From: a virus
Length of the DNA: 64,000 nt
IMG/VR virus record: IMGVR_UViG_3300042453_004886
Location: 1 to 64,000 of that record
Strand: one strand, 5' to 3'
In this document: positions 1 through 64,000 of the stretch, piece after piece
Numbering within the stretch: the stretch's first letter is position 1
Layout: each line of letters begins with the position of its first letter
Notes under the pieces: model-generated
What the model was told of the DNA's origin: nothing
Seen by the model: the letters and a program-made list of their open reading frames with translations, nothing else
The model's database searches: none
Translations under genes and position numbers: made by a program

Positions 1-129
1 CTTTATCAGCCTCCGCTACCCCGGAGTTTCCCTACGGTCAACTCCGTGGATGTTTAAAAAATAGTTAAACAATCCCGCCCGCGAGGGGAGAAAACCCCAC
101 CGCTAACCCGCCAAGAAACACCCCCACTG

Positions 130-172
130 AACACAGAGAGCCTCGCACATACGCGTACGCTCTCTGTGTTTT
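130..172 (+). terminator. Probable intrinsic terminator closing an upstream structured transcript
   Basis: AACACAGAGAG (130-140) and CTCTCTGTGTT (160-170) form an inverted repeat followed by T residues. Confidence 0.5.
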
Positions 173-186
173 GTGCTGTCTGGGCA

Positions 187-215
187 TTGAACAGCTCATT
201 CATCGAAGTTATAAT
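187..215 (+). promoter_or_regulatory. Sigma70-type promoter for the replication operon
   Basis: TTGAAC (187-192), 17-nt spacer, TATAAT (210-215); lies upstream of an SD-like AAAGGA and GTG at 249. Confidence 0.7.
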
Positions 216-248
216 AGATCAACCAACACTCTGAGAAAGGATCCAGCT

Positions 249-740
249 GTGTCCGAGGTTACACCAGAATCTCTCAGAACCATTCAAGCTAACATCAACA
301 AGTCAAGGCGCAGTCTTTCCAGGTGCATGGCTGATATTGAAAAGCTTGAAAAAGAAATTGATATTTACGAGAACACGGTTATCCTGAACTTTGTGTTTAA
401 AAGAAACAATCTTGAATTGAAGGGTAAGAATGAACCTACTCGACAAGCAGAGATAAAAGAGTATTTACTTGAAGATATTAATTACACCCTTAAACAAGAA
501 GAACTAGAAGAACTTAAATCTAAAAAAAGAGATCTAAACCTGGATGTTGAAAAATTAGAACTAGATCTAAGAATCAGCATGGCTTTGTTTGAAAACGAAA
601 GAAGCAAAGCAAACCGAGAAGTTCTTAATAGATTTATTGATAGCAAGCTAAATATATCTCCAGAGATATCTGCCATTACACAAGAGATTTCCCACAAGCC
701 TCTCAGTAAATTCTTCAGTGATGACTTGGACAGTATTTAA
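249..740 (+). CDS. Coiled-coil hypothetical protein (weak UvsY-like character)
   Basis: ORF track start at 171 lies upstream of the promoter, so GTG249 with RBS is preferred; heptad-rich sequence with a GKNEPTRQAEI segment. Confidence 0.6.
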   Translation: MSEVTPESLRTIQANINKSRRSLSRCMADIEKLEKEIDIYENTVILNFVFKRNNLELKGKNEPTRQAEIKEYLLEDINYTLKQEELEELKSKKRDLNLDVEKLELDLRISMALFENERSKANREVLNRFIDSKLNISPEISAITQEISHKPLSKFFSDDLDSI

Positions 741-753
741 TTAGGACAACACC

Positions 754-2619
754 ATGATTGAAAAATTTGATACTCCGGAACTCCTGGAAGACGCCGGGTT
801 TCAAGTCTTCCCTCAGGAGACTTTAAAAGACTCAGATCTTTTCTGGCACTACATGAGAAAAATAGATAAACTTACTCAAAAAAATGAGTTTATTGCAAAG
901 CGGCCTCCCAGAAAATATCAAGCCGAGTACGCGTCTATCATGGCTTGCAGAGCCCAGAACTTTCCCATCTGGGATATGGGTGTAGGAAAATCTTTTCTAG
1001 CCTGTTTGCTTATTCACCTCTGGTACGGAGACTCTCTTGAAGCAGGTTTGAAATTCAGGGGAGAAAAGCCGGAAGATTCCAAAAACTGGACCAAGACAGC
1101 TCCGCTGCGTCCAGGCGCCATTCAAATCGTGGCCCCTCGCCATACGCTCAGGCTGACCTGGCTAGACAAAGAATTGAAGCAATCCGGACTTGCTGAGTAT
1201 GCTGAAATAATCAGCTCTGAAGAAGACATCGTAAGCAGTCAGAAACCTATCTGGCTTTACTCCTATGATCTACTTTCCAGACAGACAAGAGCTGGAAAAG
1301 ATATGCTCAAGTACAACAAAACTGAAAAAGACGAAGCTCATAAAAAGGGTATGCGTAAACGGGGTCAAAGCTATTACTTTATGGGGAAACCCATAAGTAA
1401 ATTAATCGCCAAGGAATACGCTCCCAAGTTTCTTATTGCAGACGAAATCCACAGACTTCGTGCTGGAACGGACCGTACCCGCAGTTTCAAGCACATTTCA
1501 AAGAAGGCCCGTAGAAAGCTCGGGATGACCGGTACGCCCATGGATGGGTGGGTCGAGCATATCGCCACTGTTCTAGGTATTACTTACGGGCTACAGTCCA
1601 AAGCTTTTCCTTTCAGCGAGGAAAGCTTTACCAAGCGGTTTACCCGGGTCAAGATGGTCAACCAAGACTGGTCTACAGGGGCTGAAGACCACGTAGCCAA
1701 GGAACGGCAGGTACCTGGGGTTAATCCAGCTCAGCTTCCTGAATTCTATAAATCTACCCGTCATCTCATGCACCGGCTCATGATCCGAGATCCGGAGGTT
1801 AACGGTCAGGTGCAGTTTCCTCCCGTGACTCTGCACGAGTGCTCAATTCCCATGACACCGGATCACTATCGTTACTACAACAAGATACGCAAAGAGCAGC
1901 AGCACGCTATTCAAGAAACCATTGAACAAATGGAACGCGGGGAGATCTCTGCATTCAAAGGCAAGAAAACTGTTCTTGGACAAATTCAAAATCTTCGGAT
2001 GGCCAGCAATATGCCATGGGCAGTTCACTTCACAGATTCTTTGAATCAGAGCACCAGTAAAATAAATAAAATTGTGGAGATTTGTTTGGATGCCAAGAAG
2101 CAAGACCGCAAAGTCATTGTCTTCACATCCTTTATCAAGACCGGCGGAAGAATCGTAAAAGAACTTCAAAAAGCAGGTCTTGGCGTGGTCCGTGTATATG
2201 CGGATGACGAAACAGCAAATCCCAGAAAGATGACCCCTTCCATGCGAGACGAGCAGATTGAGCTCTTTCAAGAAGACCCCGAGATTACCGTCTTGGTGGC
2301 TAACTTGGCTCTGATCAGCGAAGGCTTGACCCTCACGGAAGCCTCCGTCATCATCAATCACGACCACCCTTGGCGCTCTGTCTTGAGGTCTCAGGGAATC
2401 TCCCGAGTCGTCCGTCCTGGCGGCAGAATGGAAGGCGTGGATGTTTACGAGCTTGTTCACGAGCACACGGTTGATGCCTATATCTGGGATATGGTGAAAG
2501 CCAAAGACGCAGCAAACAAAGCTCTGATTGATCGGGATGTTACAGGGCTTGTACCTGAATCTGATCTGGATGAGATGTATGTTGCTCAAAAACTTATTGA
2601 GGATCTTACCCATGTTTGA
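754..2619 (+). CDS. SNF2-like SF2 helicase
   Basis: Motif I MGVGKS, motif II IADEIH, motif III MTGTP, C-terminal helicase motifs SEGLTLTEA, DHPW and SRVVRPG. Confidence 0.9.
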   Translation: MIEKFDTPELLEDAGFQVFPQETLKDSDLFWHYMRKIDKLTQKNEFIAKRPPRKYQAEYASIMACRAQNFPIWDMGVGKSFLACLLIHLWYGDSLEAGLKFRGEKPEDSKNWTKTAPLRPGAIQIVAPRHTLRLTWLDKELKQSGLAEYAEIISSEEDIVSSQKPIWLYSYDLLSRQTRAGKDMLKYNKTEKDEAHKKGMRKRGQSYYFMGKPISKLIAKEYAPKFLIADEIHRLRAGTDRTRSFKHISKKARRKLGMTGTPMDGWVEHIATVLGITYGLQSKAFPFSEESFTKRFTRVKMVNQDWSTGAEDHVAKERQVPGVNPAQLPEFYKSTRHLMHRLMIRDPEVNGQVQFPPVTLHECSIPMTPDHYRYYNKIRKEQQHAIQETIEQMERGEISAFKGKKTVLGQIQNLRMASNMPWAVHFTDSLNQSTSKINKIVEICLDAKKQDRKVIVFTSFIKTGGRIVKELQKAGLGVVRVYADDETANPRKMTPSMRDEQIELFQEDPEITVLVANLALISEGLTLTEASVIINHDHPWRSVLRSQGISRVVRPGGRMEGVDVYELVHEHTVDAYIWDMVKAKDAANKALIDRDVTGLVPESDLDEMYVAQKLIEDLTHV

Positions 2620-3860
2620 GCAAAGGAATTGCCATGGAGGTTACTTCCAAAGTTGTATCACTTGCAAATGATTATCGACCAAAAACTTTTGATGAAGTTC
2701 TGGGTCAAGAATCAATTGTAAGATTTTTCAAAAACAGCCTTTCTAAAAATAACCTCAGATCGGTATACATGTTGCCCGGGCTTCACGGCTCGGGCAAGAC
2801 ATCTGTAGCTAAAATCCTTTCAAGGTGGATCAATTGCGATAACCGTCAAGGATACAACCCATGTAACGAGTGTCGGTATTGCACAGCTTCCTTGAGAGGA
2901 CAGTCTCTCGTTTCTATCGAAGTAGATGGTACGAGTCAGAACAAGGCTGAGTTTGTCGAGAACGAGCTCATGGCTTTTCTGCAAGCTGTTCCGCCTTCTG
3001 GCAAATATCATGTCGCTATCATTGACGAGTTTCACCGTATCCGAGATCCGGCTCGCTCCATGTTCTTGCCCTTTCTGGAGTTCATGGATGTCGAGCGTCC
3101 CAAAAGCATTGTCATTCTTTGCACCACCGAGGTTCAAAGTATTGATAAAGCTCTATGCTCTCGGATGGTTATTCCAGGCACCTTTCAGGGTCTCAATCCT
3201 TCTCAGGTGGCCGATCGATACGCAAACAAGCTGGGTATCTCTCATGAGACCTGCTCCTTGATTCTCAAGGTGTCAAATGGCTCAATGCGTCAGTTCTGGA
3301 ATACTTACGATGCGCTCAAAGAAAGCTCTGAGTCTGGAAGCATTACTCCAGATGAAATACTTTCTTGGGCAGGGGGCGTCAGTGACACCGAAAGGTATCG
3401 CCTCTGGGATTCTATTGCGAAGAAGAACAGAAAACTACTTAAAGAAATCTGGAACGGTTGGATGAACTCCAACAAAAACGGATTGGATTTTGTAGTCACG
3501 CAGCTTCTTGAAGACCTGGATGACATGGTTGCTACCGACCCAGAGAACGACCTGTACGTGCAGGCTCATGTCAAGCTGGCTCAAGCTTTGAGCTATGCCA
3601 CACATCCCATGGCCAGGGTACAGCAACTCATCTTGGGTGCGTTGTATACCATGACACTTCCAGGTAAGATTGAAATCAAACGCAACCTGCCACCTGAACC
3701 GGAACCGCGAGAACTTGTCATTCAAGTTCAAGCTTCTGAAAAAGAAAAAGCTGGATCTCGGTTTGATTTTGATGACGATGAAGAAGACGTCATTATTCCT
3801 GTAAGCCCACCAGCACCACCCGCACCAAGAGTTTCTAAATTTGATTTTGAGGATGACTGA
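2616..3860 (+). CDS. dnaX: DNA polymerase III gamma/tau-like clamp-loader ATPase
   Basis: YRPKTFDEVLGQ, Walker A GLHGSGKT, Zn module C..PCNECRYC, Walker B IIDEFH, arginine-finger SR; start may be ATG 2634. Confidence 0.9.
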   Translation: MSKGIAMEVTSKVVSLANDYRPKTFDEVLGQESIVRFFKNSLSKNNLRSVYMLPGLHGSGKTSVAKILSRWINCDNRQGYNPCNECRYCTASLRGQSLVSIEVDGTSQNKAEFVENELMAFLQAVPPSGKYHVAIIDEFHRIRDPARSMFLPFLEFMDVERPKSIVILCTTEVQSIDKALCSRMVIPGTFQGLNPSQVADRYANKLGISHETCSLILKVSNGSMRQFWNTYDALKESSESGSITPDEILSWAGGVSDTERYRLWDSIAKKNRKLLKEIWNGWMNSNKNGLDFVVTQLLEDLDDMVATDPENDLYVQAHVKLAQALSYATHPMARVQQLILGALYTMTLPGKIEIKRNLPPEPEPRELVIQVQASEKEKAGSRFDFDDDEEDVIIPVSPPAPPAPRVSKFDFEDD

Positions 3861-4663
3861 TGAATATCTATCAAACTCAAATCGGAGTAGCGAGACTTTC
3901 TGGTTTATTTCCCGAGGGGCACAAAGTCATTTCCCAAGCAGGGGATGACGATGTGTTTAAATTCTGGAAACAACGCGGATTTAGCTCACCCAAGGTAGTT
4001 TTTGTTGATCCAAAATCTAAACCAACGGGTGAGCTAAAATCTCTCAAACCTAATCCAAACGTCACTCTGATCTTTACAACAACACCAAATAAAGATTGGG
4101 TAGACTGGATCAAGAAAAATCAACTTGAGCTCAAAGTAAAAAAAGAGCTGACAAAAGATAAAATTGTAGGGGTATTGATGTCAGATAAAAAACCTCTCGG
4201 GGATTTCTATCTGACACAATCCGCCGCTGAATTTGTAGCAGATGTCTTCTACGAAGAATCTATAATGGGACTCTTCTCTATAGCTTTTACGTTAAGCAAC
4301 TGCAGGCCAGAAAATAAAGTACTTCTAGACTTAGAAGATGTCATTGAAATATGGCCCGACGAAAACCTTAAACTGGCCAATAAGATCAGTAATGTTCTGG
4401 GTACAAAAGAAGCGGTTACCATGTACATGGCAATCAACAAGGAGACTGCTGACATCTTTGGTCTATGGAGATACCTTGATATTGTATGCCAGTTCAAGCA
4501 TGTCGCTTGGCTTCATCTTAGCCACGCTTACCGTTCTGCGGCAGATAAAAAATATTTGCCTTACAGAACAGCTCTCATGCTATTTATTATTCATTGCACC
4601 AAGCAAAGAAAGGGAGTAAACACTAACAAGATGCTACGTGATTTTTGTAACATTCCTGGTTAA
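3860..4663 (+). CDS. Putative Pol III delta (HolA)-like clamp-loader subunit
   Basis: Coupled to dnaX; segments FSSPKVVFV, LTQSAAEFV and LEDVIEIW match the delta pattern; no Walker A. Confidence 0.45.
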   Translation: MNIYQTQIGVARLSGLFPEGHKVISQAGDDDVFKFWKQRGFSSPKVVFVDPKSKPTGELKSLKPNPNVTLIFTTTPNKDWVDWIKKNQLELKVKKELTKDKIVGVLMSDKKPLGDFYLTQSAAEFVADVFYEESIMGLFSIAFTLSNCRPENKVLLDLEDVIEIWPDENLKLANKISNVLGTKEAVTMYMAINKETADIFGLWRYLDIVCQFKHVAWLHLSHAYRSAADKKYLPYRTALMLFIIHCTKQRKGVNTNKMLRDFCNIPG

Positions 4664-4678
4664 GTCTAAGGATGTTTT

Positions 4679-5071
4679 ATGTCAATACAAATTTTGGAGG
4701 AAGAGGGTTTTACAAAATTTATTGTATTTACCCCCGAAGAACACCCTTCTCAAGGACCCTTGCCTGAGTTAAAATATAAGCTCATCGGACTTTGGAAACT
4801 GAATAAATCCATCGTCAGAGCTTTCTTCGAAGCAGAAGAGATACCAATTGAAAACAACGAATCAGCGTTCTATCGCTGGGAACCGGTTATCAGTCCTGCC
4901 CGTTCCAAGCACCACTACTTTTATGTGCCGGGAGCTGCAGGTTTGAGCCTTAAACAAAATCACCTACAAAAATTGGTGCGTAGTGGGGATGAGGCACCAA
5001 CTTATCTTGAGGACATCTGTGGCAATTTCAGCCCTTTGTCTTTGCAAGATTTGATTGAATCCCAATCTTAA
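4679..5071 (+). CDS. Hypothetical protein
   Basis: 130-aa ORF tightly packed in the operon. Confidence 0.7.
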   Translation: MSIQILEEEGFTKFIVFTPEEHPSQGPLPELKYKLIGLWKLNKSIVRAFFEAEEIPIENNESAFYRWEPVISPARSKHHYFYVPGAAGLSLKQNHLQKLVRSGDEAPTYLEDICGNFSPLSLQDLIESQS

Positions 5072-5086
5072 TGGAGGTTGAAATTA

Positions 5087-5998
5087 ATGGATATCGATCT
5101 TGATTTTCTGATGGCCCAGGCCGAACAAGTTAATGAGCGCAGCAAAGAGCGCTACAACCGCAAAGAAGTCAGTAATTACATTCCCGCTCCTGCTTACGAT
5201 ATCCAAATTCCTAAGTGGGGTGCATCCAAGAAGTTCAAGTATTCGCTCTCTACGGGAGAGAAGATCGAAGGCACCCGCCTTCTGGTGGTGATCTTGGGAG
5301 CCAAAAGCGGTTTCATTCGCTGGGGCAACCGTGAGCACGACCGTAAGAAGGGCCCTGTTTGCCAGAGCCGTGGATACCACAACCCCGTGACCGGTGAGCG
5401 AGTCAATGAACGCAACTGGGAGCTGGGCCGTGCTTCAGTGGGGGACACCATCCGCGACTTCAAGCCTTTCGGTAGTCGAAAGGATGAAGAAACCGGTGAG
5501 TTCCTTTCTTGTGAGACTTGCATTGCTCAGGGTCTCAACAAGTCTGATATTCCTAACAGCTTCAACGGTGTCGATCGTTGTGACATGGATAATTACCTCG
5601 AGGTGGCTATCTTCAAGCACATGGTCGAAACTGACGAAGGCGTTCTTTTCAAGACCGTTACAAACGATGAGCCTTACCTCGCAAAGCTTCCAATGACGGG
5701 TAAAGCTCATGCAGCCTTCCTGGATTACGTATTTGGTCTTGCTCGTAACAAAAAGCTGACTTACAGCAGCATTGTGACCGAGATCAAGATCGAAGAGACC
5801 CGTAACAAGGCCGGCTCTCTTGTCGGTACACTTGACTTCTTTGACAAGAATCCCGATTCCAAAGGCTTCATCACCGCAGTCAACGAAGCCAAGCTTCTGT
5901 ATGCAAACCGACTTGAAAAGTCCAAAGCTGAGTACGAAGCGAAGCGTAGTCAGAAGAACCCGGTTTCCAAGTCTTCTGCAAACATCAACCCGTTTTGA
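5087..5998 (+). CDS. Putative ssDNA-binding/annealing protein with Zn ligands
   Basis: GGAGG RBS before ATG5087; VVILG...RW, PVCQS, CETC and DRCD; ends in NPF; C-rich codon usage; sits in replication operon. Confidence 0.55.
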   Translation: MDIDLDFLMAQAEQVNERSKERYNRKEVSNYIPAPAYDIQIPKWGASKKFKYSLSTGEKIEGTRLLVVILGAKSGFIRWGNREHDRKKGPVCQSRGYHNPVTGERVNERNWELGRASVGDTIRDFKPFGSRKDEETGEFLSCETCIAQGLNKSDIPNSFNGVDRCDMDNYLEVAIFKHMVETDEGVLFKTVTNDEPYLAKLPMTGKAHAAFLDYVFGLARNKKLTYSSIVTEIKIEETRNKAGSLVGTLDFFDKNPDSKGFITAVNEAKLLYANRLEKSKAEYEAKRSQKNPVSKSSANINPF

Positions 5999-6007
5999 TG
6001 TAAGTGC

Positions 6008-6033
6008 CCGGGGTGGAGTAACATCCACCCCGG
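6008..6033 (+). terminator. GC-rich hairpin (terminator or processing site)
   Basis: CCGGGGTGGA-gtaaca-TCCACCCCGG followed by ttacctttt. Confidence 0.7.
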
Positions 6034-6056
6034 TTACCTTTTGAAAAGGATTTGGA

Positions 6057-7544
6057 ATGTCAAACGTTATTATTTACGACGCTACCAAAGCCAAGTATCA
6101 ATCCCCTCCAAGCCCTGAAGAAGTAAAAGAACTTTATAACGTTCTTTCATTTCAAGTTGTAGGAGCTGAGTTTTCTCCACAAGCCCAGAAGTTCGTGTTT
6201 GACCCCCGCAAGGGAGGTATGGTTTACAACAAACGCTACAACGGATGGGACGGCATCAAGCGCCTGTACAACAAGAAAACCCATACTTTTCCAATCGGCC
6301 TTATTCACCGAGCTCTGGATGTCACACCAGATGTCAAGCTAGTTCCGTTGCTGGCTCCAATCGATAGAAAGCCTTTAGACTCTTTTATCGATAGCCTGAA
6401 ATACAAACCTTACCGACATCAGGTTAAAGCGTTTGAAAAACTGATAGAACGCGGTCACGGCATGGTCGAGCTTCCTACTGCAAGCGGTAAAAGCTTGATT
6501 ATTTCAATGCTTGCCATGGCCATGAAACACGGTATTGGTCTGATTACAGTTCCAAGTAAATATCTTTTGCATCAAACTAAAAAAGATATTGAAAGTCTGA
6601 CCAATAACCAGATTGAACTAGGTATCTACGGGGATGGAATTTGTGAACTCAAACCCATCACGATTGCTACCGTTCAAAGCGTTTACTCCGGTATCCAGAG
6701 TAAAAGTGAGATTCTGGCCTGGCTTCGAGAAGTGCAGTGGTGGGTTTCAGATGAAACTCACGGAGCTGCAGCAGACAGCTGGCAAGATATCAGCAAAGAG
6801 ATGGTCAACGCAGCGGTTCGCTACGGATTGACGGCTACCTTGAAACGGGAAGACAATGCCGAACTCTTGATTGAAGGCGTTATCGGTCCCCTTGTTTACC
6901 GAGAATCTCCACTTGACCTGATTCAAGAAGGAGTACTGGCTACCCCTGAAGTAGAAATTCACTGGTTTGACGCAGGAAATATTGTTTATAACTCTGAAAA
7001 GCCAAAATATAATACAGTGTACAAAGCCTGTGTCACCCAGAACAAAGAAAGAAACAAAAAGATTCTTGAGCAGTGCCACCGAGCTATTCATGAAAACATG
7101 ACACCTGCTCTTGTGATCGTTGATGAAGTCGAGCACGGCAAGATTCTGTCTGAGTTACTTAACAAAAACGGTATCTTGACCGAAAATCTGGACGGTAGTG
7201 ATTCCAGCAACGAAAGAAGCGAAGCCGTATCCAAGTTGCTTGGCGGAGAGTACAAGATTCTGGTAGCATCTGGAATCTTCAATACCGGAATCAACATCCC
7301 TCCAATCCGTACAGTAATCAATGCTGCTGCGGGTAAGTCTGAAGTTGAAGCGATTCAACGCGCTGGGCGAGTTCTCAGAACCTCTCACAGCACAGGTAAA
7401 TTGAAGGGAAGGTTAATCGATTTCTACGATGACGAACCCAAATACCTGAGAAAGCATGCCAAACAGCGTAGGTTGATCTATATGACAACCTACAGGGGTT
7501 ACGTGTTTGATTACACCCAGGATGGGGAGCTAGATACTTTATGA
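6057..7544 (+). CDS. UvsW/XPB-like SF2 DExH helicase
   Basis: PYRHQ Q-motif, PTASGKS, DETH, GLTAT, TGINIP and QRAGRVLR. Confidence 0.9.
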   Translation: MSNVIIYDATKAKYQSPPSPEEVKELYNVLSFQVVGAEFSPQAQKFVFDPRKGGMVYNKRYNGWDGIKRLYNKKTHTFPIGLIHRALDVTPDVKLVPLLAPIDRKPLDSFIDSLKYKPYRHQVKAFEKLIERGHGMVELPTASGKSLIISMLAMAMKHGIGLITVPSKYLLHQTKKDIESLTNNQIELGIYGDGICELKPITIATVQSVYSGIQSKSEILAWLREVQWWVSDETHGAAADSWQDISKEMVNAAVRYGLTATLKREDNAELLIEGVIGPLVYRESPLDLIQEGVLATPEVEIHWFDAGNIVYNSEKPKYNTVYKACVTQNKERNKKILEQCHRAIHENMTPALVIVDEVEHGKILSELLNKNGILTENLDGSDSSNERSEAVSKLLGGEYKILVASGIFNTGINIPPIRTVINAAAGKSEVEAIQRAGRVLRTSHSTGKLKGRLIDFYDDEPKYLRKHAKQRRLIYMTTYRGYVFDYTQDGELDTL

Positions 7545-7556
7545 GCGAGTAGAGGT

Positions 7557-8843
7557 ATGGACCAACAAGAATTACTTGGCTTTATAAAAGCAAAGAAGAA
7601 GATTGGCGACTTGGCAAACACAAGTCGCCAACGTATTCGATGCCCCTTTTGCAATTCCAAAGATCCCGATCTTCAGCTGTATCACGATTCAAACAAGTTT
7701 CGCTGCTGGAACGGAAGCTGTGAAAAGCGTGGCTCAGTCATTGACTGGGTCATGCTTGAGCAGAACTGTAGCGTCAGCGAAGCTATCAAATACTTGGCTG
7801 CTTCTCTGGGAATTGACATCAGCACTCGAGATGAGCGATCTGATGTAATTCAAAGAGCAAGTAGAACTTTTCAAAAAGCCCTGTTCAAAAACCAAGAAGT
7901 TTTGGACTACTGGCAAAGTCGAGGTATCACTGAAGATACGCTGTACGAAAACAATATCGGCTACTGTTCGATGGAGGTGCTTCAAGAAATCATTCACTCA
8001 GGTGATTCAGAAAAACGAATCAGTTACAAAACCCTTGAGGATTCTGAACTGATCAACAAGTACGGTCGCGCTGCTTTCTGGAATCATACCGTATTTCCCT
8101 ACTGTCACTGGAAATCGGGAAAAGCTGTCCAGCTACAAGGCAGAATTGTAGGCACTCCAAAGGAAAATGAAAGCCGTTGGAAGTGCTTGGCGACACGTTC
8201 AAAACTGGGTTACCGAAACCTGAATGCCATGCTCTGGGGCGAGGAGAAGCTCTCCAAGTACTGGAAGTATGCCGGCAAAGACGGAAAAACCTATTCGTTT
8301 ATGCTGGAGGGAATTCCGGATGCCCTCACTCTCAGGCAATTTGGTGTTCACGCCATGAGCTTTGTGGGCAATCAAAATCTCAAACAGCACGTCTGGAAGA
8401 TTTCCAAGCTCGACAAAGTCTATCTCGTGATGGACAACGAAAAGTCGAGTCAAGACCATCTTCCTTGGGAACTTTACGACTTGCTGCTAGAGACTCCAAA
8501 TACTCAAATTATCAATGTCACTCTGCCAAACCTTCCCGGACTTAACGAGAAGGGAAATCCTATCAAGCAGGATGTCAACGATTTCTTTAAAAACGGAGGT
8601 ACTCTGCATGATCTTAAAAGTATTGTAGACCGCTCTCCTACTGCCACCGAATATCTTATCGATTGCTGGGGCAAAGACGAAGATAAATACCAGATGCTTT
8701 TGGGTATGATCCACGAGCGTCCCGAATTGGAGAGGAATGTCTTGCTTGAAAGGCTTTCCTCGATCGGATTGTTTTCCATGGACCAGCTTGAAGCTTTTAC
8801 CAAGCTCATGAAGCTAGACCGAAGCAGAGGTAAATCCAGTTAA
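7557..8843 (+). CDS. dnaG: DNA primase (Zn finger + TOPRIM)
   Basis: CPFC...FRCWNGSCEKRGSVID zinc finger; EGIPDAL, MDNE and KQDVNDF TOPRIM motifs. Confidence 0.9.
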   Translation: MDQQELLGFIKAKKKIGDLANTSRQRIRCPFCNSKDPDLQLYHDSNKFRCWNGSCEKRGSVIDWVMLEQNCSVSEAIKYLAASLGIDISTRDERSDVIQRASRTFQKALFKNQEVLDYWQSRGITEDTLYENNIGYCSMEVLQEIIHSGDSEKRISYKTLEDSELINKYGRAAFWNHTVFPYCHWKSGKAVQLQGRIVGTPKENESRWKCLATRSKLGYRNLNAMLWGEEKLSKYWKYAGKDGKTYSFMLEGIPDALTLRQFGVHAMSFVGNQNLKQHVWKISKLDKVYLVMDNEKSSQDHLPWELYDLLLETPNTQIINVTLPNLPGLNEKGNPIKQDVNDFFKNGGTLHDLKSIVDRSPTATEYLIDCWGKDEDKYQMLLGMIHERPELERNVLLERLSSIGLFSMDQLEAFTKLMKLDRSRGKSS

Positions 8844-8865
8844 CCCACCAGGAAAGGAGGGCGCT

Positions 8866-9672
8866 ATGGATAGTGATTTGATTCTGGTGGGAATTGACGA
8901 GACAGGGTATGGGGCCATTGCTGGCCCCATTACCGTCTGTGTTTGTGTTGTCAAACCAGAATTCAGACAACAGCTAGAAGATATGAATTTCCAGGATTCC
9001 AAGGCTTGCTCTCCTGAAGAGCGCTACAGGATTGCTACTTGGATTGTTGAAAACAAAGCTTGTGATTGGGTCATCATGAACGAGCCTGTTTCTGTTATTG
9101 AAAAGATCGGTCCCTGGGACTCGGTATGTAAAGCAGCTCGTACTGCTTTGGTTATTCTCAGTAATCAACTCGGGTTTTCTGGAGAGCTTGAAAGGTTTGA
9201 CATCATGCTTGACGGAAGATTTCCCCTGAAAGGTATCCCGGAACATATCAGCAACCGCTCTAAAATTGCAGCGGATGAAACAATTCTCGAAGTCAAGATT
9301 GCCAGTATTCTGGCAAAAGTTCATCGAGATTTTTATATGGACCAGATGGCACAACTTTATCCTGTTTACGAATGGGATAAAAATAAAGGTTACGGAATTG
9401 GTAAGCACCTTGAAGCTCTTTACTATTCTGGGCCCATGCCAGAACATCGTCTCAAGCGAGGTGTCTGGAAGGCTGTCAAGAACTACTGGGAAAAGAATTT
9501 AAGGGAAATGGAGCCCATGCCAAAATGGCTTGCAGAGTTAAATCCAAAGTATGCAGCTACTCAAGAGGTTTACAGAAGGGAATTACTGCGTGACAAGCGG
9601 GAACGTTTTGAAAAATCTAAATCCGCAGCAACTGGAAGCAGCAACGTCCTCAGCCCGGGTAACGAAGGTTGA
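8866..9672 (+). CDS. rnhB: Ribonuclease HII
   Basis: GIDETGYGAIAGP, DSK, LDG, ASILAKVHRD and NKGYG...H; strong RBS AGGAGG. Confidence 0.93.
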   Translation: MDSDLILVGIDETGYGAIAGPITVCVCVVKPEFRQQLEDMNFQDSKACSPEERYRIATWIVENKACDWVIMNEPVSVIEKIGPWDSVCKAARTALVILSNQLGFSGELERFDIMLDGRFPLKGIPEHISNRSKIAADETILEVKIASILAKVHRDFYMDQMAQLYPVYEWDKNKGYGIGKHLEALYYSGPMPEHRLKRGVWKAVKNYWEKNLREMEPMPKWLAELNPKYAATQEVYRRELLRDKRERFEKSKSAATGSSNVLSPGNEG

Positions 9673-11587
9673 GGCCGGTGCTGGCACCGGTAAGACCCAG
9701 ATGCTCATGGGGCGTATCGAGCATTTGATGGAAGTGTCTAACGCCAAAACCTTGTTTCTGAGCTTCAGCAGTGCAGCTACGGAAGAAATTGAACGTCGTA
9801 TCAACAGCCTGTTTGATAAAGACGACACCAGCATGATTCACGTAAAAACATGCCACGCCCTGGGCAACATGCTCCTTCTCAGGAATTACCACCGAGCAGG
9901 GTTTCGCAAGCGGCCTGTTTTGGTAAAAGACTGGGAACTGATTGACAGTTACGCCGAGTACTGTCGAGAGATGGGGGAAAAGCTGCCAGACCAGACTTTT
10001 CTCAAGACTTGTCTGGCAGCAGAAGCCATGTCTTACGCTTCCAACAAACCTATTACCGATGACTTTGTTATTAACTTTGGTGGATCGTTTATCAAGAAAA
10101 CCAAGCGAGGTGGAAGCTGGTCAAATCCAGTCTTTCCAAAGACCGAGTTTATTCTTGAAACAATTGAAACGCTTAGAGAATTCAGAAAAGAAAACGGGTA
10201 TTACCTGTTTCAAGATATGATCTCGATGGCGCTTGAGCTACCGGAAAATCTGTTTACAGATTTCAACTATGAACATATCTTGGTAGACGAAGTTCAAGAT
10301 TTGAACTATGCACAGCATCAGTTTATTCAAAGAATGCAGAAGTATGCATCAACCTTGACCCTCGTGGGTGACACTTCACAGTGTATATACGGCTTCCAGG
10401 GCTCACAGCCGGAGATCTTTCAGAACATTGAAGAAGTCTACCCTGAAACGGTTTCTTACAAGCTAGAAGTCAACTACAGGTGCTCTCAACCTGTTTTGAA
10501 CTTAGCTAACCAGATCCTTCAGAAAGAACTTAACTCTACCCTCAATCTTGTAACGAATGAACCCAAGCCTGGGGTTGGGGTTCAGGTTTACAAAGATCAA
10601 CTCAACGACATTGTTTCTTGGGTAACCAAGATTACAGATTCTCAAGATGCAGAAGAGAAAGACTACTCCAATGTAGCAATTCTTTTCAGATCTCACCGGC
10701 ATACTCCCCTGCTAGAAATTGCTCTTTCAAAAGCAAATATCCCTTACTTGTTGGAAGGAAAGAGCTTCTTTGACGATCCTGTCGTGGAAGACATTCTTGC
10801 ATACTTTCACTTTTTCAGTGAAAAACCTTTCAGCAACAAGTATTTAAACGCCTGGCAAAAGATCATCAGGCATAAAAAGTACCTGGGAAGAAAAACCGAG
10901 GAGGCTGCAGTAAAAGCTGCCAGCGTTTCTGCCAAGGATATTCTTTCCATGTATGGAGACCTCAAGACGATTCCCATCGCATGTAGGACGGAGTCTCAAA
11001 AATCTTTGTTCAAGCAATTGATTTTAGACCTTCGTTCTGCGTATAATCTTTATACAAACCAGCAGTGGGAGAACCTGGCCGAGTTTGCATCGCAACTTTG
11101 TGAGGAGTGCTGGATCGATCGCTACGCGTCGGACAGCTCTCAAGGCAAAATTGCCATGGACAACAAGGCCGGATTCGTCGAGTGGCTCAAGAACATTGAA
11201 AATGGAAAAAATCCCCTTGATGTCATCCGGGAACACCAAGAGCGTGTGAGCCGGATGAAGGGAACCAAGTCAGGTGAGGGCGTTCAAATCATGACAGTCC
11301 ATAAATCCAAGGGACTCGAGTGGGATAACGTCGCCATCTGGAACGTGGGTAGATCCACGTTCCCGTTGGATCATGCCGATCCTCGGGAAGAACGACGTCT
11401 TTGCTATGTCGCTGTGACACGAGCAAGACACAACCTCGGGATATTTCAAAATGAACTTGAAAAACCAGTTGAAAAATCTCAGGCTTCTGCGTTTAATAAC
11501 AAAGAAGTTGAGGTACAAGAACAACTGAACCCGATTATCAAATACGCAATAGAGGGCGTTCAAAAGCTTTTAGACGCTCTCATGTAA
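9590..11587 (+). CDS. uvrD: UvrD/REP (SF1A) helicase
   Basis: LNPQQ, AGAGTGKT, VDEVQD, VGDTSQCIYGFQG, NYRC, MTVHKSKGLEW and EERRLCYVAVTRAR; GTG9590 has an upstream AGAAGGG RBS. Confidence 0.93.
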   Translation: MTSGNVLKNLNPQQLEAATSSARVTKVEAGAGTGKTQMLMGRIEHLMEVSNAKTLFLSFSSAATEEIERRINSLFDKDDTSMIHVKTCHALGNMLLLRNYHRAGFRKRPVLVKDWELIDSYAEYCREMGEKLPDQTFLKTCLAAEAMSYASNKPITDDFVINFGGSFIKKTKRGGSWSNPVFPKTEFILETIETLREFRKENGYYLFQDMISMALELPENLFTDFNYEHILVDEVQDLNYAQHQFIQRMQKYASTLTLVGDTSQCIYGFQGSQPEIFQNIEEVYPETVSYKLEVNYRCSQPVLNLANQILQKELNSTLNLVTNEPKPGVGVQVYKDQLNDIVSWVTKITDSQDAEEKDYSNVAILFRSHRHTPLLEIALSKANIPYLLEGKSFFDDPVVEDILAYFHFFSEKPFSNKYLNAWQKIIRHKKYLGRKTEEAAVKAASVSAKDILSMYGDLKTIPIACRTESQKSLFKQLILDLRSAYNLYTNQQWENLAEFASQLCEECWIDRYASDSSQGKIAMDNKAGFVEWLKNIENGKNPLDVIREHQERVSRMKGTKSGEGVQIMTVHKSKGLEWDNVAIWNVGRSTFPLDHADPREERRLCYVAVTRARHNLGIFQNELEKPVEKSQASAFNNKEVEVQEQLNPIIKYAIEGVQKLLDALM

Positions 11588-11633
11588 CCTGTGTCCATCT
11601 GCATCCCAAACCCCTTCAGAGAGGTTTATATCC

Positions 11634-12272
11634 ATGCCTAGCGCAACTCCCGAATTCATCTATGCTACCGTCTTTGCTGACAACGGCGTCACGCCTGCCA
11701 ATGAGCTGGCAGCGCAGTTTGGCCTGAAGAACCACGGCCAGATCATGCAGGCTATCGGCAAGTACATTCTCTCCGAGTTCAACAAAACCGGTGAGATGCT
11801 GCCCTACCCCAAGATGAACGTCACCATTCAAGAGACCCGTAAGGTGCGTTCGACCAGCAACCACGTCAACCGTCAGGGACCGGATTCTCCGGTTTCCATC
11901 AAGACCTCCAAGCTCAAGGAGCTCGGAAACTTCGATCAGATCTCGACGTTCGAGGTGTCCGTCAGCAACGGCGCTCTCGTCTTGACGCCGCTCGCTCGCT
12001 TTGCACCCAGCGCCTATCAGATGGTGGCAGAGCTCAGCGATCAGCCCAAGAAGCGCGGTCGTCGCCCCAAGAACGAGCAGCTTGAGACCATTCCCATCAC
12101 GGGAAACGGACTCAGCGCTGCGGTGTCTACCTCGGTCAATGCCAGCTCCGCTACACCTACTGAAGTAGCCGCTGCAGTTCCCGTTGCTCCTCCCGCTCCC
12201 GTCATCACCAATGATGAGGATACCGACTACGAGGACGAGGAAGAGCTCGAACTCAACGCCAACATGGTCTAG
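11634..12272 (+). CDS. Putative DNA-binding protein (AbrB/SpoVT-like fold, AT-hook-like motif, acidic tail)
   Basis: VSIKTSKLKELG...FEVSVSNGALVLTP; KKRGRRPK; Ala/Pro linker; DEDTDYEDEEELE. Confidence 0.5.
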   Translation: MPSATPEFIYATVFADNGVTPANELAAQFGLKNHGQIMQAIGKYILSEFNKTGEMLPYPKMNVTIQETRKVRSTSNHVNRQGPDSPVSIKTSKLKELGNFDQISTFEVSVSNGALVLTPLARFAPSAYQMVAELSDQPKKRGRRPKNEQLETIPITGNGLSAAVSTSVNASSATPTEVAAAVPVAPPAPVITNDEDTDYEDEEELELNANMV

Positions 12273-12289
12273 TACCCTGTAGGTAATAC

Positions 12290-12325
12290 AAACCGGGGTG
12301 GCTGGAATTCCAGCCACCCCGGTTT
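12290..12325. terminator. Bidirectional terminator / perfect 36-bp palindrome
   Basis: AAACCGGGGTGGCTGGAA|TTCCAGCCACCCCGGTTT followed by a T-run, between convergent genes. Confidence 0.85.
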
Positions 12326-12339
12326 TTTTTATTTGCTCT

Positions 12340-12702
12340 TTATTCTGCAAAAGTATCAGGGCTGCAGAATCCCATTACAACTCCAGCTGGATCAGTGGGC
12401 AGTCTTGTTAGATGATTTTTGCAATGCTCTGTAAAGTCGTTTTCTCTGATACAAGCTTTGCTGTTTATAAATACAGTTGCACTAGTTCTTTCTTTTGCTT
12501 CAAACGTATTAGATCCAGTACAAACAACATGAGTTCCTGTGTCCCCTACACGTACAGCAGCTTTACTATTTACAAATACGTTACCAGACCCGCTTGTAAA
12601 ACTTCCTAAAACAGGAAATACAAGAGGTATCTGCGTGACAGGATCATTATGTGAGTGAGTTCCGTTATAAACAAGATCTCCAACTCGAGCTATTCCAGGC
12701 AT
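12340..12702 (-). CDS. PAAR-domain spike tip protein
   Basis: IARVGD, SGSGNVFVNSKAAVRVGD and ACIREND repeats with His/Cys metal ligands. Confidence 0.85.
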   Translation of the reverse strand: MPGIARVGDLVYNGTHSHNDPVTQIPLVFPVLGSFTSGSGNVFVNSKAAVRVGDTGTHVVCTGSNTFEAKERTSATVFINSKACIRENDFTEHCKNHLTRLPTDPAGVVMGFCSPDTFAE

Positions 12703-12704
12703 TT

Positions 12705-13865
12705 TTACTCCTTTATAACTTTGCTATCGTCATAGCTGTAGTCATAAGATATTTGCATGTCTGTGTCATTTATAAAAGATATTAAATTTGACGTCAGGGT
12801 TACAGTATTTGTAGTTGAATTAAAAGCCACGACACTTGATTCTTTTTCAGTTTTAAGCGCCAAGTAGACCACGCTAATAGTTTGCCCTGAAGAGGGTCTA
12901 GGTGGCCTGCCTTGAGTTACTGTTTTCCAAGTAATAGTAACTTTTGTTTTCGATTTGTCTTCAGAAGAAATAACAGGTTCAGATTGAGTAAAGTCAGTAT
13001 CAGATAAATAGGTATACTCACCAAAAGTTATTCTATCTATTTTTTTAAAATCAATAATAGACGAGTTAAAACTTAGTTCTATTTGCTGCTGATACTGGCT
13101 AGTAACCGTATACTCAACTAACCCCTTTACATGATTTACTTTTGTTATTTTGGATTTATTTGTTTTTGGTTTACTAAAATCGTAGCTTACAAATGATCCT
13201 TCTTGAATAGAGATTTGATAAGAAGTTTGAGAACTTAAATACTTGGTTGTGTAAGTATCCGTTGTTTCACCCGCAGGGGGATTTAACCCACTTGTGTTTC
13301 TTTCATCAAATTTATCTTTAGGTTTAATAGATACGGGTATAGTTATTTTACCTATTTCTCCAAGACTGCTATTTATCTTTACAGAAAAAGATTCTATTTG
13401 ATTTGTAGATACACCTTGTTTTGTTGTTAAATTTACTAATCCTACATAAATAGATCCTGGAATACTATCAACTGCAAAAGTATTACTGGGAGCGCTTGTT
13501 GAGCCAAGGGTTGGAATAAAAGAAACCCCAAGCGGGCTTAGCCAGCTAAGGTCCCAAGTAATTGGAGGAGTAGTAGGAGTTACTGCAAGACTTAAAATAT
13601 TAACTATAAAGTCTGCTGGTTTTACAATAACAGCTGGAGTAAGAGGGGTTATACACCCTAAAAAAGATATATTAAAACTTAGCAACCAGGCTGGATTAGA
13701 ATCTTTTTCAAATACCAAATTATTAGCAAGTGGTAAAATTCCGTGTTGAATAATTATAGGAGTAACGTAATTATTTACTTTGTCATCTGAGCCAATCATG
13801 GGAGACAGAGTAAGTAGGTTTTTAGATTCACCTACTTGTTGGTTGAGTAAAATATAGTTACCCAT
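12705..13865 (-). CDS. Beta-rich virion/baseplate-associated protein
   Basis: Ser/Thr-rich ORF between spike-like and PAAR genes; ATG13865 overlaps the upstream stop codon. Confidence 0.55.
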   Translation of the reverse strand: MGNYILLNQQVGESKNLLTLSPMIGSDDKVNNYVTPIIIQHGILPLANNLVFEKDSNPAWLLSFNISFLGCITPLTPAVIVKPADFIVNILSLAVTPTTPPITWDLSWLSPLGVSFIPTLGSTSAPSNTFAVDSIPGSIYVGLVNLTTKQGVSTNQIESFSVKINSSLGEIGKITIPVSIKPKDKFDERNTSGLNPPAGETTDTYTTKYLSSQTSYQISIQEGSFVSYDFSKPKTNKSKITKVNHVKGLVEYTVTSQYQQQIELSFNSSIIDFKKIDRITFGEYTYLSDTDFTQSEPVISSEDKSKTKVTITWKTVTQGRPPRPSSGQTISVVYLALKTEKESSVVAFNSTTNTVTLTSNLISFINDTDMQISYDYSYDDSKVIKE

Positions 13866-14100
13866 TATTTTGCTCAATAATACCAACGTCAGAGTTAAAG
13901 TGAATCCATCTATTTGACTTCTGATCAATATCCCGAGCTGCTTTTAGCTGGATGTCCCCGTTGGTAGCAAACGTGATAGAAGAGCCTGTTTGCTTGTGTT
14001 TCAACGTAACGTTTCCAAAGCAGTCCGCAGAAAGATCCAGAAACTTGAAAACTTGTTCTAGCTTGTCCTCAAAAGTTGGCTGCTTTGACAGTTCTTGCAT
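13858..14100 (-). CDS. Small protein resembling a baseplate spike (gp5/gpV) C-terminal segment
   Basis: NVTLKHKQTGSSITFATNGDIQLKAARDI...WIHFN pattern; AGGAG RBS; co-transcribed with PAAR. Confidence 0.5.
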   Translation of the reverse strand: MQELSKQPTFEDKLEQVFKFLDLSADCFGNVTLKHKQTGSSITFATNGDIQLKAARDIDQKSNRWIHFNSDVGIIEQNNG

Positions 14101-14184
14101 CTTGTACTCCTTGACATGTAGAACAGATGGGCCTATGGTTGCTTAAGTCCACTTTATCTCAAATTTTTAAACAAGGCAATTATT

Positions 14185-14811
14185 ATGCCAAGACCTCGAA
14201 AAAACAAGATAAACATTGCTGAAGAACTTTCAAATAAAGTAACTTCAGAAAAAATAACCAAAGCATCGAAAGACATAGAAACCAAGACAACCAGAAAAAG
14301 AAGGTCCACCGCGTGGAAAGGCCTTGAGTACTCGATTGCAGAAGCTTTCAAAAAAGCTGGGTTTTTAAAATCTAAAAGAGTACCCAAGCAAGATCAGATG
14401 ACGGCCATGTCAAGCGGGAAAGAACTTCCGGACGTTTATGTGCCTGAAGCACCTTTCTTGCAGCTCGATGGCAAGTACTCTGAAAAAGCGTGGGACAAGG
14501 TTGAAAAACTATTTCTTGAGTGTCAGGCAAAATATGAGCTCAAACCTCAAGATCGTTTTGCAATGGTTACCCAAAAAGCAAATAGCAGGACAAGAATTGC
14601 TCACATCACTCTTGAATTCTTTGCTGAGCTTTGCAGTAAAGCTTATCTGGGTGGAAAAACTTCTGAGCATTGGGTTTGCCCCAGATGCCGATCAGAGCAT
14701 CTCACAACAAAACAAATTGGATTAGGGCAGGAACTTACACACTGTGAAACCTGCACACTTGAGTTTGTAACAAAAGACGGAACAAGGCCCACCCCACCTG
14801 AAACATGTTGA
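14185..14811 (+). CDS. Hjc-type Holliday junction resolvase with C-terminal Zn ribbon
   Basis: KGLEYSIA...FLKSKRVP...LPDVY...QLDGK (E-PD-DxK); CPRC...CETC. Confidence 0.7.
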   Translation: MPRPRKNKINIAEELSNKVTSEKITKASKDIETKTTRKRRSTAWKGLEYSIAEAFKKAGFLKSKRVPKQDQMTAMSSGKELPDVYVPEAPFLQLDGKYSEKAWDKVEKLFLECQAKYELKPQDRFAMVTQKANSRTRIAHITLEFFAELCSKAYLGGKTSEHWVCPRCRSEHLTTKQIGLGQELTHCETCTLEFVTKDGTRPTPPETC

Positions 14812-14860
14812 CTAAAAATTGTTTCAATGCAATAACTAAGTAAATACCCTGCCCGAGGAG

Positions 14861-16018
14861 TTGTTCATGTCCTCTCAAAACGATTTCCCGCATCTCTATA
14901 GCTACAGCCAGCTCAACACCTACAAAGACTGCGGTGTCAAATACCGCAAGTATTATCTTGAGAACAACAAGAAAAGGGAAGTTACCCAGGCAACCGAAAT
15001 TGGTTCTCTGGTTCACTCTTGCATTGAGAATTTTTATCTTGGGGAAGCTCCTTCAGCTGGTATTGCTTTTGAAGCAGTTATCAGTAATTATCTTGAAGAA
15101 CGAAAGATCGATAAGTACTACTACGATCTTCAAGAGATTTCTCACTTTTTTAACGCCCTGTACTACCGGGCTTCCGCAGAGTACAAGGGCAGAGACGCTA
15201 TCAGAACAGCGGATGGTGGTATCCCAAAAAATCCTACCATGACGCGTGTCTGGAAAGACGAAGTCAAGCGAAGTGGTATCGATCAAAAGATCGATGATAT
15301 CAACAATGAAATCAATTACATCCTTCCGGATTCGTATGCCAGTATCAAGATGGCCACGGTTTATTCGGAAGCCGAATTTCTAGCAAAGCGTTACAAGCAC
15401 CCGACCCTGATCAAAGAAGTCTCGTCGATCGAGTTCGGTTTCTCTGTTCCAGACCACGTAGGAGACCCTACAAGCCCTGATCCGGAGCAGCAGGTCCCGC
15501 ACATCAAAAACCTGGCGACGCTGCCAAATGGCGCCGTATTCAGGGGTTTTATCGACCTTGTCGGTAAGCTTGCAGATGGCAGCACCATCATTGTCGATCA
15601 CAAGACTTCTTCGGGGGAGCCCCCCTCAGAGCTCAAAGTCAAGCATCACGAGCAGTTGCTCTTGTATGCCTTCTTCTGGAATCAGCTCACGGGAGAATGG
15701 CCTTCCAAAATCGGTATCAGCCACCTGAGAAGTGGCACGCTGGTCACGGCAAACGTGAACCAAGAGATGGCTATTCAAGCTGCTTTGCGCCACAGCGAGG
15801 TGGTCGAAGCTATTGGTAAGAACGTATTTCTTAAAAACGCTCCATTCGAGTTTGGATCCCCTTGCCTGGGCCGGGAAGGAACGCTTGCTACAGCGTGTCC
15901 TTACCTACCAGAGTGCCACAGAAGCGTTGCAGTTTCTCTGGGCTGGGTTGATCCTCGAGTGGCGGAAGCTATGGAGGAAGATGATGATCTTTCTTCATTT
16001 GGCGAAAAGCGATACTAA
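14861..16018 (+). CDS. Cas4/RecB/AddB-like PD-(D/E)xK exonuclease, probable Fe-S cluster
   Basis: SYSQLNTYKDC, GSLVH, RGFIDLV...VDHKT, QLLLYA and C-terminal C-x9-CPY-x3-C. Confidence 0.85.
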   Translation: MFMSSQNDFPHLYSYSQLNTYKDCGVKYRKYYLENNKKREVTQATEIGSLVHSCIENFYLGEAPSAGIAFEAVISNYLEERKIDKYYYDLQEISHFFNALYYRASAEYKGRDAIRTADGGIPKNPTMTRVWKDEVKRSGIDQKIDDINNEINYILPDSYASIKMATVYSEAEFLAKRYKHPTLIKEVSSIEFGFSVPDHVGDPTSPDPEQQVPHIKNLATLPNGAVFRGFIDLVGKLADGSTIIVDHKTSSGEPPSELKVKHHEQLLLYAFFWNQLTGEWPSKIGISHLRSGTLVTANVNQEMAIQAALRHSEVVEAIGKNVFLKNAPFEFGSPCLGREGTLATACPYLPECHRSVAVSLGWVDPRVAEAMEEDDDLSSFGEKRY

Positions 16019-16032
16019 AGGAGAAATACGCC

Positions 16033-16344
16033 ATGGGAAAAGCCAAGAATAACCCGATCTCTCGTTCAGAAGTTGCAGAGCTTGTTGCAGCTCGAATGGC
16101 TCTAAACGTCACCCCTTCGCTGGTGTTTGAGGTCATCAAAGAACTCGGCAACGTTGTAGGTGATCTTGTCAGCAATGGGGACTCGGTCATGCTCGATAAC
16201 CTGGGCGTTGTGAAGCCTACCCTGATCAAGGCACGTGCTTACAACAACCCTCAGCGAGCAGGAGAGGCTGTTCAGTCTCCTGACCGCGTAGGTGTTCGTC
16301 TTCGCGCAGGAATGCCTCTGCTGCGTAAGCTCGGTCGCCGCTAA
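16033..16344 (+). CDS. HU/IHF-family DNA-binding protein
   Basis: SRSEVAELVA...GDSVMLDNLG...ARAYNNPQ.AGEAVQ.P.RVGVRLRAG. Confidence 0.85.
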   Translation: MGKAKNNPISRSEVAELVAARMALNVTPSLVFEVIKELGNVVGDLVSNGDSVMLDNLGVVKPTLIKARAYNNPQRAGEAVQSPDRVGVRLRAGMPLLRKLGRR

Positions 16345-16347
16345 TTT

Positions 16348-16815
16348 ATGAGAAGCAAGCTAAACCCTGAAAGAGTAAACTTTTTAGATTACCTCAGAAA
16401 AGGGTTTGGTTACGGCAAAGACTTTTGTAATTCTGAATCACTGAGCATCTCTCACGAAAATATAAATTTAGCTCTGAAGCACTTTTCCAAAACAGATCCA
16501 CTTTCGTGGGATCTTCTACATACCTGGATGACTTCCAATCTAGACATGGAAGGTATGTCCAAAAAGCATCACTGGCCTCCTCACACCATCAGGAGAAGGT
16601 TATACGCTTGTGTAGACGCTCTCATGAACTGGATTCAAACCGAAACATACAAGCCTGTAGATGAAAACATAACTATGATGTCTCACTGTGAGATATTTCA
16701 AAAGTCTTTGCTGCTTGCTTTTAAAAAATTAGAGCCTGAATTACTTGAAGAAATTAAAAAATCGATTAAAATAACAAATAGTATCAGAAGAAAAGGTAAA
16801 CAGCATGGGCATTAA
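16348..16815 (+). CDS. Hypothetical protein, possible sigma-region-4-like HTH
   Basis: LLHTW...MEGMSKKHHWPPHTIRRRL resembles an HTH. Confidence 0.5.
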   Translation: MRSKLNPERVNFLDYLRKGFGYGKDFCNSESLSISHENINLALKHFSKTDPLSWDLLHTWMTSNLDMEGMSKKHHWPPHTIRRRLYACVDALMNWIQTETYKPVDENITMMSHCEIFQKSLLLAFKKLEPELLEEIKKSIKITNSIRRKGKQHGH

Positions 16816-17389
16816 TTCAAATCATCAAACCAGCTGCCCGCACTGCGGTGAAGAATTTGAAGACATGGTTTTGATCAGCATGCCCAAAGAAGCATATGAC
16901 TTGCCCAATGCCGTTCATCAAAAAGAGATCGATCAGTTTGGACTTGGTCCCGAGGTCATCAAACTCAAAGGACAAGGCCTGACCAACGAAGAGATTGGCA
17001 TCAAACTTGGGTTTACAACCTCTCAGATTCAACACTACGTACAAAGTTATCGCGCCATGCCAGTTGAGCAAAAGAAGCAGCTTCATAGCCGCTCGGTTTT
17101 TCATGTTGCCGACGAGCTTCAAAGTCACTATTCCGAACTTCTTCTTTTGCTCAAAGAAGCTACCCGAGACGAAAACCCCGATTTAAAACTCAATACGCTC
17201 AGGGAGCTTCGTAATTACATGAAGCTTTCTGCTGACCTGGTCGAAAAGCTTCAGAAGATGAAAGACGATGAAGCTTATAAGAATGCTGTTTTGGATATCT
17301 TGGACAAAATGAGTCCAGGGTCCAAAGCGACTGCGTTAAAACAGATTGCAAACTTTAAACAAGGTATTGCAATTATCAAACCTATCTAG
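16805..17389 (+). CDS. HTH + helical protein; candidate terminase small subunit
   Basis: CPHC, GLTNEEIGIKLGFTTSQIQHYV HTH and amphipathic helices; function is inferred. Confidence 0.45.
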   Translation: MGINSNHQTSCPHCGEEFEDMVLISMPKEAYDLPNAVHQKEIDQFGLGPEVIKLKGQGLTNEEIGIKLGFTTSQIQHYVQSYRAMPVEQKKQLHSRSVFHVADELQSHYSELLLLLKEATRDENPDLKLNTLRELRNYMKLSADLVEKLQKMKDDEAYKNAVLDILDKMSPGSKATALKQIANFKQGIAIIKPI

Positions 17390-17397
17390 GGGGAGAA

Positions 17398-17556
17398 ATG
17401 TTGGACAAGCTAACTGAGCAAATTGATCACCTGATTCGTACAGTTAGCTTGAACGAAATACGAGGTCTCTCCAAAGAAGGGCGAAGTTTGGTACTGGAAA
17501 AGCTAGAAGACATTAAGTATGTTCTTCAGATAGCAAACGGTGACAAATGGATTTAG
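17398..17556 (+). CDS. Small hypothetical protein (52 aa; absent from ORF track)
   Basis: GGGGGAG RBS; MLDKLTEQ...GDKWI*; fills the operon gap. Confidence 0.6.
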   Translation: MLDKLTEQIDHLIRTVSLNEIRGLSKEGRSLVLEKLEDIKYVLQIANGDKWI

Positions 17557-17723
17557 GAATTGAGAAAGAAATACTAAATGCATTCTGTCAGCTTGTTCTG
17601 GATATCCAGTATAGCCCGGAACGTAACCCCATGGACTTCGTACATCAAACTGTAGACGAGCTGAGTCCAACTGCTCAGATGCGTGTGATGCAAGTCATGG
17701 CCATCATGAAAGCTTTCAGATGA
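17547..17723 (+). CDS. Small hypothetical protein (58 aa; absent from ORF track)
   Basis: MDLGIEKE...KAFR*; ATGA overlap with the next gene. Confidence 0.6.
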   Translation: MDLGIEKEILNAFCQLVLDIQYSPERNPMDFVHQTVDELSPTAQMRVMQVMAIMKAFR

Positions 17724-18265
17724 GTTTATTTATTCCCGGAATGCACTGGCAGGTAGATGGCCAGGTCATAGATTTTGATGCCTCTACCCAAAAAGGGCGT
17801 GTTCAGCTTATTGGGGTATACGGTAAAGATCCAGATGGAAATCCTATTTACCTGGATGTAGAAGCAGACCCGCTGTATGCCTCCAGAAGTCCCTTTTTAC
17901 AGGATTACTTGGACGTCAAGGCAAGCTACACCAAAGGTGAGTGGGTGGTCGTTCTAGGCGTTCCTGGAGGCCCTACAGGGCCAGAGAATCCAAACAACCT
18001 ACTCGCAGGCATACCTCAGATGCCCTACAGACAAAATTATTTTATTATTGGAAGTATTCGCTGGAAGAACGAGTCTAGATCTCGGCTTACAGAAACAGTC
18101 AATAAACAAACCAATTTCTTGGTCAACCAAGATAAAGATTTTTCACCGCCACCTGAAAACTTCGATCACTCCTTGCAGCAAAAACTTAACGGCAGCAAAC
18201 TTAGCTTCCCTCCTATAACGTATGAATATCTTCCCCACGAAGATCCTTCTGGAGGGACAACCTGA
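17720..18265 (+). CDS. Putative gp5/VgrG-like N-terminal OB-fold baseplate protein
   Basis: GQVIDFD...KGRVQL...GEWVVVLGVPGGP...YFIIGS pattern. Confidence 0.45.
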   Translation: MSLFIPGMHWQVDGQVIDFDASTQKGRVQLIGVYGKDPDGNPIYLDVEADPLYASRSPFLQDYLDVKASYTKGEWVVVLGVPGGPTGPENPNNLLAGIPQMPYRQNYFIIGSIRWKNESRSRLTETVNKQTNFLVNQDKDFSPPPENFDHSLQQKLNGSKLSFPPITYEYLPHEDPSGGTT

Positions 18266-18873
18266 TGCTTTTGCAAGGAACTATTCTTTACTACAATCCA
18301 TCTACCCGCGTTGGTTCTGTAGAAACAATATCTGGTATATTTCAAGCAACAAACTATTTATTTCCAGCTGATCAAGCTTACCCCGCCGCAGTAAATTCTT
18401 TTCTAGTTCCTTCTGAGTACAATACTGTTTTTCCGTCCCATACTTTTAATGAAACTGACAAAGTTGTTTTGTACAAGGACTCTTTTGAGAACTTGATCAT
18501 ACTTGGTAGAATTAATTCCGGTAATTCTACTACAACGACTCAGCCTTTTGTTCTGTATCAACCTGGAAAGTTTACAGTTACTAAATTATTAACAGTTCAA
18601 GCAAATGTTCCTGTTGAGTTAAAAGATTTTGCAAATAGAGCTCTCGTAAGAAAAGTAAAAATAACAAAGGTAGCTGGCGGAGAGTTTACCTTCAAAATAT
18701 TGAATACTAATGAAGAACTTCAGGCTTCTTGGGGAGATGGAGAAGTTATTTTAGAAAATGTTTTGGAAGACTACGCAGGGTTCTTCTTTGAAGCAACAAA
18801 CTTTACCTGTGTTTTATTGTTTAATACTTCTGGAACTTACGAACTAGAAATTGTTGGAGAACGCTTTTCTTAA
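18265..18873 (+). CDS. Hypothetical beta-rich (virion?) protein
   Basis: 202-aa ORF coupled to the upstream gene (TGATG). Confidence 0.6.
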   Translation: MLLQGTILYYNPSTRVGSVETISGIFQATNYLFPADQAYPAAVNSFLVPSEYNTVFPSHTFNETDKVVLYKDSFENLIILGRINSGNSTTTTQPFVLYQPGKFTVTKLLTVQANVPVELKDFANRALVRKVKITKVAGGEFTFKILNTNEELQASWGDGEVILENVLEDYAGFFFEATNFTCVLLFNTSGTYELEIVGERFS

Positions 18874-21800
18874 CAATTGAAAGTATCGTTAAAATCTCTA
18901 TCTGAACCCACCTGATAAGTGTCGGCGTGGTTCATCAACGCTTTATCCATTTTTTCAAATCCATGCGTAGACGATAAGAATACCCCATTTGGAGTTCTTG
19001 CAAAAAGCCTTTCTCCAAATTGGTTATGTTTTGATTGTTTCATGTGAGGCTCTGCATGTAGTTCGTGTGGATCTATTTTTTCTGGTGTAGACGCAGCAAC
19101 TTGCATAACGTAGCCTTTTGTTTTTTTTGTTTCAGATTTAGCAGACTCTCTTGCAGCTTTTTCAACGGCTGCAAGTTTTACAGCGTGCTGAACCTTTGAA
19201 GCAAGAGTTCCTTTTACCTCTCTTGCAGCAGTTCTAACTGTAGGTGCCGGGTTTGCTGAAACAGTATCCGTTGCTTGGCCCATGGGTTGGTTTGGATTAA
19301 CACCAAGTCCTTCCATATTGATTGGATTTGGTGGAGCGTCATTTATTGATTCTCTATTTGATCTAGGACGTATATAGCCTGAGTTTGGCCTTGCTTGCTG
19401 AATTACCTGTTCTCTTTCTGACCTTGTTGGATCTGACGTAACGATAGAAGCTTTTGTTTGTGTAAAAGCTCTTCCAAATCTGGATGGATCGATGACGCTA
19501 ACTAAGAAACTCCTTGGAGGCATTCCTACGCCAGATCTCGGATCATACGCAGAGCTGTAACTAAAAATTTTATTTATGTAGAGTCCCTGATCAGTCAAGT
19601 TCATAACAACTTGCGTCATTAAATCAGCTCTTCTCAGCATTTCAGCCTGAACACCTGCATTTTGAACCAAGTTAGGCGGCCTAAACATGTGACTTCTATA
19701 ATCACCACGCATCCATGTTGGGCCAAGTGCATCGGAGCCGTCTTTGTTTGAAGTTACCTGTTTTGCAGAAGGTAAGTAACCAAATATACTTGAGTGTAAA
19801 GTATACCTGTTATATGCATCTGAGTCTTGGAACGGTAAAAGATTTTGAACAGGCGCCATGTAAGCAACGCCGTAGTCTAATTCGTTACCTACCCAAAATA
19901 CAGATTTGTCAACGAAAGCTCCGTGACCTTCCTGATCAAGGGAAGGGGATCCTCCACGTAATCTATAACTCAGGTAAGGAAGGTTTGTTCCTGGATTTTT
20001 ATCTTCTCTATAGATAATATCAATGGCTTCTCTTATTGGGGATTCGTTTAGTGCCCAATTCTGGAGAACTTCCCACCCTTCTAACCTGTTTCTCATTTTT
20101 TTAGAAGTTAGGGTTTTGCTCATATTTTCAAACATGTCGTGGAATCTCATCTCGTTTTTAAACCAAGAATTGAGAATCCCACCCATGTAGTTGTCTTTAG
20201 CTATTTCCCTTCCTTCTCTGATCTTGTCAGTTCTTGAAGCTCTTTCCGCTGCTCTTTCAAACAGCAATCCCGTTCCAATTGCACCGGCTATACCTACTCC
20301 AAGTACACCAAGCCCAACAGCAGTTTCAGCGATCAAACCAACCGGTCCTCCGATTGGAGCAAGGAGTGCTATGCCTCTAAAAAAGTTTACAATTGTTCCA
20401 AAGTTTAAAATGATTTGTGAAGCTACTTCACCAAACATGCCGCCGATAAATCTTTGTCTTTCCTTGTAGAGTTCTGTGTAAATATAGTTTTTTTCTTGCA
20501 TGTTTAAATCTTCGTTTTCTAGCTGACTTTTCAAGTAAGACATTCTTCTTATAGGGTCTGCAACAAGACTGTTTACAAACCAAGCTTGAAATCCAAAAGT
20601 AAAAGTTCCTTTTACAAAAGCACCTACGTTTGGAGTAAGAAGTCTTGTAAGTCCAGTTTCTATGAATGCGTTTCTTCTAAATAAACTTAATCTTTTTTCT
20701 ATGTTTTCTTCAAAAGCATCTTTACCCATTTTTTCTTTGAGTATTTCAAGTATCTTCTTTTCCCTTGTTGATCCATCTTCCAAGATTGTGTTAGAAGACA
20801 TTGCTCGCATAAAATCTGCATCATCTAGCAAATCTGTTAAATCTTTAGGAGCTACTTGAGATACAACCTGGGAAATAACAGATCTCTCGAAGTCGAGTCT
20901 AAGTTTTTTTACCCATCCAGGTTTTTTAAGTTTATTAGATTCTGCGTTGTTTTTACCAACGCCTCCGGCCATTTCATACTCGGCTATCCGGAGGGCATCC
21001 CTGGTGTTTCTACCGGTAAATCCAAGTTTTTCTTTTAAGAATCTTCTGAATCTATCACTCTCTAAAGGACCTACTTCCTCAATTACTTTTTCATCTTCTA
21101 AAGCATTTATAAGATCACTCTGTAGATCTTTTACAGCATGACTTGAATCAAAAAGTACACCAGTTATTGTTCTTGCTTTACCTGCATTGTCCGCATGAAT
21201 TTCTTGCATGAGATCGATAGACTCTTCCATGAGTCTTTCTAATTTTGTTTTATCTCCAGCCGCGTCCTCAATCATGTGCTTCATCATGTTATCAAGTTCA
21301 GTTTTTGCTTTATTTATTGAACTTACACGTGCCTGTAATTCTGTAGCTTTGGCAGTTAGTGGACCATGAGCCATGTTATCTAGAGTATTTTCTAATTTGT
21401 GAAGCATATCTCTAGCTTGAACCATGTCAATAAATTTTATTCCTTTTGCTTCTGTAGATCGCTTTAGAACATCTTCAACAGCAGAAATTCTATTAAGAGT
21501 TGCATTTAAATCTTTAAGCTCACCACTTATAAAATCAGCTTCATCCCACATGAACAAACCAAAGTTTGTTGCGCCGGGTGGTTTCATTCCTCGCCCAGAA
21601 GCTGATTCTAGCGTGGTTGATGCCCCATTAGGAGGAGCAGCCCTGTATCTTTCACCTTTAACGTAAATTAGTTCTCTTTTACCGGAGCCGGTACTAAAAA
21701 CATATTTTGAACTTCCGCCTGCTCCTTGAGTGTGATTTATTTTTATAAGTCTTGAAACACTTGTTCTTAAAGAACGAGTCCTGAGCTGCTTAAGTCTTAA

Positions 21801-24800
21801 AGCTTCTTTTAGGCCTCCCCCGATTTTAATTTTTTCCATGAAAGCTACACCAGCACCAGCGATTGCTCCCCCTACAATGGATGCCTCACTGGTAAACATA
21901 CCAATTGTGCCCAAGGCTCCAAATAAGCCTGTTGTGACTAAAGCGGCGGCTACTTGCGGGCTTTGCCAGAAATTATAAGAAGAGCTCAAAGGATTGTAGT
22001 ATTTTCTGTTGAAGTAATCTTGAGCAACCTTTTGATCGTAAACACCTTGGTTGTATTGTATTTCTTCATCTCCGGAAGCTAGTTCTTCCATCGTATTTTT
22101 ACTATCTTCAGAAAACACATCCGATACATAGTAGTTCATAACTTTTGATAAGTTATCTTCTTCTCTTGTATTAGAGTCTCTAAATATTCTTATAGAATGT
22201 CTTGATGCAAAAGTTTGCATGTGCTGGTGACTGACAAGACCAGGTATAAAAACTAGATCCATGGGATCTACTCTTTTAACGTGGGAGAACATAGTAGATC
22301 TTCTTAAGAGCTCAAGTCTAACACTCCAAGTTGTGGCATCTGCCATGATGTCGTCCCTGTACATCTTGGAAGACCGTATAGGAGATACGCGCATGGACTG
22401 CCTTAGTCCAAACGTGTCGTACACCATGTGTTGCATATATTTGGATTCTTGAGCTCGTCTTTTTTCGTAACCAGTTCTAAAAATAGGCTGCTCTGCGTAG
22501 CCAGCGTTCAAAAACATCATCGGGCTTAACTGAACGAACCCACCGGCCCACGCGTAGGTATCTTTATCTATTTTCTTTTGAACGACCCCGTAAGGGCCCG
22601 CAGCCAAGTAAGGGTGAGTTTCCAAGCTATTATAGAAACTTCCATTGAACACACTTAAAATACCGGTGGCCCAAGTTGAAACTGTGTTTGTCAAGCTTGG
22701 AGTTGCAAAAGCTCCTTCTTTTAGTTTGTAATACTGTTTACCAGGATCAAACTTCAAATCATCCATTTTGAAGCCAGCTATTCCATAAAGCAGTTCACCT
22801 GCCATAGCTGAACCGACGATTTGAAGATTTCTAAAATTACCTTGATAGTCAAAAAGATGAGCGCCCATTCTAGCTATTGCAATCAGGGACCGAATCAAAT
22901 CAGGGCCAGTATCGTACGAAAAGTGATCTTCTACATATTTATGAAGAGTGCTTTGTTTTCTTGCATAAGCATCTGCCCGATTAAGCAAAGCTCCGCTAGC
23001 AGCCCATCTTGTTGCAGCGTTTGCTAGCCTAAAAGCTAAGCTTGATTCTAATTCTTTTCTGTTATAGACACTGTTATTAGCATCAAGAGTAAGTCCAATA
23101 GTTCCAGCAAGCATCATAACAGAACCAACAAGAGCTGCAGTTCTTATAAATTTACTTGCAAATGTACTGTGATTATAGGAATCTGAAAAAACATTTCTAA
23201 AATTCAATACTGGATTAGTCAACCTTAAGTAAGCCTTGTATAGCCTTTTCTTTTCTCCGGCATCAAGATTACTTACTCCAAACTTATTTTCAAAGTCCAT
23301 TTGATTTTTTACACCACCGCTTACGCTTTCAAGGTGATGCTTTATTTCGTTACGTGTGTATTCAACACTGAATCCTGAAAATCTTGTTCCTTCTACGCCG
23401 CTTATAAGTAAATCACGAACCTTTGCTAACTTATCTACATCTTTAACTGTAAAAGTATCAGCTTTAAGGGCGTCTATAAATACGTTTTTAGCTTTGCTGT
23501 ATCCATACCCAACATTTGTTTTAGGTACAGTAAAACCATAATTAATTAAAGTTGCGCCAGCGTTAACCATGGCAATTGCTGCATGAATTGGAAGCGTAAC
23601 AGGTATAGACATAATTTTATTAATTGCTTCCAAGTGGCTCATCGGTTTTGAAAACCGTATTCTTGCTCCACCTTGGCTTTTTGTATGGTTATAACTAACC
23701 ATGTAAGCATGGCTAGATTTAGATACAACATTCTTTAAAGCGTCTGATACAGCAGTTCTAAAAGGTGCCGAGGCGTACGCTTTTGCTCTCGCTTTTTCAG
23801 CGACGCTGTGATCAAGCAAGTGAGCCGTTAAAGACAGTGCGCTGTTAAAGCTTAAATGGAATGCGTGTAAAAGCGTTACAGCACCTAATGCATTTGCAAA
23901 GTTTGTTCCAGGTTTGTACGTAAACACCCAAGGGGACTTTGAGTATCCTAGTTGCTTAGCTTCTTTGTCATCCAAAGCTTTATACATTTGAAAAGGAAGT
24001 GTAGACGACACACCCATTGCCAAGAATACTGGACCTTGCAAGCTGAAACCAAATTCTTGAACTTCTTTAGGTGCAAAGTTGTAACCAAAACCTCCACGGT
24101 CGCCTGCACCGGAGTGTTGCGACATACCCCAAGTGAGCGTTCCAACAATAGGCGTCGCCGTGATCTGAACAGCCCAACTTTTCCAGAGGTCAGCTTTAAA
24201 CGTGTCTTTTTCGTAAAGACTCTGTCCCCCAGAAGAAGCCATCAAATAGTAGTTTGCAAGTTTTTGATTTCCCATCATTGCAGCTGTTTGAGCTAGCTCA
24301 AGCTCTTTACCCTGATACATGATAGCAGTTGAAAGAATGTTTTTTGGCTTGGTTTGTTTAGTAAGAGATTCTACAGCGCTTCTCCAAAGCTCTTTCATGG
24401 GGTTTACAGTTAGAGCTCTTATTAAATTGTATGCTGCGTCAATGTACCTATTTCCGGTCAAGTAAACATTTGAGTTTGTAGTTCTTGCTAGCTGAACAGG
24501 ATGCATTCCAACTCTTTCAGCAGCATTTCTTAATATTTCGTTTCCCCTATCAATTGTTCTCGCGTCCACTCCTCCAAGATTTTGCCCTAAGTAGCCTGTT
24601 AATTGATCTACTGCAACTGCAGCAAACATAGTAACTGCAAAAGCTGTACCCCACGTTGAAGCTTTAAACCCAAAGAGGTGTGGATTTTTTCTTATTACTG
24701 CGTTATCAACTTTGTTAGTAACGTGAGACCACACGCTTTTTACACGTTTTAAAACAGTATCTCTTTTACTTTTTGTGTATAGGGCAGCGATTAAGTAGGT

Positions 24801-26873
24801 GCTTCCTCTGTATATTGCTTGCAACCCTTGGTTATAAAACCTAAAAGGGCTGAATAGAATATTTGATTCCGTTGTCTTGTTTGTAAGCACCATTGAACGC
24901 TTTGTGACGTACTCAGTACTCTTTGAGGGATCTTTGATGTCGACCACGACACGGTCTACAAGACGCTGTAAACTTCCCTCTGACCCTGACATCCCTGTGA
25001 GGGTATCAATAGCGCGTAGAATAGGGCTCATGTAGTATCCAAAGCTTTCAGCAGCCATGGATCTCATGATGTAAGAAAGTCCGCCAAGCTTTTCAGGTAG
25101 GGCTTTAGTCAGAGCATGCGAAGCTCCTTTAGCTATTTTATTATTTTCTGGAATTGATTTATTAATTACTTCAGATACAAAACCAAGAAGATTTTTAGTA
25201 TGTCCAAAAGCAAGTGAAAACCCACCCGTAACAAGCTGGAATCCCATCATGTTACCGATCATGTTGTTATTAAAGTCAATAAATGACCTTGTTATATCAG
25301 CAAACGTAGTACTGTGTTCTTTGACTGGTTTTAATCTGTAACCGTAGGTAAATCTTAATTCTTGTTCTTCTCGTGATAGATCAAAACCACTTACTTCATC
25401 ATTTAATCTTTGAACAAGATTAATAATTGAGGTAGATATAAATCCTCTACCCCCAAGCTGACCCCAAGATTCTCCCCAAGTTCTGCTGGTTACCCAGCTG
25501 TTTTGTATGTCAGAAAGAACTTTGTACTCACTTAAAAAGGTATCTTTATCTGTTCCTTTGATGTACGAATTTAAACCATCAAATATAGATTTTTCATTGT
25601 AAAGTCTTTGATAATCCGTGTAAGCCGAGGTAAGGATACCTTTTTCATTTTTAACATTGCCGTTAGATATATCTTCAAAAAAAGTTCTATTCCTTGCATC
25701 CAGTTGCGAAGGTATTAATACATCTTGACCTGACTCTTGCATATAAGAAGTGTGAACGTAGTTTATAAAACCAGTTTCAAACTGACCTTTTCTAAACTTT
25801 TCCACTCTTATAGCGTTTGTGCCTTCTTCAAAATCTTTTTTAAGTTCTTTCGTTACAATATCAGATTGAAATAACCAACCTGATTCAGTTCCTGCCATGT
25901 TGGTATAAGCACTTGTTGAACCTCTGATGCTTCCCTCAAAACCAATATTGCCTTTAAACATGTCGTTTTGGTGTTCTTGGTATTTTTTTTCAGGCTTACC
26001 GGTGCGCTTGTTAATGACTGTCTCAGTTGATTTTGGAGTATGTATATAAAGATAACCAGGGTAATCTGGGTTTGCAGCTCTATTTTGAACTCTTGAAATA
26101 AAGTCATTTTGAGCTTTTTCTTGACCTTCAGACCCCGCGTTCATACCACTTGGCTTGATGTGTACATCGCCACCAGAAGCCAGCTGTCTATAAATAAGTT
26201 TTTCTATTCTGTCTGAAGTGTAGGTTGCTGACTCCATGTAAAGAGGTTCTGGTTTTTTATTAGATTTGTCATTATTAAAAAAAGCGTATTCTAGCCTTTT
26301 CCTACCGGAGTCTTCAGTTGGTGAAAAGACAAGCAAGTCTCGCTGAGATCTTGGTGCTTTCCCGTGCCGGATATCTGTAAAAAATGCATCATTTTGCTTT
26401 GCAATATCTGCGTGGTCTTTTACAACAATATATTTATTTTTAACCCTATCGTTGACGTTGGTAGGCGTCATGTCCGAAGTAAAGATAGCATCAAGCCTTG
26501 AGTTGGTTCCTTTTAGCTTTGCTCGGGCTCCTTTAAAGTGAGCCATTTTGGCATAGGGTTCCGCAGGTAACTCTTGAACACCTTTAGCTATAGGATGTCC
26601 AGTTGTTTTATGGTTTGAACCATAAACAATCATCTTATTAGTAAGAGCAGTATCTAGTATCGACTCGTGGTATGTAACCTTAGATACGTAACCATGCTGA
26701 GCGGTAAATGTAGTTATTTCGCCTTGTTCTGTTTGTTCAGCGTATTGTTTAAAACTACTTTGAGTAAGATTTCCATGCAGGTATAAGTTTTTATCAATGT
26801 TCGTAATAGGAGCTCGAACATTGTATACGCCTAGAAGGCCTTGTTCATATCCTTTATCCTGGAAACTATCCAT
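18870..26873 (-). CDS. Giant tape-measure-like protein with N-terminal PLD-like domain
   Basis: 2667-aa ORF; several Gly/Ala-rich hydrophobic segments (e.g. GGPVGLIAETAVGLGVLGVGIAGAIG) and helical charged tracts; HxK and degenerate HxN motifs near the N-terminus. Confidence 0.6.
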   Translation of the reverse strand: MDSFQDKGYEQGLLGVYNVRAPITNIDKNLYLHGNLTQSSFKQYAEQTEQGEITTFTAQHGYVSKVTYHESILDTALTNKMIVYGSNHKTTGHPIAKGVQELPAEPYAKMAHFKGARAKLKGTNSRLDAIFTSDMTPTNVNDRVKNKYIVVKDHADIAKQNDAFFTDIRHGKAPRSQRDLLVFSPTEDSGRKRLEYAFFNNDKSNKKPEPLYMESATYTSDRIEKLIYRQLASGGDVHIKPSGMNAGSEGQEKAQNDFISRVQNRAANPDYPGYLYIHTPKSTETVINKRTGKPEKKYQEHQNDMFKGNIGFEGSIRGSTSAYTNMAGTESGWLFQSDIVTKELKKDFEEGTNAIRVEKFRKGQFETGFINYVHTSYMQESGQDVLIPSQLDARNRTFFEDISNGNVKNEKGILTSAYTDYQRLYNEKSIFDGLNSYIKGTDKDTFLSEYKVLSDIQNSWVTSRTWGESWGQLGGRGFISTSIINLVQRLNDEVSGFDLSREEQELRFTYGYRLKPVKEHSTTFADITRSFIDFNNNMIGNMMGFQLVTGGFSLAFGHTKNLLGFVSEVINKSIPENNKIAKGASHALTKALPEKLGGLSYIMRSMAAESFGYYMSPILRAIDTLTGMSGSEGSLQRLVDRVVVDIKDPSKSTEYVTKRSMVLTNKTTESNILFSPFRFYNQGLQAIYRGSTYLIAALYTKSKRDTVLKRVKSVWSHVTNKVDNAVIRKNPHLFGFKASTWGTAFAVTMFAAVAVDQLTGYLGQNLGGVDARTIDRGNEILRNAAERVGMHPVQLARTTNSNVYLTGNRYIDAAYNLIRALTVNPMKELWRSAVESLTKQTKPKNILSTAIMYQGKELELAQTAAMMGNQKLANYYLMASSGGQSLYEKDTFKADLWKSWAVQITATPIVGTLTWGMSQHSGAGDRGGFGYNFAPKEVQEFGFSLQGPVFLAMGVSSTLPFQMYKALDDKEAKQLGYSKSPWVFTYKPGTNFANALGAVTLLHAFHLSFNSALSLTAHLLDHSVAEKARAKAYASAPFRTAVSDALKNVVSKSSHAYMVSYNHTKSQGGARIRFSKPMSHLEAINKIMSIPVTLPIHAAIAMVNAGATLINYGFTVPKTNVGYGYSKAKNVFIDALKADTFTVKDVDKLAKVRDLLISGVEGTRFSGFSVEYTRNEIKHHLESVSGGVKNQMDFENKFGVSNLDAGEKKRLYKAYLRLTNPVLNFRNVFSDSYNHSTFASKFIRTAALVGSVMMLAGTIGLTLDANNSVYNRKELESSLAFRLANAATRWAASGALLNRADAYARKQSTLHKYVEDHFSYDTGPDLIRSLIAIARMGAHLFDYQGNFRNLQIVGSAMAGELLYGIAGFKMDDLKFDPGKQYYKLKEGAFATPSLTNTVSTWATGILSVFNGSFYNSLETHPYLAAGPYGVVQKKIDKDTYAWAGGFVQLSPMMFLNAGYAEQPIFRTGYEKRRAQESKYMQHMVYDTFGLRQSMRVSPIRSSKMYRDDIMADATTWSVRLELLRRSTMFSHVKRVDPMDLVFIPGLVSHQHMQTFASRHSIRIFRDSNTREEDNLSKVMNYYVSDVFSEDSKNTMEELASGDEEIQYNQGVYDQKVAQDYFNRKYYNPLSSSYNFWQSPQVAAALVTTGLFGALGTIGMFTSEASIVGGAIAGAGVAFMEKIKIGGGLKEALRLKQLRTRSLRTSVSRLIKINHTQGAGGSSKYVFSTGSGKRELIYVKGERYRAAPPNGASTTLESASGRGMKPPGATNFGLFMWDEADFISGELKDLNATLNRISAVEDVLKRSTEAKGIKFIDMVQARDMLHKLENTLDNMAHGPLTAKATELQARVSSINKAKTELDNMMKHMIEDAAGDKTKLERLMEESIDLMQEIHADNAGKARTITGVLFDSSHAVKDLQSDLINALEDEKVIEEVGPLESDRFRRFLKEKLGFTGRNTRDALRIAEYEMAGGVGKNNAESNKLKKPGWVKKLRLDFERSVISQVVSQVAPKDLTDLLDDADFMRAMSSNTILEDGSTREKKILEILKEKMGKDAFEENIEKRLSLFRRNAFIETGLTRLLTPNVGAFVKGTFTFGFQAWFVNSLVADPIRRMSYLKSQLENEDLNMQEKNYIYTELYKERQRFIGGMFGEVASQIILNFGTIVNFFRGIALLAPIGGPVGLIAETAVGLGVLGVGIAGAIGTGLLFERAAERASRTDKIREGREIAKDNYMGGILNSWFKNEMRFHDMFENMSKTLTSKKMRNRLEGWEVLQNWALNESPIREAIDIIYREDKNPGTNLPYLSYRLRGGSPSLDQEGHGAFVDKSVFWVGNELDYGVAYMAPVQNLLPFQDSDAYNRYTLHSSIFGYLPSAKQVTSNKDGSDALGPTWMRGDYRSHMFRPPNLVQNAGVQAEMLRRADLMTQVVMNLTDQGLYINKIFSYSSAYDPRSGVGMPPRSFLVSVIDPSRFGRAFTQTKASIVTSDPTRSEREQVIQQARPNSGYIRPRSNRESINDAPPNPINMEGLGVNPNQPMGQATDTVSANPAPTVRTAAREVKGTLASKVQHAVKLAAVEKAARESAKSETKKTKGYVMQVAASTPEKIDPHELHAEPHMKQSKHNQFGERLFARTPNGVFLSSTHGFEKMDKALMNHADTYQVGSDRDFNDTFNC

Positions 26874-26942
26874 TAAGTAAATCTCTCAGTAATTATTTAA
26901 TACAATTCTAGCAAAATATATTATAATACGCACAAAAATAGG

Positions 26943-26964
26943 GAGATGAGTTTCCCCACCTCCC
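26943..26964 (-). terminator. Intrinsic terminator of the methyltransferase gene (repeat copy 1)
   Basis: Minus strand GGGAGGTGGG-GAAA-CTCATCTC followed by a T-rich tract. Confidence 0.8.
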
Positions 26965-26991
26965 TCAAATCTACTTAAATAAAAATATGAG

Positions 26992-27576
26992 TTAGGAAAG
27001 ATTTCCCCACTGGCTGGCCATTGCGTCAGCAATTCCTTGGTAAGTCTTGCTTCTGATTTTCCACCTATCAGCAGAAGGTGTTAGTTTATTCTGTCCGCTT
27101 GCAGTAGTGTTATCCCAAGTATTTCCTATTTTCTCAACAAGATCTGTAGGAATTAGTAGGGGCAAATTCTTGAGCCAAAGACAAGTCTTTTTGCTTTCTC
27201 GGTGACCAAACATCCATGGTTGAATGATTTGATCCGGCTTTCTGATGTGACTGCTGATGATGCTCACCGGGTTTTCAAGCGCGATTCGTTCAATCGGTGC
27301 ATCAAGTAATAAACGAACAAATTCAAGAGCTTCTTGCTGCACCCCACTGGCTCGCTTTTCAGCGAAGTGACGAGCGCCAGATACGGCCAAGTGAGTGCAG
27401 GGAGGATGAGCGATCATCAAATCCCATCCGTCATTAATGATGTCTAATACATTTCCTTTGTAGTGCGGCCCTGGTAGATCTGTATCAAGAAGGTCACACG
27501 ATAAAGCATCGTGGCCAAGTTTTATAAAAGCGTCTCTAACAGTACCGCTATATTCGCAAGCAACAAGAACTTTCAT
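26992..27576 (-). CDS. Short phage-type C5 DNA cytosine methyltransferase
   Basis: VLVACEYSG (motif I variant), HPPC (catalytic motif IV), ENPV (motif VI), KKTCLW and RSKTYQGIADAMA. Confidence 0.85.
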   Translation of the reverse strand: MKVLVACEYSGTVRDAFIKLGHDALSCDLLDTDLPGPHYKGNVLDIINDGWDLMIAHPPCTHLAVSGARHFAEKRASGVQQEALEFVRLLLDAPIERIALENPVSIISSHIRKPDQIIQPWMFGHRESKKTCLWLKNLPLLIPTDLVEKIGNTWDNTTASGQNKLTPSADRWKIRSKTYQGIADAMASQWGNLS

Positions 27577-27608
27577 TGTTATTCCAAAAAAGTTGGTTAT
27601 TTATAATT

Positions 27609-27617
27609 ATTGTATCA
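27609..27617 (-). promoter_or_regulatory. Extended -10 promoter candidate for the methyltransferase
   Basis: TGaTACAAT on the minus strand about 33 nt upstream of the ATG, in an AT-rich gap. Confidence 0.4.
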
Positions 27618-27650
27618 AAATATTTCATACTTTATAAAAAATAAAATAGA

Positions 27651-27672
27651 GAGGTGAGTTTCCCCACCTCCC
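27651..27672 (-). terminator. Intrinsic terminator (repeat copy 2; 21/22 identical to 26943-26964)
   Basis: Minus strand GAGGTGGG-GAAA-CTCACCTC followed by TCTATTTTATTTTTT. Confidence 0.8.
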
Positions 27673-27737
27673 CACTAACACTTGGGGGACTAGCCCAAGC
27701 CGCTGGCAACCTCCAGCTTAGATAGGATCACCCCCTC

Positions 27738-27779
27738 TACCAAACCAACCCAACCTTGAAATAACGAGTTGAAACCATG
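27738..27779 (-). CDS. Putative 13-aa peptide MVSTRYFKVGLVW
   Basis: AAAGGAGG RBS 9 nt before ATG; TAG stop; inside a 340-bp otherwise non-coding gap. Confidence 0.45.
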
Positions 27780-27918
27780 ACAGGTATCCTCCTTTCAAAG
27801 TAAGTTTTGTTTAGAGAGGCCCAGACACTAGGCAACCGCTCTATGCGTAGTGTATCATCAAAGGTGCCTGTTAAAGTTCAAATCTAGGGCCTAACAAAAA
27901 ATATATTTTGGGGGTCAA

Positions 27919-28170
27919 ATGTTGCCTTCTTTTAGCGGATTCATTCCAGTTAAAGACTTAAACACCGTATTTTCTGACTCAAAGGAATGGATCACGATCT
28001 ACACCCAAGAAACAGCCTTGGAGCTAGAGAACGCACCCTTTATTCCGGTATCTTTTCAGATCATTCCCGAAGAACCCATTGAAACCAAGTTAACCGTTAA
28101 CCAGGATAATGGAATTGTAGAGAAAATACAGATCAAGAGAAAATCAATCTCTTTGATAAGACCTTCTTAG
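27919..28170 (+). CDS. Hypothetical protein
   Basis: 83-aa ORF at the start of the plus-strand block. Confidence 0.55.
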   Translation: MLPSFSGFIPVKDLNTVFSDSKEWITIYTQETALELENAPFIPVSFQIIPEEPIETKLTVNQDNGIVEKIQIKRKSISLIRPS

Positions 28171-28171
28171 A

Positions 28172-28468
28172 ATGCTTAAACCTGGTTTTGAATTTGCAAA
28201 AGCTTACATTGAAAAAATATGTCCCAGTGAAGAAGATCAAATTTATATAGATGTTCTTTCCATAGAAGATGAAGATCTCTATGTAGAAAATGTTATATTA
28301 GATTTCTACACAAATGAAGAAGATATAGAAGAGTCCATATTAAGATTACTTTTAAGAAGTCCCTACTACGTAGAATGGTATACCGATTCCGATGGTAACG
28401 ATTTTCGTATCGTTATCATCGATCATCGTCAAATAGGTTCTTTAGTCAAATCTCTTCGTTGGTTGTAA
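28172..28468 (+). CDS. Acidic hypothetical protein
   Basis: 98-aa ORF adjacent to the previous gene. Confidence 0.65.
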   Translation: MLKPGFEFAKAYIEKICPSEEDQIYIDVLSIEDEDLYVENVILDFYTNEEDIEESILRLLLRSPYYVEWYTDSDGNDFRIVIIDHRQIGSLVKSLRWL

Positions 28469-28496
28469 AGCTCAACTTTATAGAAAGGTTACTCAA

Positions 28497-31481
28497 ATGG
28501 ATACCAAGGGAAATCCTGGGTTTCTTTCAGACCCTACGTCTGATTTTATTATTCGTGAGCAGTATGTGATTCGTGACGAAAATGGAAACCCGACGGAAAC
28601 GCCCGTTCAGGTATTCGAGCGTGTTGCAAAGCATATTGCTTTGGTGGAAGCTCCTGAAGATCAGGAAGCCTACGCCGGCAAGTTCCTCGATCTTCACCTA
28701 TCGGGGGACTTCTGTGCAGGCGGAAGAATCCTTGCAGGTGCAGGAACAGAGCACGGCAATCTTTTGAACTGCTACACGCAGGGTGCAACTGAAAATGCTC
28801 CTGACACCTTTGAGGGCGTCATGGAGCTTGCCAAGAAGCTTGCAGTGGTCACCAAGGTAGGCGGCGGTAACGGCGTCAATCTAGATGAGCTCGGGCACGC
28901 TTCCGCAGAAGGCATTGCGCGTGTTCACGAGCCGTATGCCAAAGGTCCTCACTACGTCGGCATGGATGCCTCTCACCCGGACATCAAAGCCTTCATTCAG
29001 GGCGAGATGACCGATATTACCCAGTACGGCGCACCTCGCGTCAGAAAGCCTCTCAAGCGGCTTCAGAAGGTTGTGTACGGCGATAAGGCGTACATGACAC
29101 CTGAAATCGTTCAACTGGCTGCTGAAAACAACGTCATGGTTGTTGAAAACTCTGAAATGCGGCTTGAGCTTGAAGTTGCTACACATGACTCCATCACGGG
29201 AATCATGGATACCGCTGCCAAGCTTGCAAAAGCTGCTCTTGAGGGCAAGAGCTTTGCAGTTGATGTCAGCATGCTTCGTGCAGAGAATGCTTACATCCAG
29301 GGTTCTGGCGGTACCTCAAGCGGAGCATTCTCGTTTGTTTACGAGATCTTCGATAACTTTACCCACTGGGCACTCCTCGGTGGTCTTGAAGCAGGACCTA
29401 TTGCCACGCTTCGTTACATCTATGCACCGGTTCTTCGAGTCATCCGTCAGGGTGGAACACGACGCGGTGCAGGGATGGCCACGATTCGTGTCACGAATCC
29501 CAACCTGCTGGATTTCATCACGGCCAAGGATACCGACCGAGAACAGAATGAAGGCGATATTGGAACTTTCAATATATCGGTTCTGGTCACGCAGGAATTC
29601 ATCGAGCTGCTTCAGGCAGGAAAAGATGTTCCTGTTGCGTACCATCCGGTTAAAGCCAAATACCCTGATGTCAGGGGTCACGTTTCAGCTGCTTACATCT
29701 GGAATGAAATTGCCAAGCATGCCTGGTCAACAGGCGAACCCGGTCTTCTTTTTGAAGACAAGATCAATAAAGAATCCGCACTTGCTGCCATGGCAGAAGT
29801 GGATTCTAAATTTTGGATCAACAAGACTAACCCCTGTGGTGAGATTCCCCTTACTACGGGTGAGCCCTGTGACCTTGGAGCCATGAACTGGGCCAACTTC
29901 GTAGAAGGCGACCCGCTTTATGGGTGGTTTAACTACAGGCGCTTTCGAGATCAAGTTGCTCTGGCAACTCGATTTTTGGATAACGTTCTGGATGTCAACA
30001 ACTTCGTCCTTCCAGACAACCGCAATGCTTCTCAGTCCATGAGAAGACTTGGACTCGGTTTGATGGGGCTTGCAGATGCTCTGATCAAGATGGGTGTAAG
30101 TTACGATTCCGAGCAGGGTCGAAATCTTGCTTACTTGATTGCCAGAGCAGAGGCAGAAACGGCACAGAAGACCTCGGAAGAGCTTGGTGTCGAGCGCGGG
30201 GTATTTCCCCTGATGCTTGAGCATCCAGAAAAGTTTGAAAACATCACGCCTCGTAGAAACGTAGCGGGTCTGACCGCTGCGCCTACGGGAACCACTTCCA
30301 TGGCGTTTGCCGTAACCAGTGGACTTGAACCCATTTACTCGCTCGTGGCTTACCGCAAGGTAGGCGGCAAGTCGATCACCATCATCCACCCGCTGTTCAA
30401 GGAAGTTCTGGATGCTTCCAAGCCTACTGATACCTATAACAAGGATGGTCAGTGGAACTGGGATAAAATCCTGGATGACCTCAACAAGCATCACGGATCC
30501 ATCCAAGAACTTGATTTTCCAGCTGAGTTCAAGCGCGTATTCAAAATCGCTCACGATATCTCACCGGAAGATCACGTCAGGATGCAAGGCGTTATCCAGC
30601 GTGCGTTTGACGAGAACAGCAACTTCTACGGCAACAGCCTGTCAAAGACCATCAACATGCCTGAGGAGGCTACGGTTGAAGACATCCAGAATGCCTACAC
30701 GTTGGCTATCTCGGAAGGCTGCAAAGGCATCACGGTTTACCGAAACAACTCTCGTGCGTTCCAGGTTATTCGAACCTCAAATGAAGAAACCCAGACCGTG
30801 AATGCTCAGGTGTCAGAAGAAAACGCAAGTCTTAAGCTTGAGCTTGAAGCACTCAGGAAAGAACTTGCAGAAGCCAGGTCACAGCTTGCTCTGCATGACT
30901 GCCCTGAAGTGTGCGAAAGCGAAGACTGCATGGAAGCTCCGCGTAGGCGTGCTTCACGTCTATTTGGATACACGGAACGCGTTCAAACTGAAGAAGGACG
31001 CGTCTACATCACGGTCAACTACGACGAGGCAGGACCTCGAGAAGTCATTGCCAACCTGGGTAAAGGCGGCGGTGTCCTGAGCTCTCTGGTTGAAGCACTC
31101 GGAAGAGTTGTTTCAATTGGACTCAAGTACAACGTTCCTGTAGGCGAGTTCTTTACAAGCCTCCGCGGCATTCGCTCAGGCAGTCCTGTTGGATTTGGCC
31201 CTAACCAGATCTTCTCGGTGCCTGATGCCATTGCCAAGGTTCTTGGTGAAGCTCAGGAATACCAGTTCCTGCCTGTAAAGAAGGCACTATGCGCTCATGA
31301 GCACGATGAAACCTGTGAACCTGAAAACAAGCCACTTGAGCTCAAAGTAGCTGCTCCCAAAAAGCTGGATCCAGTAAAGGATCTTGGCAAGTCACCCGAG
31401 TGCCCTGATTGCGGGATTCCTCTGGTGTATGAAGAGGGCTGCTCCAAGTGCTTTGCATGCGGAACCGCCAAGTGCGGCTAA
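28497..31481 (+). CDS. nrdJ: Class II (adenosylcobalamin-dependent) ribonucleotide reductase
   Basis: GGRILAGAG...NC, QGGTRRGAGM, TNPCGE (thiyl Cys), CDLG, APTGT, SKTIN, KGITVYR; C-terminal TSCPD-like domain and CPDC...CFAC Zn ribbon; no small-subunit gene nearby. Confidence 0.95.
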   Translation: MDTKGNPGFLSDPTSDFIIREQYVIRDENGNPTETPVQVFERVAKHIALVEAPEDQEAYAGKFLDLHLSGDFCAGGRILAGAGTEHGNLLNCYTQGATENAPDTFEGVMELAKKLAVVTKVGGGNGVNLDELGHASAEGIARVHEPYAKGPHYVGMDASHPDIKAFIQGEMTDITQYGAPRVRKPLKRLQKVVYGDKAYMTPEIVQLAAENNVMVVENSEMRLELEVATHDSITGIMDTAAKLAKAALEGKSFAVDVSMLRAENAYIQGSGGTSSGAFSFVYEIFDNFTHWALLGGLEAGPIATLRYIYAPVLRVIRQGGTRRGAGMATIRVTNPNLLDFITAKDTDREQNEGDIGTFNISVLVTQEFIELLQAGKDVPVAYHPVKAKYPDVRGHVSAAYIWNEIAKHAWSTGEPGLLFEDKINKESALAAMAEVDSKFWINKTNPCGEIPLTTGEPCDLGAMNWANFVEGDPLYGWFNYRRFRDQVALATRFLDNVLDVNNFVLPDNRNASQSMRRLGLGLMGLADALIKMGVSYDSEQGRNLAYLIARAEAETAQKTSEELGVERGVFPLMLEHPEKFENITPRRNVAGLTAAPTGTTSMAFAVTSGLEPIYSLVAYRKVGGKSITIIHPLFKEVLDASKPTDTYNKDGQWNWDKILDDLNKHHGSIQELDFPAEFKRVFKIAHDISPEDHVRMQGVIQRAFDENSNFYGNSLSKTINMPEEATVEDIQNAYTLAISEGCKGITVYRNNSRAFQVIRTSNEETQTVNAQVSEENASLKLELEALRKELAEARSQLALHDCPEVCESEDCMEAPRRRASRLFGYTERVQTEEGRVYITVNYDEAGPREVIANLGKGGGVLSSLVEALGRVVSIGLKYNVPVGEFFTSLRGIRSGSPVGFGPNQIFSVPDAIAKVLGEAQEYQFLPVKKALCAHEHDETCEPENKPLELKVAAPKKLDPVKDLGKSPECPDCGIPLVYEEGCSKCFACGTAKCG

Positions 31482-31488
31482 ACAAAAT

Positions 31489-31513
31489 CCAGGGGCGGCT
31501 TAGCCGCCCCTGG
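31489..31513 (+). terminator. Terminator after nrdJ
   Basis: CCAGGGGCGGCT-T-AGCCGCCCCTGG. Confidence 0.8.
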
Positions 31514-31551
31514 TAAACTTTTATGTTTAAAAATAAACGTATGATGGTAGA

Positions 31552-31866
31552 GTGATAGTATACGCTACCGCAAACAGAGAACAGGAGAACGCCATGATCC
31601 AGGCATTCTTATATGTACGAGACGCAGCGAGTTCTGCCAAGAAAGTTGTTGAGCGACTCATCATGCACCGTTGTTTTCAAGACGATGAGGACCTCAACGT
31701 CAACGAAGTCATGAAGAGCCTTGAATTTTACATCAAAGAAGAACAGCTCAATATTAAAGACGAGATCCTGATTCGAGTCAGGGAAGACCACAAAGTCAAG
31801 ACAGAAGAACTTGATCTCAAGAACTTTGCTGTATACACTCCAGATGTTTTTCCTGAAGGTTACTGA
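31552..31866 (+). CDS. Hypothetical protein
   Basis: 104-aa ORF; GTG start or an internal ATG with AGGAG RBS. Confidence 0.65.
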   Translation: MIVYATANREQENAMIQAFLYVRDAASSAKKVVERLIMHRCFQDDEDLNVNEVMKSLEFYIKEEQLNIKDEILIRVREDHKVKTEELDLKNFAVYTPDVFPEGY

Positions 31867-32228
31867 TGTACGTCAGGCTTAGAATCAGCGAACAACAAGC
31901 AAAAGAAATCAAAGCATTCTGGAAACACGAACACAGTCTCTGGTACGAAGAACAAAACAAGAACTTAGGTCAAAGAGAAATCAAGTTTGGTTTTCATGAT
32001 CTGGGAACTGCGTACACCTGGTTAACTTGCATGGGTAATCAGGGTATGCTATACCAAGACAAACTTGGTTGGGTCATCTCGTACTGGGGAAGAAGACACG
32101 CTGTAGGCGGTGTTGCCCTTCCCACGGAAATACTTGAAAAGTATTCACACTTATCCAGCCTTGAAATAGAAGAGTTCCAAAGTTCCAGATTAGATGTCAG
32201 TTGGTGGAAAACTTGCACAGGAGGTTGA
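31866..32228 (+). CDS. Hypothetical protein, paralog of 33919-34254
   Basis: Coupled start; shares LYQD..GWV..Y.G.R.A....ALP.EIL with its paralog. Confidence 0.7.
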   Translation: MYVRLRISEQQAKEIKAFWKHEHSLWYEEQNKNLGQREIKFGFHDLGTAYTWLTCMGNQGMLYQDKLGWVISYWGRRHAVGGVALPTEILEKYSHLSSLEIEEFQSSRLDVSWWKTCTGG

Positions 32229-32490
32229 ACACATCATGCCTATGACTGAAACCGATATTGAAATGCTCCAGCAAATCTGCAAAACTGTCCGTGAAGAGTT
32301 TATAAGCGCTATCTACATTTCTGCTACAAAGAGATGGAGTCCTTCAAGTGTACAGCGTGTTATTAAAGATGCTTTAGACCAGTGCTCCAAGATCGACGAA
32401 GAGATGATCAAAATTGCTTTTCAAGACTTGGATGAAAAAATTGATGACGACGGTCATTTTTACAAAACAAAAGAGCTAACTCAGGTATAA
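32194..32490 (+). CDS. Hypothetical protein
   Basis: Helical ORF; true start probably downstream of GGAGG at about 32220. Confidence 0.6.
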   Translation: MSVGGKLAQEVEHIMPMTETDIEMLQQICKTVREEFISAIYISATKRWSPSSVQRVIKDALDQCSKIDEEMIKIAFQDLDEKIDDDGHFYKTKELTQV

Positions 32491-32491
32491 A

Positions 32492-32728
32492 ATGTCTGCA
32501 AAACTGTTTACAGGTATAGCGGCTCCACTAATTTTGATTGCATACTTCATTACAGTTTTTTACCCCAATAAAAAACTGCTGTGGTCTTCTTTAGCATTAG
32601 CTGGAGCCGTATCTCAGCTGATAGGTGGGCTCATTTACAGAGATCTTGGAATCATTGCTTTAGAATCTGTTTTTGTTATGATCAATCTAGTTGCTCTGAC
32701 AACTGAATTATCTGAGAGTAAAAGCTAG
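32492..32728 (+). CDS. Small 3-TM membrane protein (PQ-loop/CBU_0592-like pattern)
   Basis: Three hydrophobic helices: GIAAPLILIAYF, SLALAGAVSQLIGG and IIALESVFVMINL. Confidence 0.55.
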   Translation: MSAKLFTGIAAPLILIAYFITVFYPNKKLLWSSLALAGAVSQLIGGLIYRDLGIIALESVFVMINLVALTTELSESKS

Positions 32729-32743
32729 AAAGAAACTATAGTA

Positions 32744-32932
32744 ATGGTTCCAAGAACATGCCTTGACCTGTTGAATACGATTCAAAAGAATATTGAATTT
32801 GCTTCAATAGATATTCATTTTATAAAAAATGAAGAACTCAAGAAAAAACTGGTAGAGCTTACCAAAGATCTTGACGATAAAGTCGAGTCTTTCAAGCAGT
32901 CGGAAAAATCCTTACTAAACGAAAGAATCTGA
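32744..32932 (+). CDS. Small coiled-coil hypothetical protein
   Basis: 62-aa ORF filling the operon. Confidence 0.55.
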   Translation: MVPRTCLDLLNTIQKNIEFASIDIHFIKNEELKKKLVELTKDLDDKVESFKQSEKSLLNERI

Positions 32933-32933
32933 C

Positions 32934-33299
32934 ATGAACTTCAGTGAATACCAAGAACTTGCAAGCAGAACAGCAAACCACTTGCTAGAACCAAAGTTTA
33001 GGCTCTCTGTAGCTGGCCTTGGGCTTGCAGGCGAAACAGGAGAAGCTGTAGAGCTTATCAAGAAGTGTGTTGGGCACGGGCACGAACTCAACCTCGAAAC
33101 CGTTACCAAGGAGCTTGGAGACGTGCTCTGGTACGTTGCAGAAATCTCCACGATTCTCCAGCTAAACATGAATGAGATCGCCGAGAAAAATATCGAGAAG
33201 CTCAAAAAGCGTTACCCTGAAGGATTCAGCAGCAACAGCAGTCAGGCACGTGTGGATGTAAATCCGAGACCCGTCGAGATCAAGCGAGTTGAGCTGTGA
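32934..33299 (+). CDS. mazG: MazG-like NTP pyrophosphohydrolase
   Basis: YQELASRT, LGLAGETGEAVELIKK, KELGDVLWYV and NIEKLKKRYP. Confidence 0.9.
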   Translation: MNFSEYQELASRTANHLLEPKFRLSVAGLGLAGETGEAVELIKKCVGHGHELNLETVTKELGDVLWYVAEISTILQLNMNEIAEKNIEKLKKRYPEGFSSNSSQARVDVNPRPVEIKRVEL

Positions 33300-33904
33300 G
33301 AATAGGAATTACCGGAACTCACGGCACGGGCAAAACAACCCTGGCAAATCTTCTGAGCTTGTATACCCGCATACCGCTAATCAAAGAACGTGCAAGAACC
33401 GTGGCCAAGCGCTGGGGACTTACACCTGCAACCATTCCTTCAAAGAACAAATTTGAGTTTCAGTTTGAAGTTCTTTTCGAGCAAATTATGCAAGAGAAAG
33501 AACATAAGTCCGGTTTTATTTCCGATCGAACGGTGTACGATAACCTTGCCTATTACCGAGCCATCTGGTGGCACCAGAACAGCTCTGATTACTACGACTG
33601 GTGGAATCACGACAGGCAAGATGTTCTCAACCACTGGGAAACGTTTGCAAAGTCTCGGTATGAGCACATCGTCAAGGAAAACAACAACTACGACTTGATC
33701 TTCGTGCTCAAACCCGAATGGGATCTGGTCGATGACGGAGAGCGACACACAGACCAATCGTTTCAAAAAACGATTGAGCATGAAATCGACACCATCATCG
33801 AACAGTACGCAAAAAGCCAGACAGAAGTTATTCTTCTGGAAGGCTCGAGCACACATAAACGCCTTGATTTGGCTTTAAATATTATTGAAGCTAGAACTGA
33901 ATAA
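33296..33904 (+). CDS. P-loop nucleotide kinase/ATPase (NadR-type AAA_28-like)
   Basis: IGITGTHGTGKTT, ERAR, ISDRTVYDNLAY and DDGER. Confidence 0.8.
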   Translation: MRIGITGTHGTGKTTLANLLSLYTRIPLIKERARTVAKRWGLTPATIPSKNKFEFQFEVLFEQIMQEKEHKSGFISDRTVYDNLAYYRAIWWHQNSSDYYDWWNHDRQDVLNHWETFAKSRYEHIVKENNNYDLIFVLKPEWDLVDDGERHTDQSFQKTIEHEIDTIIEQYAKSQTEVILLEGSSTHKRLDLALNIIEARTE

Positions 33905-33918
33905 GAAAGGAATATCAA

Positions 33919-34254
33919 GTGTTACTTACACTTGAACTATCAGACAACCAGGCAACAAATATCATCCAAAGCTGGATGAAAGCAGATATGAACGTGGATC
34001 TCAACATCTGCGAAGATCCTGAAGTCTACGGATTCACCGTGGACCCCATGGGAAACGGTGGCCGGTGGACAGAAGTAAACGGAGATGAAGCTAGCCTTTA
34101 TCACGATAGTGTAAACTGGGTTTTTGAATATAACGGATCTCGGGAAGCTTTGAATACTCCTGCACTTCCCGTTGAAATCCTTAAAGAAGCCGACCTGATG
34201 TTTTACTTCGATGAAGAAGAAACAGGATTGGATTGGTTTGAACTTCAATTATGA
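33919..34254 (+). CDS. Hypothetical protein, paralog of 31866-32228
   Basis: LELSDNQATNI..W and LYHD..NWVFEYNG.REA....ALPVEIL. Confidence 0.7.
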   Translation: MLLTLELSDNQATNIIQSWMKADMNVDLNICEDPEVYGFTVDPMGNGGRWTEVNGDEASLYHDSVNWVFEYNGSREALNTPALPVEILKEADLMFYFDEEETGLDWFELQL

Positions 34255-34430
34255 GCGTTGAAGACGATTACCACGACGAAGAATCTCACCGATTGGCGTC
34301 AAGAGCTCTGGCAAACATAGCAGAACTGATCGTTCTCAAATGGGCCAGAAATAGTAGGCCAAGTTCTTTTGAAATAGATTCCAAGTACCTGGAGATGATT
34401 GATCATATTCTTCCAGAAATTAATTACTGA
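34251..34430 (+). CDS. Small hypothetical protein (59 aa; absent from ORF track), paralog of the next gene
   Basis: MSVEDDYH...LASRALANIAELIVLKWARNSRP...INY*; ATGA overlap. Confidence 0.65.
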   Translation: MSVEDDYHDEESHRLASRALANIAELIVLKWARNSRPSSFEIDSKYLEMIDHILPEINY

Positions 34431-34441
34431 AGGAGAAAGCT

Positions 34442-34663
34442 TTGAAATCTAACGAAGAGCTCATCAAGTTATTTGCTTCCGAGATGTCTCAATCAGGAAA
34501 AATAAAAGGTATTTTAGCTCAGAGAGCCGTAAACTCTGTTGTTGAGATTATACTTAATGATTGGGCCCAGCTTGGAAGACCTGGTTTATTCCCTGTAGAC
34601 GGGGACTACCTTCACATTCTTGACAAGCTTCTTTGTGACGTTTCAATTAGCTCAGAGGAATAA
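34442..34663 (+). CDS. Small hypothetical protein, paralog of 34251-34430
   Basis: AGGAG RBS before TTG; LAQRAVNSVVEIILNDWAQLGRP. Confidence 0.65.
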   Translation: MKSNEELIKLFASEMSQSGKIKGILAQRAVNSVVEIILNDWAQLGRPGLFPVDGDYLHILDKLLCDVSISSEE

Positions 34664-34939
34664 ATGCTTGATTGGGTACTAAACCCAAACTTGGATAAAG
34701 TTACCAAGGAGCAGCTACACGCTGAACTGCTTAAAGCTTTTAACCTAATAAATACATCTAAAGAAGAAGAGCTGGTTCACAGAAAAATGCTTGAAAAAGC
34801 TTTGAAAGAACTAGCTCTTCTTCGTAATATTTTCAAAGAAATAAATAAAAACAAGGACAACCAGACATCAGAACTATTAAAATTACTGGTGTCATATGAA
34901 AAAGAATACAAAGAGATATGGAAAAACTATATTTTATAA
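34664..34939 (+). CDS. Coiled-coil hypothetical protein
   Basis: 91-aa ORF with GAGG RBS. Confidence 0.6.
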   Translation: MLDWVLNPNLDKVTKEQLHAELLKAFNLINTSKEEELVHRKMLEKALKELALLRNIFKEINKNKDNQTSELLKLLVSYEKEYKEIWKNYIL

Positions 34940-35024
34940 ACTAGTTTATAAAATGGGGTAAACTTGAAATTGAATGACACAGATCATTCAGGGATCCTTA
35001 AAACCTACAACGGTGAGGTATTAG

Positions 35025-35759
35025 ATGAGTAAACCCCGTCGTTCTCCTGCTGGACGTGGTCGTTCAAACTACGAAGGAGACATCGCTCAAGCGGGCCCAG
35101 TTCCTTTAGCGGCTAAAAAGATTGACACTAAAAAGCTAAAAACTGTTCCTTTTATTCCAAGAGGAAATCAGAAGTCAGTTCTAACTTGCATTAGCAAACA
35201 CGATCTGACTTTTTTAATTGGACCCGCAGGAACGGGTAAAACTTTTCTTCCTGTTGCTTTTGCAGTCGATCAGCTCATCAAAGGAAATATTTCCAAGATC
35301 GTTGCTGTCCGTCCTGCAGTCGAAGCAGGTGATTCCATCGGGTTCTTGACGGGTGGTCTTGCCGATAAAATGGGACCTTACCTCAGACCGGTTCTGGATG
35401 CCTTTGAAAAGTTTCTGGGTAAACCTCAGCTCGATTTGCTCATGGCATGCGGCTTGATCGAAATTACCTCCCTTACATACTTGAGAGGCCGCACGATCGA
35501 GGATGCTGTCTACATCATGGATGAGATGCAGAATGCAACGCCTGCACAGCTCAAGATGGCCCTGACCCGTATCGGGGAGAACTGCACCGCAGTAGTCACG
35601 ATGGACCCCGGACAGTGCGACATTCATCCTGAAGATTCTTGTATTAGAGAAGTTCACAGATTTGAGGGTGCCGAATCTATTGCCGTCGTCAGGTTCTCTC
35701 AGGAGCAAGTTGTACGCTCCAGAATCGTCAAAACCTTGCTTGATTGCTACAACGACTAG
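35025..35759 (+). CDS. phoH: PhoH-family ATPase
   Basis: GPAGTGKT, VRPAVEAG..IGFL.G, YLRGRT, DEMQNAT...LTRIG and VVRS.IV. Confidence 0.95.
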   Translation: MSKPRRSPAGRGRSNYEGDIAQAGPVPLAAKKIDTKKLKTVPFIPRGNQKSVLTCISKHDLTFLIGPAGTGKTFLPVAFAVDQLIKGNISKIVAVRPAVEAGDSIGFLTGGLADKMGPYLRPVLDAFEKFLGKPQLDLLMACGLIEITSLTYLRGRTIEDAVYIMDEMQNATPAQLKMALTRIGENCTAVVTMDPGQCDIHPEDSCIREVHRFEGAESIAVVRFSQEQVVRSRIVKTLLDCYND

Positions 35760-35768
35760 CTCAAAATC

Positions 35769-35799
35769 AAACCCCCTCTGGAGGCTCCAGAGGGGGTTT
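35769..35799. terminator. Bidirectional terminator between phoH and the endolysin
   Basis: AAACCCCCTCTGGAG-G-CTCCAGAGGGGGTTT between convergent genes. Confidence 0.85.
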
Positions 35800-35809
35800 A
35801 AAGCGTTCT

Positions 35810-36415
35810 TTAGTCTACCAAGATCTCTTTGTACTGAAACTTAACTTTACCGGCTTTCAGAGCGTCGTAGCGGCGAATAACGTCTTCCTTGAAAGGCAGA
35901 AACAGCCGACCGATATCAACCTTCTGGTTGCGTCCAATTTCCTTATCAACCCTCAGATGATCCGTAAGGTCATCCGTTCTAGGGTCGAGCTTATGCCAAG
36001 CCATGAACTCTGCCACGAACTGAGCTCCTACAGCCATCATCTCAGGAGTAACCGGACACATCCCTTGCATGGTATCTGGGTTGGTCTTGAACATGGCAGA
36101 AAAGCCTACACCAATATTGGACTTGTTAGCCTTGAAAGCGTGCTGACCATACTCTGAAATCTTCAAAGTCTTGATGACGTGCGCCTGATTCTTGGCTTGG
36201 TCAAAGATGATGTTGTAGTGGTAGCCATCAAAAGCCATGGCGTACGTACCCACAGACCAATGCATGGTAATACGCTCGATAGGACCAAGAGCCATACCGC
36301 GCTGCTCGTTTTCATGCTGAACAGTGTACTTAAGTCCATTGATTGTTCCTTGTAGAGGTCTTCCAGGCTTTGCAGCCTCTTTGCTCATGTCACGGTATCC
36401 CACAGCTTCCTCCAT
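35810..36415 (-). CDS. N-acetylmuramoyl-L-alanine amidase (Amidase_2-type endolysin)
   Basis: ITMHWS, YHYNI, GQHAFKANKSNIGV and LTDH zinc-ligand pattern. Confidence 0.8.
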   Translation of the reverse strand: MEEAVGYRDMSKEAAKPGRPLQGTINGLKYTVQHENEQRGMALGPIERITMHWSVGTYAMAFDGYHYNIIFDQAKNQAHVIKTLKISEYGQHAFKANKSNIGVGFSAMFKTNPDTMQGMCPVTPEMMAVGAQFVAEFMAWHKLDPRTDDLTDHLRVDKEIGRNQKVDIGRLFLPFKEDVIRRYDALKAGKVKFQYKEILVD

Positions 36416-36825
36416 ACTTGTTTCAGATACGGCATCACCTCAAATTGTCCCTGAGCCTGTACGGATCCCATGTAAACAATTTTAGGTATACTTTCCATCT
36501 CTAAGTATACAGCACGCATAGAAACTGAATGAATTCCTGGATCTGTTTTTAAAACAGCAATTCCATCTTTTATTGCAGGTATTACCTTAGACTCTTCGTC
36601 AACTGTAATAAGAATTCCATTTGGTTTCCTGCTGTGAACCTTTGTATTCAAATCAAAATTAGACCAGAGTATTTTTACTATTCCTTGATCCATGGTCATA
36701 ACAAGCACTTGAGCTTGATTTTTACTTACATGATTTTTGGGCTCAGCGCTTACCTTTAAAGCAAAACCAAGCCCAAATGACATAACAGCTAAAACAAGTA
36801 AAACAAATCTCCAAAGCTTGAACAT
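36385..36825 (-). CDS. Membrane-anchored or exported protein in the lysis cassette
   Basis: N-terminal hydrophobic helix (FVLLVLAVMSFGLGFAL); overlaps the endolysin start. Confidence 0.6.
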   Translation of the reverse strand: MFKLWRFVLLVLAVMSFGLGFALKVSAEPKNHVSKNQAQVLVMTMDQGIVKILWSNFDLNTKVHSRKPNGILITVDEESKVIPAIKDGIAVLKTDPGIHSVSMRAVYLEMESIPKIVYMGSVQAQGQFEVMPYLKQVWRKLWDTVT

Positions 36826-36841
36826 CTGGTCCCCCTGATTC

Positions 36842-36860
36842 TTACATGTACGTTTCTCCT
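36842..36860 (-). promoter_or_regulatory. SD + start-stop minigene (AGGAGA-7nt-ATG TAA)
   Basis: Directly read: AGAAGGAGAAACGTAC ATG TAA, 16 nt before the ATG of 36825. Confidence 0.5.
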
Positions 36861-36890
36861 TCTAGAGCCAGTAAAAACTAAAAATTACAA

Positions 36891-37805
36891 CTAAGAGGGA
36901 ATCTTGCTCTTGAGCAGTTCAACCTCTGCCGAGAGTTCTTTTATAGCGTTAACAAGAACAGGAATTAGTTCTGAGTAAGAAATACCAAGCAAAGGGTTAT
37001 CTCCGTTATCCGGATCTTCCCCAATATTTGAAATAACTTCTGGAATTAATCCTTGAACTTCAGCTGCATTTAGACCAAGGCTTGTTTTTTGGTTGCCAGT
37101 AAAGTTATAAGATATCGGGTTTAGAGACAGTACTTCGGCAAGTCCATAAGACAGGGGCTTAATATTAGATTTTAGTCGAATGTCTGAACTAGATGATAAA
37201 GTGCCTGTTTCGTTTATACTCCAACCACTCGTGTTAATATCTCGTCTCCAGTACCCTAAATTTCCACCAGAGTTGAAATACCAATAAGGTGTAGTACTAA
37301 AGTTGTTTCTACCCTTGGATATTCTGGTTTCACCAGATGTACCATTTGGGGAGATATCAATTGCACCACTTGTTCCATTTCTTCCTAGTGTAAAAACAGC
37401 TAGTTCTGTGCTGTCTACAACAGAAGAAATGTAGTCATTGCCTAAGTTGTTGTCATGCCTTAAAAAAACACCCTGTGTTGTTGTGGATCCAATAAAAATT
37501 TGAGGAACACTGGAAGAAATTGCTCTTATGTTTCCACCGCTAATATCAAGCTTCTGCCCAGGAGAACTGGTACCTATACCTACGTTTCCCCCTGAACCCG
37601 GAGTAAGCACAATGTGCCCGTTAGATTGGTCATTTGCAATTTGAAAATAAGTAATACCAGATCCCGGAATACCGACATAGGCTTGCCGAGCAGACGGAGA
37701 GTAAAACTCTATATACTCGTGATTTGTTCCTGTTAGGCGCAGTAAGCTACCATTTCCGGTTACAAGTGCCTGACCAGAAATAGTCGTGGAGTTCAGTATA
37801 CGCAT
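36891..37805 (-). CDS. Tail fibre with C-terminal intramolecular chaperone (peptidase S74-like)
   Basis: GNVGIGTSSP motif; SSDIRLKSNI...GLNAAEV...PEV...SYSELIPVLVNAIKEL. Confidence 0.88.
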   Translation of the reverse strand: MRILNSTTISGQALVTGNGSLLRLTGTNHEYIEFYSPSARQAYVGIPGSGITYFQIANDQSNGHIVLTPGSGGNVGIGTSSPGQKLDISGGNIRAISSSVPQIFIGSTTTQGVFLRHDNNLGNDYISSVVDSTELAVFTLGRNGTSGAIDISPNGTSGETRISKGRNNFSTTPYWYFNSGGNLGYWRRDINTSGWSINETGTLSSSSDIRLKSNIKPLSYGLAEVLSLNPISYNFTGNQKTSLGLNAAEVQGLIPEVISNIGEDPDNGDNPLLGISYSELIPVLVNAIKELSAEVELLKSKIPS

Positions 37806-37833
37806 GAAGGTTTAGTCCTTTATAGAATAACTA

Positions 37834-39240
37834 CTAACCAACAACAACGACTCGGTATTGATTTGTGGTGGGTGCCGTAGCAAACGTTACAATTACAGCG
37901 TTGACAGTGGATACGGTTACATCAGGAATAACTTGGCTACCGTCGCTCTTGGTGTAAACAAAAACCTGCACATCAAGAGTGTTGAGGTTATGCGTAACCG
38001 TAATAGCGGTAGCTGATCCGTTGCCTACGTCTACAGAATACTTGCCAACAGCACCGAGGTTTGTTCTGGCTGCTGCAGCTGTTGTAGCGCCCGTACCGCC
38101 CGCTGCAACTGCAAGCGTTCCCCAGGTAGGGGCGCCAGCCCCGCCAGACAGAAGAGCTTGCCCAGACGTACCTGCAGCCGTAATTGCCATAGCAGATGCC
38201 GTAGAGTAAACAATACCACCGTTAGCAGCAGTAAGAGCAGCATTGGTTCCACCCTTGTTAAGGCCAATATTGGTGGCGCTCCAGGTACCAGTTGTAACCG
38301 TACCCAGAGTTGCAATACTCGAACCACCGGCATAGGTAGAGGCAACAGAGATGCTGTTACCTGAAATTGAAATGCCTGTGCCGGCAGTTAGCTGACCGGT
38401 TCCAGAGAACTTGGTAAAAGTCAGAGCAGTTGTTCCAAGCGTGATCGGATTTGCTGTTGAAAGTACAAATGCAGCAGATCCGTTTGATGTACCTTGCTCT
38501 ACATATGTATAAAGCCCCGCTTCAACCTCTCCTGAAGGAGAATTATCCGCGTCTACTGCACGACTCCAGGAGCTAGCTGAAACAACATAGATACCGTTTT
38601 GTGATGCAGTTGTCTGATCTTTTACAAGAACTCTGTCTCCAGCGATGACTGCAATACCGTCAATGGTCTGCGTACCTGAAAGTGTGATGTTGGCAGTTGT
38701 AGCTACTCGCACGGGGTCTTTGAATGCAAGTCCGGTCTTGGTGGCATCTACATAATTCTTGGTTGCAGCATCCTGAGCATTCTGAGGATCAGCAACTGAA
38801 GTGATTCTCTGGCTGTTTGCGTTTAAAGCACTTGTAGGTGCTGCAAACTGATCAAGTCTGTAACCCTGAACAACGGTGGAGAGATCAGAGATGGTGCTGG
38901 CTGTTTGAGAGCCTGTATGGTTTGCTCGAGCCAGTGGATCCGTTGCAAGCTTTGAAAGCGCAATAGCAGCACTTGCGTTGATGTCGGCGTTAACAATGAC
39001 ACCAGACGCAATCGAGGTTGCGTTGCTTGAACCATCCGTCGTAACGTCACCGGTTAGCTGTGGAGCAGTTGCGCCGGTTAAATCTTTCCAAGCGCTGCCA
39101 TCCCAAACGTATAACTTGTTTACTGCCGTATCGTAGTAGACCTGACCTGTAACAGGACTTGAGGGCGCAGCAGCTAGATTTTGAACGCGAGCATTTTGGA
39201 GCTCGTTCTTGTTCAAATCTAAATTGTTTACAAACTTCAT
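37834..39240 (-). CDS. Virion fibre/decoration protein
   Basis: DAATKNYVD, VRVATTANITLSGTQTIDG...GDRVLVKDQ...NGIYVV; Gly/Thr/Ala-rich; C-terminal THNL module. Confidence 0.75.
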   Translation of the reverse strand: MKFVNNLDLNKNELQNARVQNLAAAPSSPVTGQVYYDTAVNKLYVWDGSAWKDLTGATAPQLTGDVTTDGSSNATSIASGVIVNADINASAAIALSKLATDPLARANHTGSQTASTISDLSTVVQGYRLDQFAAPTSALNANSQRITSVADPQNAQDAATKNYVDATKTGLAFKDPVRVATTANITLSGTQTIDGIAVIAGDRVLVKDQTTASQNGIYVVSASSWSRAVDADNSPSGEVEAGLYTYVEQGTSNGSAAFVLSTANPITLGTTALTFTKFSGTGQLTAGTGISISGNSISVASTYAGGSSIATLGTVTTGTWSATNIGLNKGGTNAALTAANGGIVYSTASAMAITAAGTSGQALLSGGAGAPTWGTLAVAAGGTGATTAAAARTNLGAVGKYSVDVGNGSATAITVTHNLNTLDVQVFVYTKSDGSQVIPDVTVSTVNAVIVTFATAPTTNQYRVVVVG

Positions 39241-39254
39241 TTATTTACCCTCTC

Positions 39255-39866
39255 TTAGTTAAGGTAAGCCTTTCCACTAAACGCTGCACCAAATTCTAAA
39301 ATAACACGAGACGAAGAAATAATTTGAATATCACCAAAAACAACACTTCCTGCAGAGTCCACAACCGTAACGCTTGGAACTTTCCCTAGCGTGTGATCGA
39401 TTGTCCATGTAGACGCAGGAGTTGTTTGATCGTGAACGTAAGTCGGGGATTCTACCTGAATGTTTTGAAACACGCCTTGGCTGTTTATAACCAAAGTCCC
39501 ATTGATAGATAGACCCCCTACAATATCCAGTTGATTGCTCGTGTTCAACGTCATGGCTCGGGTAGAGCCCTGAACAAACTGCAGGTTACCAGCAGAGTTG
39601 GTCGTCAGATCATTTGGGCTTTCGTAGATTTTCCAACCGCTTCCGCCAACCCACTCGATCCCTTCATTGGGACCTGGATCGTTAAAAGCAAGCTTGTTGA
39701 GATTGCTCAGGTTTTTATCACTGAGGTTTAAATCGACATCAACCGTTCCGCTGGATGCCGCCAAGTAAGTTGAGCTATCAATCGAAGCAGATCCATTATT
39801 TAATTTTACGAATCCGCTAGAGTTCTGATTTGAGATGCTAAGATACTTTTTTCTGTTACTAGACAT
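39255..39866 (-). CDS. Virion fibre-associated protein
   Basis: C-terminal YVHDQTTPASTWTIDHTLG..PSVTVVD module, like the adjacent fibre. Confidence 0.65.
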   Translation of the reverse strand: MSSNRKKYLSISNQNSSGFVKLNNGSASIDSSTYLAASSGTVDVDLNLSDKNLSNLNKLAFNDPGPNEGIEWVGGSGWKIYESPNDLTTNSAGNLQFVQGSTRAMTLNTSNQLDIVGGLSINGTLVINSQGVFQNIQVESPTYVHDQTTPASTWTIDHTLGKVPSVTVVDSAGSVVFGDIQIISSSRVILEFGAAFSGKAYLN

Positions 39867-39878
39867 CCCAACTCCAAT

Positions 39879-41753
39879 TTATTTCCATTTAGGAATTTTA
39901 GATATTCTTGTAGCACCCAATACAGACATTTTAATACCAGATGCACTCCCTAGTCCATACATTTTTTCTTCTTGAGCAATACGAGCTACAACCGTTACCA
40001 CCGCGTCAGCAAGGTCTTTACTGTTTCCAAGACCTTTACCCTTGGGGTGATCGATCTTTCTACCGTTTACAAGCTGAATCTTTTTAAGCTCTTCGTGAAG
40101 TTTCTTGGCAGCTTTTGAGCTATTTGGGTCAGGTAATCTGATCAAGCCGTTGTCCAGTCTGTGCCTGAACAGCTCGTACATGGCTAGCTGTGTTGGCGCA
40201 GAGAACGTGATTTCTTCTGTGATAACTCCCTGAGTGTACAGTTTCTGTAAGCTAGCTTGGTTTTGCCAGTGGTCAAAGCTCAGTCGTCTGACGTTACGTT
40301 TCATACACACTTCAAAGATGTTCTTCTCGACATCTTGAAGATTAACGGGAATCTTGATCTTGGGATTGTTGGGATCTAACTCGGGTTCCCACTCAAGTAC
40401 CAGATCAATTACAGCAATCAAGCCCTTATCACTGGGCTCTCCGTGCCCTACAGCAAAACCAAAGCTATCGTGCTTGATACCTGGGTCTGCGTGAGCGTAA
40501 GAATACTTGTTGAACTCCATCTCTTCGAGATTGATCACCTGTAACCCGACGTAAGCTCTGTACTGGTTTGACTTCATCTCTCTGGCGGTTTCTTCTGAAA
40601 CCAGAGCCACGCCTTGGGTGTCATAAACCTTTGTAGGAGCGTACTGAGCCACGGGCTGCGCCGTTGAGTACAGTTTGAGCATTTCCTTGTTAAAGAAGTC
40701 TTCCTGAGCCCCAGGGCGAACTCCCATGTAATCTCGACGGGCACCTATGGGGTCCGTTGCAAAGAACGTGGTCAAATCTGGATCGTCTTGTCCGGTGTAG
40801 TTGGGGTTTACGTCCCAGGTACACAGTCTCAAACACATCATGCTGGTAGGATCTAGTTGACCGGTCTCAACAAGCTTCCAAAGACGGTCAGACATGTCTC
40901 CTTCTTGCCATGCAGATCCAATGCCAATTTTAATACCGCCGTCTGGATGCAGCTTGAAACGGGTAGTACCTTTACCGACGTTGTCCCAGAGAGCAAGTCC
41001 TGAGCTTTCTACAGATGCGCCAGGCTCAACGGCAAAGCGGTTGACCTCGTCCATCAGCAGTCCCCAGAGGTTCTTACCGACAAGACCTGCGCCTCTTGAG
41101 TGACCCGCACGGAAAATAACGTTCTTTTTGCGGTGAATAATCTCGGTGCTGAGGACTTCAATGTCTCCGCGCTCAATCATAGAACCAAAATATGCAGAGC
41201 TTTCCATACGTGCTTTGGTGTAAGCAAAGATGGTATCTTTGGCCTGCTGTTCATTTGTAGCGATGGATAGAACGAATACAGGGTCTCCGGGCAAAAGCCC
41301 CAGCTCTTGTCCCGGATCTTCCATTTTTGTAAGTCTGTAAAACTCGTAAGAGGACATTGCGCCCGTCAAACTGCTCTTGCTCGAGCCCATTCCGGATTCT
41401 AAGCTAAGGTTTTTATAGCGTTGTCCGGGCACCCAGAGAGCTTTTTTTTCATCAATCCACTTATCCATAATGGCGGCTTCATCAAACTCTGTGTCGTCGC
41501 TTACGCGCCATTTCTTGAGCTTCTCGCCACGCGTAGGGTCATCAGGAGAAATGCACTCTCCCCACAAGCCTTTGCTGAAAGGAATGCCGTAAAAAGCTTT
41601 CATGATGACACGCTGAGCAGGAAACAGGTACAAACCAAGAATTTCCTTGGCGTACTCAACCGGCGACAACATGGAGTTGTCGTTTTGCATGGCTTCAGAA
41701 ATGATCTGATCTAGTAGTCCATCAAAGCCGCGGTCTTTTTTATCTCTTGCCAT
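39879..41753 (-). CDS. terL: Terminase large subunit
   Basis: Q motif (PAQ), GMGSSKS, IATNEQQAK, Walker B LLMDE, nuclease HADPG..HD, FDHWQ and SKDLADAV. Confidence 0.85.
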   Translation of the reverse strand: MARDKKDRGFDGLLDQIISEAMQNDNSMLSPVEYAKEILGLYLFPAQRVIMKAFYGIPFSKGLWGECISPDDPTRGEKLKKWRVSDDTEFDEAAIMDKWIDEKKALWVPGQRYKNLSLESGMGSSKSSLTGAMSSYEFYRLTKMEDPGQELGLLPGDPVFVLSIATNEQQAKDTIFAYTKARMESSAYFGSMIERGDIEVLSTEIIHRKKNVIFRAGHSRGAGLVGKNLWGLLMDEVNRFAVEPGASVESSGLALWDNVGKGTTRFKLHPDGGIKIGIGSAWQEGDMSDRLWKLVETGQLDPTSMMCLRLCTWDVNPNYTGQDDPDLTTFFATDPIGARRDYMGVRPGAQEDFFNKEMLKLYSTAQPVAQYAPTKVYDTQGVALVSEETAREMKSNQYRAYVGLQVINLEEMEFNKYSYAHADPGIKHDSFGFAVGHGEPSDKGLIAVIDLVLEWEPELDPNNPKIKIPVNLQDVEKNIFEVCMKRNVRRLSFDHWQNQASLQKLYTQGVITEEITFSAPTQLAMYELFRHRLDNGLIRLPDPNSSKAAKKLHEELKKIQLVNGRKIDHPKGKGLGNSKDLADAVVTVVARIAQEEKMYGLGSASGIKMSVLGATRISKIPKWK

Positions 41754-41762
41754 GTAGATTTC

Positions 41763-42212
41763 CTAGTCTTTTGCTAAATTACTCTCAGGGTTAGTTACGT
41801 ATACACTCTCATCTTTTTTAATGATCTGTATACTTCTTGAGTTAGATCTAAAATCATTGTAGTTTACGTAGAGTATTTCCCATTTATCCATTTTAGAAAA
41901 ATAGCATATTTCTGGAAACATAGATCCAAATACGCCTGAGTGTAAATTAACTGTACAAAGCAGGATAAAGTCTTCGGTGTAGACTTTATAGCTTCCTAAA
42001 ATTCCAGGAAGCGTTACACCTCCGAGTAAGTCACCTGTTTCTACAAATATGCTTACATCGGGATGATTTATAACCTTCAAAGCAACATCAGGAGGAATAT
42101 CGTTTTGAACTTTTTCCAGACTTTCTACATCTGAAAAAAGCTGATTAACAGAATCCTTGTACTCATCGTTTACACTAAAACCAGGTTGATTGATAGACAT
42201 ATTACTTTCCAC
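41763..42212 (-). CDS. Hypothetical protein
   Basis: 149-aa ORF within the minus-strand operon. Confidence 0.65.
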   Translation of the reverse strand: MESNMSINQPGFSVNDEYKDSVNQLFSDVESLEKVQNDIPPDVALKVINHPDVSIFVETGDLLGGVTLPGILGSYKVYTEDFILLCTVNLHSGVFGSMFPEICYFSKMDKWEILYVNYNDFRSNSRSIQIIKKDESVYVTNPESNLAKD

Positions 42213-45200
42213 TTCCTATTCTTTCCAGTACTCTTAACATTGTCCAGTAGTAATAACCCGGTAATTCAGATTCTAGTAGCTGAGTTTCATTACCAGTTTT
42301 ATCTACCCCAAATAGTCTTATTTCTCCTGTAGTAAGTCTTCTGCTAATAATCGTTTTATACTTCAAGTAAGGATCTGCTGGTACACCCTTTCCACCATTA
42401 AATATTTCATTAATTTCTCTTTGAGTGATTACTTGGTTTGAATTTGAACTGTTTACTTTTGCTTTTATTAAGCTTGATACACCTTCTCTAATATAGTTTA
42501 TATCTTGTAATTCTACAGGATTTATAGGTTTAATATTATTAGTGTTATTCGGTATTAAAACATCTGATCTAGGTATATCTGATAAATCAACACCAGCTAA
42601 ATTTAAGTTTACACTGCTAATAAAAATAATTGAGTTTATATCTATTCCATGAGAAACACACAAAGTACCTAGTATACTAAGTAAATTATTTATCTGTGTA
42701 TTACTTATACTTCTTGTATTGCTAGTATGGCTGTCGCACTCTAATCCTATAAATATAGAGTTTTCTCCTAAGTTGTCGATTCTGCTTCCGTCTTCAATAG
42801 TAATGTAAGCTTTTTTAGGATCTAAAGTACTTACAATTCCTTCAAGTTTAGTTAAAACATTTTCTACTCTTTGTTCTATAGTTCCATCTTTTCGTACAAC
42901 AAAATGGAGAGTTTCTTGTGTACTAGTCTGATCCATATCTTTATTAAATAATCTTATTATTATTCGGGTGGGCTTTAAATCCTGAGTTTTATTACCTGTA
43001 GTCTTAGGTGGAAATTTTATAACTTTAACAGGATTTATAGAAAATTTTATTATATTTTCCGAGTAATTGTATAAAATTTGAACAAGCTCTCCCGTTCTTG
43101 GATCAAATTCGTAAGAATTACCGGAACTTTCTACGTAGGTACCATTTGAACTTTTTGCTAAGCTTCTCATTTTTCTAGAGTTAAGGACTTCTTTTAAAAG
43201 CGCTCTTGCTCCGGCGGGAGTTAAATCTATTACTCCTGAACTTTCTCCAGGAATTGGGTTTCTTCTTATAAACACGCCCTGTATAGGGCTAAACGAAACT
43301 TGACTAATCTGGGTGGGAGTATGGGTACCCCCTTTAACTTTTCTTGATATACCTGTTTTTACAAGAATTAGATCTCTCCAATTACGCTCTAAGTAGTAAG
43401 CAAATCCTTCCCCACTATATTTATCTCCTTGGTAGTGATTTGCGATATTACTGTACTCATCTTTTGTAGCCTGTGGTAAATCTATAGGCCATGGTAACCC
43501 TGTTAGCTCTTGCAAATAATGAGCAAACTCGTGAGCCGTAACACTTAAATAGTCTACTCCCCCAATTAAACGATAATACTTTACGATACTATTATAAGAA
43601 ATTTTTATTATATTTCCGCTATCGTACACTCCTATTGCCCATGTAGTATATATTTCGTGGTCACCCGTGGTTCCTACAAGATCAGTAGAACTAACATTTA
43701 AACTTGTTGGAGCCTCTACCCCGAATACTTCAGCTAATCGAATAGCAAGTTCTTGTGAAGTTTTTGGCATAGGCCTTAACAGTGTAAAACTATTTGTAGC
43801 TGCATCAGTTAGTACGTCAACAGAATCTATACTTACAGAGTTTGCAGTACTTTCAGGGTTAAACTCAAGTTTTAGCGTATTTTCATTGAAACTGTGATCG
43901 GGTATAGGTTGGTTTGTAGCTGCATCCACTATTTCTAGTTTAAACTCTTTAAATTCTTTATTAAGGGGTTTACCTACATCATTTACTAAAACTTCGTTTG
44001 ATCTAGTATTTTCAAATTGATTTAATTCAAATGTTTTTTCTACTTCCCAACTCTGAGAAGAGTTTGTTCTTACGTATAAAGTTACTCTTACTCTACTTGG
44101 GTGATCAGGTATATTAACTGAGAACGAGCTAACTGGCTCAGCTTTATTAAACACTATTGTTACAGTAGTATTCGTATAGGAGTAGTGTCCTTGCTGAAGT
44201 AGTCTAATAGGGTTACTTGTAGTTACTTGCGTGCTTTTTACTGAAGAAGAAGACGCTAGATGATCTAAAGTTTCTACCATGCTTAAAAAGTAAAACTTAA
44301 GTGCTTCTTTTTGGTTCCAAGTTAGTTCTCTATCTTGACTATCGTTTACTACTAAAAACGGAGGGTCTAAATACGCTAGTCTACCGTATTTATTTAATCT
44401 AACTGCCTGTATAGGGGCTTTAAGATCAAGATTTATGTCTATACCAGATTGTTTTATTTCAAATAAGGTAAGAAGATAGTGTTGATTACTGCTGTACCTT
44501 GTGTGAGCATCCTCTTGTCTTAACATACCCTCGGAAGGACTGAAATATAAGGGTATGTCTTTATTTGTTTCTGAATCTTTAAAAGTTAAAGTTATTTTTG
44601 GTCTTAGTAATAGTCCAGAATTTTGTGTTGTTTGAACTATTTTTCTATATTTTGTACTAGAGCTGTTTTGTTTTTCAATCCAATCTATATGGTAATGTGT
44701 GTAATAAATATTCTTATGTCCTTTTACTGCATTACCAGAAGCATCTTGAAAAGTAGACTCAGTATTTGCAGATATTGGAAAGTATCCAATTTTTGGAACC
44801 AAGGAAAAAGTTACGTTAGTAAGTACTCTTTTAAAAGTTTTTGTTTTTTCATCATATTCAGCAATATAGGGAGTTCCATCTGTCTCAAATAATATAACGT
44901 AATTGTCTGTACCGTTCATAACAGCGGTACGACTAAGTTCGGGACTTATATATTTGTCTGAAAATATTACTATACCCCTATTACTTCTAGTTGTTTCGTT
45001 TTCTAGAGTAAGGTCAGAGTAAAGTCTAAAGTAATCCCCAATATTTGTTTTAAATCTGTAATCTAGGTAAACAGCATCTGTTGGTAATTGAATATATTTA
45101 GAGTTTGTAGATAAGATTTGCTTTAATAGTAGCTTTGCATTTTCTCTATCTATGTAAGCAACTTTTCCTGTTGTTATTACAAAAAATTGTCTAGTTATCG

Positions 45201-45549
45201 GATTAAACGACAATTCCTTGTAGGAGTAAGTAGGTAAAAATTGATCGTTTAATTCTTTTTGTTTAAAAAGCTTGGCTTTACTAGTCGGTAACTTGAGAGA
45301 CCTATCTCCACTAATTATTGAGGCTGCCTTTACTATTTTTGTAGACTTTATAGCATAAATTCCTTTTCTTGTTTTTTCTTCAACATCATCTACAATACTT
45401 GATACAAGCTCAGCATCTTCTTTTCCAACCTTTATTATTTCTCTAACTATGCTTTTTAGTACTCTTTGTAAAGTAGAGTAATGCCTTCTAAGAGCAGCTA
45501 TATCTAAATAAGATTTAGATATTTTATTAGACTTTTTTGGATCAGCCAT
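42202..45549 (-). CDS. Large multidomain protein A: gluzincin HExxH peptidase + degenerate amidase-like domain
   Basis: AHEFAHYLQ...EGFAYY; HFVVRKDGTIEQ...SIFIGLE; paralog of 45551-48916. Confidence 0.7.
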   Translation of the reverse strand: MADPKKSNKISKSYLDIAALRRHYSTLQRVLKSIVREIIKVGKEDAELVSSIVDDVEEKTRKGIYAIKSTKIVKAASIISGDRSLKLPTSKAKLFKQKELNDQFLPTYSYKELSFNPITRQFFVITTGKVAYIDRENAKLLLKQILSTNSKYIQLPTDAVYLDYRFKTNIGDYFRLYSDLTLENETTRSNRGIVIFSDKYISPELSRTAVMNGTDNYVILFETDGTPYIAEYDEKTKTFKRVLTNVTFSLVPKIGYFPISANTESTFQDASGNAVKGHKNIYYTHYHIDWIEKQNSSSTKYRKIVQTTQNSGLLLRPKITLTFKDSETNKDIPLYFSPSEGMLRQEDAHTRYSSNQHYLLTLFEIKQSGIDINLDLKAPIQAVRLNKYGRLAYLDPPFLVVNDSQDRELTWNQKEALKFYFLSMVETLDHLASSSSVKSTQVTTSNPIRLLQQGHYSYTNTTVTIVFNKAEPVSSFSVNIPDHPSRVRVTLYVRTNSSQSWEVEKTFELNQFENTRSNEVLVNDVGKPLNKEFKEFKLEIVDAATNQPIPDHSFNENTLKLEFNPESTANSVSIDSVDVLTDAATNSFTLLRPMPKTSQELAIRLAEVFGVEAPTSLNVSSTDLVGTTGDHEIYTTWAIGVYDSGNIIKISYNSIVKYYRLIGGVDYLSVTAHEFAHYLQELTGLPWPIDLPQATKDEYSNIANHYQGDKYSGEGFAYYLERNWRDLILVKTGISRKVKGGTHTPTQISQVSFSPIQGVFIRRNPIPGESSGVIDLTPAGARALLKEVLNSRKMRSLAKSSNGTYVESSGNSYEFDPRTGELVQILYNYSENIIKFSINPVKVIKFPPKTTGNKTQDLKPTRIIIRLFNKDMDQTSTQETLHFVVRKDGTIEQRVENVLTKLEGIVSTLDPKKAYITIEDGSRIDNLGENSIFIGLECDSHTSNTRSISNTQINNLLSILGTLCVSHGIDINSIIFISSVNLNLAGVDLSDIPRSDVLIPNNTNNIKPINPVELQDINYIREGVSSLIKAKVNSSNSNQVITQREINEIFNGGKGVPADPYLKYKTIISRRLTTGEIRLFGVDKTGNETQLLESELPGYYYWTMLRVLERIGSGK

Positions 45550-45550
45550 A

Positions 45551-48500
45551 CTATTTTCTTCCAGCTATTCTAAGCAAAGCTCTTACTGAGGAGTGATAGT
45601 AATAAGCTGGTAATTCAGATTCTAGTAGTTGAATTTCGTTACCAAGTTTATCTATTCCAAACAGCCGCATCTGTCCATTAGGGAGTCTTCTGCTAATAAT
45701 TGTTTTATACTTTAAATGGGGATCAGGTGGCACACCCCTACCGTTATTAAATAATTGGTTAATTTCTTTATAAGTAATAAGGTGATTTAAATTTATACTA
45801 TTTTTATTGGAACCCTTAGATTTTATTAGATTTTCAACAGCTTCTATTATGTAATTTATATCTTGTAAATCTCCAGGACTTACGTTTATACTCATTATTT
45901 CTTGTATAGAAAACGTCGAGCCTTTTACAACATTACTAAAGAAAATTGAATCTTTCTCTATTCTGTAAGATAACCTAATTACAGCTAGCAAGCTAAACAA
46001 AGATTCTATTTGTTTAGGGGTTATGTGAGAGTTATAAATGTCGGCTGGGTCACACTCTATACCTATAACCATAGAATCAGAGAACAAACTGTCAATTTTA
46101 AGATTACCTTGTTGAATGTAAGCACTATCTGAGCTAAAAGATGACAGACAAGTTAAAATATTATTTACTTTTTGTTCAATAGTCCCATCTTTTTTTACAA
46201 CAAAATGAAACGTTTCTTCAGTTTTAGTAGCATGCGTAGAACTTTGAAACATTTTCAATATAATTCTGTTTACAAAGACCATAAGTCCAGGACCCCTGTT
46301 GGGGTATTTTGGAGGCAGATCTACTTTTTCTACAGGCTTTACATTAAACTTTACTAAGTTTGCTGCGTAATTCGTTGAAATCTGACCAAACTCTCCTGTT
46401 CTTGGATCAAACCTGTAAACATTTGAAGATGCATCTATATACTGTATTTCTCCATTAATATTACTTACTGTTGGTAAGTTTCTTACTCCTTGATTATTGT
46501 GTATTTCTCTTAAAAGAAGCTGAGCAACCGCGGGAGTCAGGTCTAAAGAACCTTTATATTCTCCAGTTACAGGATCTCTTCTCATAAAAAGTCCTTGAAT
46601 GGGGCTAAAACTAACTTCCTCTAGTCTAGTTACCTGATAACTTCCTTCAGCTACTTCGGTTAGTACACCTGTTTTTACAATAATAAGGTCTTTCCAGTTC
46701 TCTTCTACGTAGTATGCAAATCCTTCTAATGACCTGTTTTCACCTTGTCTTGTATCAGCGTAGTTACTGTATTCGTCTTTTGTAGCTTGCGGTAAGTTAA
46801 CAGGCCAAGGTACTCCTGTTAAGTCTTGCAAGTAGTGAGCAAACTCGTGTGCAACAACGTTTAAAACGTCACCCTTATAAAACCTAACTGTATCTGCCAA
46901 TTTTATTCTTACTATGTTTCCACCGTCAGTGTATGTACCAATTGCGTCAGTACTGTGAATAACGTGATCACCACTGTTTCCGGAAAGTAAATCAACAATA
47001 TAACCTGATGGAGCTTCCACTCCAAACGATTCCGCTAATCTACTTAAAAGCTCTGCAATAGCACGATCAACATCAGATTTATCTTGAACATTAGATATTC
47101 TTGGAAGGGGTCTTAACAGCTTAAAACTATTAGTTGATGTATCTGTTAAAGCATCAACAGAGTTTATATCTACTAAAGGTACGTGTGACTCGTGTTTGTA
47201 CTCAAGTTTAAACGTATTCTGATTAAAGCCACTAGAAGATGGTAAACTATTTCCAAAAACATCAACTATACGTAATTTAAACTCTCTATATTCAACTGCA
47301 GTTGTACTATCTTTTTCTAATATTTCTATACCAGTCCTAGATGCTTCCGGGTAAATTCCTGCACTATCTGCAAACAGCGATATTTCATTTAGTTGAGTCC
47401 AGCTTTGACTTGAGTTTACTCTTCCAGATACAATCAATCGAATAACTTGAGGGTTGCTTGACGAGTAAGGGATTACAACAGAAAACCGATTTACTACTTG
47501 TGGTCTGCTAAATACAACAGTTATTTCACTATTTGTAAAAGAGTACTGTCCGTTTTGCATCACTTTAGGTGGAGAAATTTGAATATTTAGTCTGCTTTTT
47601 AATGATCTTTCAGAAGATAAATGATCTAGTGCTTTTACCATGCTTAAGAAATAAAATATTAAAGCTTCTCTTTGATTCCAACTAAGTTCTCTATCAGGAC
47701 TATCGTTTGTTATTAAGTATGGGAAATCTAAGTAAGCCAGCTTACCATATTTATTTGTTTTAACGACCTGTACAAAATTTTTCCAGTCAAACCCCATACC
47801 TGATTCTACTATTTCAAACAAGGTAAGAAGATAATGCTGATTGCTGCTGTATCTTGTGTGAGCATCATCTTGTCTTAACATACCCTCTGAAGCGCTAAAG
47901 TACAGGGGAATGTCTTTACCTGTCTCCGAGTCTTTAAATCTTAGAGTTATTTTTGGTCTAAGAGATCCCTTGTTTTCTTCTTGTTGAAATATTTTTCTGT
48001 ACTTAAGTGGTGAATTATTTTGTTTTTCTACTTCAACAATTTGATTGTCTTCCATGTAGTCTAAATCATAAAATGATTTTGCTCTATTGTTAGGATCTAG
48101 TACTGTGTGTTTAGTGTGTGAGCTTACAAGATAGTAACCAGTCTTGGGAATTAGTGAAAACTTTATATGACTAAGAACCTTTGTAAATGTCCTTGTTTTT
48201 TTATTATACTCCGCAATATAAGGTGTTCCATCTGCTTCAAACAGTATACCAAGTTGAAAGTCATTGCCTACAGGACCAAGTGCAATAAGCTCTCTTTTTA
48301 AATCTTTATCTGCAAATATAACTAAATCTACTCTTTGATTTGTTGTTTGCTCAAATTCTAGAGAATTATTAGAGTAAACTCTATAATAGTTATTTTCTGA
48401 TGTTCTAATTCTATACGCTAAGTACGGAGCTTCAACAGCTAGCTGTAGATATTGGGAGTTTGTAGATAAAATTTGCTCTAGTATAAGTGCTGCGTTTTCT

Positions 48501-48916
48501 CTGGTAATAAAAGCAACTCTACCTGTTGATATTACAAAAAACTGACCTGTCAGTGGATTAAATGAAAGTTCTTTGTAAGAGTAAATAATATTACCACTTT
48601 TATCAAGAGCAGTAGTAGAGCTATCTAAAAGATCTTGTTTTAAGTTATTAAGATCTTTTTGTGTAGGTAGTTTTTTAGGTTTTTTTGGAACAAGTCGTTT
48701 GTCTACTAAGTTTACTTTTGGTTTTTTAAGTCTTCTTATTCCCTTTGCTTTATACTCACCTGTTTTAGGGTCTCTTACCATATCTATATAGTCGTCAGAT
48801 CCTGTTGATAAAGACACTACTTCTTTAGCTTTTTGCTTTAACGCCATTAAAAGGGCACGCCAGTATACTCTAGCCGCTGGAGATGTTGCAATTTTTACTA
48901 AGCTCTCAACGCCCAT
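45551..48916 (-). CDS. Large multidomain protein B: gluzincin HExxH peptidase + degenerate amidase-like domain
   Basis: AHEFAHYLQ...EGFAYY; HFVVKKDGTIEQ...SMVIGIE; collinear with protein A. Confidence 0.7.
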   Translation of the reverse strand: MGVESLVKIATSPAARVYWRALLMALKQKAKEVVSLSTGSDDYIDMVRDPKTGEYKAKGIRRLKKPKVNLVDKRLVPKKPKKLPTQKDLNNLKQDLLDSSTTALDKSGNIIYSYKELSFNPLTGQFFVISTGRVAFITRENAALILEQILSTNSQYLQLAVEAPYLAYRIRTSENNYYRVYSNNSLEFEQTTNQRVDLVIFADKDLKRELIALGPVGNDFQLGILFEADGTPYIAEYNKKTRTFTKVLSHIKFSLIPKTGYYLVSSHTKHTVLDPNNRAKSFYDLDYMEDNQIVEVEKQNNSPLKYRKIFQQEENKGSLRPKITLRFKDSETGKDIPLYFSASEGMLRQDDAHTRYSSNQHYLLTLFEIVESGMGFDWKNFVQVVKTNKYGKLAYLDFPYLITNDSPDRELSWNQREALIFYFLSMVKALDHLSSERSLKSRLNIQISPPKVMQNGQYSFTNSEITVVFSRPQVVNRFSVVIPYSSSNPQVIRLIVSGRVNSSQSWTQLNEISLFADSAGIYPEASRTGIEILEKDSTTAVEYREFKLRIVDVFGNSLPSSSGFNQNTFKLEYKHESHVPLVDINSVDALTDTSTNSFKLLRPLPRISNVQDKSDVDRAIAELLSRLAESFGVEAPSGYIVDLLSGNSGDHVIHSTDAIGTYTDGGNIVRIKLADTVRFYKGDVLNVVAHEFAHYLQDLTGVPWPVNLPQATKDEYSNYADTRQGENRSLEGFAYYVEENWKDLIIVKTGVLTEVAEGSYQVTRLEEVSFSPIQGLFMRRDPVTGEYKGSLDLTPAVAQLLLREIHNNQGVRNLPTVSNINGEIQYIDASSNVYRFDPRTGEFGQISTNYAANLVKFNVKPVEKVDLPPKYPNRGPGLMVFVNRIILKMFQSSTHATKTEETFHFVVKKDGTIEQKVNNILTCLSSFSSDSAYIQQGNLKIDSLFSDSMVIGIECDPADIYNSHITPKQIESLFSLLAVIRLSYRIEKDSIFFSNVVKGSTFSIQEIMSINVSPGDLQDINYIIEAVENLIKSKGSNKNSINLNHLITYKEINQLFNNGRGVPPDPHLKYKTIISRRLPNGQMRLFGIDKLGNEIQLLESELPAYYYHSSVRALLRIAGRK

Positions 48917-51900
48917 TTATTGTAACTCTTTTAATATGTTAGGTATATAGTTTATATTTTCGTTACCAGAGGTTGTACCTAACTGATTAACGGCTCTTTT
49001 ATCTGCTTCTACAGAAAATTGTCTATACTCTAGCTTAGTACCTTGAGATAATGCTGCTTCTAGAGCACCTGATATTTGAGAGTGATACCCTCTTACAGCA
49101 ATTAATCCAGCTTGTACTGGGTCTGCTTTCTTTTGATTAACAAGATCTATAAGTTTTAAATCAGAAGTAGAATAGTTATTTGTAATTATATTGTAAAGTA
49201 TTTTTGCACTAAGTATAGTATAGTATTTTACTGGTCTAGGTATTTTAGACGGTTTATTAGTTAATGGGTGATTTAGTAATTTGTAGTAGTTTGTGTAAGC
49301 TTCGTGATCAAGTTCATCAGCAACGGCAACACTTAAAGCCAACTGACTGTGCGTATTTAAAAGAACTTGGCTAATTCCAGATGCACCTGTATTAAAAGAG
49401 CTTGTTGAACTATTCCAAACAAGTTTTTGATCGTTTGTATAGCCTTGACCATCGTTTGCTAGTATGTACGGATTTAAACCAATACTTTCATGAGCTAACA
49501 TTGCAAGAAAAGTTTGAAGCGGAACCATAAGTCTAGCTGTTTCATTACTACCAAAAGCTTTATTGTAAGCATCAGCTATGTAGTAAGTTAGAGTTTTTGC
49601 ATCATCCATTGTGTACTTCATCTCTGTAAAACTACTTAAATAAGCATAAACCGCATCATCCATTGTTTCAGCAAACTCTACTGCAGTCTTAGCTGAATAT
49701 ATACCGGAGTAGGCTTTTTCTACAGCGGTGTATTCTGCTTTTGTTAATAATCTTTTATCATTACCTGCAAGATTACCCTTTTCGTCAAATCTAATTTCAT
49801 CTACTTTTCTTTGCTTTCTACTCGGGTTTTCTAATCTATCTTTTAAATACCTAGCATCTGCTTCAGTTAAAACTAATTGAAACCTACCTGTGATACCGTT
49901 ATAATAAAATTTATTTGATTCTACATCAAATTCAGCTGCATCGAGCATTTTTTTACGTGATTTAGATAATGGTGCAGCAGGCCTTACTTTTTCTGCGGGC
50001 TCTCTAAACTGAGGAAGTTCAAGGTCTATATCAGCAGGTAAAACAGTTTTGGACAGTTTATTTACAAAGTATTCCATGGATGCAATTAAAATTTTAATTT
50101 CGTCTATTATTGATATAGATTTGGTACCAACTGCAGGAACAGTCATGTTTCTTTCTGGAATAGTATACCTACTGTTAGCTTTAACTAGTTCAAATTTAGA
50201 TTTAGTGGTATGAGTTGAAGTAACTTTAGATAGATCTTTAACATCATCACGTGATGATCTATAAGGGCCGGGAGGAGTATTAAAATAAATAGCTTGATGT
50301 GCTTTACTAATCTCTAAAAATGCGGTTTCAAAGTACCTAATAGGTCTTTGAGCAAGCTGAAATAAACCATGTGGATACTCAGTAATACTTACAGCTCCAA
50401 AGAAAACTTTACCGGTGTTATTAAGATAGTTATCAGTAATAAACCTTGAATCTTGAATATTTGAATCTGGATTGTAGACGCTTAAAAGATAGTTAAGAAA
50501 CTCCTGTAAATTGTTTTCGCTAGGAATTACTTCATTCTCTAGTATTTCCTTTTCCCCTGTTTCTGAGTTAGTTTTGGTGTAGTAGTAAAATACAGGTGCT
50601 TTGAAATTGAAGTTATCTTTAACTTTATTGAAAGTTACAAGTAAATGCCAAGGCTTAAAATTAGGTATATCAGGAGCGAGTTTGATCTTTTTTACAAGCG
50701 CGTTTACATCTTTTTCTGAACCGTAAGATTTGGTAGCAAGCTGAACAGCCCAAGATTGAGAAGTTCTATAGTTTGTAGTAGGCCTAGATTTGCTTGAAGA
50801 AGAAGAACTGCCAGAACTTGCAGACGTAGCGCTACCACCACCTCCTGATTTTGGTGTAAATAAAGTATCTTTTGGTAGGTTGCCTGTGGTTGAACCAACT
50901 ACAAAGTCCCCATCTAGGACTTCTAGCATATACGTTACTGCATCTATTAAAAGTCCTACCTCTTCGTATAAAGACAGGTAGTTTTTAGTTTTTGGTGAGT
51001 TAAAATAGCTAAACTGCCAGTTGTTCTCTGTATGTTTTTCTTCATGCTTAATAGTTTTTATGTTTATTGTTCCCTTTAAATTTACTGTTGTGGTTCCGTA
51101 GTAGTTTTCTTGAGTACCTGATCTTTCCGAGGATACATACCTACTAGCCGATTTGTACAGGTAAAAAGCATTTGGCGTCTCCGGGGTTCCCCTAGCATAG
51201 CGCTCAAAAATAGTTCCTAAATATGGGCCTTCTTTAGCTGAAATCCTATCTGATTTCATTGTTAGTTTAGTGCTTGAACTACTTGGCCTACTTACATCAT
51301 ACCTGTCAGGAGAAAAATTAGATCTATCGGATAGATACGCGGTTAAAAACCATTCCAAATCTTTACGAGTCGGAACAACTTCTGTAAAGGTTAGATCATC
51401 CCGACGGTCGGAATCATTGTAAGATAAACTATAGTAAAATTTTCCGTATCTGAGGTCTATACTGCCGTCTTTATTAGTATGTGGTTTAAATATAATTTTT
51501 GGTAAATGCGGATACGATGTTTTATTGCTAGTGCTAACTAAGGTACTAAGACCAGGTATACCGGTTGAAGTTTTTAACATATTAATAAAAGCAGTTACAA
51601 CACGGTTATTTTCAGGAAAGTACTTTGGATCTCTTAGCTGCTCATATACCCCTGGATAACTTTTTGCAGAAGCTGTTCTACCTGCAGCTTGTGCTGCCTT
51701 TTCAACTTTACCCTGAGGATTACCGTTACTTGGAACAGCTCTTCCCGGCCTTCTTGCCGCAGGTCTTGCAGGAGCAGGTTTTTTTCTTTTCTTTGTTGTT
51801 GTGCCGGCTGCTTTTTTACCAGATTTTTCTTTTTTGGATTCCCCAGAACCTGCAGCACCAGAACCAGATTTACCTTTTGAAGCTTGCGCGACTTTAGTCG

Positions 51901-54900
51901 ATGGTTCTTTTCCAGAAGGAGCTTTTTCTGAGTTTAATCCAGATATTTTGTATTTATCATCAAATTTGTGGTCTGTTACTCTAAATACAATTTTGTACCA
52001 AACCCTGTCGTCTCTTTGAATAAATCTTTCAAAGCTTATAATAAATCCGTTGACTTTGATATTTATTCCATCTTCAGGGTACTCTGGAGACTCTACAGGA
52101 GCTTGTCCTTGAGATCTAAGAGTAAGCGTGCAGATGTTTCCAGCAGTCTGCAGTTTTCTGATAATGATGGATTCTTGATACGCCCTGAAATACTGGTATG
52201 TAGTGCCGTCATAGGGATCTTTGTTTCTGTAGTCGTTAAACGGGTCTCTGACAAATTTGGCACCCTTTGCTCCCTGAGCTTGTCCGGTTGTGTATCCAGG
52301 TTGATACTCGCCCAAGAACGAGCCTACAAACTCGATAACTTCATCGCTGACACCCATGGCCTGATAAACAGGTGTAGAGCCAGGGATATTAATCTTTGCT
52401 ATGTTCAGGTTTGTCCTGAACACGACACCATGATCCGCGCCAGGAGCTTGCATGCCCTGAGAAGGACTTGCAGACCGAACAGCAGGCATCATTTCAAAGT
52501 TGTAAGTTGTTCCACCAGATTTAATTGTGAACTCTGGATCAAGAATAAGAGTACTTGTGTAATTCTTTTTAACAGATAAGTTAGTACCATCTCTGTATTC
52601 TTTTATCTTTGAAATAAGCTGCTTGTAATTTTTTGAGTTTCTTCCAACTATAAAATTGGTTCTATCCAGCAGTCTTTCATAGGCGTTTACTACTCTAAGG
52701 GGTAACTTAGGTAGCTTGGGCAGGGGTTTTCCAGATACTGTATTTGTGTATCCAAATAACTGAGCCTGCAAGACGTCTTCAAGTTTTAAATTAGCTACCT
52801 CTGTCGGGTTATCGGAAGCAAGTATGTAACTACTTGTTCCAAGTTTTGTTTTTTCTTCCTTGCTATTTACTGTTTTAATAAGAGAAATACTGTGTATAGA
52901 TAAGATAGCATCTTTATCTAATCCAGTCTTGAATCCAAGATAAAACTTGTAAGGTCCATCTCCTAATACGTTTTCTTTCAAGTTGGTATTTGAGGAAACT
53001 TTTAACGACCGTGATTGAACAGGATTTCTAGTATTCATTCCTCCGTTTATAATTCCTGATAAAATCTCAAAATCATTGGTTCCATTTGTGTAGTATACGC
53101 AAAGATTGAAGTCACTGTATGATTTACCTTTGTCTAGAGAAAACTCTACGGTGTAATTTGCTTCCTCCCCGGCTTCGCTGAATATGATTTTGTTATCTGG
53201 AGTAACTGTAGCAGGAATTTCAAAAAGTCTGGCCCTGAGCTCTAAGCCGTCTTTACCCTGAATATTTTCGTTAAATCCTTCAGTATGTATGTCTAAAGTC
53301 TTACCACTGTTATCGATTACTACATTGACATCTTTCTTTTTTGTAGCTAAATCAAATGTCTGGAAATCAGCTGCCGCTTCAGTTTCAATTTTGTAGTCTG
53401 AGTACCACATTTGAAGAGGTTTTAGGCCTACCTCTTTTAGCTCAAAGTAGGATATAGCAGAGTTTAATTTATTAGCAGATTCTAGTATGCTTGAAAGTAC
53501 ACTATCAGTTTTTTGGTTTAAAAAGAAGTCTGAAATTTGATCTGGACTTACAAAGCTAGCTTGTCTTTCAGCCAGTGTTTTTTTGTAAAAATCATTGTCT
53601 AGAGTAAAATCTTCAAGCTCAAAATTAATCTCTACATCAAAATTGCCATGATCGTTGTTTAACTTAAAAGTGTTAAACTCAAAACTTATAACTTTATTTG
53701 TATTTAATCTACCTACAAATCCAGCCGGAACCTCAATTCCTTTTACAGGATCTACTTCTAGAGCTTCTTTTGCTTGAGTTTGTGTATTGAGTCCAAAAGC
53801 TGATATAACTGAGTCTGATACAATGTATGTTTTTGATGTATTACCAATGTAGTCAACTATAGCTATTTTTGGTCTAATATAAAAATTAGTTAAAGAACTT
53901 AGACTTACCTGTACAGATCCGTATAGAAATCTATTTTTATTAACTCCAGAGTAACTTCCTTTATTTGGTGAAGCTAAATTATTAGACTTGAAAGACAGGT
54001 GTTTTACTTTTCCAGATACTACGTTATCTACATCACCTTTAAACACTGATGTATATATTTTACTTCTTGGATTAGAATTATAAACAGGAACAGTTATTTG
54101 TTGATCATCTGCATAGTAAATATCCTCATTAAGCCCAAAACTAATAAAGTTTGGACCTGAAGAGCTAGAAAACTTTGTTACTATTACATTTGACGAATAA
54201 TCACCATTTTTATCTAGTTTGTCAGATACTTCTCTATACTCTGACTTTAGTGAAATTTTAAATACTACATAGGAAAGGTCACTTGTAGACTTGTTAGGGT
54301 CAAATATTTTTACACCTCCACCAGGTGTAGGTTTAATGACCATGTCTAAGTAGTAAAATTTCGGTTCAACAGGTCCAGGTACATCTCTAAAAACATCTTG
54401 TATTTTTATAGATTTTTCGGAGTTTACAAGAAGTACGTCTTGAAGTGTTGTATCTCCGGGTACGGTTGAAGGTTTGTCTTTTCCTAGCTGACCATTAACA
54501 AAAAAAGTTCTATTTTTTATATTTATTTGAAAATCTTCAATGTAGGTGTATTCCCCTGAAGTATTTGGAGTAACTGAAGGTAAAACATTCCCAATTTCAT
54601 CATAAGGAACACTGGCAATAAACATGGATGCATACGGGTTTTTATCGTAGATATACTTGTGTCTTTGAACTTCATAAGGAATAGATAATTTAAGTTCTTT
54701 TCCTGTGGATAGCAAATACAGCTGTTCTTTAGAAACCCTGAGGTGTACTTCATTCTCAGATACCGTTGCTACAGCAGCATTAATATCAAGATCCTTGATT
54801 ACACCCTTAAAGTCAGGAAGTAAAAACTCTATCTTCTGCTCAACTTTATGCGTGTAGCTAACAACCTTTGAATCAAGCTTTTTGCTTATAAAATCATTGA

Positions 54901-57900
54901 TTCCCTTAAACTGATCGTTAGCCCCTGAAGCTCCCAGATAACTCAGCAACGACTCTGAAGTTATTGAATCCAAGTAGTTTTCAAGGTTTTTGGAAGACTT
55001 GTAGTTTTGAATGGCAGCGTCCTTTACTCCGAGTTTTTTAAGTTCATCAACAGTTTTTTGAGTTTGCATTTGAATTTGGTCAGGGTTTTTCTGTGCAACT
55101 TTTATATCTGTAGCATTTGCTAGTAAGCTCTTAAACACGTAGGGTAGGTCATCTACGCTTTCAGCCTCACTTGCGTAAGACATCTCTCCAACTTGATTTG
55201 TATCAAATAGAGGAACGTTCGCACCGTTTGCATTATTAAATATGAATCCTAAGCCAGATATCTCGTCAGGTATTCTTTCTTTTGGTATAGCGTTTGGGTT
55301 AAACTCAACCTTTATATCAAGTGCTTTAAACACAGCAGGTTTGTTGTAAATAAACTCATTAAGAGGTCTTGTTGCAGTTGAAGGTTGAACAGCAGCTGCA
55401 TTTGTCTGAGGACTGCTTGCCGGAGTAGCACTGTTGTCTAAACCTGGCTTGCTCTCCAGGTTTGCTGCATCTTTTGCATCGTTAACGGGCTTGGTCTCGT
55501 TTTTTTCCAGACTACTTAAAATAGCAGGACTTATGTAGTCATTGTAAACTTTAGATACAGCAGCTTGAACAACAGGATCATCTTTAAACACACTTCCCGT
55601 CACCTGAGGAAGGGTGTCTTTGATAAACGTATCCCAGATCTGGGCAGCCGCTTTCCCGTCCTTTACAAAGGTATCTCCAACTGCCTTTCTCAGAGCATCT
55701 TGAAGCGTAACTGCCATACCTGCATCTGCACCCATGGCAGTGGCTGCAGCTGCAGCCACTGCGCCTAAAAGGCTTGCAGAAGCTCTTGGATTGGCCTGCG
55801 GATTAAACACAGGCACAAACCCATCCATGCCAAATACACCCGACTTTACGGCGCTTACAGCGTTATCCAAGAAAGACCCGTTCAGGTAGCTCATGGGATT
55901 CTTGGGATCATTAACAGCCCCAGCAACGCCTGCAGGACCGTTGACAATGAGATCGCTTAGCATTGAAAGGGCGCTGCGAGGTTTATCTGAAACCGATGCA
56001 TTTGGAGGAGCTGCCACACCAGGAGGCTCAATAGCTGTTGCGGAACCTGCAGGTATATAATTTTTTGGAGTATTTGTAAGAACAAATGATGGACTAACTG
56101 GATCAAAAACGGATTTGGGATCAATGCTTGGATTAACTACTTGCGGGGGTTGAATGGGATTTTGAGCAGAACTTGAATCTGTAATAGAAGGCGGGTCTAT
56201 GTTTCTGATTTCATCAGTGTCTACAACTTGCTGATTTATTTCAGAAGCCCTTTTATCAGAAATAATATTATATATTGCTCTAGCTATGCCTGTAAGCATT
56301 TCGGTGCTTAAGCTTGACGTTGGAACGGGATTATTAATAGTACTAACCGCGTACAGAGCGTCTGTAGCAAGCATTCTTTCAAGCGTGTAAAGATTTACAA
56401 GTGTATCTTCAGATGTAAAGTTAGAAATTATAATTGGATATCTAGTGTTAATACTTTGAATAGACTTCTGTTCGTCTGGGCTAAGAGAGTTATACAAATT
56501 TAGCAAAGCTTTGAAATTTAGTAGATTTTTAGTTTGTTCAAAAAGCTCTGCGTTTGCAGCTTTTACTGCAAGTTTGTAGGTTTTTACATGTTGCGGGTTT
56601 AATGTGATTGCTCTATTTTTTCTCTGCTCTTGCTGAGTTCTTGCACTGTGTAGAGCATTGATTTTTTTAGAAAGTTCTCCAGTATTTTTAAGCTGTAGGC
56701 CTATATCCTCAGTTTCAAGTTTCATATCTTTACCGTACATACCAATAACGTTGGATGTAACGGTAGCGGCCTTTGCCTGATCAATTTGATGGTTCATGTC
56801 TTCAAAGACATCAAACGCACCAACAAACTTTGGTGATGGCCTTTCACTGAATAAAGCTATCTTGATATCTTTTGCTACTTCTAATTCTGAATTAACTTCT
56901 CCAATAATGACATCGTCAGCTGTTCTTATCTGAGAGTGCGAGGAGAATGTTCTGTCTATAAAACCAAACTCATCAATGCCTGACGTCATAACCTTTATAA
57001 TGGTTTCAACACCACCAGGTATCGCTTGATTTTGATTGGTTACAGGGTTAAAAAATATGTTTTTAGGTATTTCCTCAAGCGTTACAACTTGAGCGTATTT
57101 ATCTCCAATGTAGCTGTATGTTTCGTTGTAATCGTTGTAAGCAATAATTGCAAAAGTTGTGATTTCGGTTTCAATCTCTGAAAGCTTGAAAGTCGGGTTC
57201 TCATCTGTAGAATCATCACCGTCTTCAATAACTTTTGCAGTCTTGTTGACAATTTCTTTTCCAAGATGAACGACGTTACAAAAAATAAGTGTGTCATCTT
57301 CGTACTTATCTACTTGGTGCAAATACTGACCAAGATCAAACTCTTCAACAGTTCCACGCGGGATAAGTAGAGTAACAGGTGTATCACAGATGTCCCCGAG
57401 ATCAAACGGAACACTAATATAGTTATTAAACCCGTTGGGTTCAAGAGAAGACCCCAAGATGTAAGCTAACTTACCGCTGAAGCTCTCATTGTCTTCTGGA
57501 GGCTCGTCTACCAAAACCAAGACTGTGGAATCATTTGAGCCCAGCCCAAGTGCGTCTGAAGAGCCCAAGATGAGTCTTGGAATATCTACAGCCTCTTCTT
57601 CTCGATCTGTAACCATGGGGTCTACAAACTGCTTCATGTACTCAGATACAACAATTGGAGCGGAATCAAACGGGTTAGGGTAGTCTGCTGGTACTTCCAT
57701 GGCGTAATCAAAATTGGTAAAACCCCAGGTAGCCAAAAGAGAGCTAATATCTAACTCAAACAAGTTAGAGAGTACAACCATGAAATCCGAGTACTCTTGC
57801 TCAGTGTTTCTGGTAACCTCATTAGATTTATTTAAAAGTGTCTTGTAGCCTGTTTTACACAGGTTCTCAACTTGATGGAACTTACCATAGAAAAGCTCTA

Positions 57901-58543
57901 GCAAGAACCCGTACAGGACATCTGGATCGCCGTCTTCTTCCAAGTCGGCATCAATAAAAGAATCGCCTCTTAAACTCAGTCTACGCTTTCTGTAGCAGCG
58001 AGTAAGCTCTCTGGTGAGCATCTCGTCAAGCGTAAAGGTTTTCTTTGAAAAGCAGGAAGAGCAATAAGAAGACGTGAAGTAAAGACTGTACGTACCAATA
58101 AAACGTTTTAAACCAACGCCAAGTTCAAGGCTTAAAAAGGTTTCACTCTTAGATTCTGCTTCCAAAGCATCTTCTCTTTGGTAGTGCAGAGCAGCATCTC
58201 CAATTGCCTCAAAAAACTCAAAAACAAGAGGATGGTTTTGAAAAGCATTCTGATAAAATTCCGAGAAGTCAGAATTAATCTTAATAACGCCCTCAGAAGG
58301 GCTCCAAACAGCAATGCTTTCACCGATCTCTGTATCAAGTTCAGGATCTACTTCTCTGAATACAAGTTTAGTTCTTATAAGATCTGGGTGAGAGCCCGGG
58401 AAAAACCCCGTGATTTTTTCAAGGTTTTTGGCAACAGATGACCAAAAATCTATAAAATTTCTATTACTAAGGATGTTATCCTCTGTCTCTTGAGAAAACT
58501 CAAAAGATACGACCTCGGTTGTATTTTTTAGTTCAGTTTCCAT
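48917..58543 (-). CDS. 3208-aa giant virion protein with C-terminal lytic transglycosylase (SLT-like) domain
   Basis: LAMLAHES.GLNP...GASGISQV...NYIPNI; internal tube/GpU-like segment NIAKINIPGSTPVYQAMG..IEFVGSFLG. Confidence 0.65.
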   Translation of the reverse strand: METELKNTTEVVSFEFSQETEDNILSNRNFIDFWSSVAKNLEKITGFFPGSHPDLIRTKLVFREVDPELDTEIGESIAVWSPSEGVIKINSDFSEFYQNAFQNHPLVFEFFEAIGDAALHYQREDALEAESKSETFLSLELGVGLKRFIGTYSLYFTSSYCSSCFSKKTFTLDEMLTRELTRCYRKRRLSLRGDSFIDADLEEDGDPDVLYGFLLELFYGKFHQVENLCKTGYKTLLNKSNEVTRNTEQEYSDFMVVLSNLFELDISSLLATWGFTNFDYAMEVPADYPNPFDSAPIVVSEYMKQFVDPMVTDREEEAVDIPRLILGSSDALGLGSNDSTVLVLVDEPPEDNESFSGKLAYILGSSLEPNGFNNYISVPFDLGDICDTPVTLLIPRGTVEEFDLGQYLHQVDKYEDDTLIFCNVVHLGKEIVNKTAKVIEDGDDSTDENPTFKLSEIETEITTFAIIAYNDYNETYSYIGDKYAQVVTLEEIPKNIFFNPVTNQNQAIPGGVETIIKVMTSGIDEFGFIDRTFSSHSQIRTADDVIIGEVNSELEVAKDIKIALFSERPSPKFVGAFDVFEDMNHQIDQAKAATVTSNVIGMYGKDMKLETEDIGLQLKNTGELSKKINALHSARTQQEQRKNRAITLNPQHVKTYKLAVKAANAELFEQTKNLLNFKALLNLYNSLSPDEQKSIQSINTRYPIIISNFTSEDTLVNLYTLERMLATDALYAVSTINNPVPTSSLSTEMLTGIARAIYNIISDKRASEINQQVVDTDEIRNIDPPSITDSSSAQNPIQPPQVVNPSIDPKSVFDPVSPSFVLTNTPKNYIPAGSATAIEPPGVAAPPNASVSDKPRSALSMLSDLIVNGPAGVAGAVNDPKNPMSYLNGSFLDNAVSAVKSGVFGMDGFVPVFNPQANPRASASLLGAVAAAAATAMGADAGMAVTLQDALRKAVGDTFVKDGKAAAQIWDTFIKDTLPQVTGSVFKDDPVVQAAVSKVYNDYISPAILSSLEKNETKPVNDAKDAANLESKPGLDNSATPASSPQTNAAAVQPSTATRPLNEFIYNKPAVFKALDIKVEFNPNAIPKERIPDEISGLGFIFNNANGANVPLFDTNQVGEMSYASEAESVDDLPYVFKSLLANATDIKVAQKNPDQIQMQTQKTVDELKKLGVKDAAIQNYKSSKNLENYLDSITSESLLSYLGASGANDQFKGINDFISKKLDSKVVSYTHKVEQKIEFLLPDFKGVIKDLDINAAVATVSENEVHLRVSKEQLYLLSTGKELKLSIPYEVQRHKYIYDKNPYASMFIASVPYDEIGNVLPSVTPNTSGEYTYIEDFQINIKNRTFFVNGQLGKDKPSTVPGDTTLQDVLLVNSEKSIKIQDVFRDVPGPVEPKFYYLDMVIKPTPGGGVKIFDPNKSTSDLSYVVFKISLKSEYREVSDKLDKNGDYSSNVIVTKFSSSSGPNFISFGLNEDIYYADDQQITVPVYNSNPRSKIYTSVFKGDVDNVVSGKVKHLSFKSNNLASPNKGSYSGVNKNRFLYGSVQVSLSSLTNFYIRPKIAIVDYIGNTSKTYIVSDSVISAFGLNTQTQAKEALEVDPVKGIEVPAGFVGRLNTNKVISFEFNTFKLNNDHGNFDVEINFELEDFTLDNDFYKKTLAERQASFVSPDQISDFFLNQKTDSVLSSILESANKLNSAISYFELKEVGLKPLQMWYSDYKIETEAAADFQTFDLATKKKDVNVVIDNSGKTLDIHTEGFNENIQGKDGLELRARLFEIPATVTPDNKIIFSEAGEEANYTVEFSLDKGKSYSDFNLCVYYTNGTNDFEILSGIINGGMNTRNPVQSRSLKVSSNTNLKENVLGDGPYKFYLGFKTGLDKDAILSIHSISLIKTVNSKEEKTKLGTSSYILASDNPTEVANLKLEDVLQAQLFGYTNTVSGKPLPKLPKLPLRVVNAYERLLDRTNFIVGRNSKNYKQLISKIKEYRDGTNLSVKKNYTSTLILDPEFTIKSGGTTYNFEMMPAVRSASPSQGMQAPGADHGVVFRTNLNIAKINIPGSTPVYQAMGVSDEVIEFVGSFLGEYQPGYTTGQAQGAKGAKFVRDPFNDYRNKDPYDGTTYQYFRAYQESIIIRKLQTAGNICTLTLRSQGQAPVESPEYPEDGINIKVNGFIISFERFIQRDDRVWYKIVFRVTDHKFDDKYKISGLNSEKAPSGKEPSTKVAQASKGKSGSGAAGSGESKKEKSGKKAAGTTTKKRKKPAPARPAARRPGRAVPSNGNPQGKVEKAAQAAGRTASAKSYPGVYEQLRDPKYFPENNRVVTAFINMLKTSTGIPGLSTLVSTSNKTSYPHLPKIIFKPHTNKDGSIDLRYGKFYYSLSYNDSDRRDDLTFTEVVPTRKDLEWFLTAYLSDRSNFSPDRYDVSRPSSSSTKLTMKSDRISAKEGPYLGTIFERYARGTPETPNAFYLYKSASRYVSSERSGTQENYYGTTTVNLKGTINIKTIKHEEKHTENNWQFSYFNSPKTKNYLSLYEEVGLLIDAVTYMLEVLDGDFVVGSTTGNLPKDTLFTPKSGGGGSATSASSGSSSSSSKSRPTTNYRTSQSWAVQLATKSYGSEKDVNALVKKIKLAPDIPNFKPWHLLVTFNKVKDNFNFKAPVFYYYTKTNSETGEKEILENEVIPSENNLQEFLNYLLSVYNPDSNIQDSRFITDNYLNNTGKVFFGAVSITEYPHGLFQLAQRPIRYFETAFLEISKAHQAIYFNTPPGPYRSSRDDVKDLSKVTSTHTTKSKFELVKANSRYTIPERNMTVPAVGTKSISIIDEIKILIASMEYFVNKLSKTVLPADIDLELPQFREPAEKVRPAAPLSKSRKKMLDAAEFDVESNKFYYNGITGRFQLVLTEADARYLKDRLENPSRKQRKVDEIRFDEKGNLAGNDKRLLTKAEYTAVEKAYSGIYSAKTAVEFAETMDDAVYAYLSSFTEMKYTMDDAKTLTYYIADAYNKAFGSNETARLMVPLQTFLAMLAHESIGLNPYILANDGQGYTNDQKLVWNSSTSSFNTGASGISQVLLNTHSQLALSVAVADELDHEAYTNYYKLLNHPLTNKPSKIPRPVKYYTILSAKILYNIITNNYSTSDLKLIDLVNQKKADPVQAGLIAVRGYHSQISGALEAALSQGTKLEYRQFSVEADKRAVNQLGTTSGNENINYIPNILKELQ

Positions 58544-61500
58544 TAGCTACTCAAATCAATCGTTGTTACCGACTCTACAAGAGGAGAAAATTCAACTTCT
58601 TCATAGGTTTCAAATTCATCCATTTTTTCTTGACCATTAAAATAAGCAGAGTCGTAGTTAAGTATTGTAGCAGATTTAAAAACTGAAGTAGTACCATTTT
58701 TTACTTCTGTGATAATTAAGCCAAGTAAACCAGAAAATTTTGCAACAGTACCAGCATCGTTACCAGCAGCGCGTATGAGGCGTTCAAGCAAAGTATCGTC
58801 ATCAAGTTTATTCAGAACTAATGCTATATCTGTATCATCTTCGTCTATATGATTGTAATAAAAATACCTTGATTTTACGGTGTACCCATTTAATAGTGAA
58901 GAAGTATTTTCTATTTTCCAGGTTACTTCTTCTATAAGCACGTCTTCCGCAGAGGTAAAGTAACCTTCAGTACCAAGTTTACTTACTTTTTTATACTTTA
59001 TTGAATCTGTTGTAGTAGTACCTGTTAATAAATTTTGACTAAGTAGGGTCGGTATATACTTTTTAAGTTCATCAGAAAAGCTGTTTACTCTTATCTGCTG
59101 TTCAAATTCTATTTCTTTTACTTCTTCTGATAGCTCAATATCTTGGTAGCTAGTTATAGGTACTTTTTTAACAATACAAATTGGAAGCTTGTACTCTTTT
59201 AAAAGATTTTCATATACTGAAAGTTTTTCTTGGTTGTTGATTAACTTATACTCAAAGTACCCGTCTGGGCCAGATGAGCTATAGTCTCCTCTAAGGTAGA
59301 TAACGTAACTGTTCAGCGCGTCAGAAGTTAGCTTATCAACATGAATTCTAGAAACAAATCCACTAGATAGACCTAAATTACCTGAGTTAGTTCTATCTAT
59401 AAGAAAAGGACTAAACGTACTATCTGGAAAATTCTTTAGCCTTACTTTATTATCGGATACTTCAGTTTCTAGTTGAAACGATTTATATTTAGTTGTACCA
59501 GGAATAAGATCAGTATAGATAAGTTGTTTATTTGTTTCAGTCTGTACAACGTTTAAATCTACAGTAGCGCTGTAGTAAACTGTATACGCGTCTCCTTGAC
59601 TAGGCTCAAGAACTGCAGCAGTCGAGTTGTTTCTCCATTTAATAACTGGATAGGTTCTCTCAGCAGTATTCAAATTACCACTAGTATCTAGTTTTGTTTC
59701 ATATGTTAATTCGTAAACAGCCTGTGGATCTGTTTGGTTTTCATAACCACGTTTAAGAGGTAATGTTTGACCGTTTCTGGTTACTTCTATCTTTTCAACA
59801 TTTACATTACTTATGTAAGCTGGCATAAGTTGATTATTAGAAGATATTGGAAGTCCTAGAAAATCTTTTGGAGAGCTATTGTTGTAGGTAACAGCGTTCA
59901 ATTGTTCTCTGGTCTTAGTTTCTATAAAAAGAACAGAAACTCTACAACCAGATAAGGATGTAAAAGAAGGTGAAATTGGATATTTAGTAGTTTGACTTAC
60001 AAAGTCAAATACTTTATTTATTGAAGTTGTAGTTGTACCTGCAGAGATAGTGGGAAGTACAACATTATCTTCTCTTCCTGCAATATATCTGCCTTCAACA
60101 AAAGCATCGACCACTTTTACTTTTACAGTATTAGTAGAATTTTCTAATTTACGCACTTCAGGGGGTGTTACAAACTTGGTTTTGATAACGCTTTTAAACC
60201 GTTCAGAGAAGAAGTTAGAAGAAATATTTGTAAATTCCCTGTTAGACAAAGAAGAAACAATTTGTCCATTTTTGGTAATGTGTACAGGATAAACACGAAT
60301 AAAAGCTTCTTCTTTTGTAACGCCGTGTGCATTAAAAAACTGCATATCTTCATCAGGAGTGACCTGAGCTTGTCTTATAACCAGATCTGTAATTCCTGCA
60401 GCTGTAAAAGTAGCAGGCATATTTGGAGTTGAGTAGGATGTAAGAGACGCACCAGAAGTCGTAGATAGGTTTTGTCGAACAGCCTGAGTACCTAACTTCA
60501 AGCTTGAAGTAGGTCCAGGAACAAAGTTTGAGTATGAGCTTCCATTAGCCATTACGTACTTGGTAAATTTGGGTCTTCTTTCGTCTGTTTCCGTGTCTGC
60601 CATATGCAGATCGCTTACGTAAATAACCGTACCTTGGGGAAGAGCAGTATCTGGGTGGTAAATTGTAACTCCGATTCTTCTTCCTTTAAAAGTATCCGAA
60701 TTGTTGGTTTGTAAGATATTTAGAACAGCATCAGTAAGCTTAAGTTTTAACTCTACGGAGGAGTCATCAGTTAGAGATTTTTTAAAGTTATTGTTGGAGA
60801 ACAAATCAATAGCAAGAAAACTCTGAGTGTCTGCAATTTGTCCATTAAGGTTTGCTTGAAATACATTAATATACGCTTTTAAATCAGTTGTATTGTATCC
60901 AGAGTTTGCTGGTAACTTTATTCTTACAAAAGCTTTGAGGTATTTATCTCTTTGAAGCTCGGGAAATACTTCAGTTCCACTTATAATATCTATAGTTTCA
61001 TGATTATTAGCCGGTACGACAAATTTTCCACTGTGAACAGCATTGCTAGCCACCTGGACAGATGTTTCTACCGAGGAAAGTAATCTGTTTCCGTTACCAT
61101 CTCTGTAAATAACGGATGCCGCTGCATTGTTATCAAAGTCTGAAGTAACAAGAGTGCCCGCAACCCAAACAGGAACTACCTGTAACCTGTTTGCTCCAGG
61201 TAACCCCAAGTTTTGTCCAGTTGCTTGCTTGATAACAGGGTCTCTTAGGCTCTGGTCTTCGTTTGCCGTAATAACAAACTTGTCCAAGAAAACGCCCATA
61301 AAGCCCCAACCGGATGCAGGCGCCTCTAGGCCAGATACGCTTGGAATATCATGAACAGCACCATCAATCCAAAGCTTGTTATTAGAGTCATCAACAGTTT
61401 TATATTTACCTGAATTTGCAGAATCAGCAGTAACTACCATTCCAGAAACAACGTCACCGTTTTGAAAAATAGCTTCTCCGGCTTGCTGTACTTTGTCTTT

Positions 61501-61626
61501 TAAAAGAGCCTGTATTTCGTTAAACTCGGCAGATTGTGGAACTTCTCCAGCAAGAGCTCTCCACTCTTCGTAGTTTGAAGAGCGAACGTATCTATTAAAA
61601 TAGTTAGGCTCTCTACTGAATTGCAT
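58543..61626 (-). CDS. Baseplate wedge/fibre-attachment protein (DUF4815-like N-terminus)
   Basis: YFNRY...QSAEFNEIQ.LL...GEAIFQNGDVVSG...GLPGANRLQ. Confidence 0.7.
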   Translation of the reverse strand: MQFSREPNYFNRYVRSSNYEEWRALAGEVPQSAEFNEIQALLKDKVQQAGEAIFQNGDVVSGMVVTADSANSGKYKTVDDSNNKLWIDGAVHDIPSVSGLEAPASGWGFMGVFLDKFVITANEDQSLRDPVIKQATGQNLGLPGANRLQVVPVWVAGTLVTSDFDNNAAASVIYRDGNGNRLLSSVETSVQVASNAVHSGKFVVPANNHETIDIISGTEVFPELQRDKYLKAFVRIKLPANSGYNTTDLKAYINVFQANLNGQIADTQSFLAIDLFSNNNFKKSLTDDSSVELKLKLTDAVLNILQTNNSDTFKGRRIGVTIYHPDTALPQGTVIYVSDLHMADTETDERRPKFTKYVMANGSSYSNFVPGPTSSLKLGTQAVRQNLSTTSGASLTSYSTPNMPATFTAAGITDLVIRQAQVTPDEDMQFFNAHGVTKEEAFIRVYPVHITKNGQIVSSLSNREFTNISSNFFSERFKSVIKTKFVTPPEVRKLENSTNTVKVKVVDAFVEGRYIAGREDNVVLPTISAGTTTTSINKVFDFVSQTTKYPISPSFTSLSGCRVSVLFIETKTREQLNAVTYNNSSPKDFLGLPISSNNQLMPAYISNVNVEKIEVTRNGQTLPLKRGYENQTDPQAVYELTYETKLDTSGNLNTAERTYPVIKWRNNSTAAVLEPSQGDAYTVYYSATVDLNVVQTETNKQLIYTDLIPGTTKYKSFQLETEVSDNKVRLKNFPDSTFSPFLIDRTNSGNLGLSSGFVSRIHVDKLTSDALNSYVIYLRGDYSSSGPDGYFEYKLINNQEKLSVYENLLKEYKLPICIVKKVPITSYQDIELSEEVKEIEFEQQIRVNSFSDELKKYIPTLLSQNLLTGTTTTDSIKYKKVSKLGTEGYFTSAEDVLIEEVTWKIENTSSLLNGYTVKSRYFYYNHIDEDDTDIALVLNKLDDDTLLERLIRAAGNDAGTVAKFSGLLGLIITEVKNGTTSVFKSATILNYDSAYFNGQEKMDEFETYEEVEFSPLVESVTTIDLSS

Positions 61627-61636
61627 CTAAATCTCC

Positions 61637-62203
61637 CTAAATCTGAATAACCAGCTGAAGCTTTTTGCTCTGTCCGCTAGTGATATTTATAGCACCCCCT
61701 GTTTGATCTGCAAAAGAGTGTGCTACTTGAATAGTGTAGGTAGTATTTGTTGCAATACTGGGAGCCTTGGGAATAAATCCACCTACTCCAGAACTATATG
61801 ATTCTTTGATAGAAAGATTACTTACGATGAAAATACCATTAATTGCAGTATTGGGAGCGTTGTTAAACATCAAAGAACTTACTTCAAAATCTAGATAAAG
61901 CCTCAATCCCGCTACGTTACCGATAGATGCGGAAGAACTATAAAATTTATAGATAGTTGTTTGAGGGGTAGCGCCGCCTGAAACGACCGTAACACCAGCC
62001 TCCCCAGAGGATAAACTTGCAACAGCAGTACAAATAAACTGATTGCTTACAGGAACAATTCCTAACACACCGTCAGTAGTAGGAGAAGCGAAAGATAAGT
62101 CTCCTGGCCACGTATACCCAGGCTGCATCAGCACGCAATAAAGTCGTTGACTTGCAAGTATTTTTAATCTTTCTGCTCTTCCGTCGTTGTGAATAGTAGC
62201 CAT
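61637..62203 (-). CDS. Putative baseplate protein
   Basis: Position within the baseplate operon; beta-rich 188 aa. Confidence 0.55.
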   Translation of the reverse strand: MATIHNDGRAERLKILASQRLYCVLMQPGYTWPGDLSFASPTTDGVLGIVPVSNQFICTAVASLSSGEAGVTVVSGGATPQTTIYKFYSSSASIGNVAGLRLYLDFEVSSLMFNNAPNTAINGIFIVSNLSIKESYSSGVGGFIPKAPSIATNTTYTIQVAHSFADQTGGAINITSGQSKKLQLVIQI

Positions 62204-62223
62204 CTAGTTACCCTCTGTAAGTA

Positions 62224-63369
62224 TTATGGGCCGAAAACCACGGAGTAATTAATTGTAGGGTCTAGGTTTAAAACCACCGATTCGTTGCTACTAGGGTAAG
62301 ATCCCAGATAAATATTTGGCGTGCTGTCTGCAAAATACAATTGAGTATCAAACACTAGTTGCTGAGTCTCCCCTAAAAAAGTAGAAACATGTAATCTTGT
62401 TAGAACTCCTGCAGGACGTATATTTTTAAAAGACTCAGGAACCTCGAAGTTTAAGTTAGTAGTCTTTACGTATACGTCTACAATTCCCCCCGTGTCTTCT
62501 ATATTAAAATATTTTTTTGTAGATCCTTCTAGATAACTAGTATAACTTCCAAGTTGGTTTTTAAGCAAGCGTATTCTTTGTTTTTTTACATCTGCAGGTT
62601 CAATATAATTTCCAGTTTCTGTAAGTCCAGGTATAGAAGTATTTGTTGTAATTCCAGACACTGAAAGTAATTCAGAGTCTAAGAACTGCACAGGGTAAGT
62701 AGAATTTATTTGTTTACTGAACCTTCCATCGCTATAGTAGTTTAAATTGTCGTAGTAATACTTCCTGTATACTTCACATCTTTTGTTAAAACTATCATCT
62801 GACTCACCAACAAATTTAGTAGGAACATAAAGTTTTGCAGAGGGGTAAGGCTTTAAGTTTTTCCAAGTTTCTCTAAGAGATACTTCTCCGTATACGCCAA
62901 AATCAGTCAGATTTTCAAAGTAAGACTTTATTTCTTGGAGTGTTACGCCGGCTGTTTTAAAAACGCTTTTAAGCTCAGTAGCTATTTCTAAAATTCGTGC
63001 TTGGTAATCTTCTACAGTTTCCGTAGAGGCCTTATCCCAAACAATCTGATTGGTTTTTTCTTCACCGTAGTAATCTAAATACGTGTTTTTGACATGCTGT
63101 ATCCAACGATCTGTTACAAGGGGTGGGGTAAGGTACAGGTTTTGATCAAACTCTTTTATGGCATGCACAAACTTTGCAATAGAATCAGACACAGCTATTA
63201 CAATATTTGCAGCTACAGTTCTTGGGGCATTTGTTGTCTGGTTTATACGAGACGCCGCTACACCAAACCAGTTTCTATGTTCAGGGATCTTACTTTTTAA
63301 ATGAAGCGTAACGTCAGTTTTTACGCCATCTAAACTTACGACATTTTGGTTTATTCTATTAAAAGGCAT
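62224..63369 (-). CDS. Putative baseplate wedge protein
   Basis: ETVEDYQARILE...GVTLQEIK...RPAGV pattern; directly follows the baseplate-J-like gene. Confidence 0.6.
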   Translation of the reverse strand: MPFNRINQNVVSLDGVKTDVTLHLKSKIPEHRNWFGVAASRINQTTNAPRTVAANIVIAVSDSIAKFVHAIKEFDQNLYLTPPLVTDRWIQHVKNTYLDYYGEEKTNQIVWDKASTETVEDYQARILEIATELKSVFKTAGVTLQEIKSYFENLTDFGVYGEVSLRETWKNLKPYPSAKLYVPTKFVGESDDSFNKRCEVYRKYYYDNLNYYSDGRFSKQINSTYPVQFLDSELLSVSGITTNTSIPGLTETGNYIEPADVKKQRIRLLKNQLGSYTSYLEGSTKKYFNIEDTGGIVDVYVKTTNLNFEVPESFKNIRPAGVLTRLHVSTFLGETQQLVFDTQLYFADSTPNIYLGSYPSSNESVVLNLDPTINYSVVFGP

Positions 63370-63999
63370 TTAGTTTTCCGCCGATACATTCAAGCTATTA
63401 AGTAAAATAATTTTTCCAGCGGGAAGTGTAACTACTCTGTTACCGCCAGAGCCTGTATACGCTGGCTTTCCCCTTAAAGCTACATCTGAGTAATCGTTTG
63501 GGTATAAAACTTCAATACTAACCCCTCTGTCAGAAACAGCTGCCGTGAAAACAGTTGCTTCAAGTGCAGAAAGATAAATAGTTTGACCAATACTAAGATT
63601 TGAAAAGTAGTTTTTTACAGTTGTCTGAGCAGCTGCCAAAGCGTTAGTTACAGATTCATCTGTGAGTGCTTTAGAAGTCTTTATTTTTACAACGCAATCT
63701 AAAGCAAACACAGGAGGAAGTTTTATGTCGTATCGTATACCGGCTGGCTTTTTTTCTTGTATTCTATTTTCAACTGATTCTTTTACTTTTGCTGGCAAAT
63801 CTCCGGCTTCCCAAGTTTCAGGAGTTACCTCTACTACAATCGAACCAGGATGGTTTCCTTCTATAACGTTATTTATAACCCTTGAGTTGTCGTGAACAAT
63901 TACTGACTTAACTCCAGATACAGACTTGAGGTAATTTTCAATAATACTAATAGTCCCGTAACCAATATTTTGAATATAGGCCTGAAAGCCTCTTCTAGC
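63370..63999 (-). CDS. Baseplate J/gp6-like wedge protein (5' truncated by window edge)
   Basis: Frame open to the window end: ...GTISIIENYLKSVSGVKSV...PGSIVVEV...KKPAGI...IYLSALEA. Confidence 0.75.
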   Translation of the reverse strand, partial: ARRGFQAYIQNIGYGTISIIENYLKSVSGVKSVIVHDNSRVINNVIEGNHPGSIVVEVTPETWEAGDLPAKVKESVENRIQEKKPAGIRYDIKLPPVFALDCVVKIKTSKALTDESVTNALAAAQTTVKNYFSNLSIGQTIYLSALEATVFTAAVSDRGVSIEVLYPNDYSDVALRGKPAYTGSGGNRVVTLPAGKIILLNSLNVSAEN

Positions 64000-64000
64000 C

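Follow-up and report, generated by a model that had tools for sequence, protein, structure and literature searches.

The window, the whole 64,000-nt stretch of viral DNA analysed here, carries on its minus strand a compact unit in which a very short open reading frame (ORF) runs into a sequence complementary to the 3′ tail of 16S rRNA, followed by a hairpin and an intrinsic terminator. The features of the unit are as follows.

27818..27891, minus strand: 5′ hairpin-prone segment GGCCC...GGGCC in the minimum free-energy (MFE) fold, of uncertain membership in the unit
27795-27788, minus strand: Shine-Dalgarno (SD) sequence AAAGGAGG of the mini-ORF, with a 9-nt spacer before the ATG
27778-27737, minus strand: predicted 13-codon mini-ORF MVSTRYFKVGLVW with its TAG stop (ATG 27778-27776, TAG 27739-27737)
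27736-27725, minus strand: start-less 16S-tail complement AGGGGGTGATCC, an exact match to the core of the phage-wide motif
27723-27718, minus strand: ATCTAA, one base (T 27724) after the core
27735-27684, minus strand: predicted composite hairpin, −24 kcal/mol (z −0.6 against shuffles)
27676-27635, minus strand: intrinsic terminator with a 14-bp stem (arms GGAGGUG and UCACCUCU), a GAAA-type loop and a T-run
27642..27643: module boundary, from the contig of a related lake strain (run X2)

The SD of the mini-ORF is among the strongest in the window, and the mini-ORF ends one base before the complement, which is laid out as A (27736), GGGGG (27735-27731) and TGATCC (27730-27725). All 12 bases of AGGGGGTGATCC pair with the 16S tail GGAUCACCUCCU, 11 as Watson-Crick pairs and one as G·U, in agreement with the 11 of 12 positions counted in an earlier sequence-only reading of this locus. 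No other site on either strand of the 194,626-bp genome has a predicted duplex with the 14-nt 16S tail as strong as this one (−24.7 kcal/mol); the runner-up reaches −21.5 kcal/mol, and true ribosome-binding sites (RBSs) with an AUG reach up to −20.2 kcal/mol. Behind the motif in the window, the interval of 4-13 nt contains no AUG, GUG or UUG. An AUC is located 7 nt after GGGGG and is directly followed by UAA, and the strongest true RBSs of the phage (GGAGGUGAUUAC-AUG at 108656 and 113174) carry their AUG at that very distance. In frame, the end of the mini-ORF reads TAG AGG GGG TGA, with the TGA inside the core. The motif pattern occurs once in the window and in none of 100 shuffles. The layout put forward in the sequence-only reading, namely a 13-aa ORF followed by a start-less 16S-tail complement with no properly spaced start codon and with TAG and then TGA in frame, was confirmed on each of these points.

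The same reading described two hairpins and a terminator behind the complement. The terminator is present, whereas the two hairpins are not clearly separate and are predicted as one composite hairpin at 27735-27684, in which the outer stem GGGGG:CCCCC masks the G-run of the motif and the inner stem is formed by CUAUCUAAGCUG:CGGCUUGGG-UAG. The motif hairpin alone is no more stable than its shuffles (z = −0.6); the full 271 nt, by contrast, are predicted to fold more stably than shuffled versions (z = −3.3). In the MFE fold, the leader of the mini-ORF pairs with the 3′ half of the ORF. The 5′ hairpin-prone segment may, judging from the predicted fold, belong to the leader of the unit; it overlaps a plus-strand promoter-like site (27829-27858) that points at the divergent 83-aa/RNR operon, away from the unit. 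The promoter scan found no sigma-70-like promoter for the unit itself, and a tRNA/tmRNA scan found neither. The only repeat of any part of the unit elsewhere in the genome is a 30-bp copy of the terminator, 93% identical, at 26935-26964.

A contig from a related lake strain shows how the unit is joined to its surroundings. Left of 27643, this contig continues with an exact match to window positions 26906-26935, so that the 707-bp MTase cassette (26936-27642) is missing while the element is present, and the terminator of the unit is joined straight to the upstream region of the giant gene. The module boundary is thus located exactly behind the terminator, 80 nt from the motif, which fits the notion of a self-contained unit. 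The element hardly varies among the compared lake strains, which show three substitutions in it, each within the terminator or adjoining it; the contigs are nearly identical there and gave no covariation at the element. All 80 MTase relatives found elsewhere are without the element, and the 83-aa neighbour has no relatives in IMG/VR. We conclude from these sequence comparisons that the unit is independent of the MTase, and the proposal that it attenuates the MTase has to be given up because the related strain keeps the element without the cassette. The unit ends in its own terminator, and no gene follows on the same transcript.

We searched for the motif with the signature GG(A/G)GGTGATCC-N1-4-ATCTAA, the core being defined as (A)GG(A/G)GGUGAUCC, complementary to the 16S 3′ tail. 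The GGGGG form, GGGGGTGATCC-N1-4-ATCTAA, was found in at least 119 IMG/VR stretches and the GGAGG form, likewise with N1-4-ATCTAA, in 82, whereas the reversed-pattern control was found in one. Both forms can pair with CCUCC, through A-U or G·U. A core altered to UGAGA, searched for as covariation with an altered host anti-SD, gave only coding or antisense chance matches, which set the chance baseline: nine distinct sequences, none with the stop-plus-hairpin layout, six of them within ORFs of 229-563 codons and three (L460, L463 and L474) without a long ORF through them on the printed strand. The carriers are many uncultured phages from lakes, oceans and other habitats, together with the Vibrio phages P23 and F89 g1, and each of the six phage records checked, including the genome of the window, has one copy. 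In P23 the element is located at around 1150-1300 of MK097141.1. By contrast, 596 Gb of bacterial genomes gave only 43 matches, about a third of which are type I-E CRISPR repeats; on this count the motif is phage-specific.

The motif marks the ends of unrelated genes (a 52-aa gene, portal, major head, RNR and others), the ORFs in front of it encoding between 13 and 738 aa, and its gene neighbourhood is not the same from one motif-bearing lineage to the next. The motif is always sense to the upstream gene, whose stop codon falls within −12 to +5 nt of the core. A same-strand ORF with its stop there was found at 96 of the 107 loci that are not coded through, a set that includes some bacterial matches such as CRISPR repeats and was scored with a permissive ORF test. 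Rfam 15 gave no match in the window at the gathering threshold; the match with the best E-value within 27500-28000 scored 19 bits against a threshold of 48 bits and covers only the terminator. Likewise, Rfam gave nothing at the motif in 19 related loci, an unrelated tRNA in L086 being all that reached the gathering threshold. Word searches of the literature found no description of the motif. Among the matches listed for the 11-mer GGGGGTGATCC there is no phage paper; the microbial papers among them concern Lactobacillus genomes or CRISPR, and the remainder are unrelated. The recurrence, the controls and these database results together show, at the level of sequence, that the start-less 16S-tail complement is a real, non-random and uncatalogued RNA signal, and the earlier suggestion of an undescribed RNA-level element is borne out by a motif that is conserved in phages and has no Rfam family. 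Closer relatives of the window version are few: metagenome scans gave zero and then six, all from a marine post-portal lineage. BLAST of the 342-bp spacer against cultured phages gave no match, and a 38-nt query gave a weak coding match only.

A sample that does not depend on the motif is provided by the 52-aa gene, which precedes the motif in marine phages and for which 47 distinct loci were fetched through the protein family (down to about 50% identity) and not through the motif, making the sample unbiased. AGGGGGTGATCC is invariant in all 47. The stop codon in these loci is a TAA directly ahead of the motif or a TGA within it, which indicates that the motif is conserved independently of the reading frame. 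AUCUA is present in 40 of the 47, and some loci carry AUCUAU, AUCUGG or AUCUAC in place of AUCUAA. AUCUA can pair with the SD of the next gene (UUAGGA) frequently in these loci and not elsewhere, and therefore this pairing is not the reason for the conservation of the hexamer. The gene that follows the motif and its hairpin varies between contigs. GGAGG would make the stronger duplex with the tail; that GGGGG is nevertheless invariant hints at a further constraint on the sequence. We also considered the mini-ORF of the window as a decayed 52-aa gene and rejected this idea: the genome has no homologue of the gene, a profile comparison aligned only 'IERL' with a probability of 0.5%, and a model of the 5′ end of the gene missed the site.

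A hairpin follows the motif at 53% of loci compared with 19% in upstream control sequence, and is therefore enriched without being universal; a U-rich tail was seen behind only 5 of the 39 strong hairpins. In a high-GC phage family (L346), an 11-bp stem that shows compensatory changes encloses the motif in its loop, the hairpin after the motif covaries (8 of 30 pairs compensatory), and a second single strand, UCCUUGUUUUAC, is conserved. The window and the marine post-portal group have in common an outer GGGGGU:ACCCCC stem and an inner AAGCUG:CAGCUU stem, with one compensatory pair.

We propose that the unit is an uncatalogued phage cis-acting RNA that serves as a dock for the small ribosomal subunit at the end of a translated ORF, a 'stop-adjacent 16S-tail dock', and we would give this explanation about an even chance of being correct. 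What we infer is the binding of the 30S subunit and its consequence; the anatomy, the family, its restriction to phages and the independence from the MTase were observed. The start-less signal probably holds ribosomes, and the upstream ORF, here 13 codons behind a strong SD, is probably translated. The anatomy on which the model builds is an ORF running into a 12-14-nt complement of the single-stranded 16S tail, with the near-cognate AUC and UAA at start-codon distance and a hairpin a few bases further. Ribosomes finishing the ORF would open the masking stem GGGGG:CCCCC, and a just-terminated or free small subunit could then pair its anti-SD tail with the motif, of which GGGGGUGAUCC is the part proposed to pair with the anti-SD. 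The subunit would be held without productive initiation, with AUC occupying the P site, a stop codon the A site and the hairpin the mRNA entrance. In the family members with a gene on the same transcript, which are the majority, ribosomes would be tethered for re-initiation and the next SD unmasked. Because no gene follows on the transcript in the window, this coupling function cannot apply there directly, and the most likely outcome would be a ribosome-occupied, stabilised small RNA or a roadblock ahead of the giant virion gene. Several points speak against this arrangement: AUC makes a very poor start codon, and AUCUAA is not a start-stop at every locus; in the free RNA, the predicted fold leaves the G-run base-paired; and a ribosome on the adjacent stop must move about 15 nt downstream to use its own tail.

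In a bolder version of the dock model, which we regard as rather doubtful, ribosomes would be handed to a chosen downstream gene or, as in the window unit, parked on a small RNA, and the element may sense the number of free or altered small subunits in the infected cell. A motif that holds ribosomes would represent a new viral way to steer host translation after termination. Since the cultured Vibrio phages P23 and F89 g1 are carriers, the model is directly testable at the bench, and annotators can use GGRGGUGAUCC-N1-4-AUCUAA after a stop codon as a signature.

An alternative explanation, which we consider unlikely, is a structured regulatory RNA or protein-binding site in which the likeness to an SD is secondary. 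In one variant, the G-run pairs with a downstream C-run as a masked/open switch; in another, not 16S rRNA but a phage or host protein, such as a translational repressor, a nuclease or an antiterminator of the boxA/boxB style, would recognise the conserved single strands GGRGGUGAUCC and AUCUAA. The covarying helices that frame the motif in the L346 family together with the conserved single strand, the GGGGGU:ACCCCC stem of the window and the post-portal group, and the invariant GGGGG of the 52-aa-gene family would all be accounted for by such a site, and the layout of the motif, with a conserved single strand and then a variable hairpin, once per genome and behind a gene, recalls the lambdoid nut sites. 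However, the only stretch conserved across unrelated lineages is the exact 12-14-nt complement of the 16S tail, and the A/G alternative within it keeps the pairing with that tail. Downstream complementarity to the motif is not above that of composition-matched shuffles (mean z −0.36 for 74 loci), and no candidate binding protein is co-conserved, the neighbours being different between lineages. The same duplex energies (mean z −0.36) led us to reject a three-part switch, with a mimic of the 16S tail in the following hairpin, as a general feature.

Attenuation by a leader peptide, in which translation of the mini-ORF decides whether the terminator at 27676-27645 forms or transcription reads through into the next minus-strand gene (ancestrally the giant gene of 2667 aa, now the MTase), appears improbable. 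The locus has the expected parts, namely a short ORF with a strong SD, alternative pairings, a terminator and a downstream gene on the same strand, and the C-run at 27691-27687 could pair with either the motif or the GGGG of the 5′ arm of the terminator. Against it, the putative antiterminator would have only about 5 bp compared with the 14-bp terminator stem, -10-like hexamers (TATAAT and TAGAAT, found by eye) are located between the terminator copy and the ATG of the giant gene, the MTase is a recent insert, and most hairpins of the family have no U-tract. Attenuation also leaves the need for a 16S-tail complement unexplained.

It is slightly more doubtful still that the motif acts as DNA, as a recombination or module junction, a homing target, or a polymerase pause or packaging signal that sits at gene ends for genomic reasons. 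The unit does abut a strain-variable cassette bracketed by repeated terminators, the gene that follows the motif varies between contigs in the 52-aa-gene family, there is one copy per genome, and ATCT is similar to the core found in class II pause signals of T7. A search of the genome for a T7-like RNA polymerase gave no match, but the control genomes gave none either. A DNA signal is at odds with the constant sense orientation relative to the upstream gene and with flanking helices that covary as RNA; moreover, the variable junction is separated from the motif by 80 nt and lies beyond the terminator, and it is the terminators that are repeated, not the motif. Finally, that the 13-aa peptide is the functional product (a type I toxin or micro-protein) with the motif as its 3′ UTR, or that the element is functionless chance, is very improbable: the SD is strong and correctly spaced before the ATG and the peptide is moderately hydrophobic, yet a toxin of 13 residues would be too short to span the membrane, MVSTRYFKVGLVW has no homologue in any motif-bearing locus, where the preceding ORFs are unrelated and encode 13 to 738 aa, the motif is far beyond chance (one reversed-pattern match, 0 of 100 shuffles), and the lake strains show almost no variation in the element beyond three substitutions in or next to the terminator. 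The type I toxin-antitoxin locus considered in the sequence-only reading finds no support: such a toxin would be expected to have about 20-60 aa and a membrane helix, whereas the peptide has 13 aa and is not conserved elsewhere, and no convergent antisense promoter-like site is seen, the only plus-strand candidate (27829-27858) pointing away.

Pairing between mRNA and the 16S tail is known for initiation, and also for frameshift stimulators, 5′ stabilisers and the autoregulation of rpsU. Among the recoding SDs, prfB uses AGGGGG-UAU-CUU-UGA for a +1 shift and dnaX combines an SD with a slippery site and a hairpin for a −1 shift. The window unit resembles them in having a start-less AGGGGG-type SD within a message and in its geometry of SD, spacer, site and hairpin. 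However, it has neither a slippery heptamer nor a CUU-UGA shift site, read-through of the TAG adds only two codons (Arg-Gly) before the TGA, and the frame in which upstream ORFs of the relatives enter the motif varies, so that the recoding signal suggested earlier finds no support. Type I-E CRISPR repeats ending in ...CGGGGGTGATCC (Lactobacillus and others) contain the identical 11-mer GGGGGTGATCC, but they are arranged in arrays and have a CCCCGC arm just upstream, which the bacterial array matches show. In the window, the 30 nt ahead of the motif contain no such C-rich arm, nor is there one in the phage family, and the likeness appears, from the sequences, to be coincidental. We likewise rejected a CRISPR repeat or a solitary repeat unit (an RNA anti-CRISPR), because the motif is single-copy and has no palindromic CCCCGC...GCGGGG stem before UGAUCC.

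The start-less SDs of the STAB-SD of Bacillus thuringiensis cryIIIA and of the polypurine 5′ stabiliser of SP82 are thought to hold the 30S subunit and to protect the downstream RNA. These elements have 8-9 nt and are located at or near the 5′ end of the transcript. The window unit has in common with them a start-less SD, placed after an ORF and not at a 5′ end; the phage motif has 12-14 nt, is located directly behind an ORF stop, is accompanied by AUCUAA and a hairpin, and occurs in many phage lineages. Extended SD pairing of up to 13 bp is found in the rpsU mRNA, which is reported to form unusually stable, precisely placed ribosome complexes even without initiator tRNA (PMC9976891). As predicted for the phage motif, nearly the whole single-stranded 16S tail is paired in rpsU (bS21) of Bacteroidia, where the sequence works as a regulatory element and not as a plain RBS (PMC9976891). 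Unlike the window unit, which has no start codon and follows a stop codon, rpsU is a host gene with a proper start codon that encodes a protein, in hosts whose anti-SD is normally hidden. The phage genes use ordinary SDs, and thus the host is probably not SD-blind; nor does the 52-aa protein have Pfam or PDB support as a relative of bS21.

Start-Stop sites of E. coli, consisting of an SD, AUG and a stop codon, bind ribosomes and make no product (10.1101/520783). The window unit is similar in placing an SD at start distance from a codon directly before a stop, and differs in having AUC (AUU in one relative) instead of AUG, in its maximal SD and in that several relatives have no stop. The same phage carries a canonical AGGAG-N8-ATG-TAA element at 36860-36840. 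The termination upstream ribosome-binding sites (TURBS) of caliciviruses are located near the stop of the upstream ORF, are complementary to small-subunit rRNA and are proposed to tether the post-termination subunit. Likewise, the termination-reinitiation signal of influenza B M1/BM2 is a viral mRNA element close to the upstream ORF stop (PMC3035654). TURBS differ from the phage motif in pairing with helix 26 of eukaryotic 18S rRNA and not with a bacterial 16S tail, and in being upstream of a stop-restart overlap, whereas the phage motif lies across or behind the stop, with 20-250 nt to the next start or, in the window, no such start at all. We tentatively suggest, while regarding it as rather doubtful, that phages infecting many different hosts each possess a single dedicated ribosome dock in their genome, as a bacterial counterpart of the calicivirus TURBS. 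What distinguishes the phage motif from all of these systems is a conserved, phage-specific and start-less maximal SD at the ends of genes, once per genome.

The unit is real and not due to chance, and it belongs to an uncatalogued, widespread RNA motif of phages, in which a GG(A/G)GG-type complement of the 16S rRNA 3' tail stands beside the stop codon of an ORF and is followed by 1-4 nt and AUCUAA. On the minus strand it reads AAAGGAGG, nine bases, ATG with 12 more codons (MVSTRYFKVGLVW), TAG, A, GGGGGTGATCC, T and ATCTAA. The sequence-only reading had described a start-less 16S-tail complement behind a mini-ORF, and this was borne out: all 12 bases of AGGGGGUGAUCC pair with the 16S tail, GGAUCACCUCCU, one of them as G·U, and no AUG, GUG or UUG lies at start distance from the motif. 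When a 16-nt window was slid along both strands of the whole genome against the 14-nt 16S tail, the motif site ranked first at -24.7 kcal/mol, with the runner-up site at -21.5 and the strongest genuine ribosome-binding sites of the phage (GAAAGGAGGUGAUUAC-AUG, at 108656 and 113174) at -20.2. These genuine sites have AUG 7 nt past GGAGG; the unit has AUC 7 nt past GGGGG, and UAA comes next. Outside the window, three genes (108656, 113174 and 105837 (+) of the full genome) have in front of their ATG almost the same, very strong leader, GAAAGGAGGTGAT(T)A, perhaps a leader or RBS cassette present in several copies.

The 194,626-bp phage record, of which the window is the first 64 kb, was judged complete and was detected in lake and freshwater metagenomes of several studies. 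The unit and its neighbours are arranged as follows.

18870-26873, minus strand: giant gene of 2667 aa, further left than the methyltransferase
26992-27576, minus strand: DNA methyltransferase (MTase), phrog_757, left of the spacer
27577-27918: 342-bp spacer holding the unit
27676-27645, minus strand: intrinsic terminator, 3' of the composite hairpin
27735-27684, minus strand: composite hairpin, its outer stem formed by the motif G-run and CCCCC
27829-27858, plus strand: promoter-like site with TAGGCA and TATCAT 18 nt apart, from which the operon to the right would be transcribed
right of the spacer, plus strand: 83-aa ORF, then class II ribonucleotide reductase (RNR)

Where two hairpins and a terminator had been proposed, the terminator stood and the hairpins are better taken as a single composite one. 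The 5' hairpin region that the sequence-only reading assigned to the unit overlaps the plus-strand promoter-like site, which faces the divergent operon, and the promoter scan found no sigma-70-like promoter for the unit. Elsewhere in the window, a canonical start-stop element (AGGAG, 8 nt, ATG TAA; 36840-36860, minus strand) precedes the lysis genes, 16 nt upstream of the next gene's ATG; that gene's own SD is GGGGG.

A related strain, represented by a contig in a public lake metagenome run, separates the unit from the MTase. The contig matches 27643-28197 and continues with 30 bases exactly identical to 26906-26935 of the window; that strain therefore lacks 26936-27642, comprising the MTase and its promoter region, and in it the unit's terminator copy adjoins the sequence immediately upstream of the giant gene. 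The MTase and its upstream region are thus a strain-variable cassette of 707 bp, precisely absent in the related lake strain and flanked in the window by two near-identical terminator copies (26935-26964 and 27643-27672). The module boundary directly behind the terminator supports the description of the unit as self-contained. Since the unit is present without the MTase, and nothing resembling it was found upstream of 80 MTase relatives in other phages, its reading as an attenuator of the MTase is refuted. Other lake strains are almost identical across the unit, with three differences, all within or beside the terminator, so that no covariation could be obtained from them.

The motif is one of a large phage family: an exact 16-mer search matched 48 IMG/VR contigs, mostly at the extreme end of a small gene with a hairpin next. 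This gene encodes a conserved, helical, basic protein of marine phages, 52-57 aa long (for example L094:10781-10936 (-)), with about 530 relatives in IMG/VR and no match in Pfam, PHROG or PDB. It has its own AAGGAG SD, always terminates in or at the motif and usually lies upstream of a phrog_385 'MPTY...' gene and PhoH, and the gene that follows it differs from contig to contig. The loci of this family were retrieved via the protein, not the DNA, so that their choice did not depend on the motif. Among the 47 distinct loci, whose proteins go down to about 50% identity, AGGGGGTGATCC is invariant (47/47), and 1-4 variable nucleotides and then AUCUA follow in 40; behind the motif stands a hairpin of variable, co-varying sequence. 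The stop codon is a TGA within the motif in some lineages and a TAA immediately 5' of it in others, and the conservation is therefore at the nucleotide level and independent of reading frame. At one locus AUCUA is changed to AUUUA, to which the segment 3' of the hairpin is exactly complementary. That the mini-ORF descends from the 52-aa gene was also tested and found no support.

A gapped pattern search recovered the same signature behind unrelated genes, namely several small ORFs and the genes for a portal protein, a major head protein and an RNR large subunit. A further 82 IMG/VR stretches have the core in its GGAGG form, in which A-U replaces G·U in the pairing with the tail; roughly half of the distinct sequences among them are chance matches in coding sequence (Gly-Gly-Asp-Pro), and the remainder have the same intergenic, stop-adjacent layout. 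The GGAGG form is also carried by two cultured phages, Vibrio phage P23 (MK097141.1, 1208-1225) and Vibrio phage F89 g1 (OZ196428.1, 25171-25188), each with TAGGAGGTGATCCTATCTAC and a hairpin, a small ORF directly 5' and the motif beside the lysis genes, where their cluster ends; the sites are unannotated or annotated merely as the end of a hypothetical protein. The motif is always sense relative to the upstream gene and is present exactly once in each of six phage records checked. The reversed pattern occurred once in IMG/VR. With a core altered at two positions, nine distinct sequences were found, of which six lie within long ORFs; for the other three (L460, L463 and L474) the printed strand has no long ORF, and none of the nine had the stop-plus-hairpin layout. 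Bacterial and archaeal genomes totalling 596 Gb contained the GGGGG pattern only 43 times. About one third of these occurrences belong to type I-E CRISPR repeats, from Firmicutes, Actinomycetes and a Methanogranum MAG, that coincidentally end in the same 11-mer, CGGGGGTGATCC (L420, L423, L427, L430, L433, L434, L439-L441, L450 and others). No Rfam family matched at the motif in the window or in 19 related loci, and no description of the motif was found in the literature.

Compensatory changes, which the sequence-only reading had proposed to look for, are present in relatives and, like the constant sense orientation, are evidence of a constraint at the RNA level. In a high-GC phage family carrying the GGAGG form (L346:496-660; L350:12591-12755 (-); L385:1893-2057; L398:4-168), the motif and AUCUAA are predicted to lie unpaired in a loop closed by an 11-bp stem, with a hairpin directly after, and among four sequences only, both bases have changed in a compensatory way in 8 of 30 predicted pairs. 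A second conserved single strand, UCCUUGUUUUAC, lies within this multi-stem RNA, 100-250 nt upstream of the next gene, and the element resembles an independent, structured non-coding RNA. The window version and a marine post-portal group (L219, L264 and L291) have ten bases past the core in common, AUCUAAGCUG, and a common predicted two-stem fold (outer GGGGGU:ACCCCC, inner AAGCUG:CAGCUU), with one compensatory pair (AAUCUG:CAGAUU). A three-part switch with a 16S-like hairpin arm found no support as a general feature.

Just one feature is common to all motif lineages, a maximal complementarity to the 16S tail, which is single-stranded and universally conserved. The position facing U1537 tolerates both A and G, and a purine two bases 5' of the G-run, usually A or G, could pair with U1541. 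On the simplest reading of these sequences, the ligand would be the small ribosomal subunit, and ribosome docking appears the most likely mechanism, to which we give an even chance. The layout suits a parked subunit: the SD helix would lie at its exit side, the P site would be occupied by AUC (in one relative, AUU) and the A site usually by a stop codon, and the hairpin, whose onset lies at a median of 8 nt after GAUCC, would sit near the mRNA entrance. The tight association with a stop codon suggests that local structure is opened by ribosomes ending the upstream ORF, after which a subunit is retained. At the loci of the 52-57-aa gene, the SD of the next gene (UUAGGA) is predicted to be able to pair with AUCUAA across the hairpin. 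A role of tethering and unmasking in translational coupling is plausible at these loci. No gene lies between motif and terminator in the window, and here the unit may be a small RNA occupied by ribosomes that lies ahead of the giant virion gene and is either stabilised or serves as a roadblock or sink.

Four points stand against docking. GGGGG is invariant in one family though GGAGG would pair better; AUCUAA is not in every case a start-stop; a terminating ribosome's own tail would reach the motif only after a shift of about 15 nt; and the motif G-run is predicted to be paired in free RNA, in a hairpin that is not unusually stable (z -0.6). The rivals to docking, all rated as less likely, are a site for protein binding or a self-pairing switch, attenuation of the giant gene by a leader peptide, a junction signal acting at the DNA level, and a functional peptide.

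As a docking site for ribosomes, the motif would work most like start-less SD stabilisers, the extended rpsU SD and Start-Stops. The stabilisers of Bacillus and phage SP82 lead the transcript, whereas the phage motif follows an ORF. The extended rpsU SD of Bacteroidia, a precedent in that as a 13-bp SD in Flavobacterium it forms stable, precisely positioned complexes without initiator tRNA (PMC9976891), and the bacterial Start-Stops, of which the E. coli SD-start-stop sites bind ribosomes (10.1101/520783), differ from the phage motif in having a start codon. The likeness to calicivirus TURBS, a viral termination-reinitiation tether, is by analogy only, and recoding signals, which had also been suggested, have shift sites that the phage motif lacks. 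The motif belongs to none of these systems and is distinguished by its own conserved AUCUAA-plus-hairpin extension.

What the first reader, a model, noticed from the sequence alone, without database searches (positions are those of the whole stretch)
42202..48916. Tandem ~1120-aa paralogs combining an intact gluzincin protease with a catalytically dead amidase fold
Seen: collinear proteins with HEFAH (43519-43533; 46835-46849) plus a downstream EGFAYY third ligand; an upstream discoidin-like beta segment (~43920-44180); and a C-terminal Amidase_2/PGRP-like segment (HFVV.KDGTIEQ...S..IG.E...QI..L..LL..L...GI) where the first Zn-His is replaced (IIIRLF, IILKMF) and the last His is absent, unlike the true endolysin at 35810. 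Both end in the same GVP.DP.LKYKTIISRRL...LLESELP.YYY module. Inference: virion proteins that bind peptidoglycan or glycan non-catalytically and cut a protein layer such as an S-layer, with two specificities.
Basis: partly seen in the sequence, partly recalled or inferred. Interest (0 to 1): 0.75.

Follow-up and report, generated by a model that had tools for sequence, protein, structure and literature searches.

The report
Twin orphan phage tail-module metallopeptidase proteins
Two neighbouring, related ~1,100-residue genes in the tail-gene block of an uncultured 195-kb freshwater phage each combine a sugar-binding-type domain, an apparently intact small zinc-protease module and a cell-wall-amidase remnant with no metal site, a combination with almost no relatives in public data, probably used to grip and cut the host envelope, though this is untested.

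Summary
Two adjacent minus-strand genes (45551-48916, 1121 aa; 42202-45549, 1115 aa) are 47% identical end to end. Both carry HEFAH, EGFAYY, the HFVV.KDGTIEQ segment and the shared C-terminal module.

The three domain calls hold up to different degrees.
- **Zinc-protease module (P0001 ~596-730):** H, E, H and the downstream E are invariant in the only two outside relatives found among 1.84 billion representatives. AlphaFold2 gives the helix, three strands, HExxH helix, Glu helix order at pLDDT 60-83. No curated zincin family is reached.
- **Amidase_2 core:** it scores 25.4 and 24.4 bits against a cut-off of 26, and hhalign gives 86% probability against T7 lysozyme. Only the middle of the domain matches. 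The three zinc ligands and the catalytic Tyr are not there. The fold model is unreliable (pLDDT 20-40).

The genes lie in one tight late operon, after the sheath, gp25-like and gp6-like baseplate genes, in the position where tail-fibre genes usually lie. Virion location, substrate (S-layer or other) and peptidoglycan binding remain inference. This is a near-orphan new variant of virion-associated envelope enzymes. The scan noted this stretch before only on this same DNA.

The parts
45551..48916 (-). Twin A (P0002), 1121 aa. Its ATG directly follows the stop of the 3208-aa gene.
42202..45549 (-). Twin B (P0001), 1115 aa. It starts 1 nt after the stop of twin A.
45250..45549 (-). P0001 residues 1-100: basic (pI 10), predicted long helices. 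This is one of the most diverged parts between the twins (18-28% identity). P0002 equivalent: 48629-48916.
44218..45249 (-). P0001 residues 101-444: beta-rich region of unknown fold. It holds the most conserved blocks of the twins (109-148 at 78%, 328-367 at 88%). P0002 equivalent: 47579-48628.
43849..44217 (-). P0001 residues 445-567: predicted galactose-binding-like (CBM32 / F5/8-C / discoidin) beta-sandwich. Diverged between the twins (20-45%). P0002 equivalent: 47186-47578.
43360..43764 (-). P0001 residues 596-730: minimal zincin-type metallopeptidase module, with H673-E674-x-x-H677 (43519-43533) and E714 in EGFAYY (43393-43410). P0002 equivalent: 46676-47101, with HEFAH at 46835-46849 and EGFAYY at 46709-46726.
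42970..43347 (-). P0001 residues 735-860: linker or beta region of unknown fold, about 50% identical between the twins. P0002 equivalent: 46271-46663.
42580..42972 (-). P0001 residues 860-990: degenerate Amidase_2/PGRP-like domain. The profile-matched core is 874-973 (42631-42930). No zinc ligands or catalytic Tyr can be identified. P0002 equivalent: 45935-46273, core 45947-46231.
42205..42462 (-). P0001 residues 1030-1115: shared C-terminal module (GVPxDPxLKYKTIISRRL...LLESELPxYYY), 65-72% identical. Predicted as three short strands plus a helix at pLDDT 60-76. P0002 equivalent: 45554-45820.

Best explanation
The twins are late-expressed proteins of the tail module of a contractile-tailed, Ma-LMM01-related phage. 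They most likely sit at the baseplate periphery, in the position usually held by tail-fibre genes. Each chain carries a lectin-type beta-sandwich (CBM32/discoidin-like), directly followed by a small gluzincin-type zinc metallopeptidase with a complete catalytic set (HExxH plus a downstream Glu). Further on comes a remnant of an Amidase_2/PGRP domain that has lost its zinc site and so cannot hydrolyse peptidoglycan. A conserved C-terminal module ends each chain. Proposed mechanism (inferred): the two non-catalytic modules hold the protein on envelope glycan or peptidoglycan, and the zincin cuts a protein or peptide component of the envelope (surface-layer or sheath glycoprotein, outer-membrane protein, or a peptide stem) during adsorption or penetration. 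The duplication gives two versions whose binding modules have diverged. Shown: paralogy, motifs, profile-level Amidase_2 homology, absence of the amidase ligands, fold-level lectin similarity, operon position. Inferred: virion location, activity, substrate, binding.
For: Paralogy and motifs.

Amidase remnant. PF01510 scores 25.4 and 24.4 bits on profile positions 31-114 only. hhalign gives 86% probability, E 4.9e-6, to T7 lysozyme residues 46-115. At the positions of T7 His17, Tyr46 and His122/Cys130 the twins have R/K, L/F and no His or Cys.

Context. One tightly packed minus-strand operon, with stop and start codons abutting. Upstream lie the tail sheath, a gp25-like and a gp6-like baseplate wedge subunit, a DUF4815 protein and a 3208-aa giant. 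Downstream lie the large terminase, fibre-like proteins including one with a Peptidase_S74 chaperone domain and lysis genes.

Divergence pattern. The putative binding modules are least conserved (20-38%), while the zincin (68-70%), the 300-430 block (up to 88%) and the C-terminus (65-72%) are most conserved.
Against: No curated zincin family is reached. The best scores are Peptidase_M90 at 12.2 bits and SprT-like at 12.6 bits. MPTase-PolyVal, Peptidase_MA_2, Tox-MPTase3, DUF3920 and M60 give nothing. Zinc-site geometry could not be inspected.

Both AF2 models are poor overall (mean pLDDT 45 and 36), and the amidase region is at pLDDT 20-40. The amidase fold is therefore supported by profiles only, and only for its central ~70-100 residues. 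The spacing between the putative first strand and the HFVV strand is about 14 residues shorter than in T7 lysozyme, so the domain may be remodelled, not just inactivated.

No virion proteomics exist and the phage is uncultured. In a diderm (cyanobacterial) host, peptidoglycan is not exposed to a fibre-borne domain before the outer membrane is breached. The conservation pattern (variable N-terminus, conserved C-terminus) is the reverse of typical tail fibres.
Confidence: 0.42

Rival explanations
1. Polyvalent or cargo-type proteins. The twins are packaged and delivered into the cell, or processed before assembly. The zincin module works as an autoprocessing peptidase, or attacks an intracellular host protein, as proposed for MPTase domains of phage polyvalent proteins such as P1 DdrB and N4 vRNAP. 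It would not cut an envelope layer.
For: The module's predicted topology and ligand set match the polyvalent-protein MPTase description. One remote homologue has sub-threshold hits to Tox-MPTase3 and MPTase-PolyVal. A language-model neighbour carries LPD23, a polyvalent-protein domain (score under 0.9). The N-terminal 100 residues are basic and helical. The phage encodes other giant, probably delivered proteins (earlier notes). The genes lie directly before the terminase gene.
Against: PF18818 gives no match in the genome. No nucleic-acid or other intracellular effector domain was found in the twins. The two other recognisable modules are of extracellular, carbohydrate or cell-wall type. The gene position follows the baseplate wedge genes.
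Confidence: 0.2
2. Virion-associated peptidoglycan peptidase. The zincin cleaves peptidoglycan peptide stems or cross-links after tail contraction, and the dead Amidase_2 remnant acts as its peptidoglycan-targeting domain.
For: Amidase_2-derived domains bind muropeptides (established for non-catalytic PGRPs; my own knowledge). The amidase core homology is supported. Virion-borne wall hydrolases are common on baseplates (PMC11948020; PMC5512222).
Against: Known phage peptidoglycan peptidases belong to M15, M23 or NlpC/P60, not HExxH gluzincins (my own knowledge, not tested here). Earlier notes place a lysozyme-like domain on the central spike protein of this phage (unverified). The CBM32-like module points to glycan, not peptidoglycan.
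Confidence: 0.15
3. Purely structural baseplate or fibre proteins in which the enzyme-like segments are inactive relics. The HExxH/Glu set would then be retained for metal-dependent folding or by descent, without proteolysis.
For: The amidase domain is already degenerate. There is no family-level zincin match. The most conserved parts of the twins are regions of unknown function outside the enzyme-like modules.
Against: The HExxH block and the Glu helix are among the best-conserved parts at 47% overall identity. The same residues are invariant in two very distant stand-alone homologues. That is the pattern expected of a working active site.
Confidence: 0.12

Closest known systems
Zincin-like MPTase domains of phage and plasmid polyvalent proteins (Iyer et al. 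2017, PMC5512222; Pfam MPTase-PolyVal PF18818)
   Same: A small module built as N-terminal helix, three-stranded sheet, HExxH helix, then a later helix supplying a Glu. It is embedded in very large multidomain phage proteins encoded among late or virion genes.
   Different: No sequence match to PF18818. The partner domains here are lectin-like and cell-wall-type, not nucleic-acid or NAD-directed effectors. The genes sit in the tail-fibre position after the baseplate genes.
M60-like / ZmpB-type glycoprotein peptidases with CBM32 modules (e.g. Clostridium perfringens ZmpB, PDB 7jfs)
   Different: No Peptidase_M60 match. The catalytic module here is about 135 residues, far smaller than M60. ZmpB is a secreted bacterial enzyme, not a phage protein.
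MtfA (Peptidase_M90) / anthrax lethal-factor-type minimal gluzincins (PDB 3dl1)
   Different: Scores are far below any threshold (12 bits against a cut-off of 26.2). MtfA is a cytoplasmic regulator-binding peptidase.
T7 lysozyme / Amidase_2 (PF01510) and non-catalytic PGRPs
   Same: The central core (T7 residues 46-115: the YHFII.RDGTVE hairpin, the SIGV strand and the following long helix) is recognisably homologous.
   Different: The N- and C-terminal thirds of the domain, which carry His17 and His122/Lys128/Cys130, do not align. The Tyr46 position holds L or F. Non-catalytic PGRPs usually lose only one ligand; here all are gone and one helix appears to be deleted.

Membership tests
Gluzincin / zincin-like metallopeptidase (clan MA type) | HExxH motif lying in an alpha-helix | tested here: met
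   HEFAH at P0001 673-677 and P0002 690-694. The predicted helix 78-94 of the C-half model contains it, pLDDT about 79-83.
Gluzincin / zincin-like metallopeptidase (clan MA type) | Third zinc ligand: a Glu in a helix downstream of HExxH | tested here: inconclusive
   E714 (EGFAYY) lies 36 residues after H677. It is invariant in all four family members and starts predicted helix 125-143. Coordination geometry could not be inspected.
Gluzincin / zincin-like metallopeptidase (clan MA type) | Core fold: N-terminal helix plus three-stranded sheet before the active-site helix | tested here: inconclusive
Gluzincin / zincin-like metallopeptidase (clan MA type) | Significant match to a curated zincin family model | tested here: not met
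   Best scores are M90 at 12.2 bits and SprT-like at 12.6 bits. No match to PF18818, PF13485, PF15639, PF13058 or PF13402.
Amidase_2 / PGRP (PF01510) | Profile score at or above the Pfam gathering cut-off (26 bits) | tested here: inconclusive
   In hmmscan of the whole proteins: 21.5 and 21.1 bits. In the genome search: 25.4 bits (26 with neighbouring stretches in the frame) and 24.4 bits, on profile positions 31-114 of 131 only. hhalign against the T7 lysozyme family: 86% probability.
Amidase_2 / PGRP (PF01510) | Zinc ligands (T7 lysozyme His17, His122, Cys130) and catalytic Tyr46/Lys128 | tested here: not met
   R/K sits at the strand position of His17 (RIIIRLF / RIILKMF) and L/F at Tyr46 (TLHF / TFHF). 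There is no His or Cys in the segment after the long helix.
Amidase_2 / PGRP (PF01510) | Predicted Amidase_2 alpha/beta fold | tested here: inconclusive
F5/8 type C / CBM32 (galactose-binding domain-like) | Beta-sandwich fold of the superfamily | tested here: met
F5/8 type C / CBM32 (galactose-binding domain-like) | Sequence match to PF00754 | tested here: not met
   The twins give no match at E <= 10, while eight other domains in the same genome match. hhalign to those domains gives 0.3%.
Phage polyvalent proteins (Iyer et al. 2017) | Large polypeptide combining an MPTase with other, disparate effector domains, encoded with late or virion genes | tested here: inconclusive
   Size, an MPTase-like module and late-gene context fit. 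The only other enzyme-like domain is inactive, and no family model matches.

The most novel reading that the evidence does not exclude
The twins are baseplate or fibre-borne proteases that cut a proteinaceous or glycoprotein surface layer of the host (S-layer or sheath). A lectin-like module and a PGRP-derived module guide them, and the two paralogues cover two host surface variants. This would be a protein-directed counterpart of phage polysaccharide depolymerases. How phages cross S-layers is described as unknown, and the one S-layer-penetrating myovirus solved so far shows no enzymatic domains (PMC11948020).
Probability: 0.18. Interest if true: 0.8.

Novelty: new variant of a known kind. 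Interest (0 to 1): 0.45.

Why it matters
Phage tails are known to carry polysaccharide depolymerases and peptidoglycan hydrolases. A tail-module protein armed with an apparently functional zinc endopeptidase between two carbohydrate- or cell-wall-type binding modules would point to proteolytic attack on a host surface layer, for which no phage enzyme is established.

The zincin module defines a tiny new family, with four sequences among about 15 billion proteins. The amidase remnant is a clear case of a lytic domain turned into a non-catalytic module. The twin arrangement offers a natural experiment in specificity divergence.

The value is limited by three things: there are no relatives, the host is uncultured, and the structure models are poor.

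Tried and rejected
Homologue searches beyond the twins themselves:
- tblastn of P0001 against 50,697 phage records gave nothing.
- The word-indexed search of 5.8 billion proteins found only the twins.
- The full HMMER search of 1.84 billion representatives found only two short proteins, matching the zincin module alone.
- A search with the four-sequence module alignment added nothing.
- Scans of viral, metagenome and GTDB genome contigs found no relatives.
- Ma-LMM01 and My-WqHQDG have no counterpart.
- tblastn of P0003 and P0004 against phage records gave nothing.
- PDB sequence search with the whole-twin profile gave nothing at E <= 10.
- PHROGs and NCBIfam gave nothing meaningful.
- The ESM Atlas had no usable hit for the whole protein.

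Structure:
- Both AF2 models are mostly low-confidence.
- Foldseek of the C-half model against PDB and BFVD gave only meaningless rows (TM < 0.15, rmsd > 10 A).

Other attempts:
- A trimer prediction of the C-terminal module (residues 1010-1115, three copies) returned 'no answer'. It is evidence neither for nor against oligomerisation.
- Domain-by-domain HMM searches found no other copy of any twin module in the 195-kb genome.
- The promoter and terminator scan showed no excess over shuffles, so no internal transcription signals can be claimed.
- Membership in M60, M90, SprT-like, MA_2, Tox-MPTase3, DUF3920 and MPTase-PolyVal was considered and is not supported.
Full report
**What is there.** The window is the first 64 kb of a 194,626-bp IMG/VR virus record that CheckV rates complete. 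On the minus strand, ORF 45551-48916 (P0002, 1121 aa) and ORF 42202-45549 (P0001, 1115 aa) are separated by one base. P0002 starts directly after the stop of a 3208-aa gene. The two proteins align end to end at 47% identity and 64% similarity. HExxH is expected in only about 1.5% of composition-matched shuffles. Neither protein has a hydrophobic segment of membrane-span strength. Both have a basic (pI 10), predicted helical N-terminal ~100 residues.

**Rarity.** The twins are close to orphans. Nothing was found in 50,697 phage records or in the word-indexed 5.8-billion-protein set. In an exhaustive HMMER pass over 1.84 billion cluster representatives, only two short proteins appeared: P0003 (190 aa) and P0004 (252 aa). 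Both match only profile positions ~707-767, the HExxH...EGFAYY block. Further scans of viral, metagenome and GTDB contigs gave no relatives. The cultured relatives Ma-LMM01 and My-WqHQDG have no counterpart. No module of the twins recurs elsewhere in the same genome.

**Amidase remnant.** Pfam Amidase_2 hits both twins at the same place: 21 bits in hmmscan, and 25.4 and 24.4 bits in the genome search against a cut-off of 26. Only profile positions 31-114 of 131 are covered. A profile of T7-type lysozymes aligns to the twin profile with 86% probability (E 4.9e-6) over T7 residues 46-115. T7 lysozyme is also the best PDB sequence hit (E 0.15). The parts of the domain that carry His17 and His122/Lys128/Cys130 do not align. 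By position the twins have R or K for His17, L or F for Tyr46, and no His or Cys after the long helix. The segment between the first strand and the HFVV strand is about 14 residues shorter than in T7 lysozyme. So amidase activity can be excluded on sequence grounds. Retention of the fold and of muropeptide binding is inference, since the model there is at pLDDT 20-40. The phage's presumed endolysin (35810-36415) is itself only a weak Amidase_2 match (18.6 bits; hhalign 2.8%).

**Context.** A single minus-strand operon runs from about 93 kb to 36 kb. Upstream of the twins lie the tail sheath, a gp25-like and a gp6-like baseplate wedge subunit, two small unknowns, a DUF4815 protein and the 3208-aa giant. 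Downstream lie a 149-aa ORF, the large terminase (30-32% identical to Ma-LMM01 and My-WqHQDG), fibre-like proteins including one with a Peptidase_S74 chaperone domain, and the lysis genes. In simple myovirus baseplate clusters the fibre genes follow the gp25-, gp6- and gp7-like genes (my own knowledge). The twins therefore occupy the fibre or periphery position. This supports virion association but does not show it.

**Divergence pattern.** Sliding identity is lowest in the N-terminal 100 residues (18-28%), the sandwich (20-38%) and the amidase remnant (12-38%). It is highest in 109-148 (78%), 300-430 (up to 88%), the zincin (68-70%) and the C-terminal module (65-72%). This fits conserved catalysis and assembly with diverged binding. 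Relaxed constraint would give the same picture.

**Verdict.** The architecture is supported in graded fashion: zincin probable, amidase-derived core probable and certainly inactive, lectin-like fold plausible. The mechanism is a reasonable inference at about 0.4: an envelope-bound protease on the tail, most like a miniature CBM32-plus-gluzincin glycoprotein peptidase. The rivals are an autoprocessing or cargo role, a peptidoglycan peptidase, and a purely structural protein. It is a new variant of virion-associated envelope enzymes, with a new, extremely rare zincin module. The same stretch was noted twice more by first-stage readers of overlapping windows of this same genome. No look-alike was noted on other DNA.

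Noticed in passing
G000 147843-174079 (+), outside the window (loci L014-L021): Six large ORFs (670-1327 aa open frames) carry eight Pfam F5/8-type-C (discoidin) domains, up to 58 bits. This is a block of lectin-domain proteins far from the tail operon, possibly adhesins or extra fibres.
   Followed up: partly
window 42000-50000 compared with 38000-42000: The twins and the start of the 3208-aa gene are the most AT-rich part of the window (31-35% GC). The adjacent terminase and fibre genes are at 46-47% GC. The step coincides with the twin B / 149-aa ORF boundary.
   Followed up: no
window 44218-45249 (P0001 residues 101-444), especially residues 328-367: The most conserved block of the twins (88% identity, ...DIPLYFS.SEGMLRQ.DAHTRYSSNQHYLLTLFEI...) has no family, fold or motif assignment. 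It may be the baseplate-attachment part or a further unknown active domain.
   Followed up: partly
window 41763-42212 (-): The 149-aa ORF between twin B and the large terminase more likely starts at the ATG two bases after the twin B stop than at the listed GTG. It has no family hit. By position it could be a small terminase subunit.
   Followed up: no
window 48917-58543 (-), residues ~1990-2201: The 3208-aa giant shares a ~70-95-residue segment (39-42% identity) with Ma-LMM01 gp111 and a My-WqHQDG 830-aa protein (phrog_37225). It is otherwise an orphan.
   Followed up: partly
window 35810-36415 (-): The presumed endolysin reaches only 18.6 bits on Amidase_2 and 2.8% by hhalign against T7-type lysozymes. 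It is a more distant Amidase_2 relative than the inactive twin domains are.
   Followed up: partly
G000 ~183288 (+), 452-aa frame, outside the window: Another HExxH (AIAHEITHW) in a well-formed context. It could be a further metallopeptidase and was not examined.
   Followed up: no
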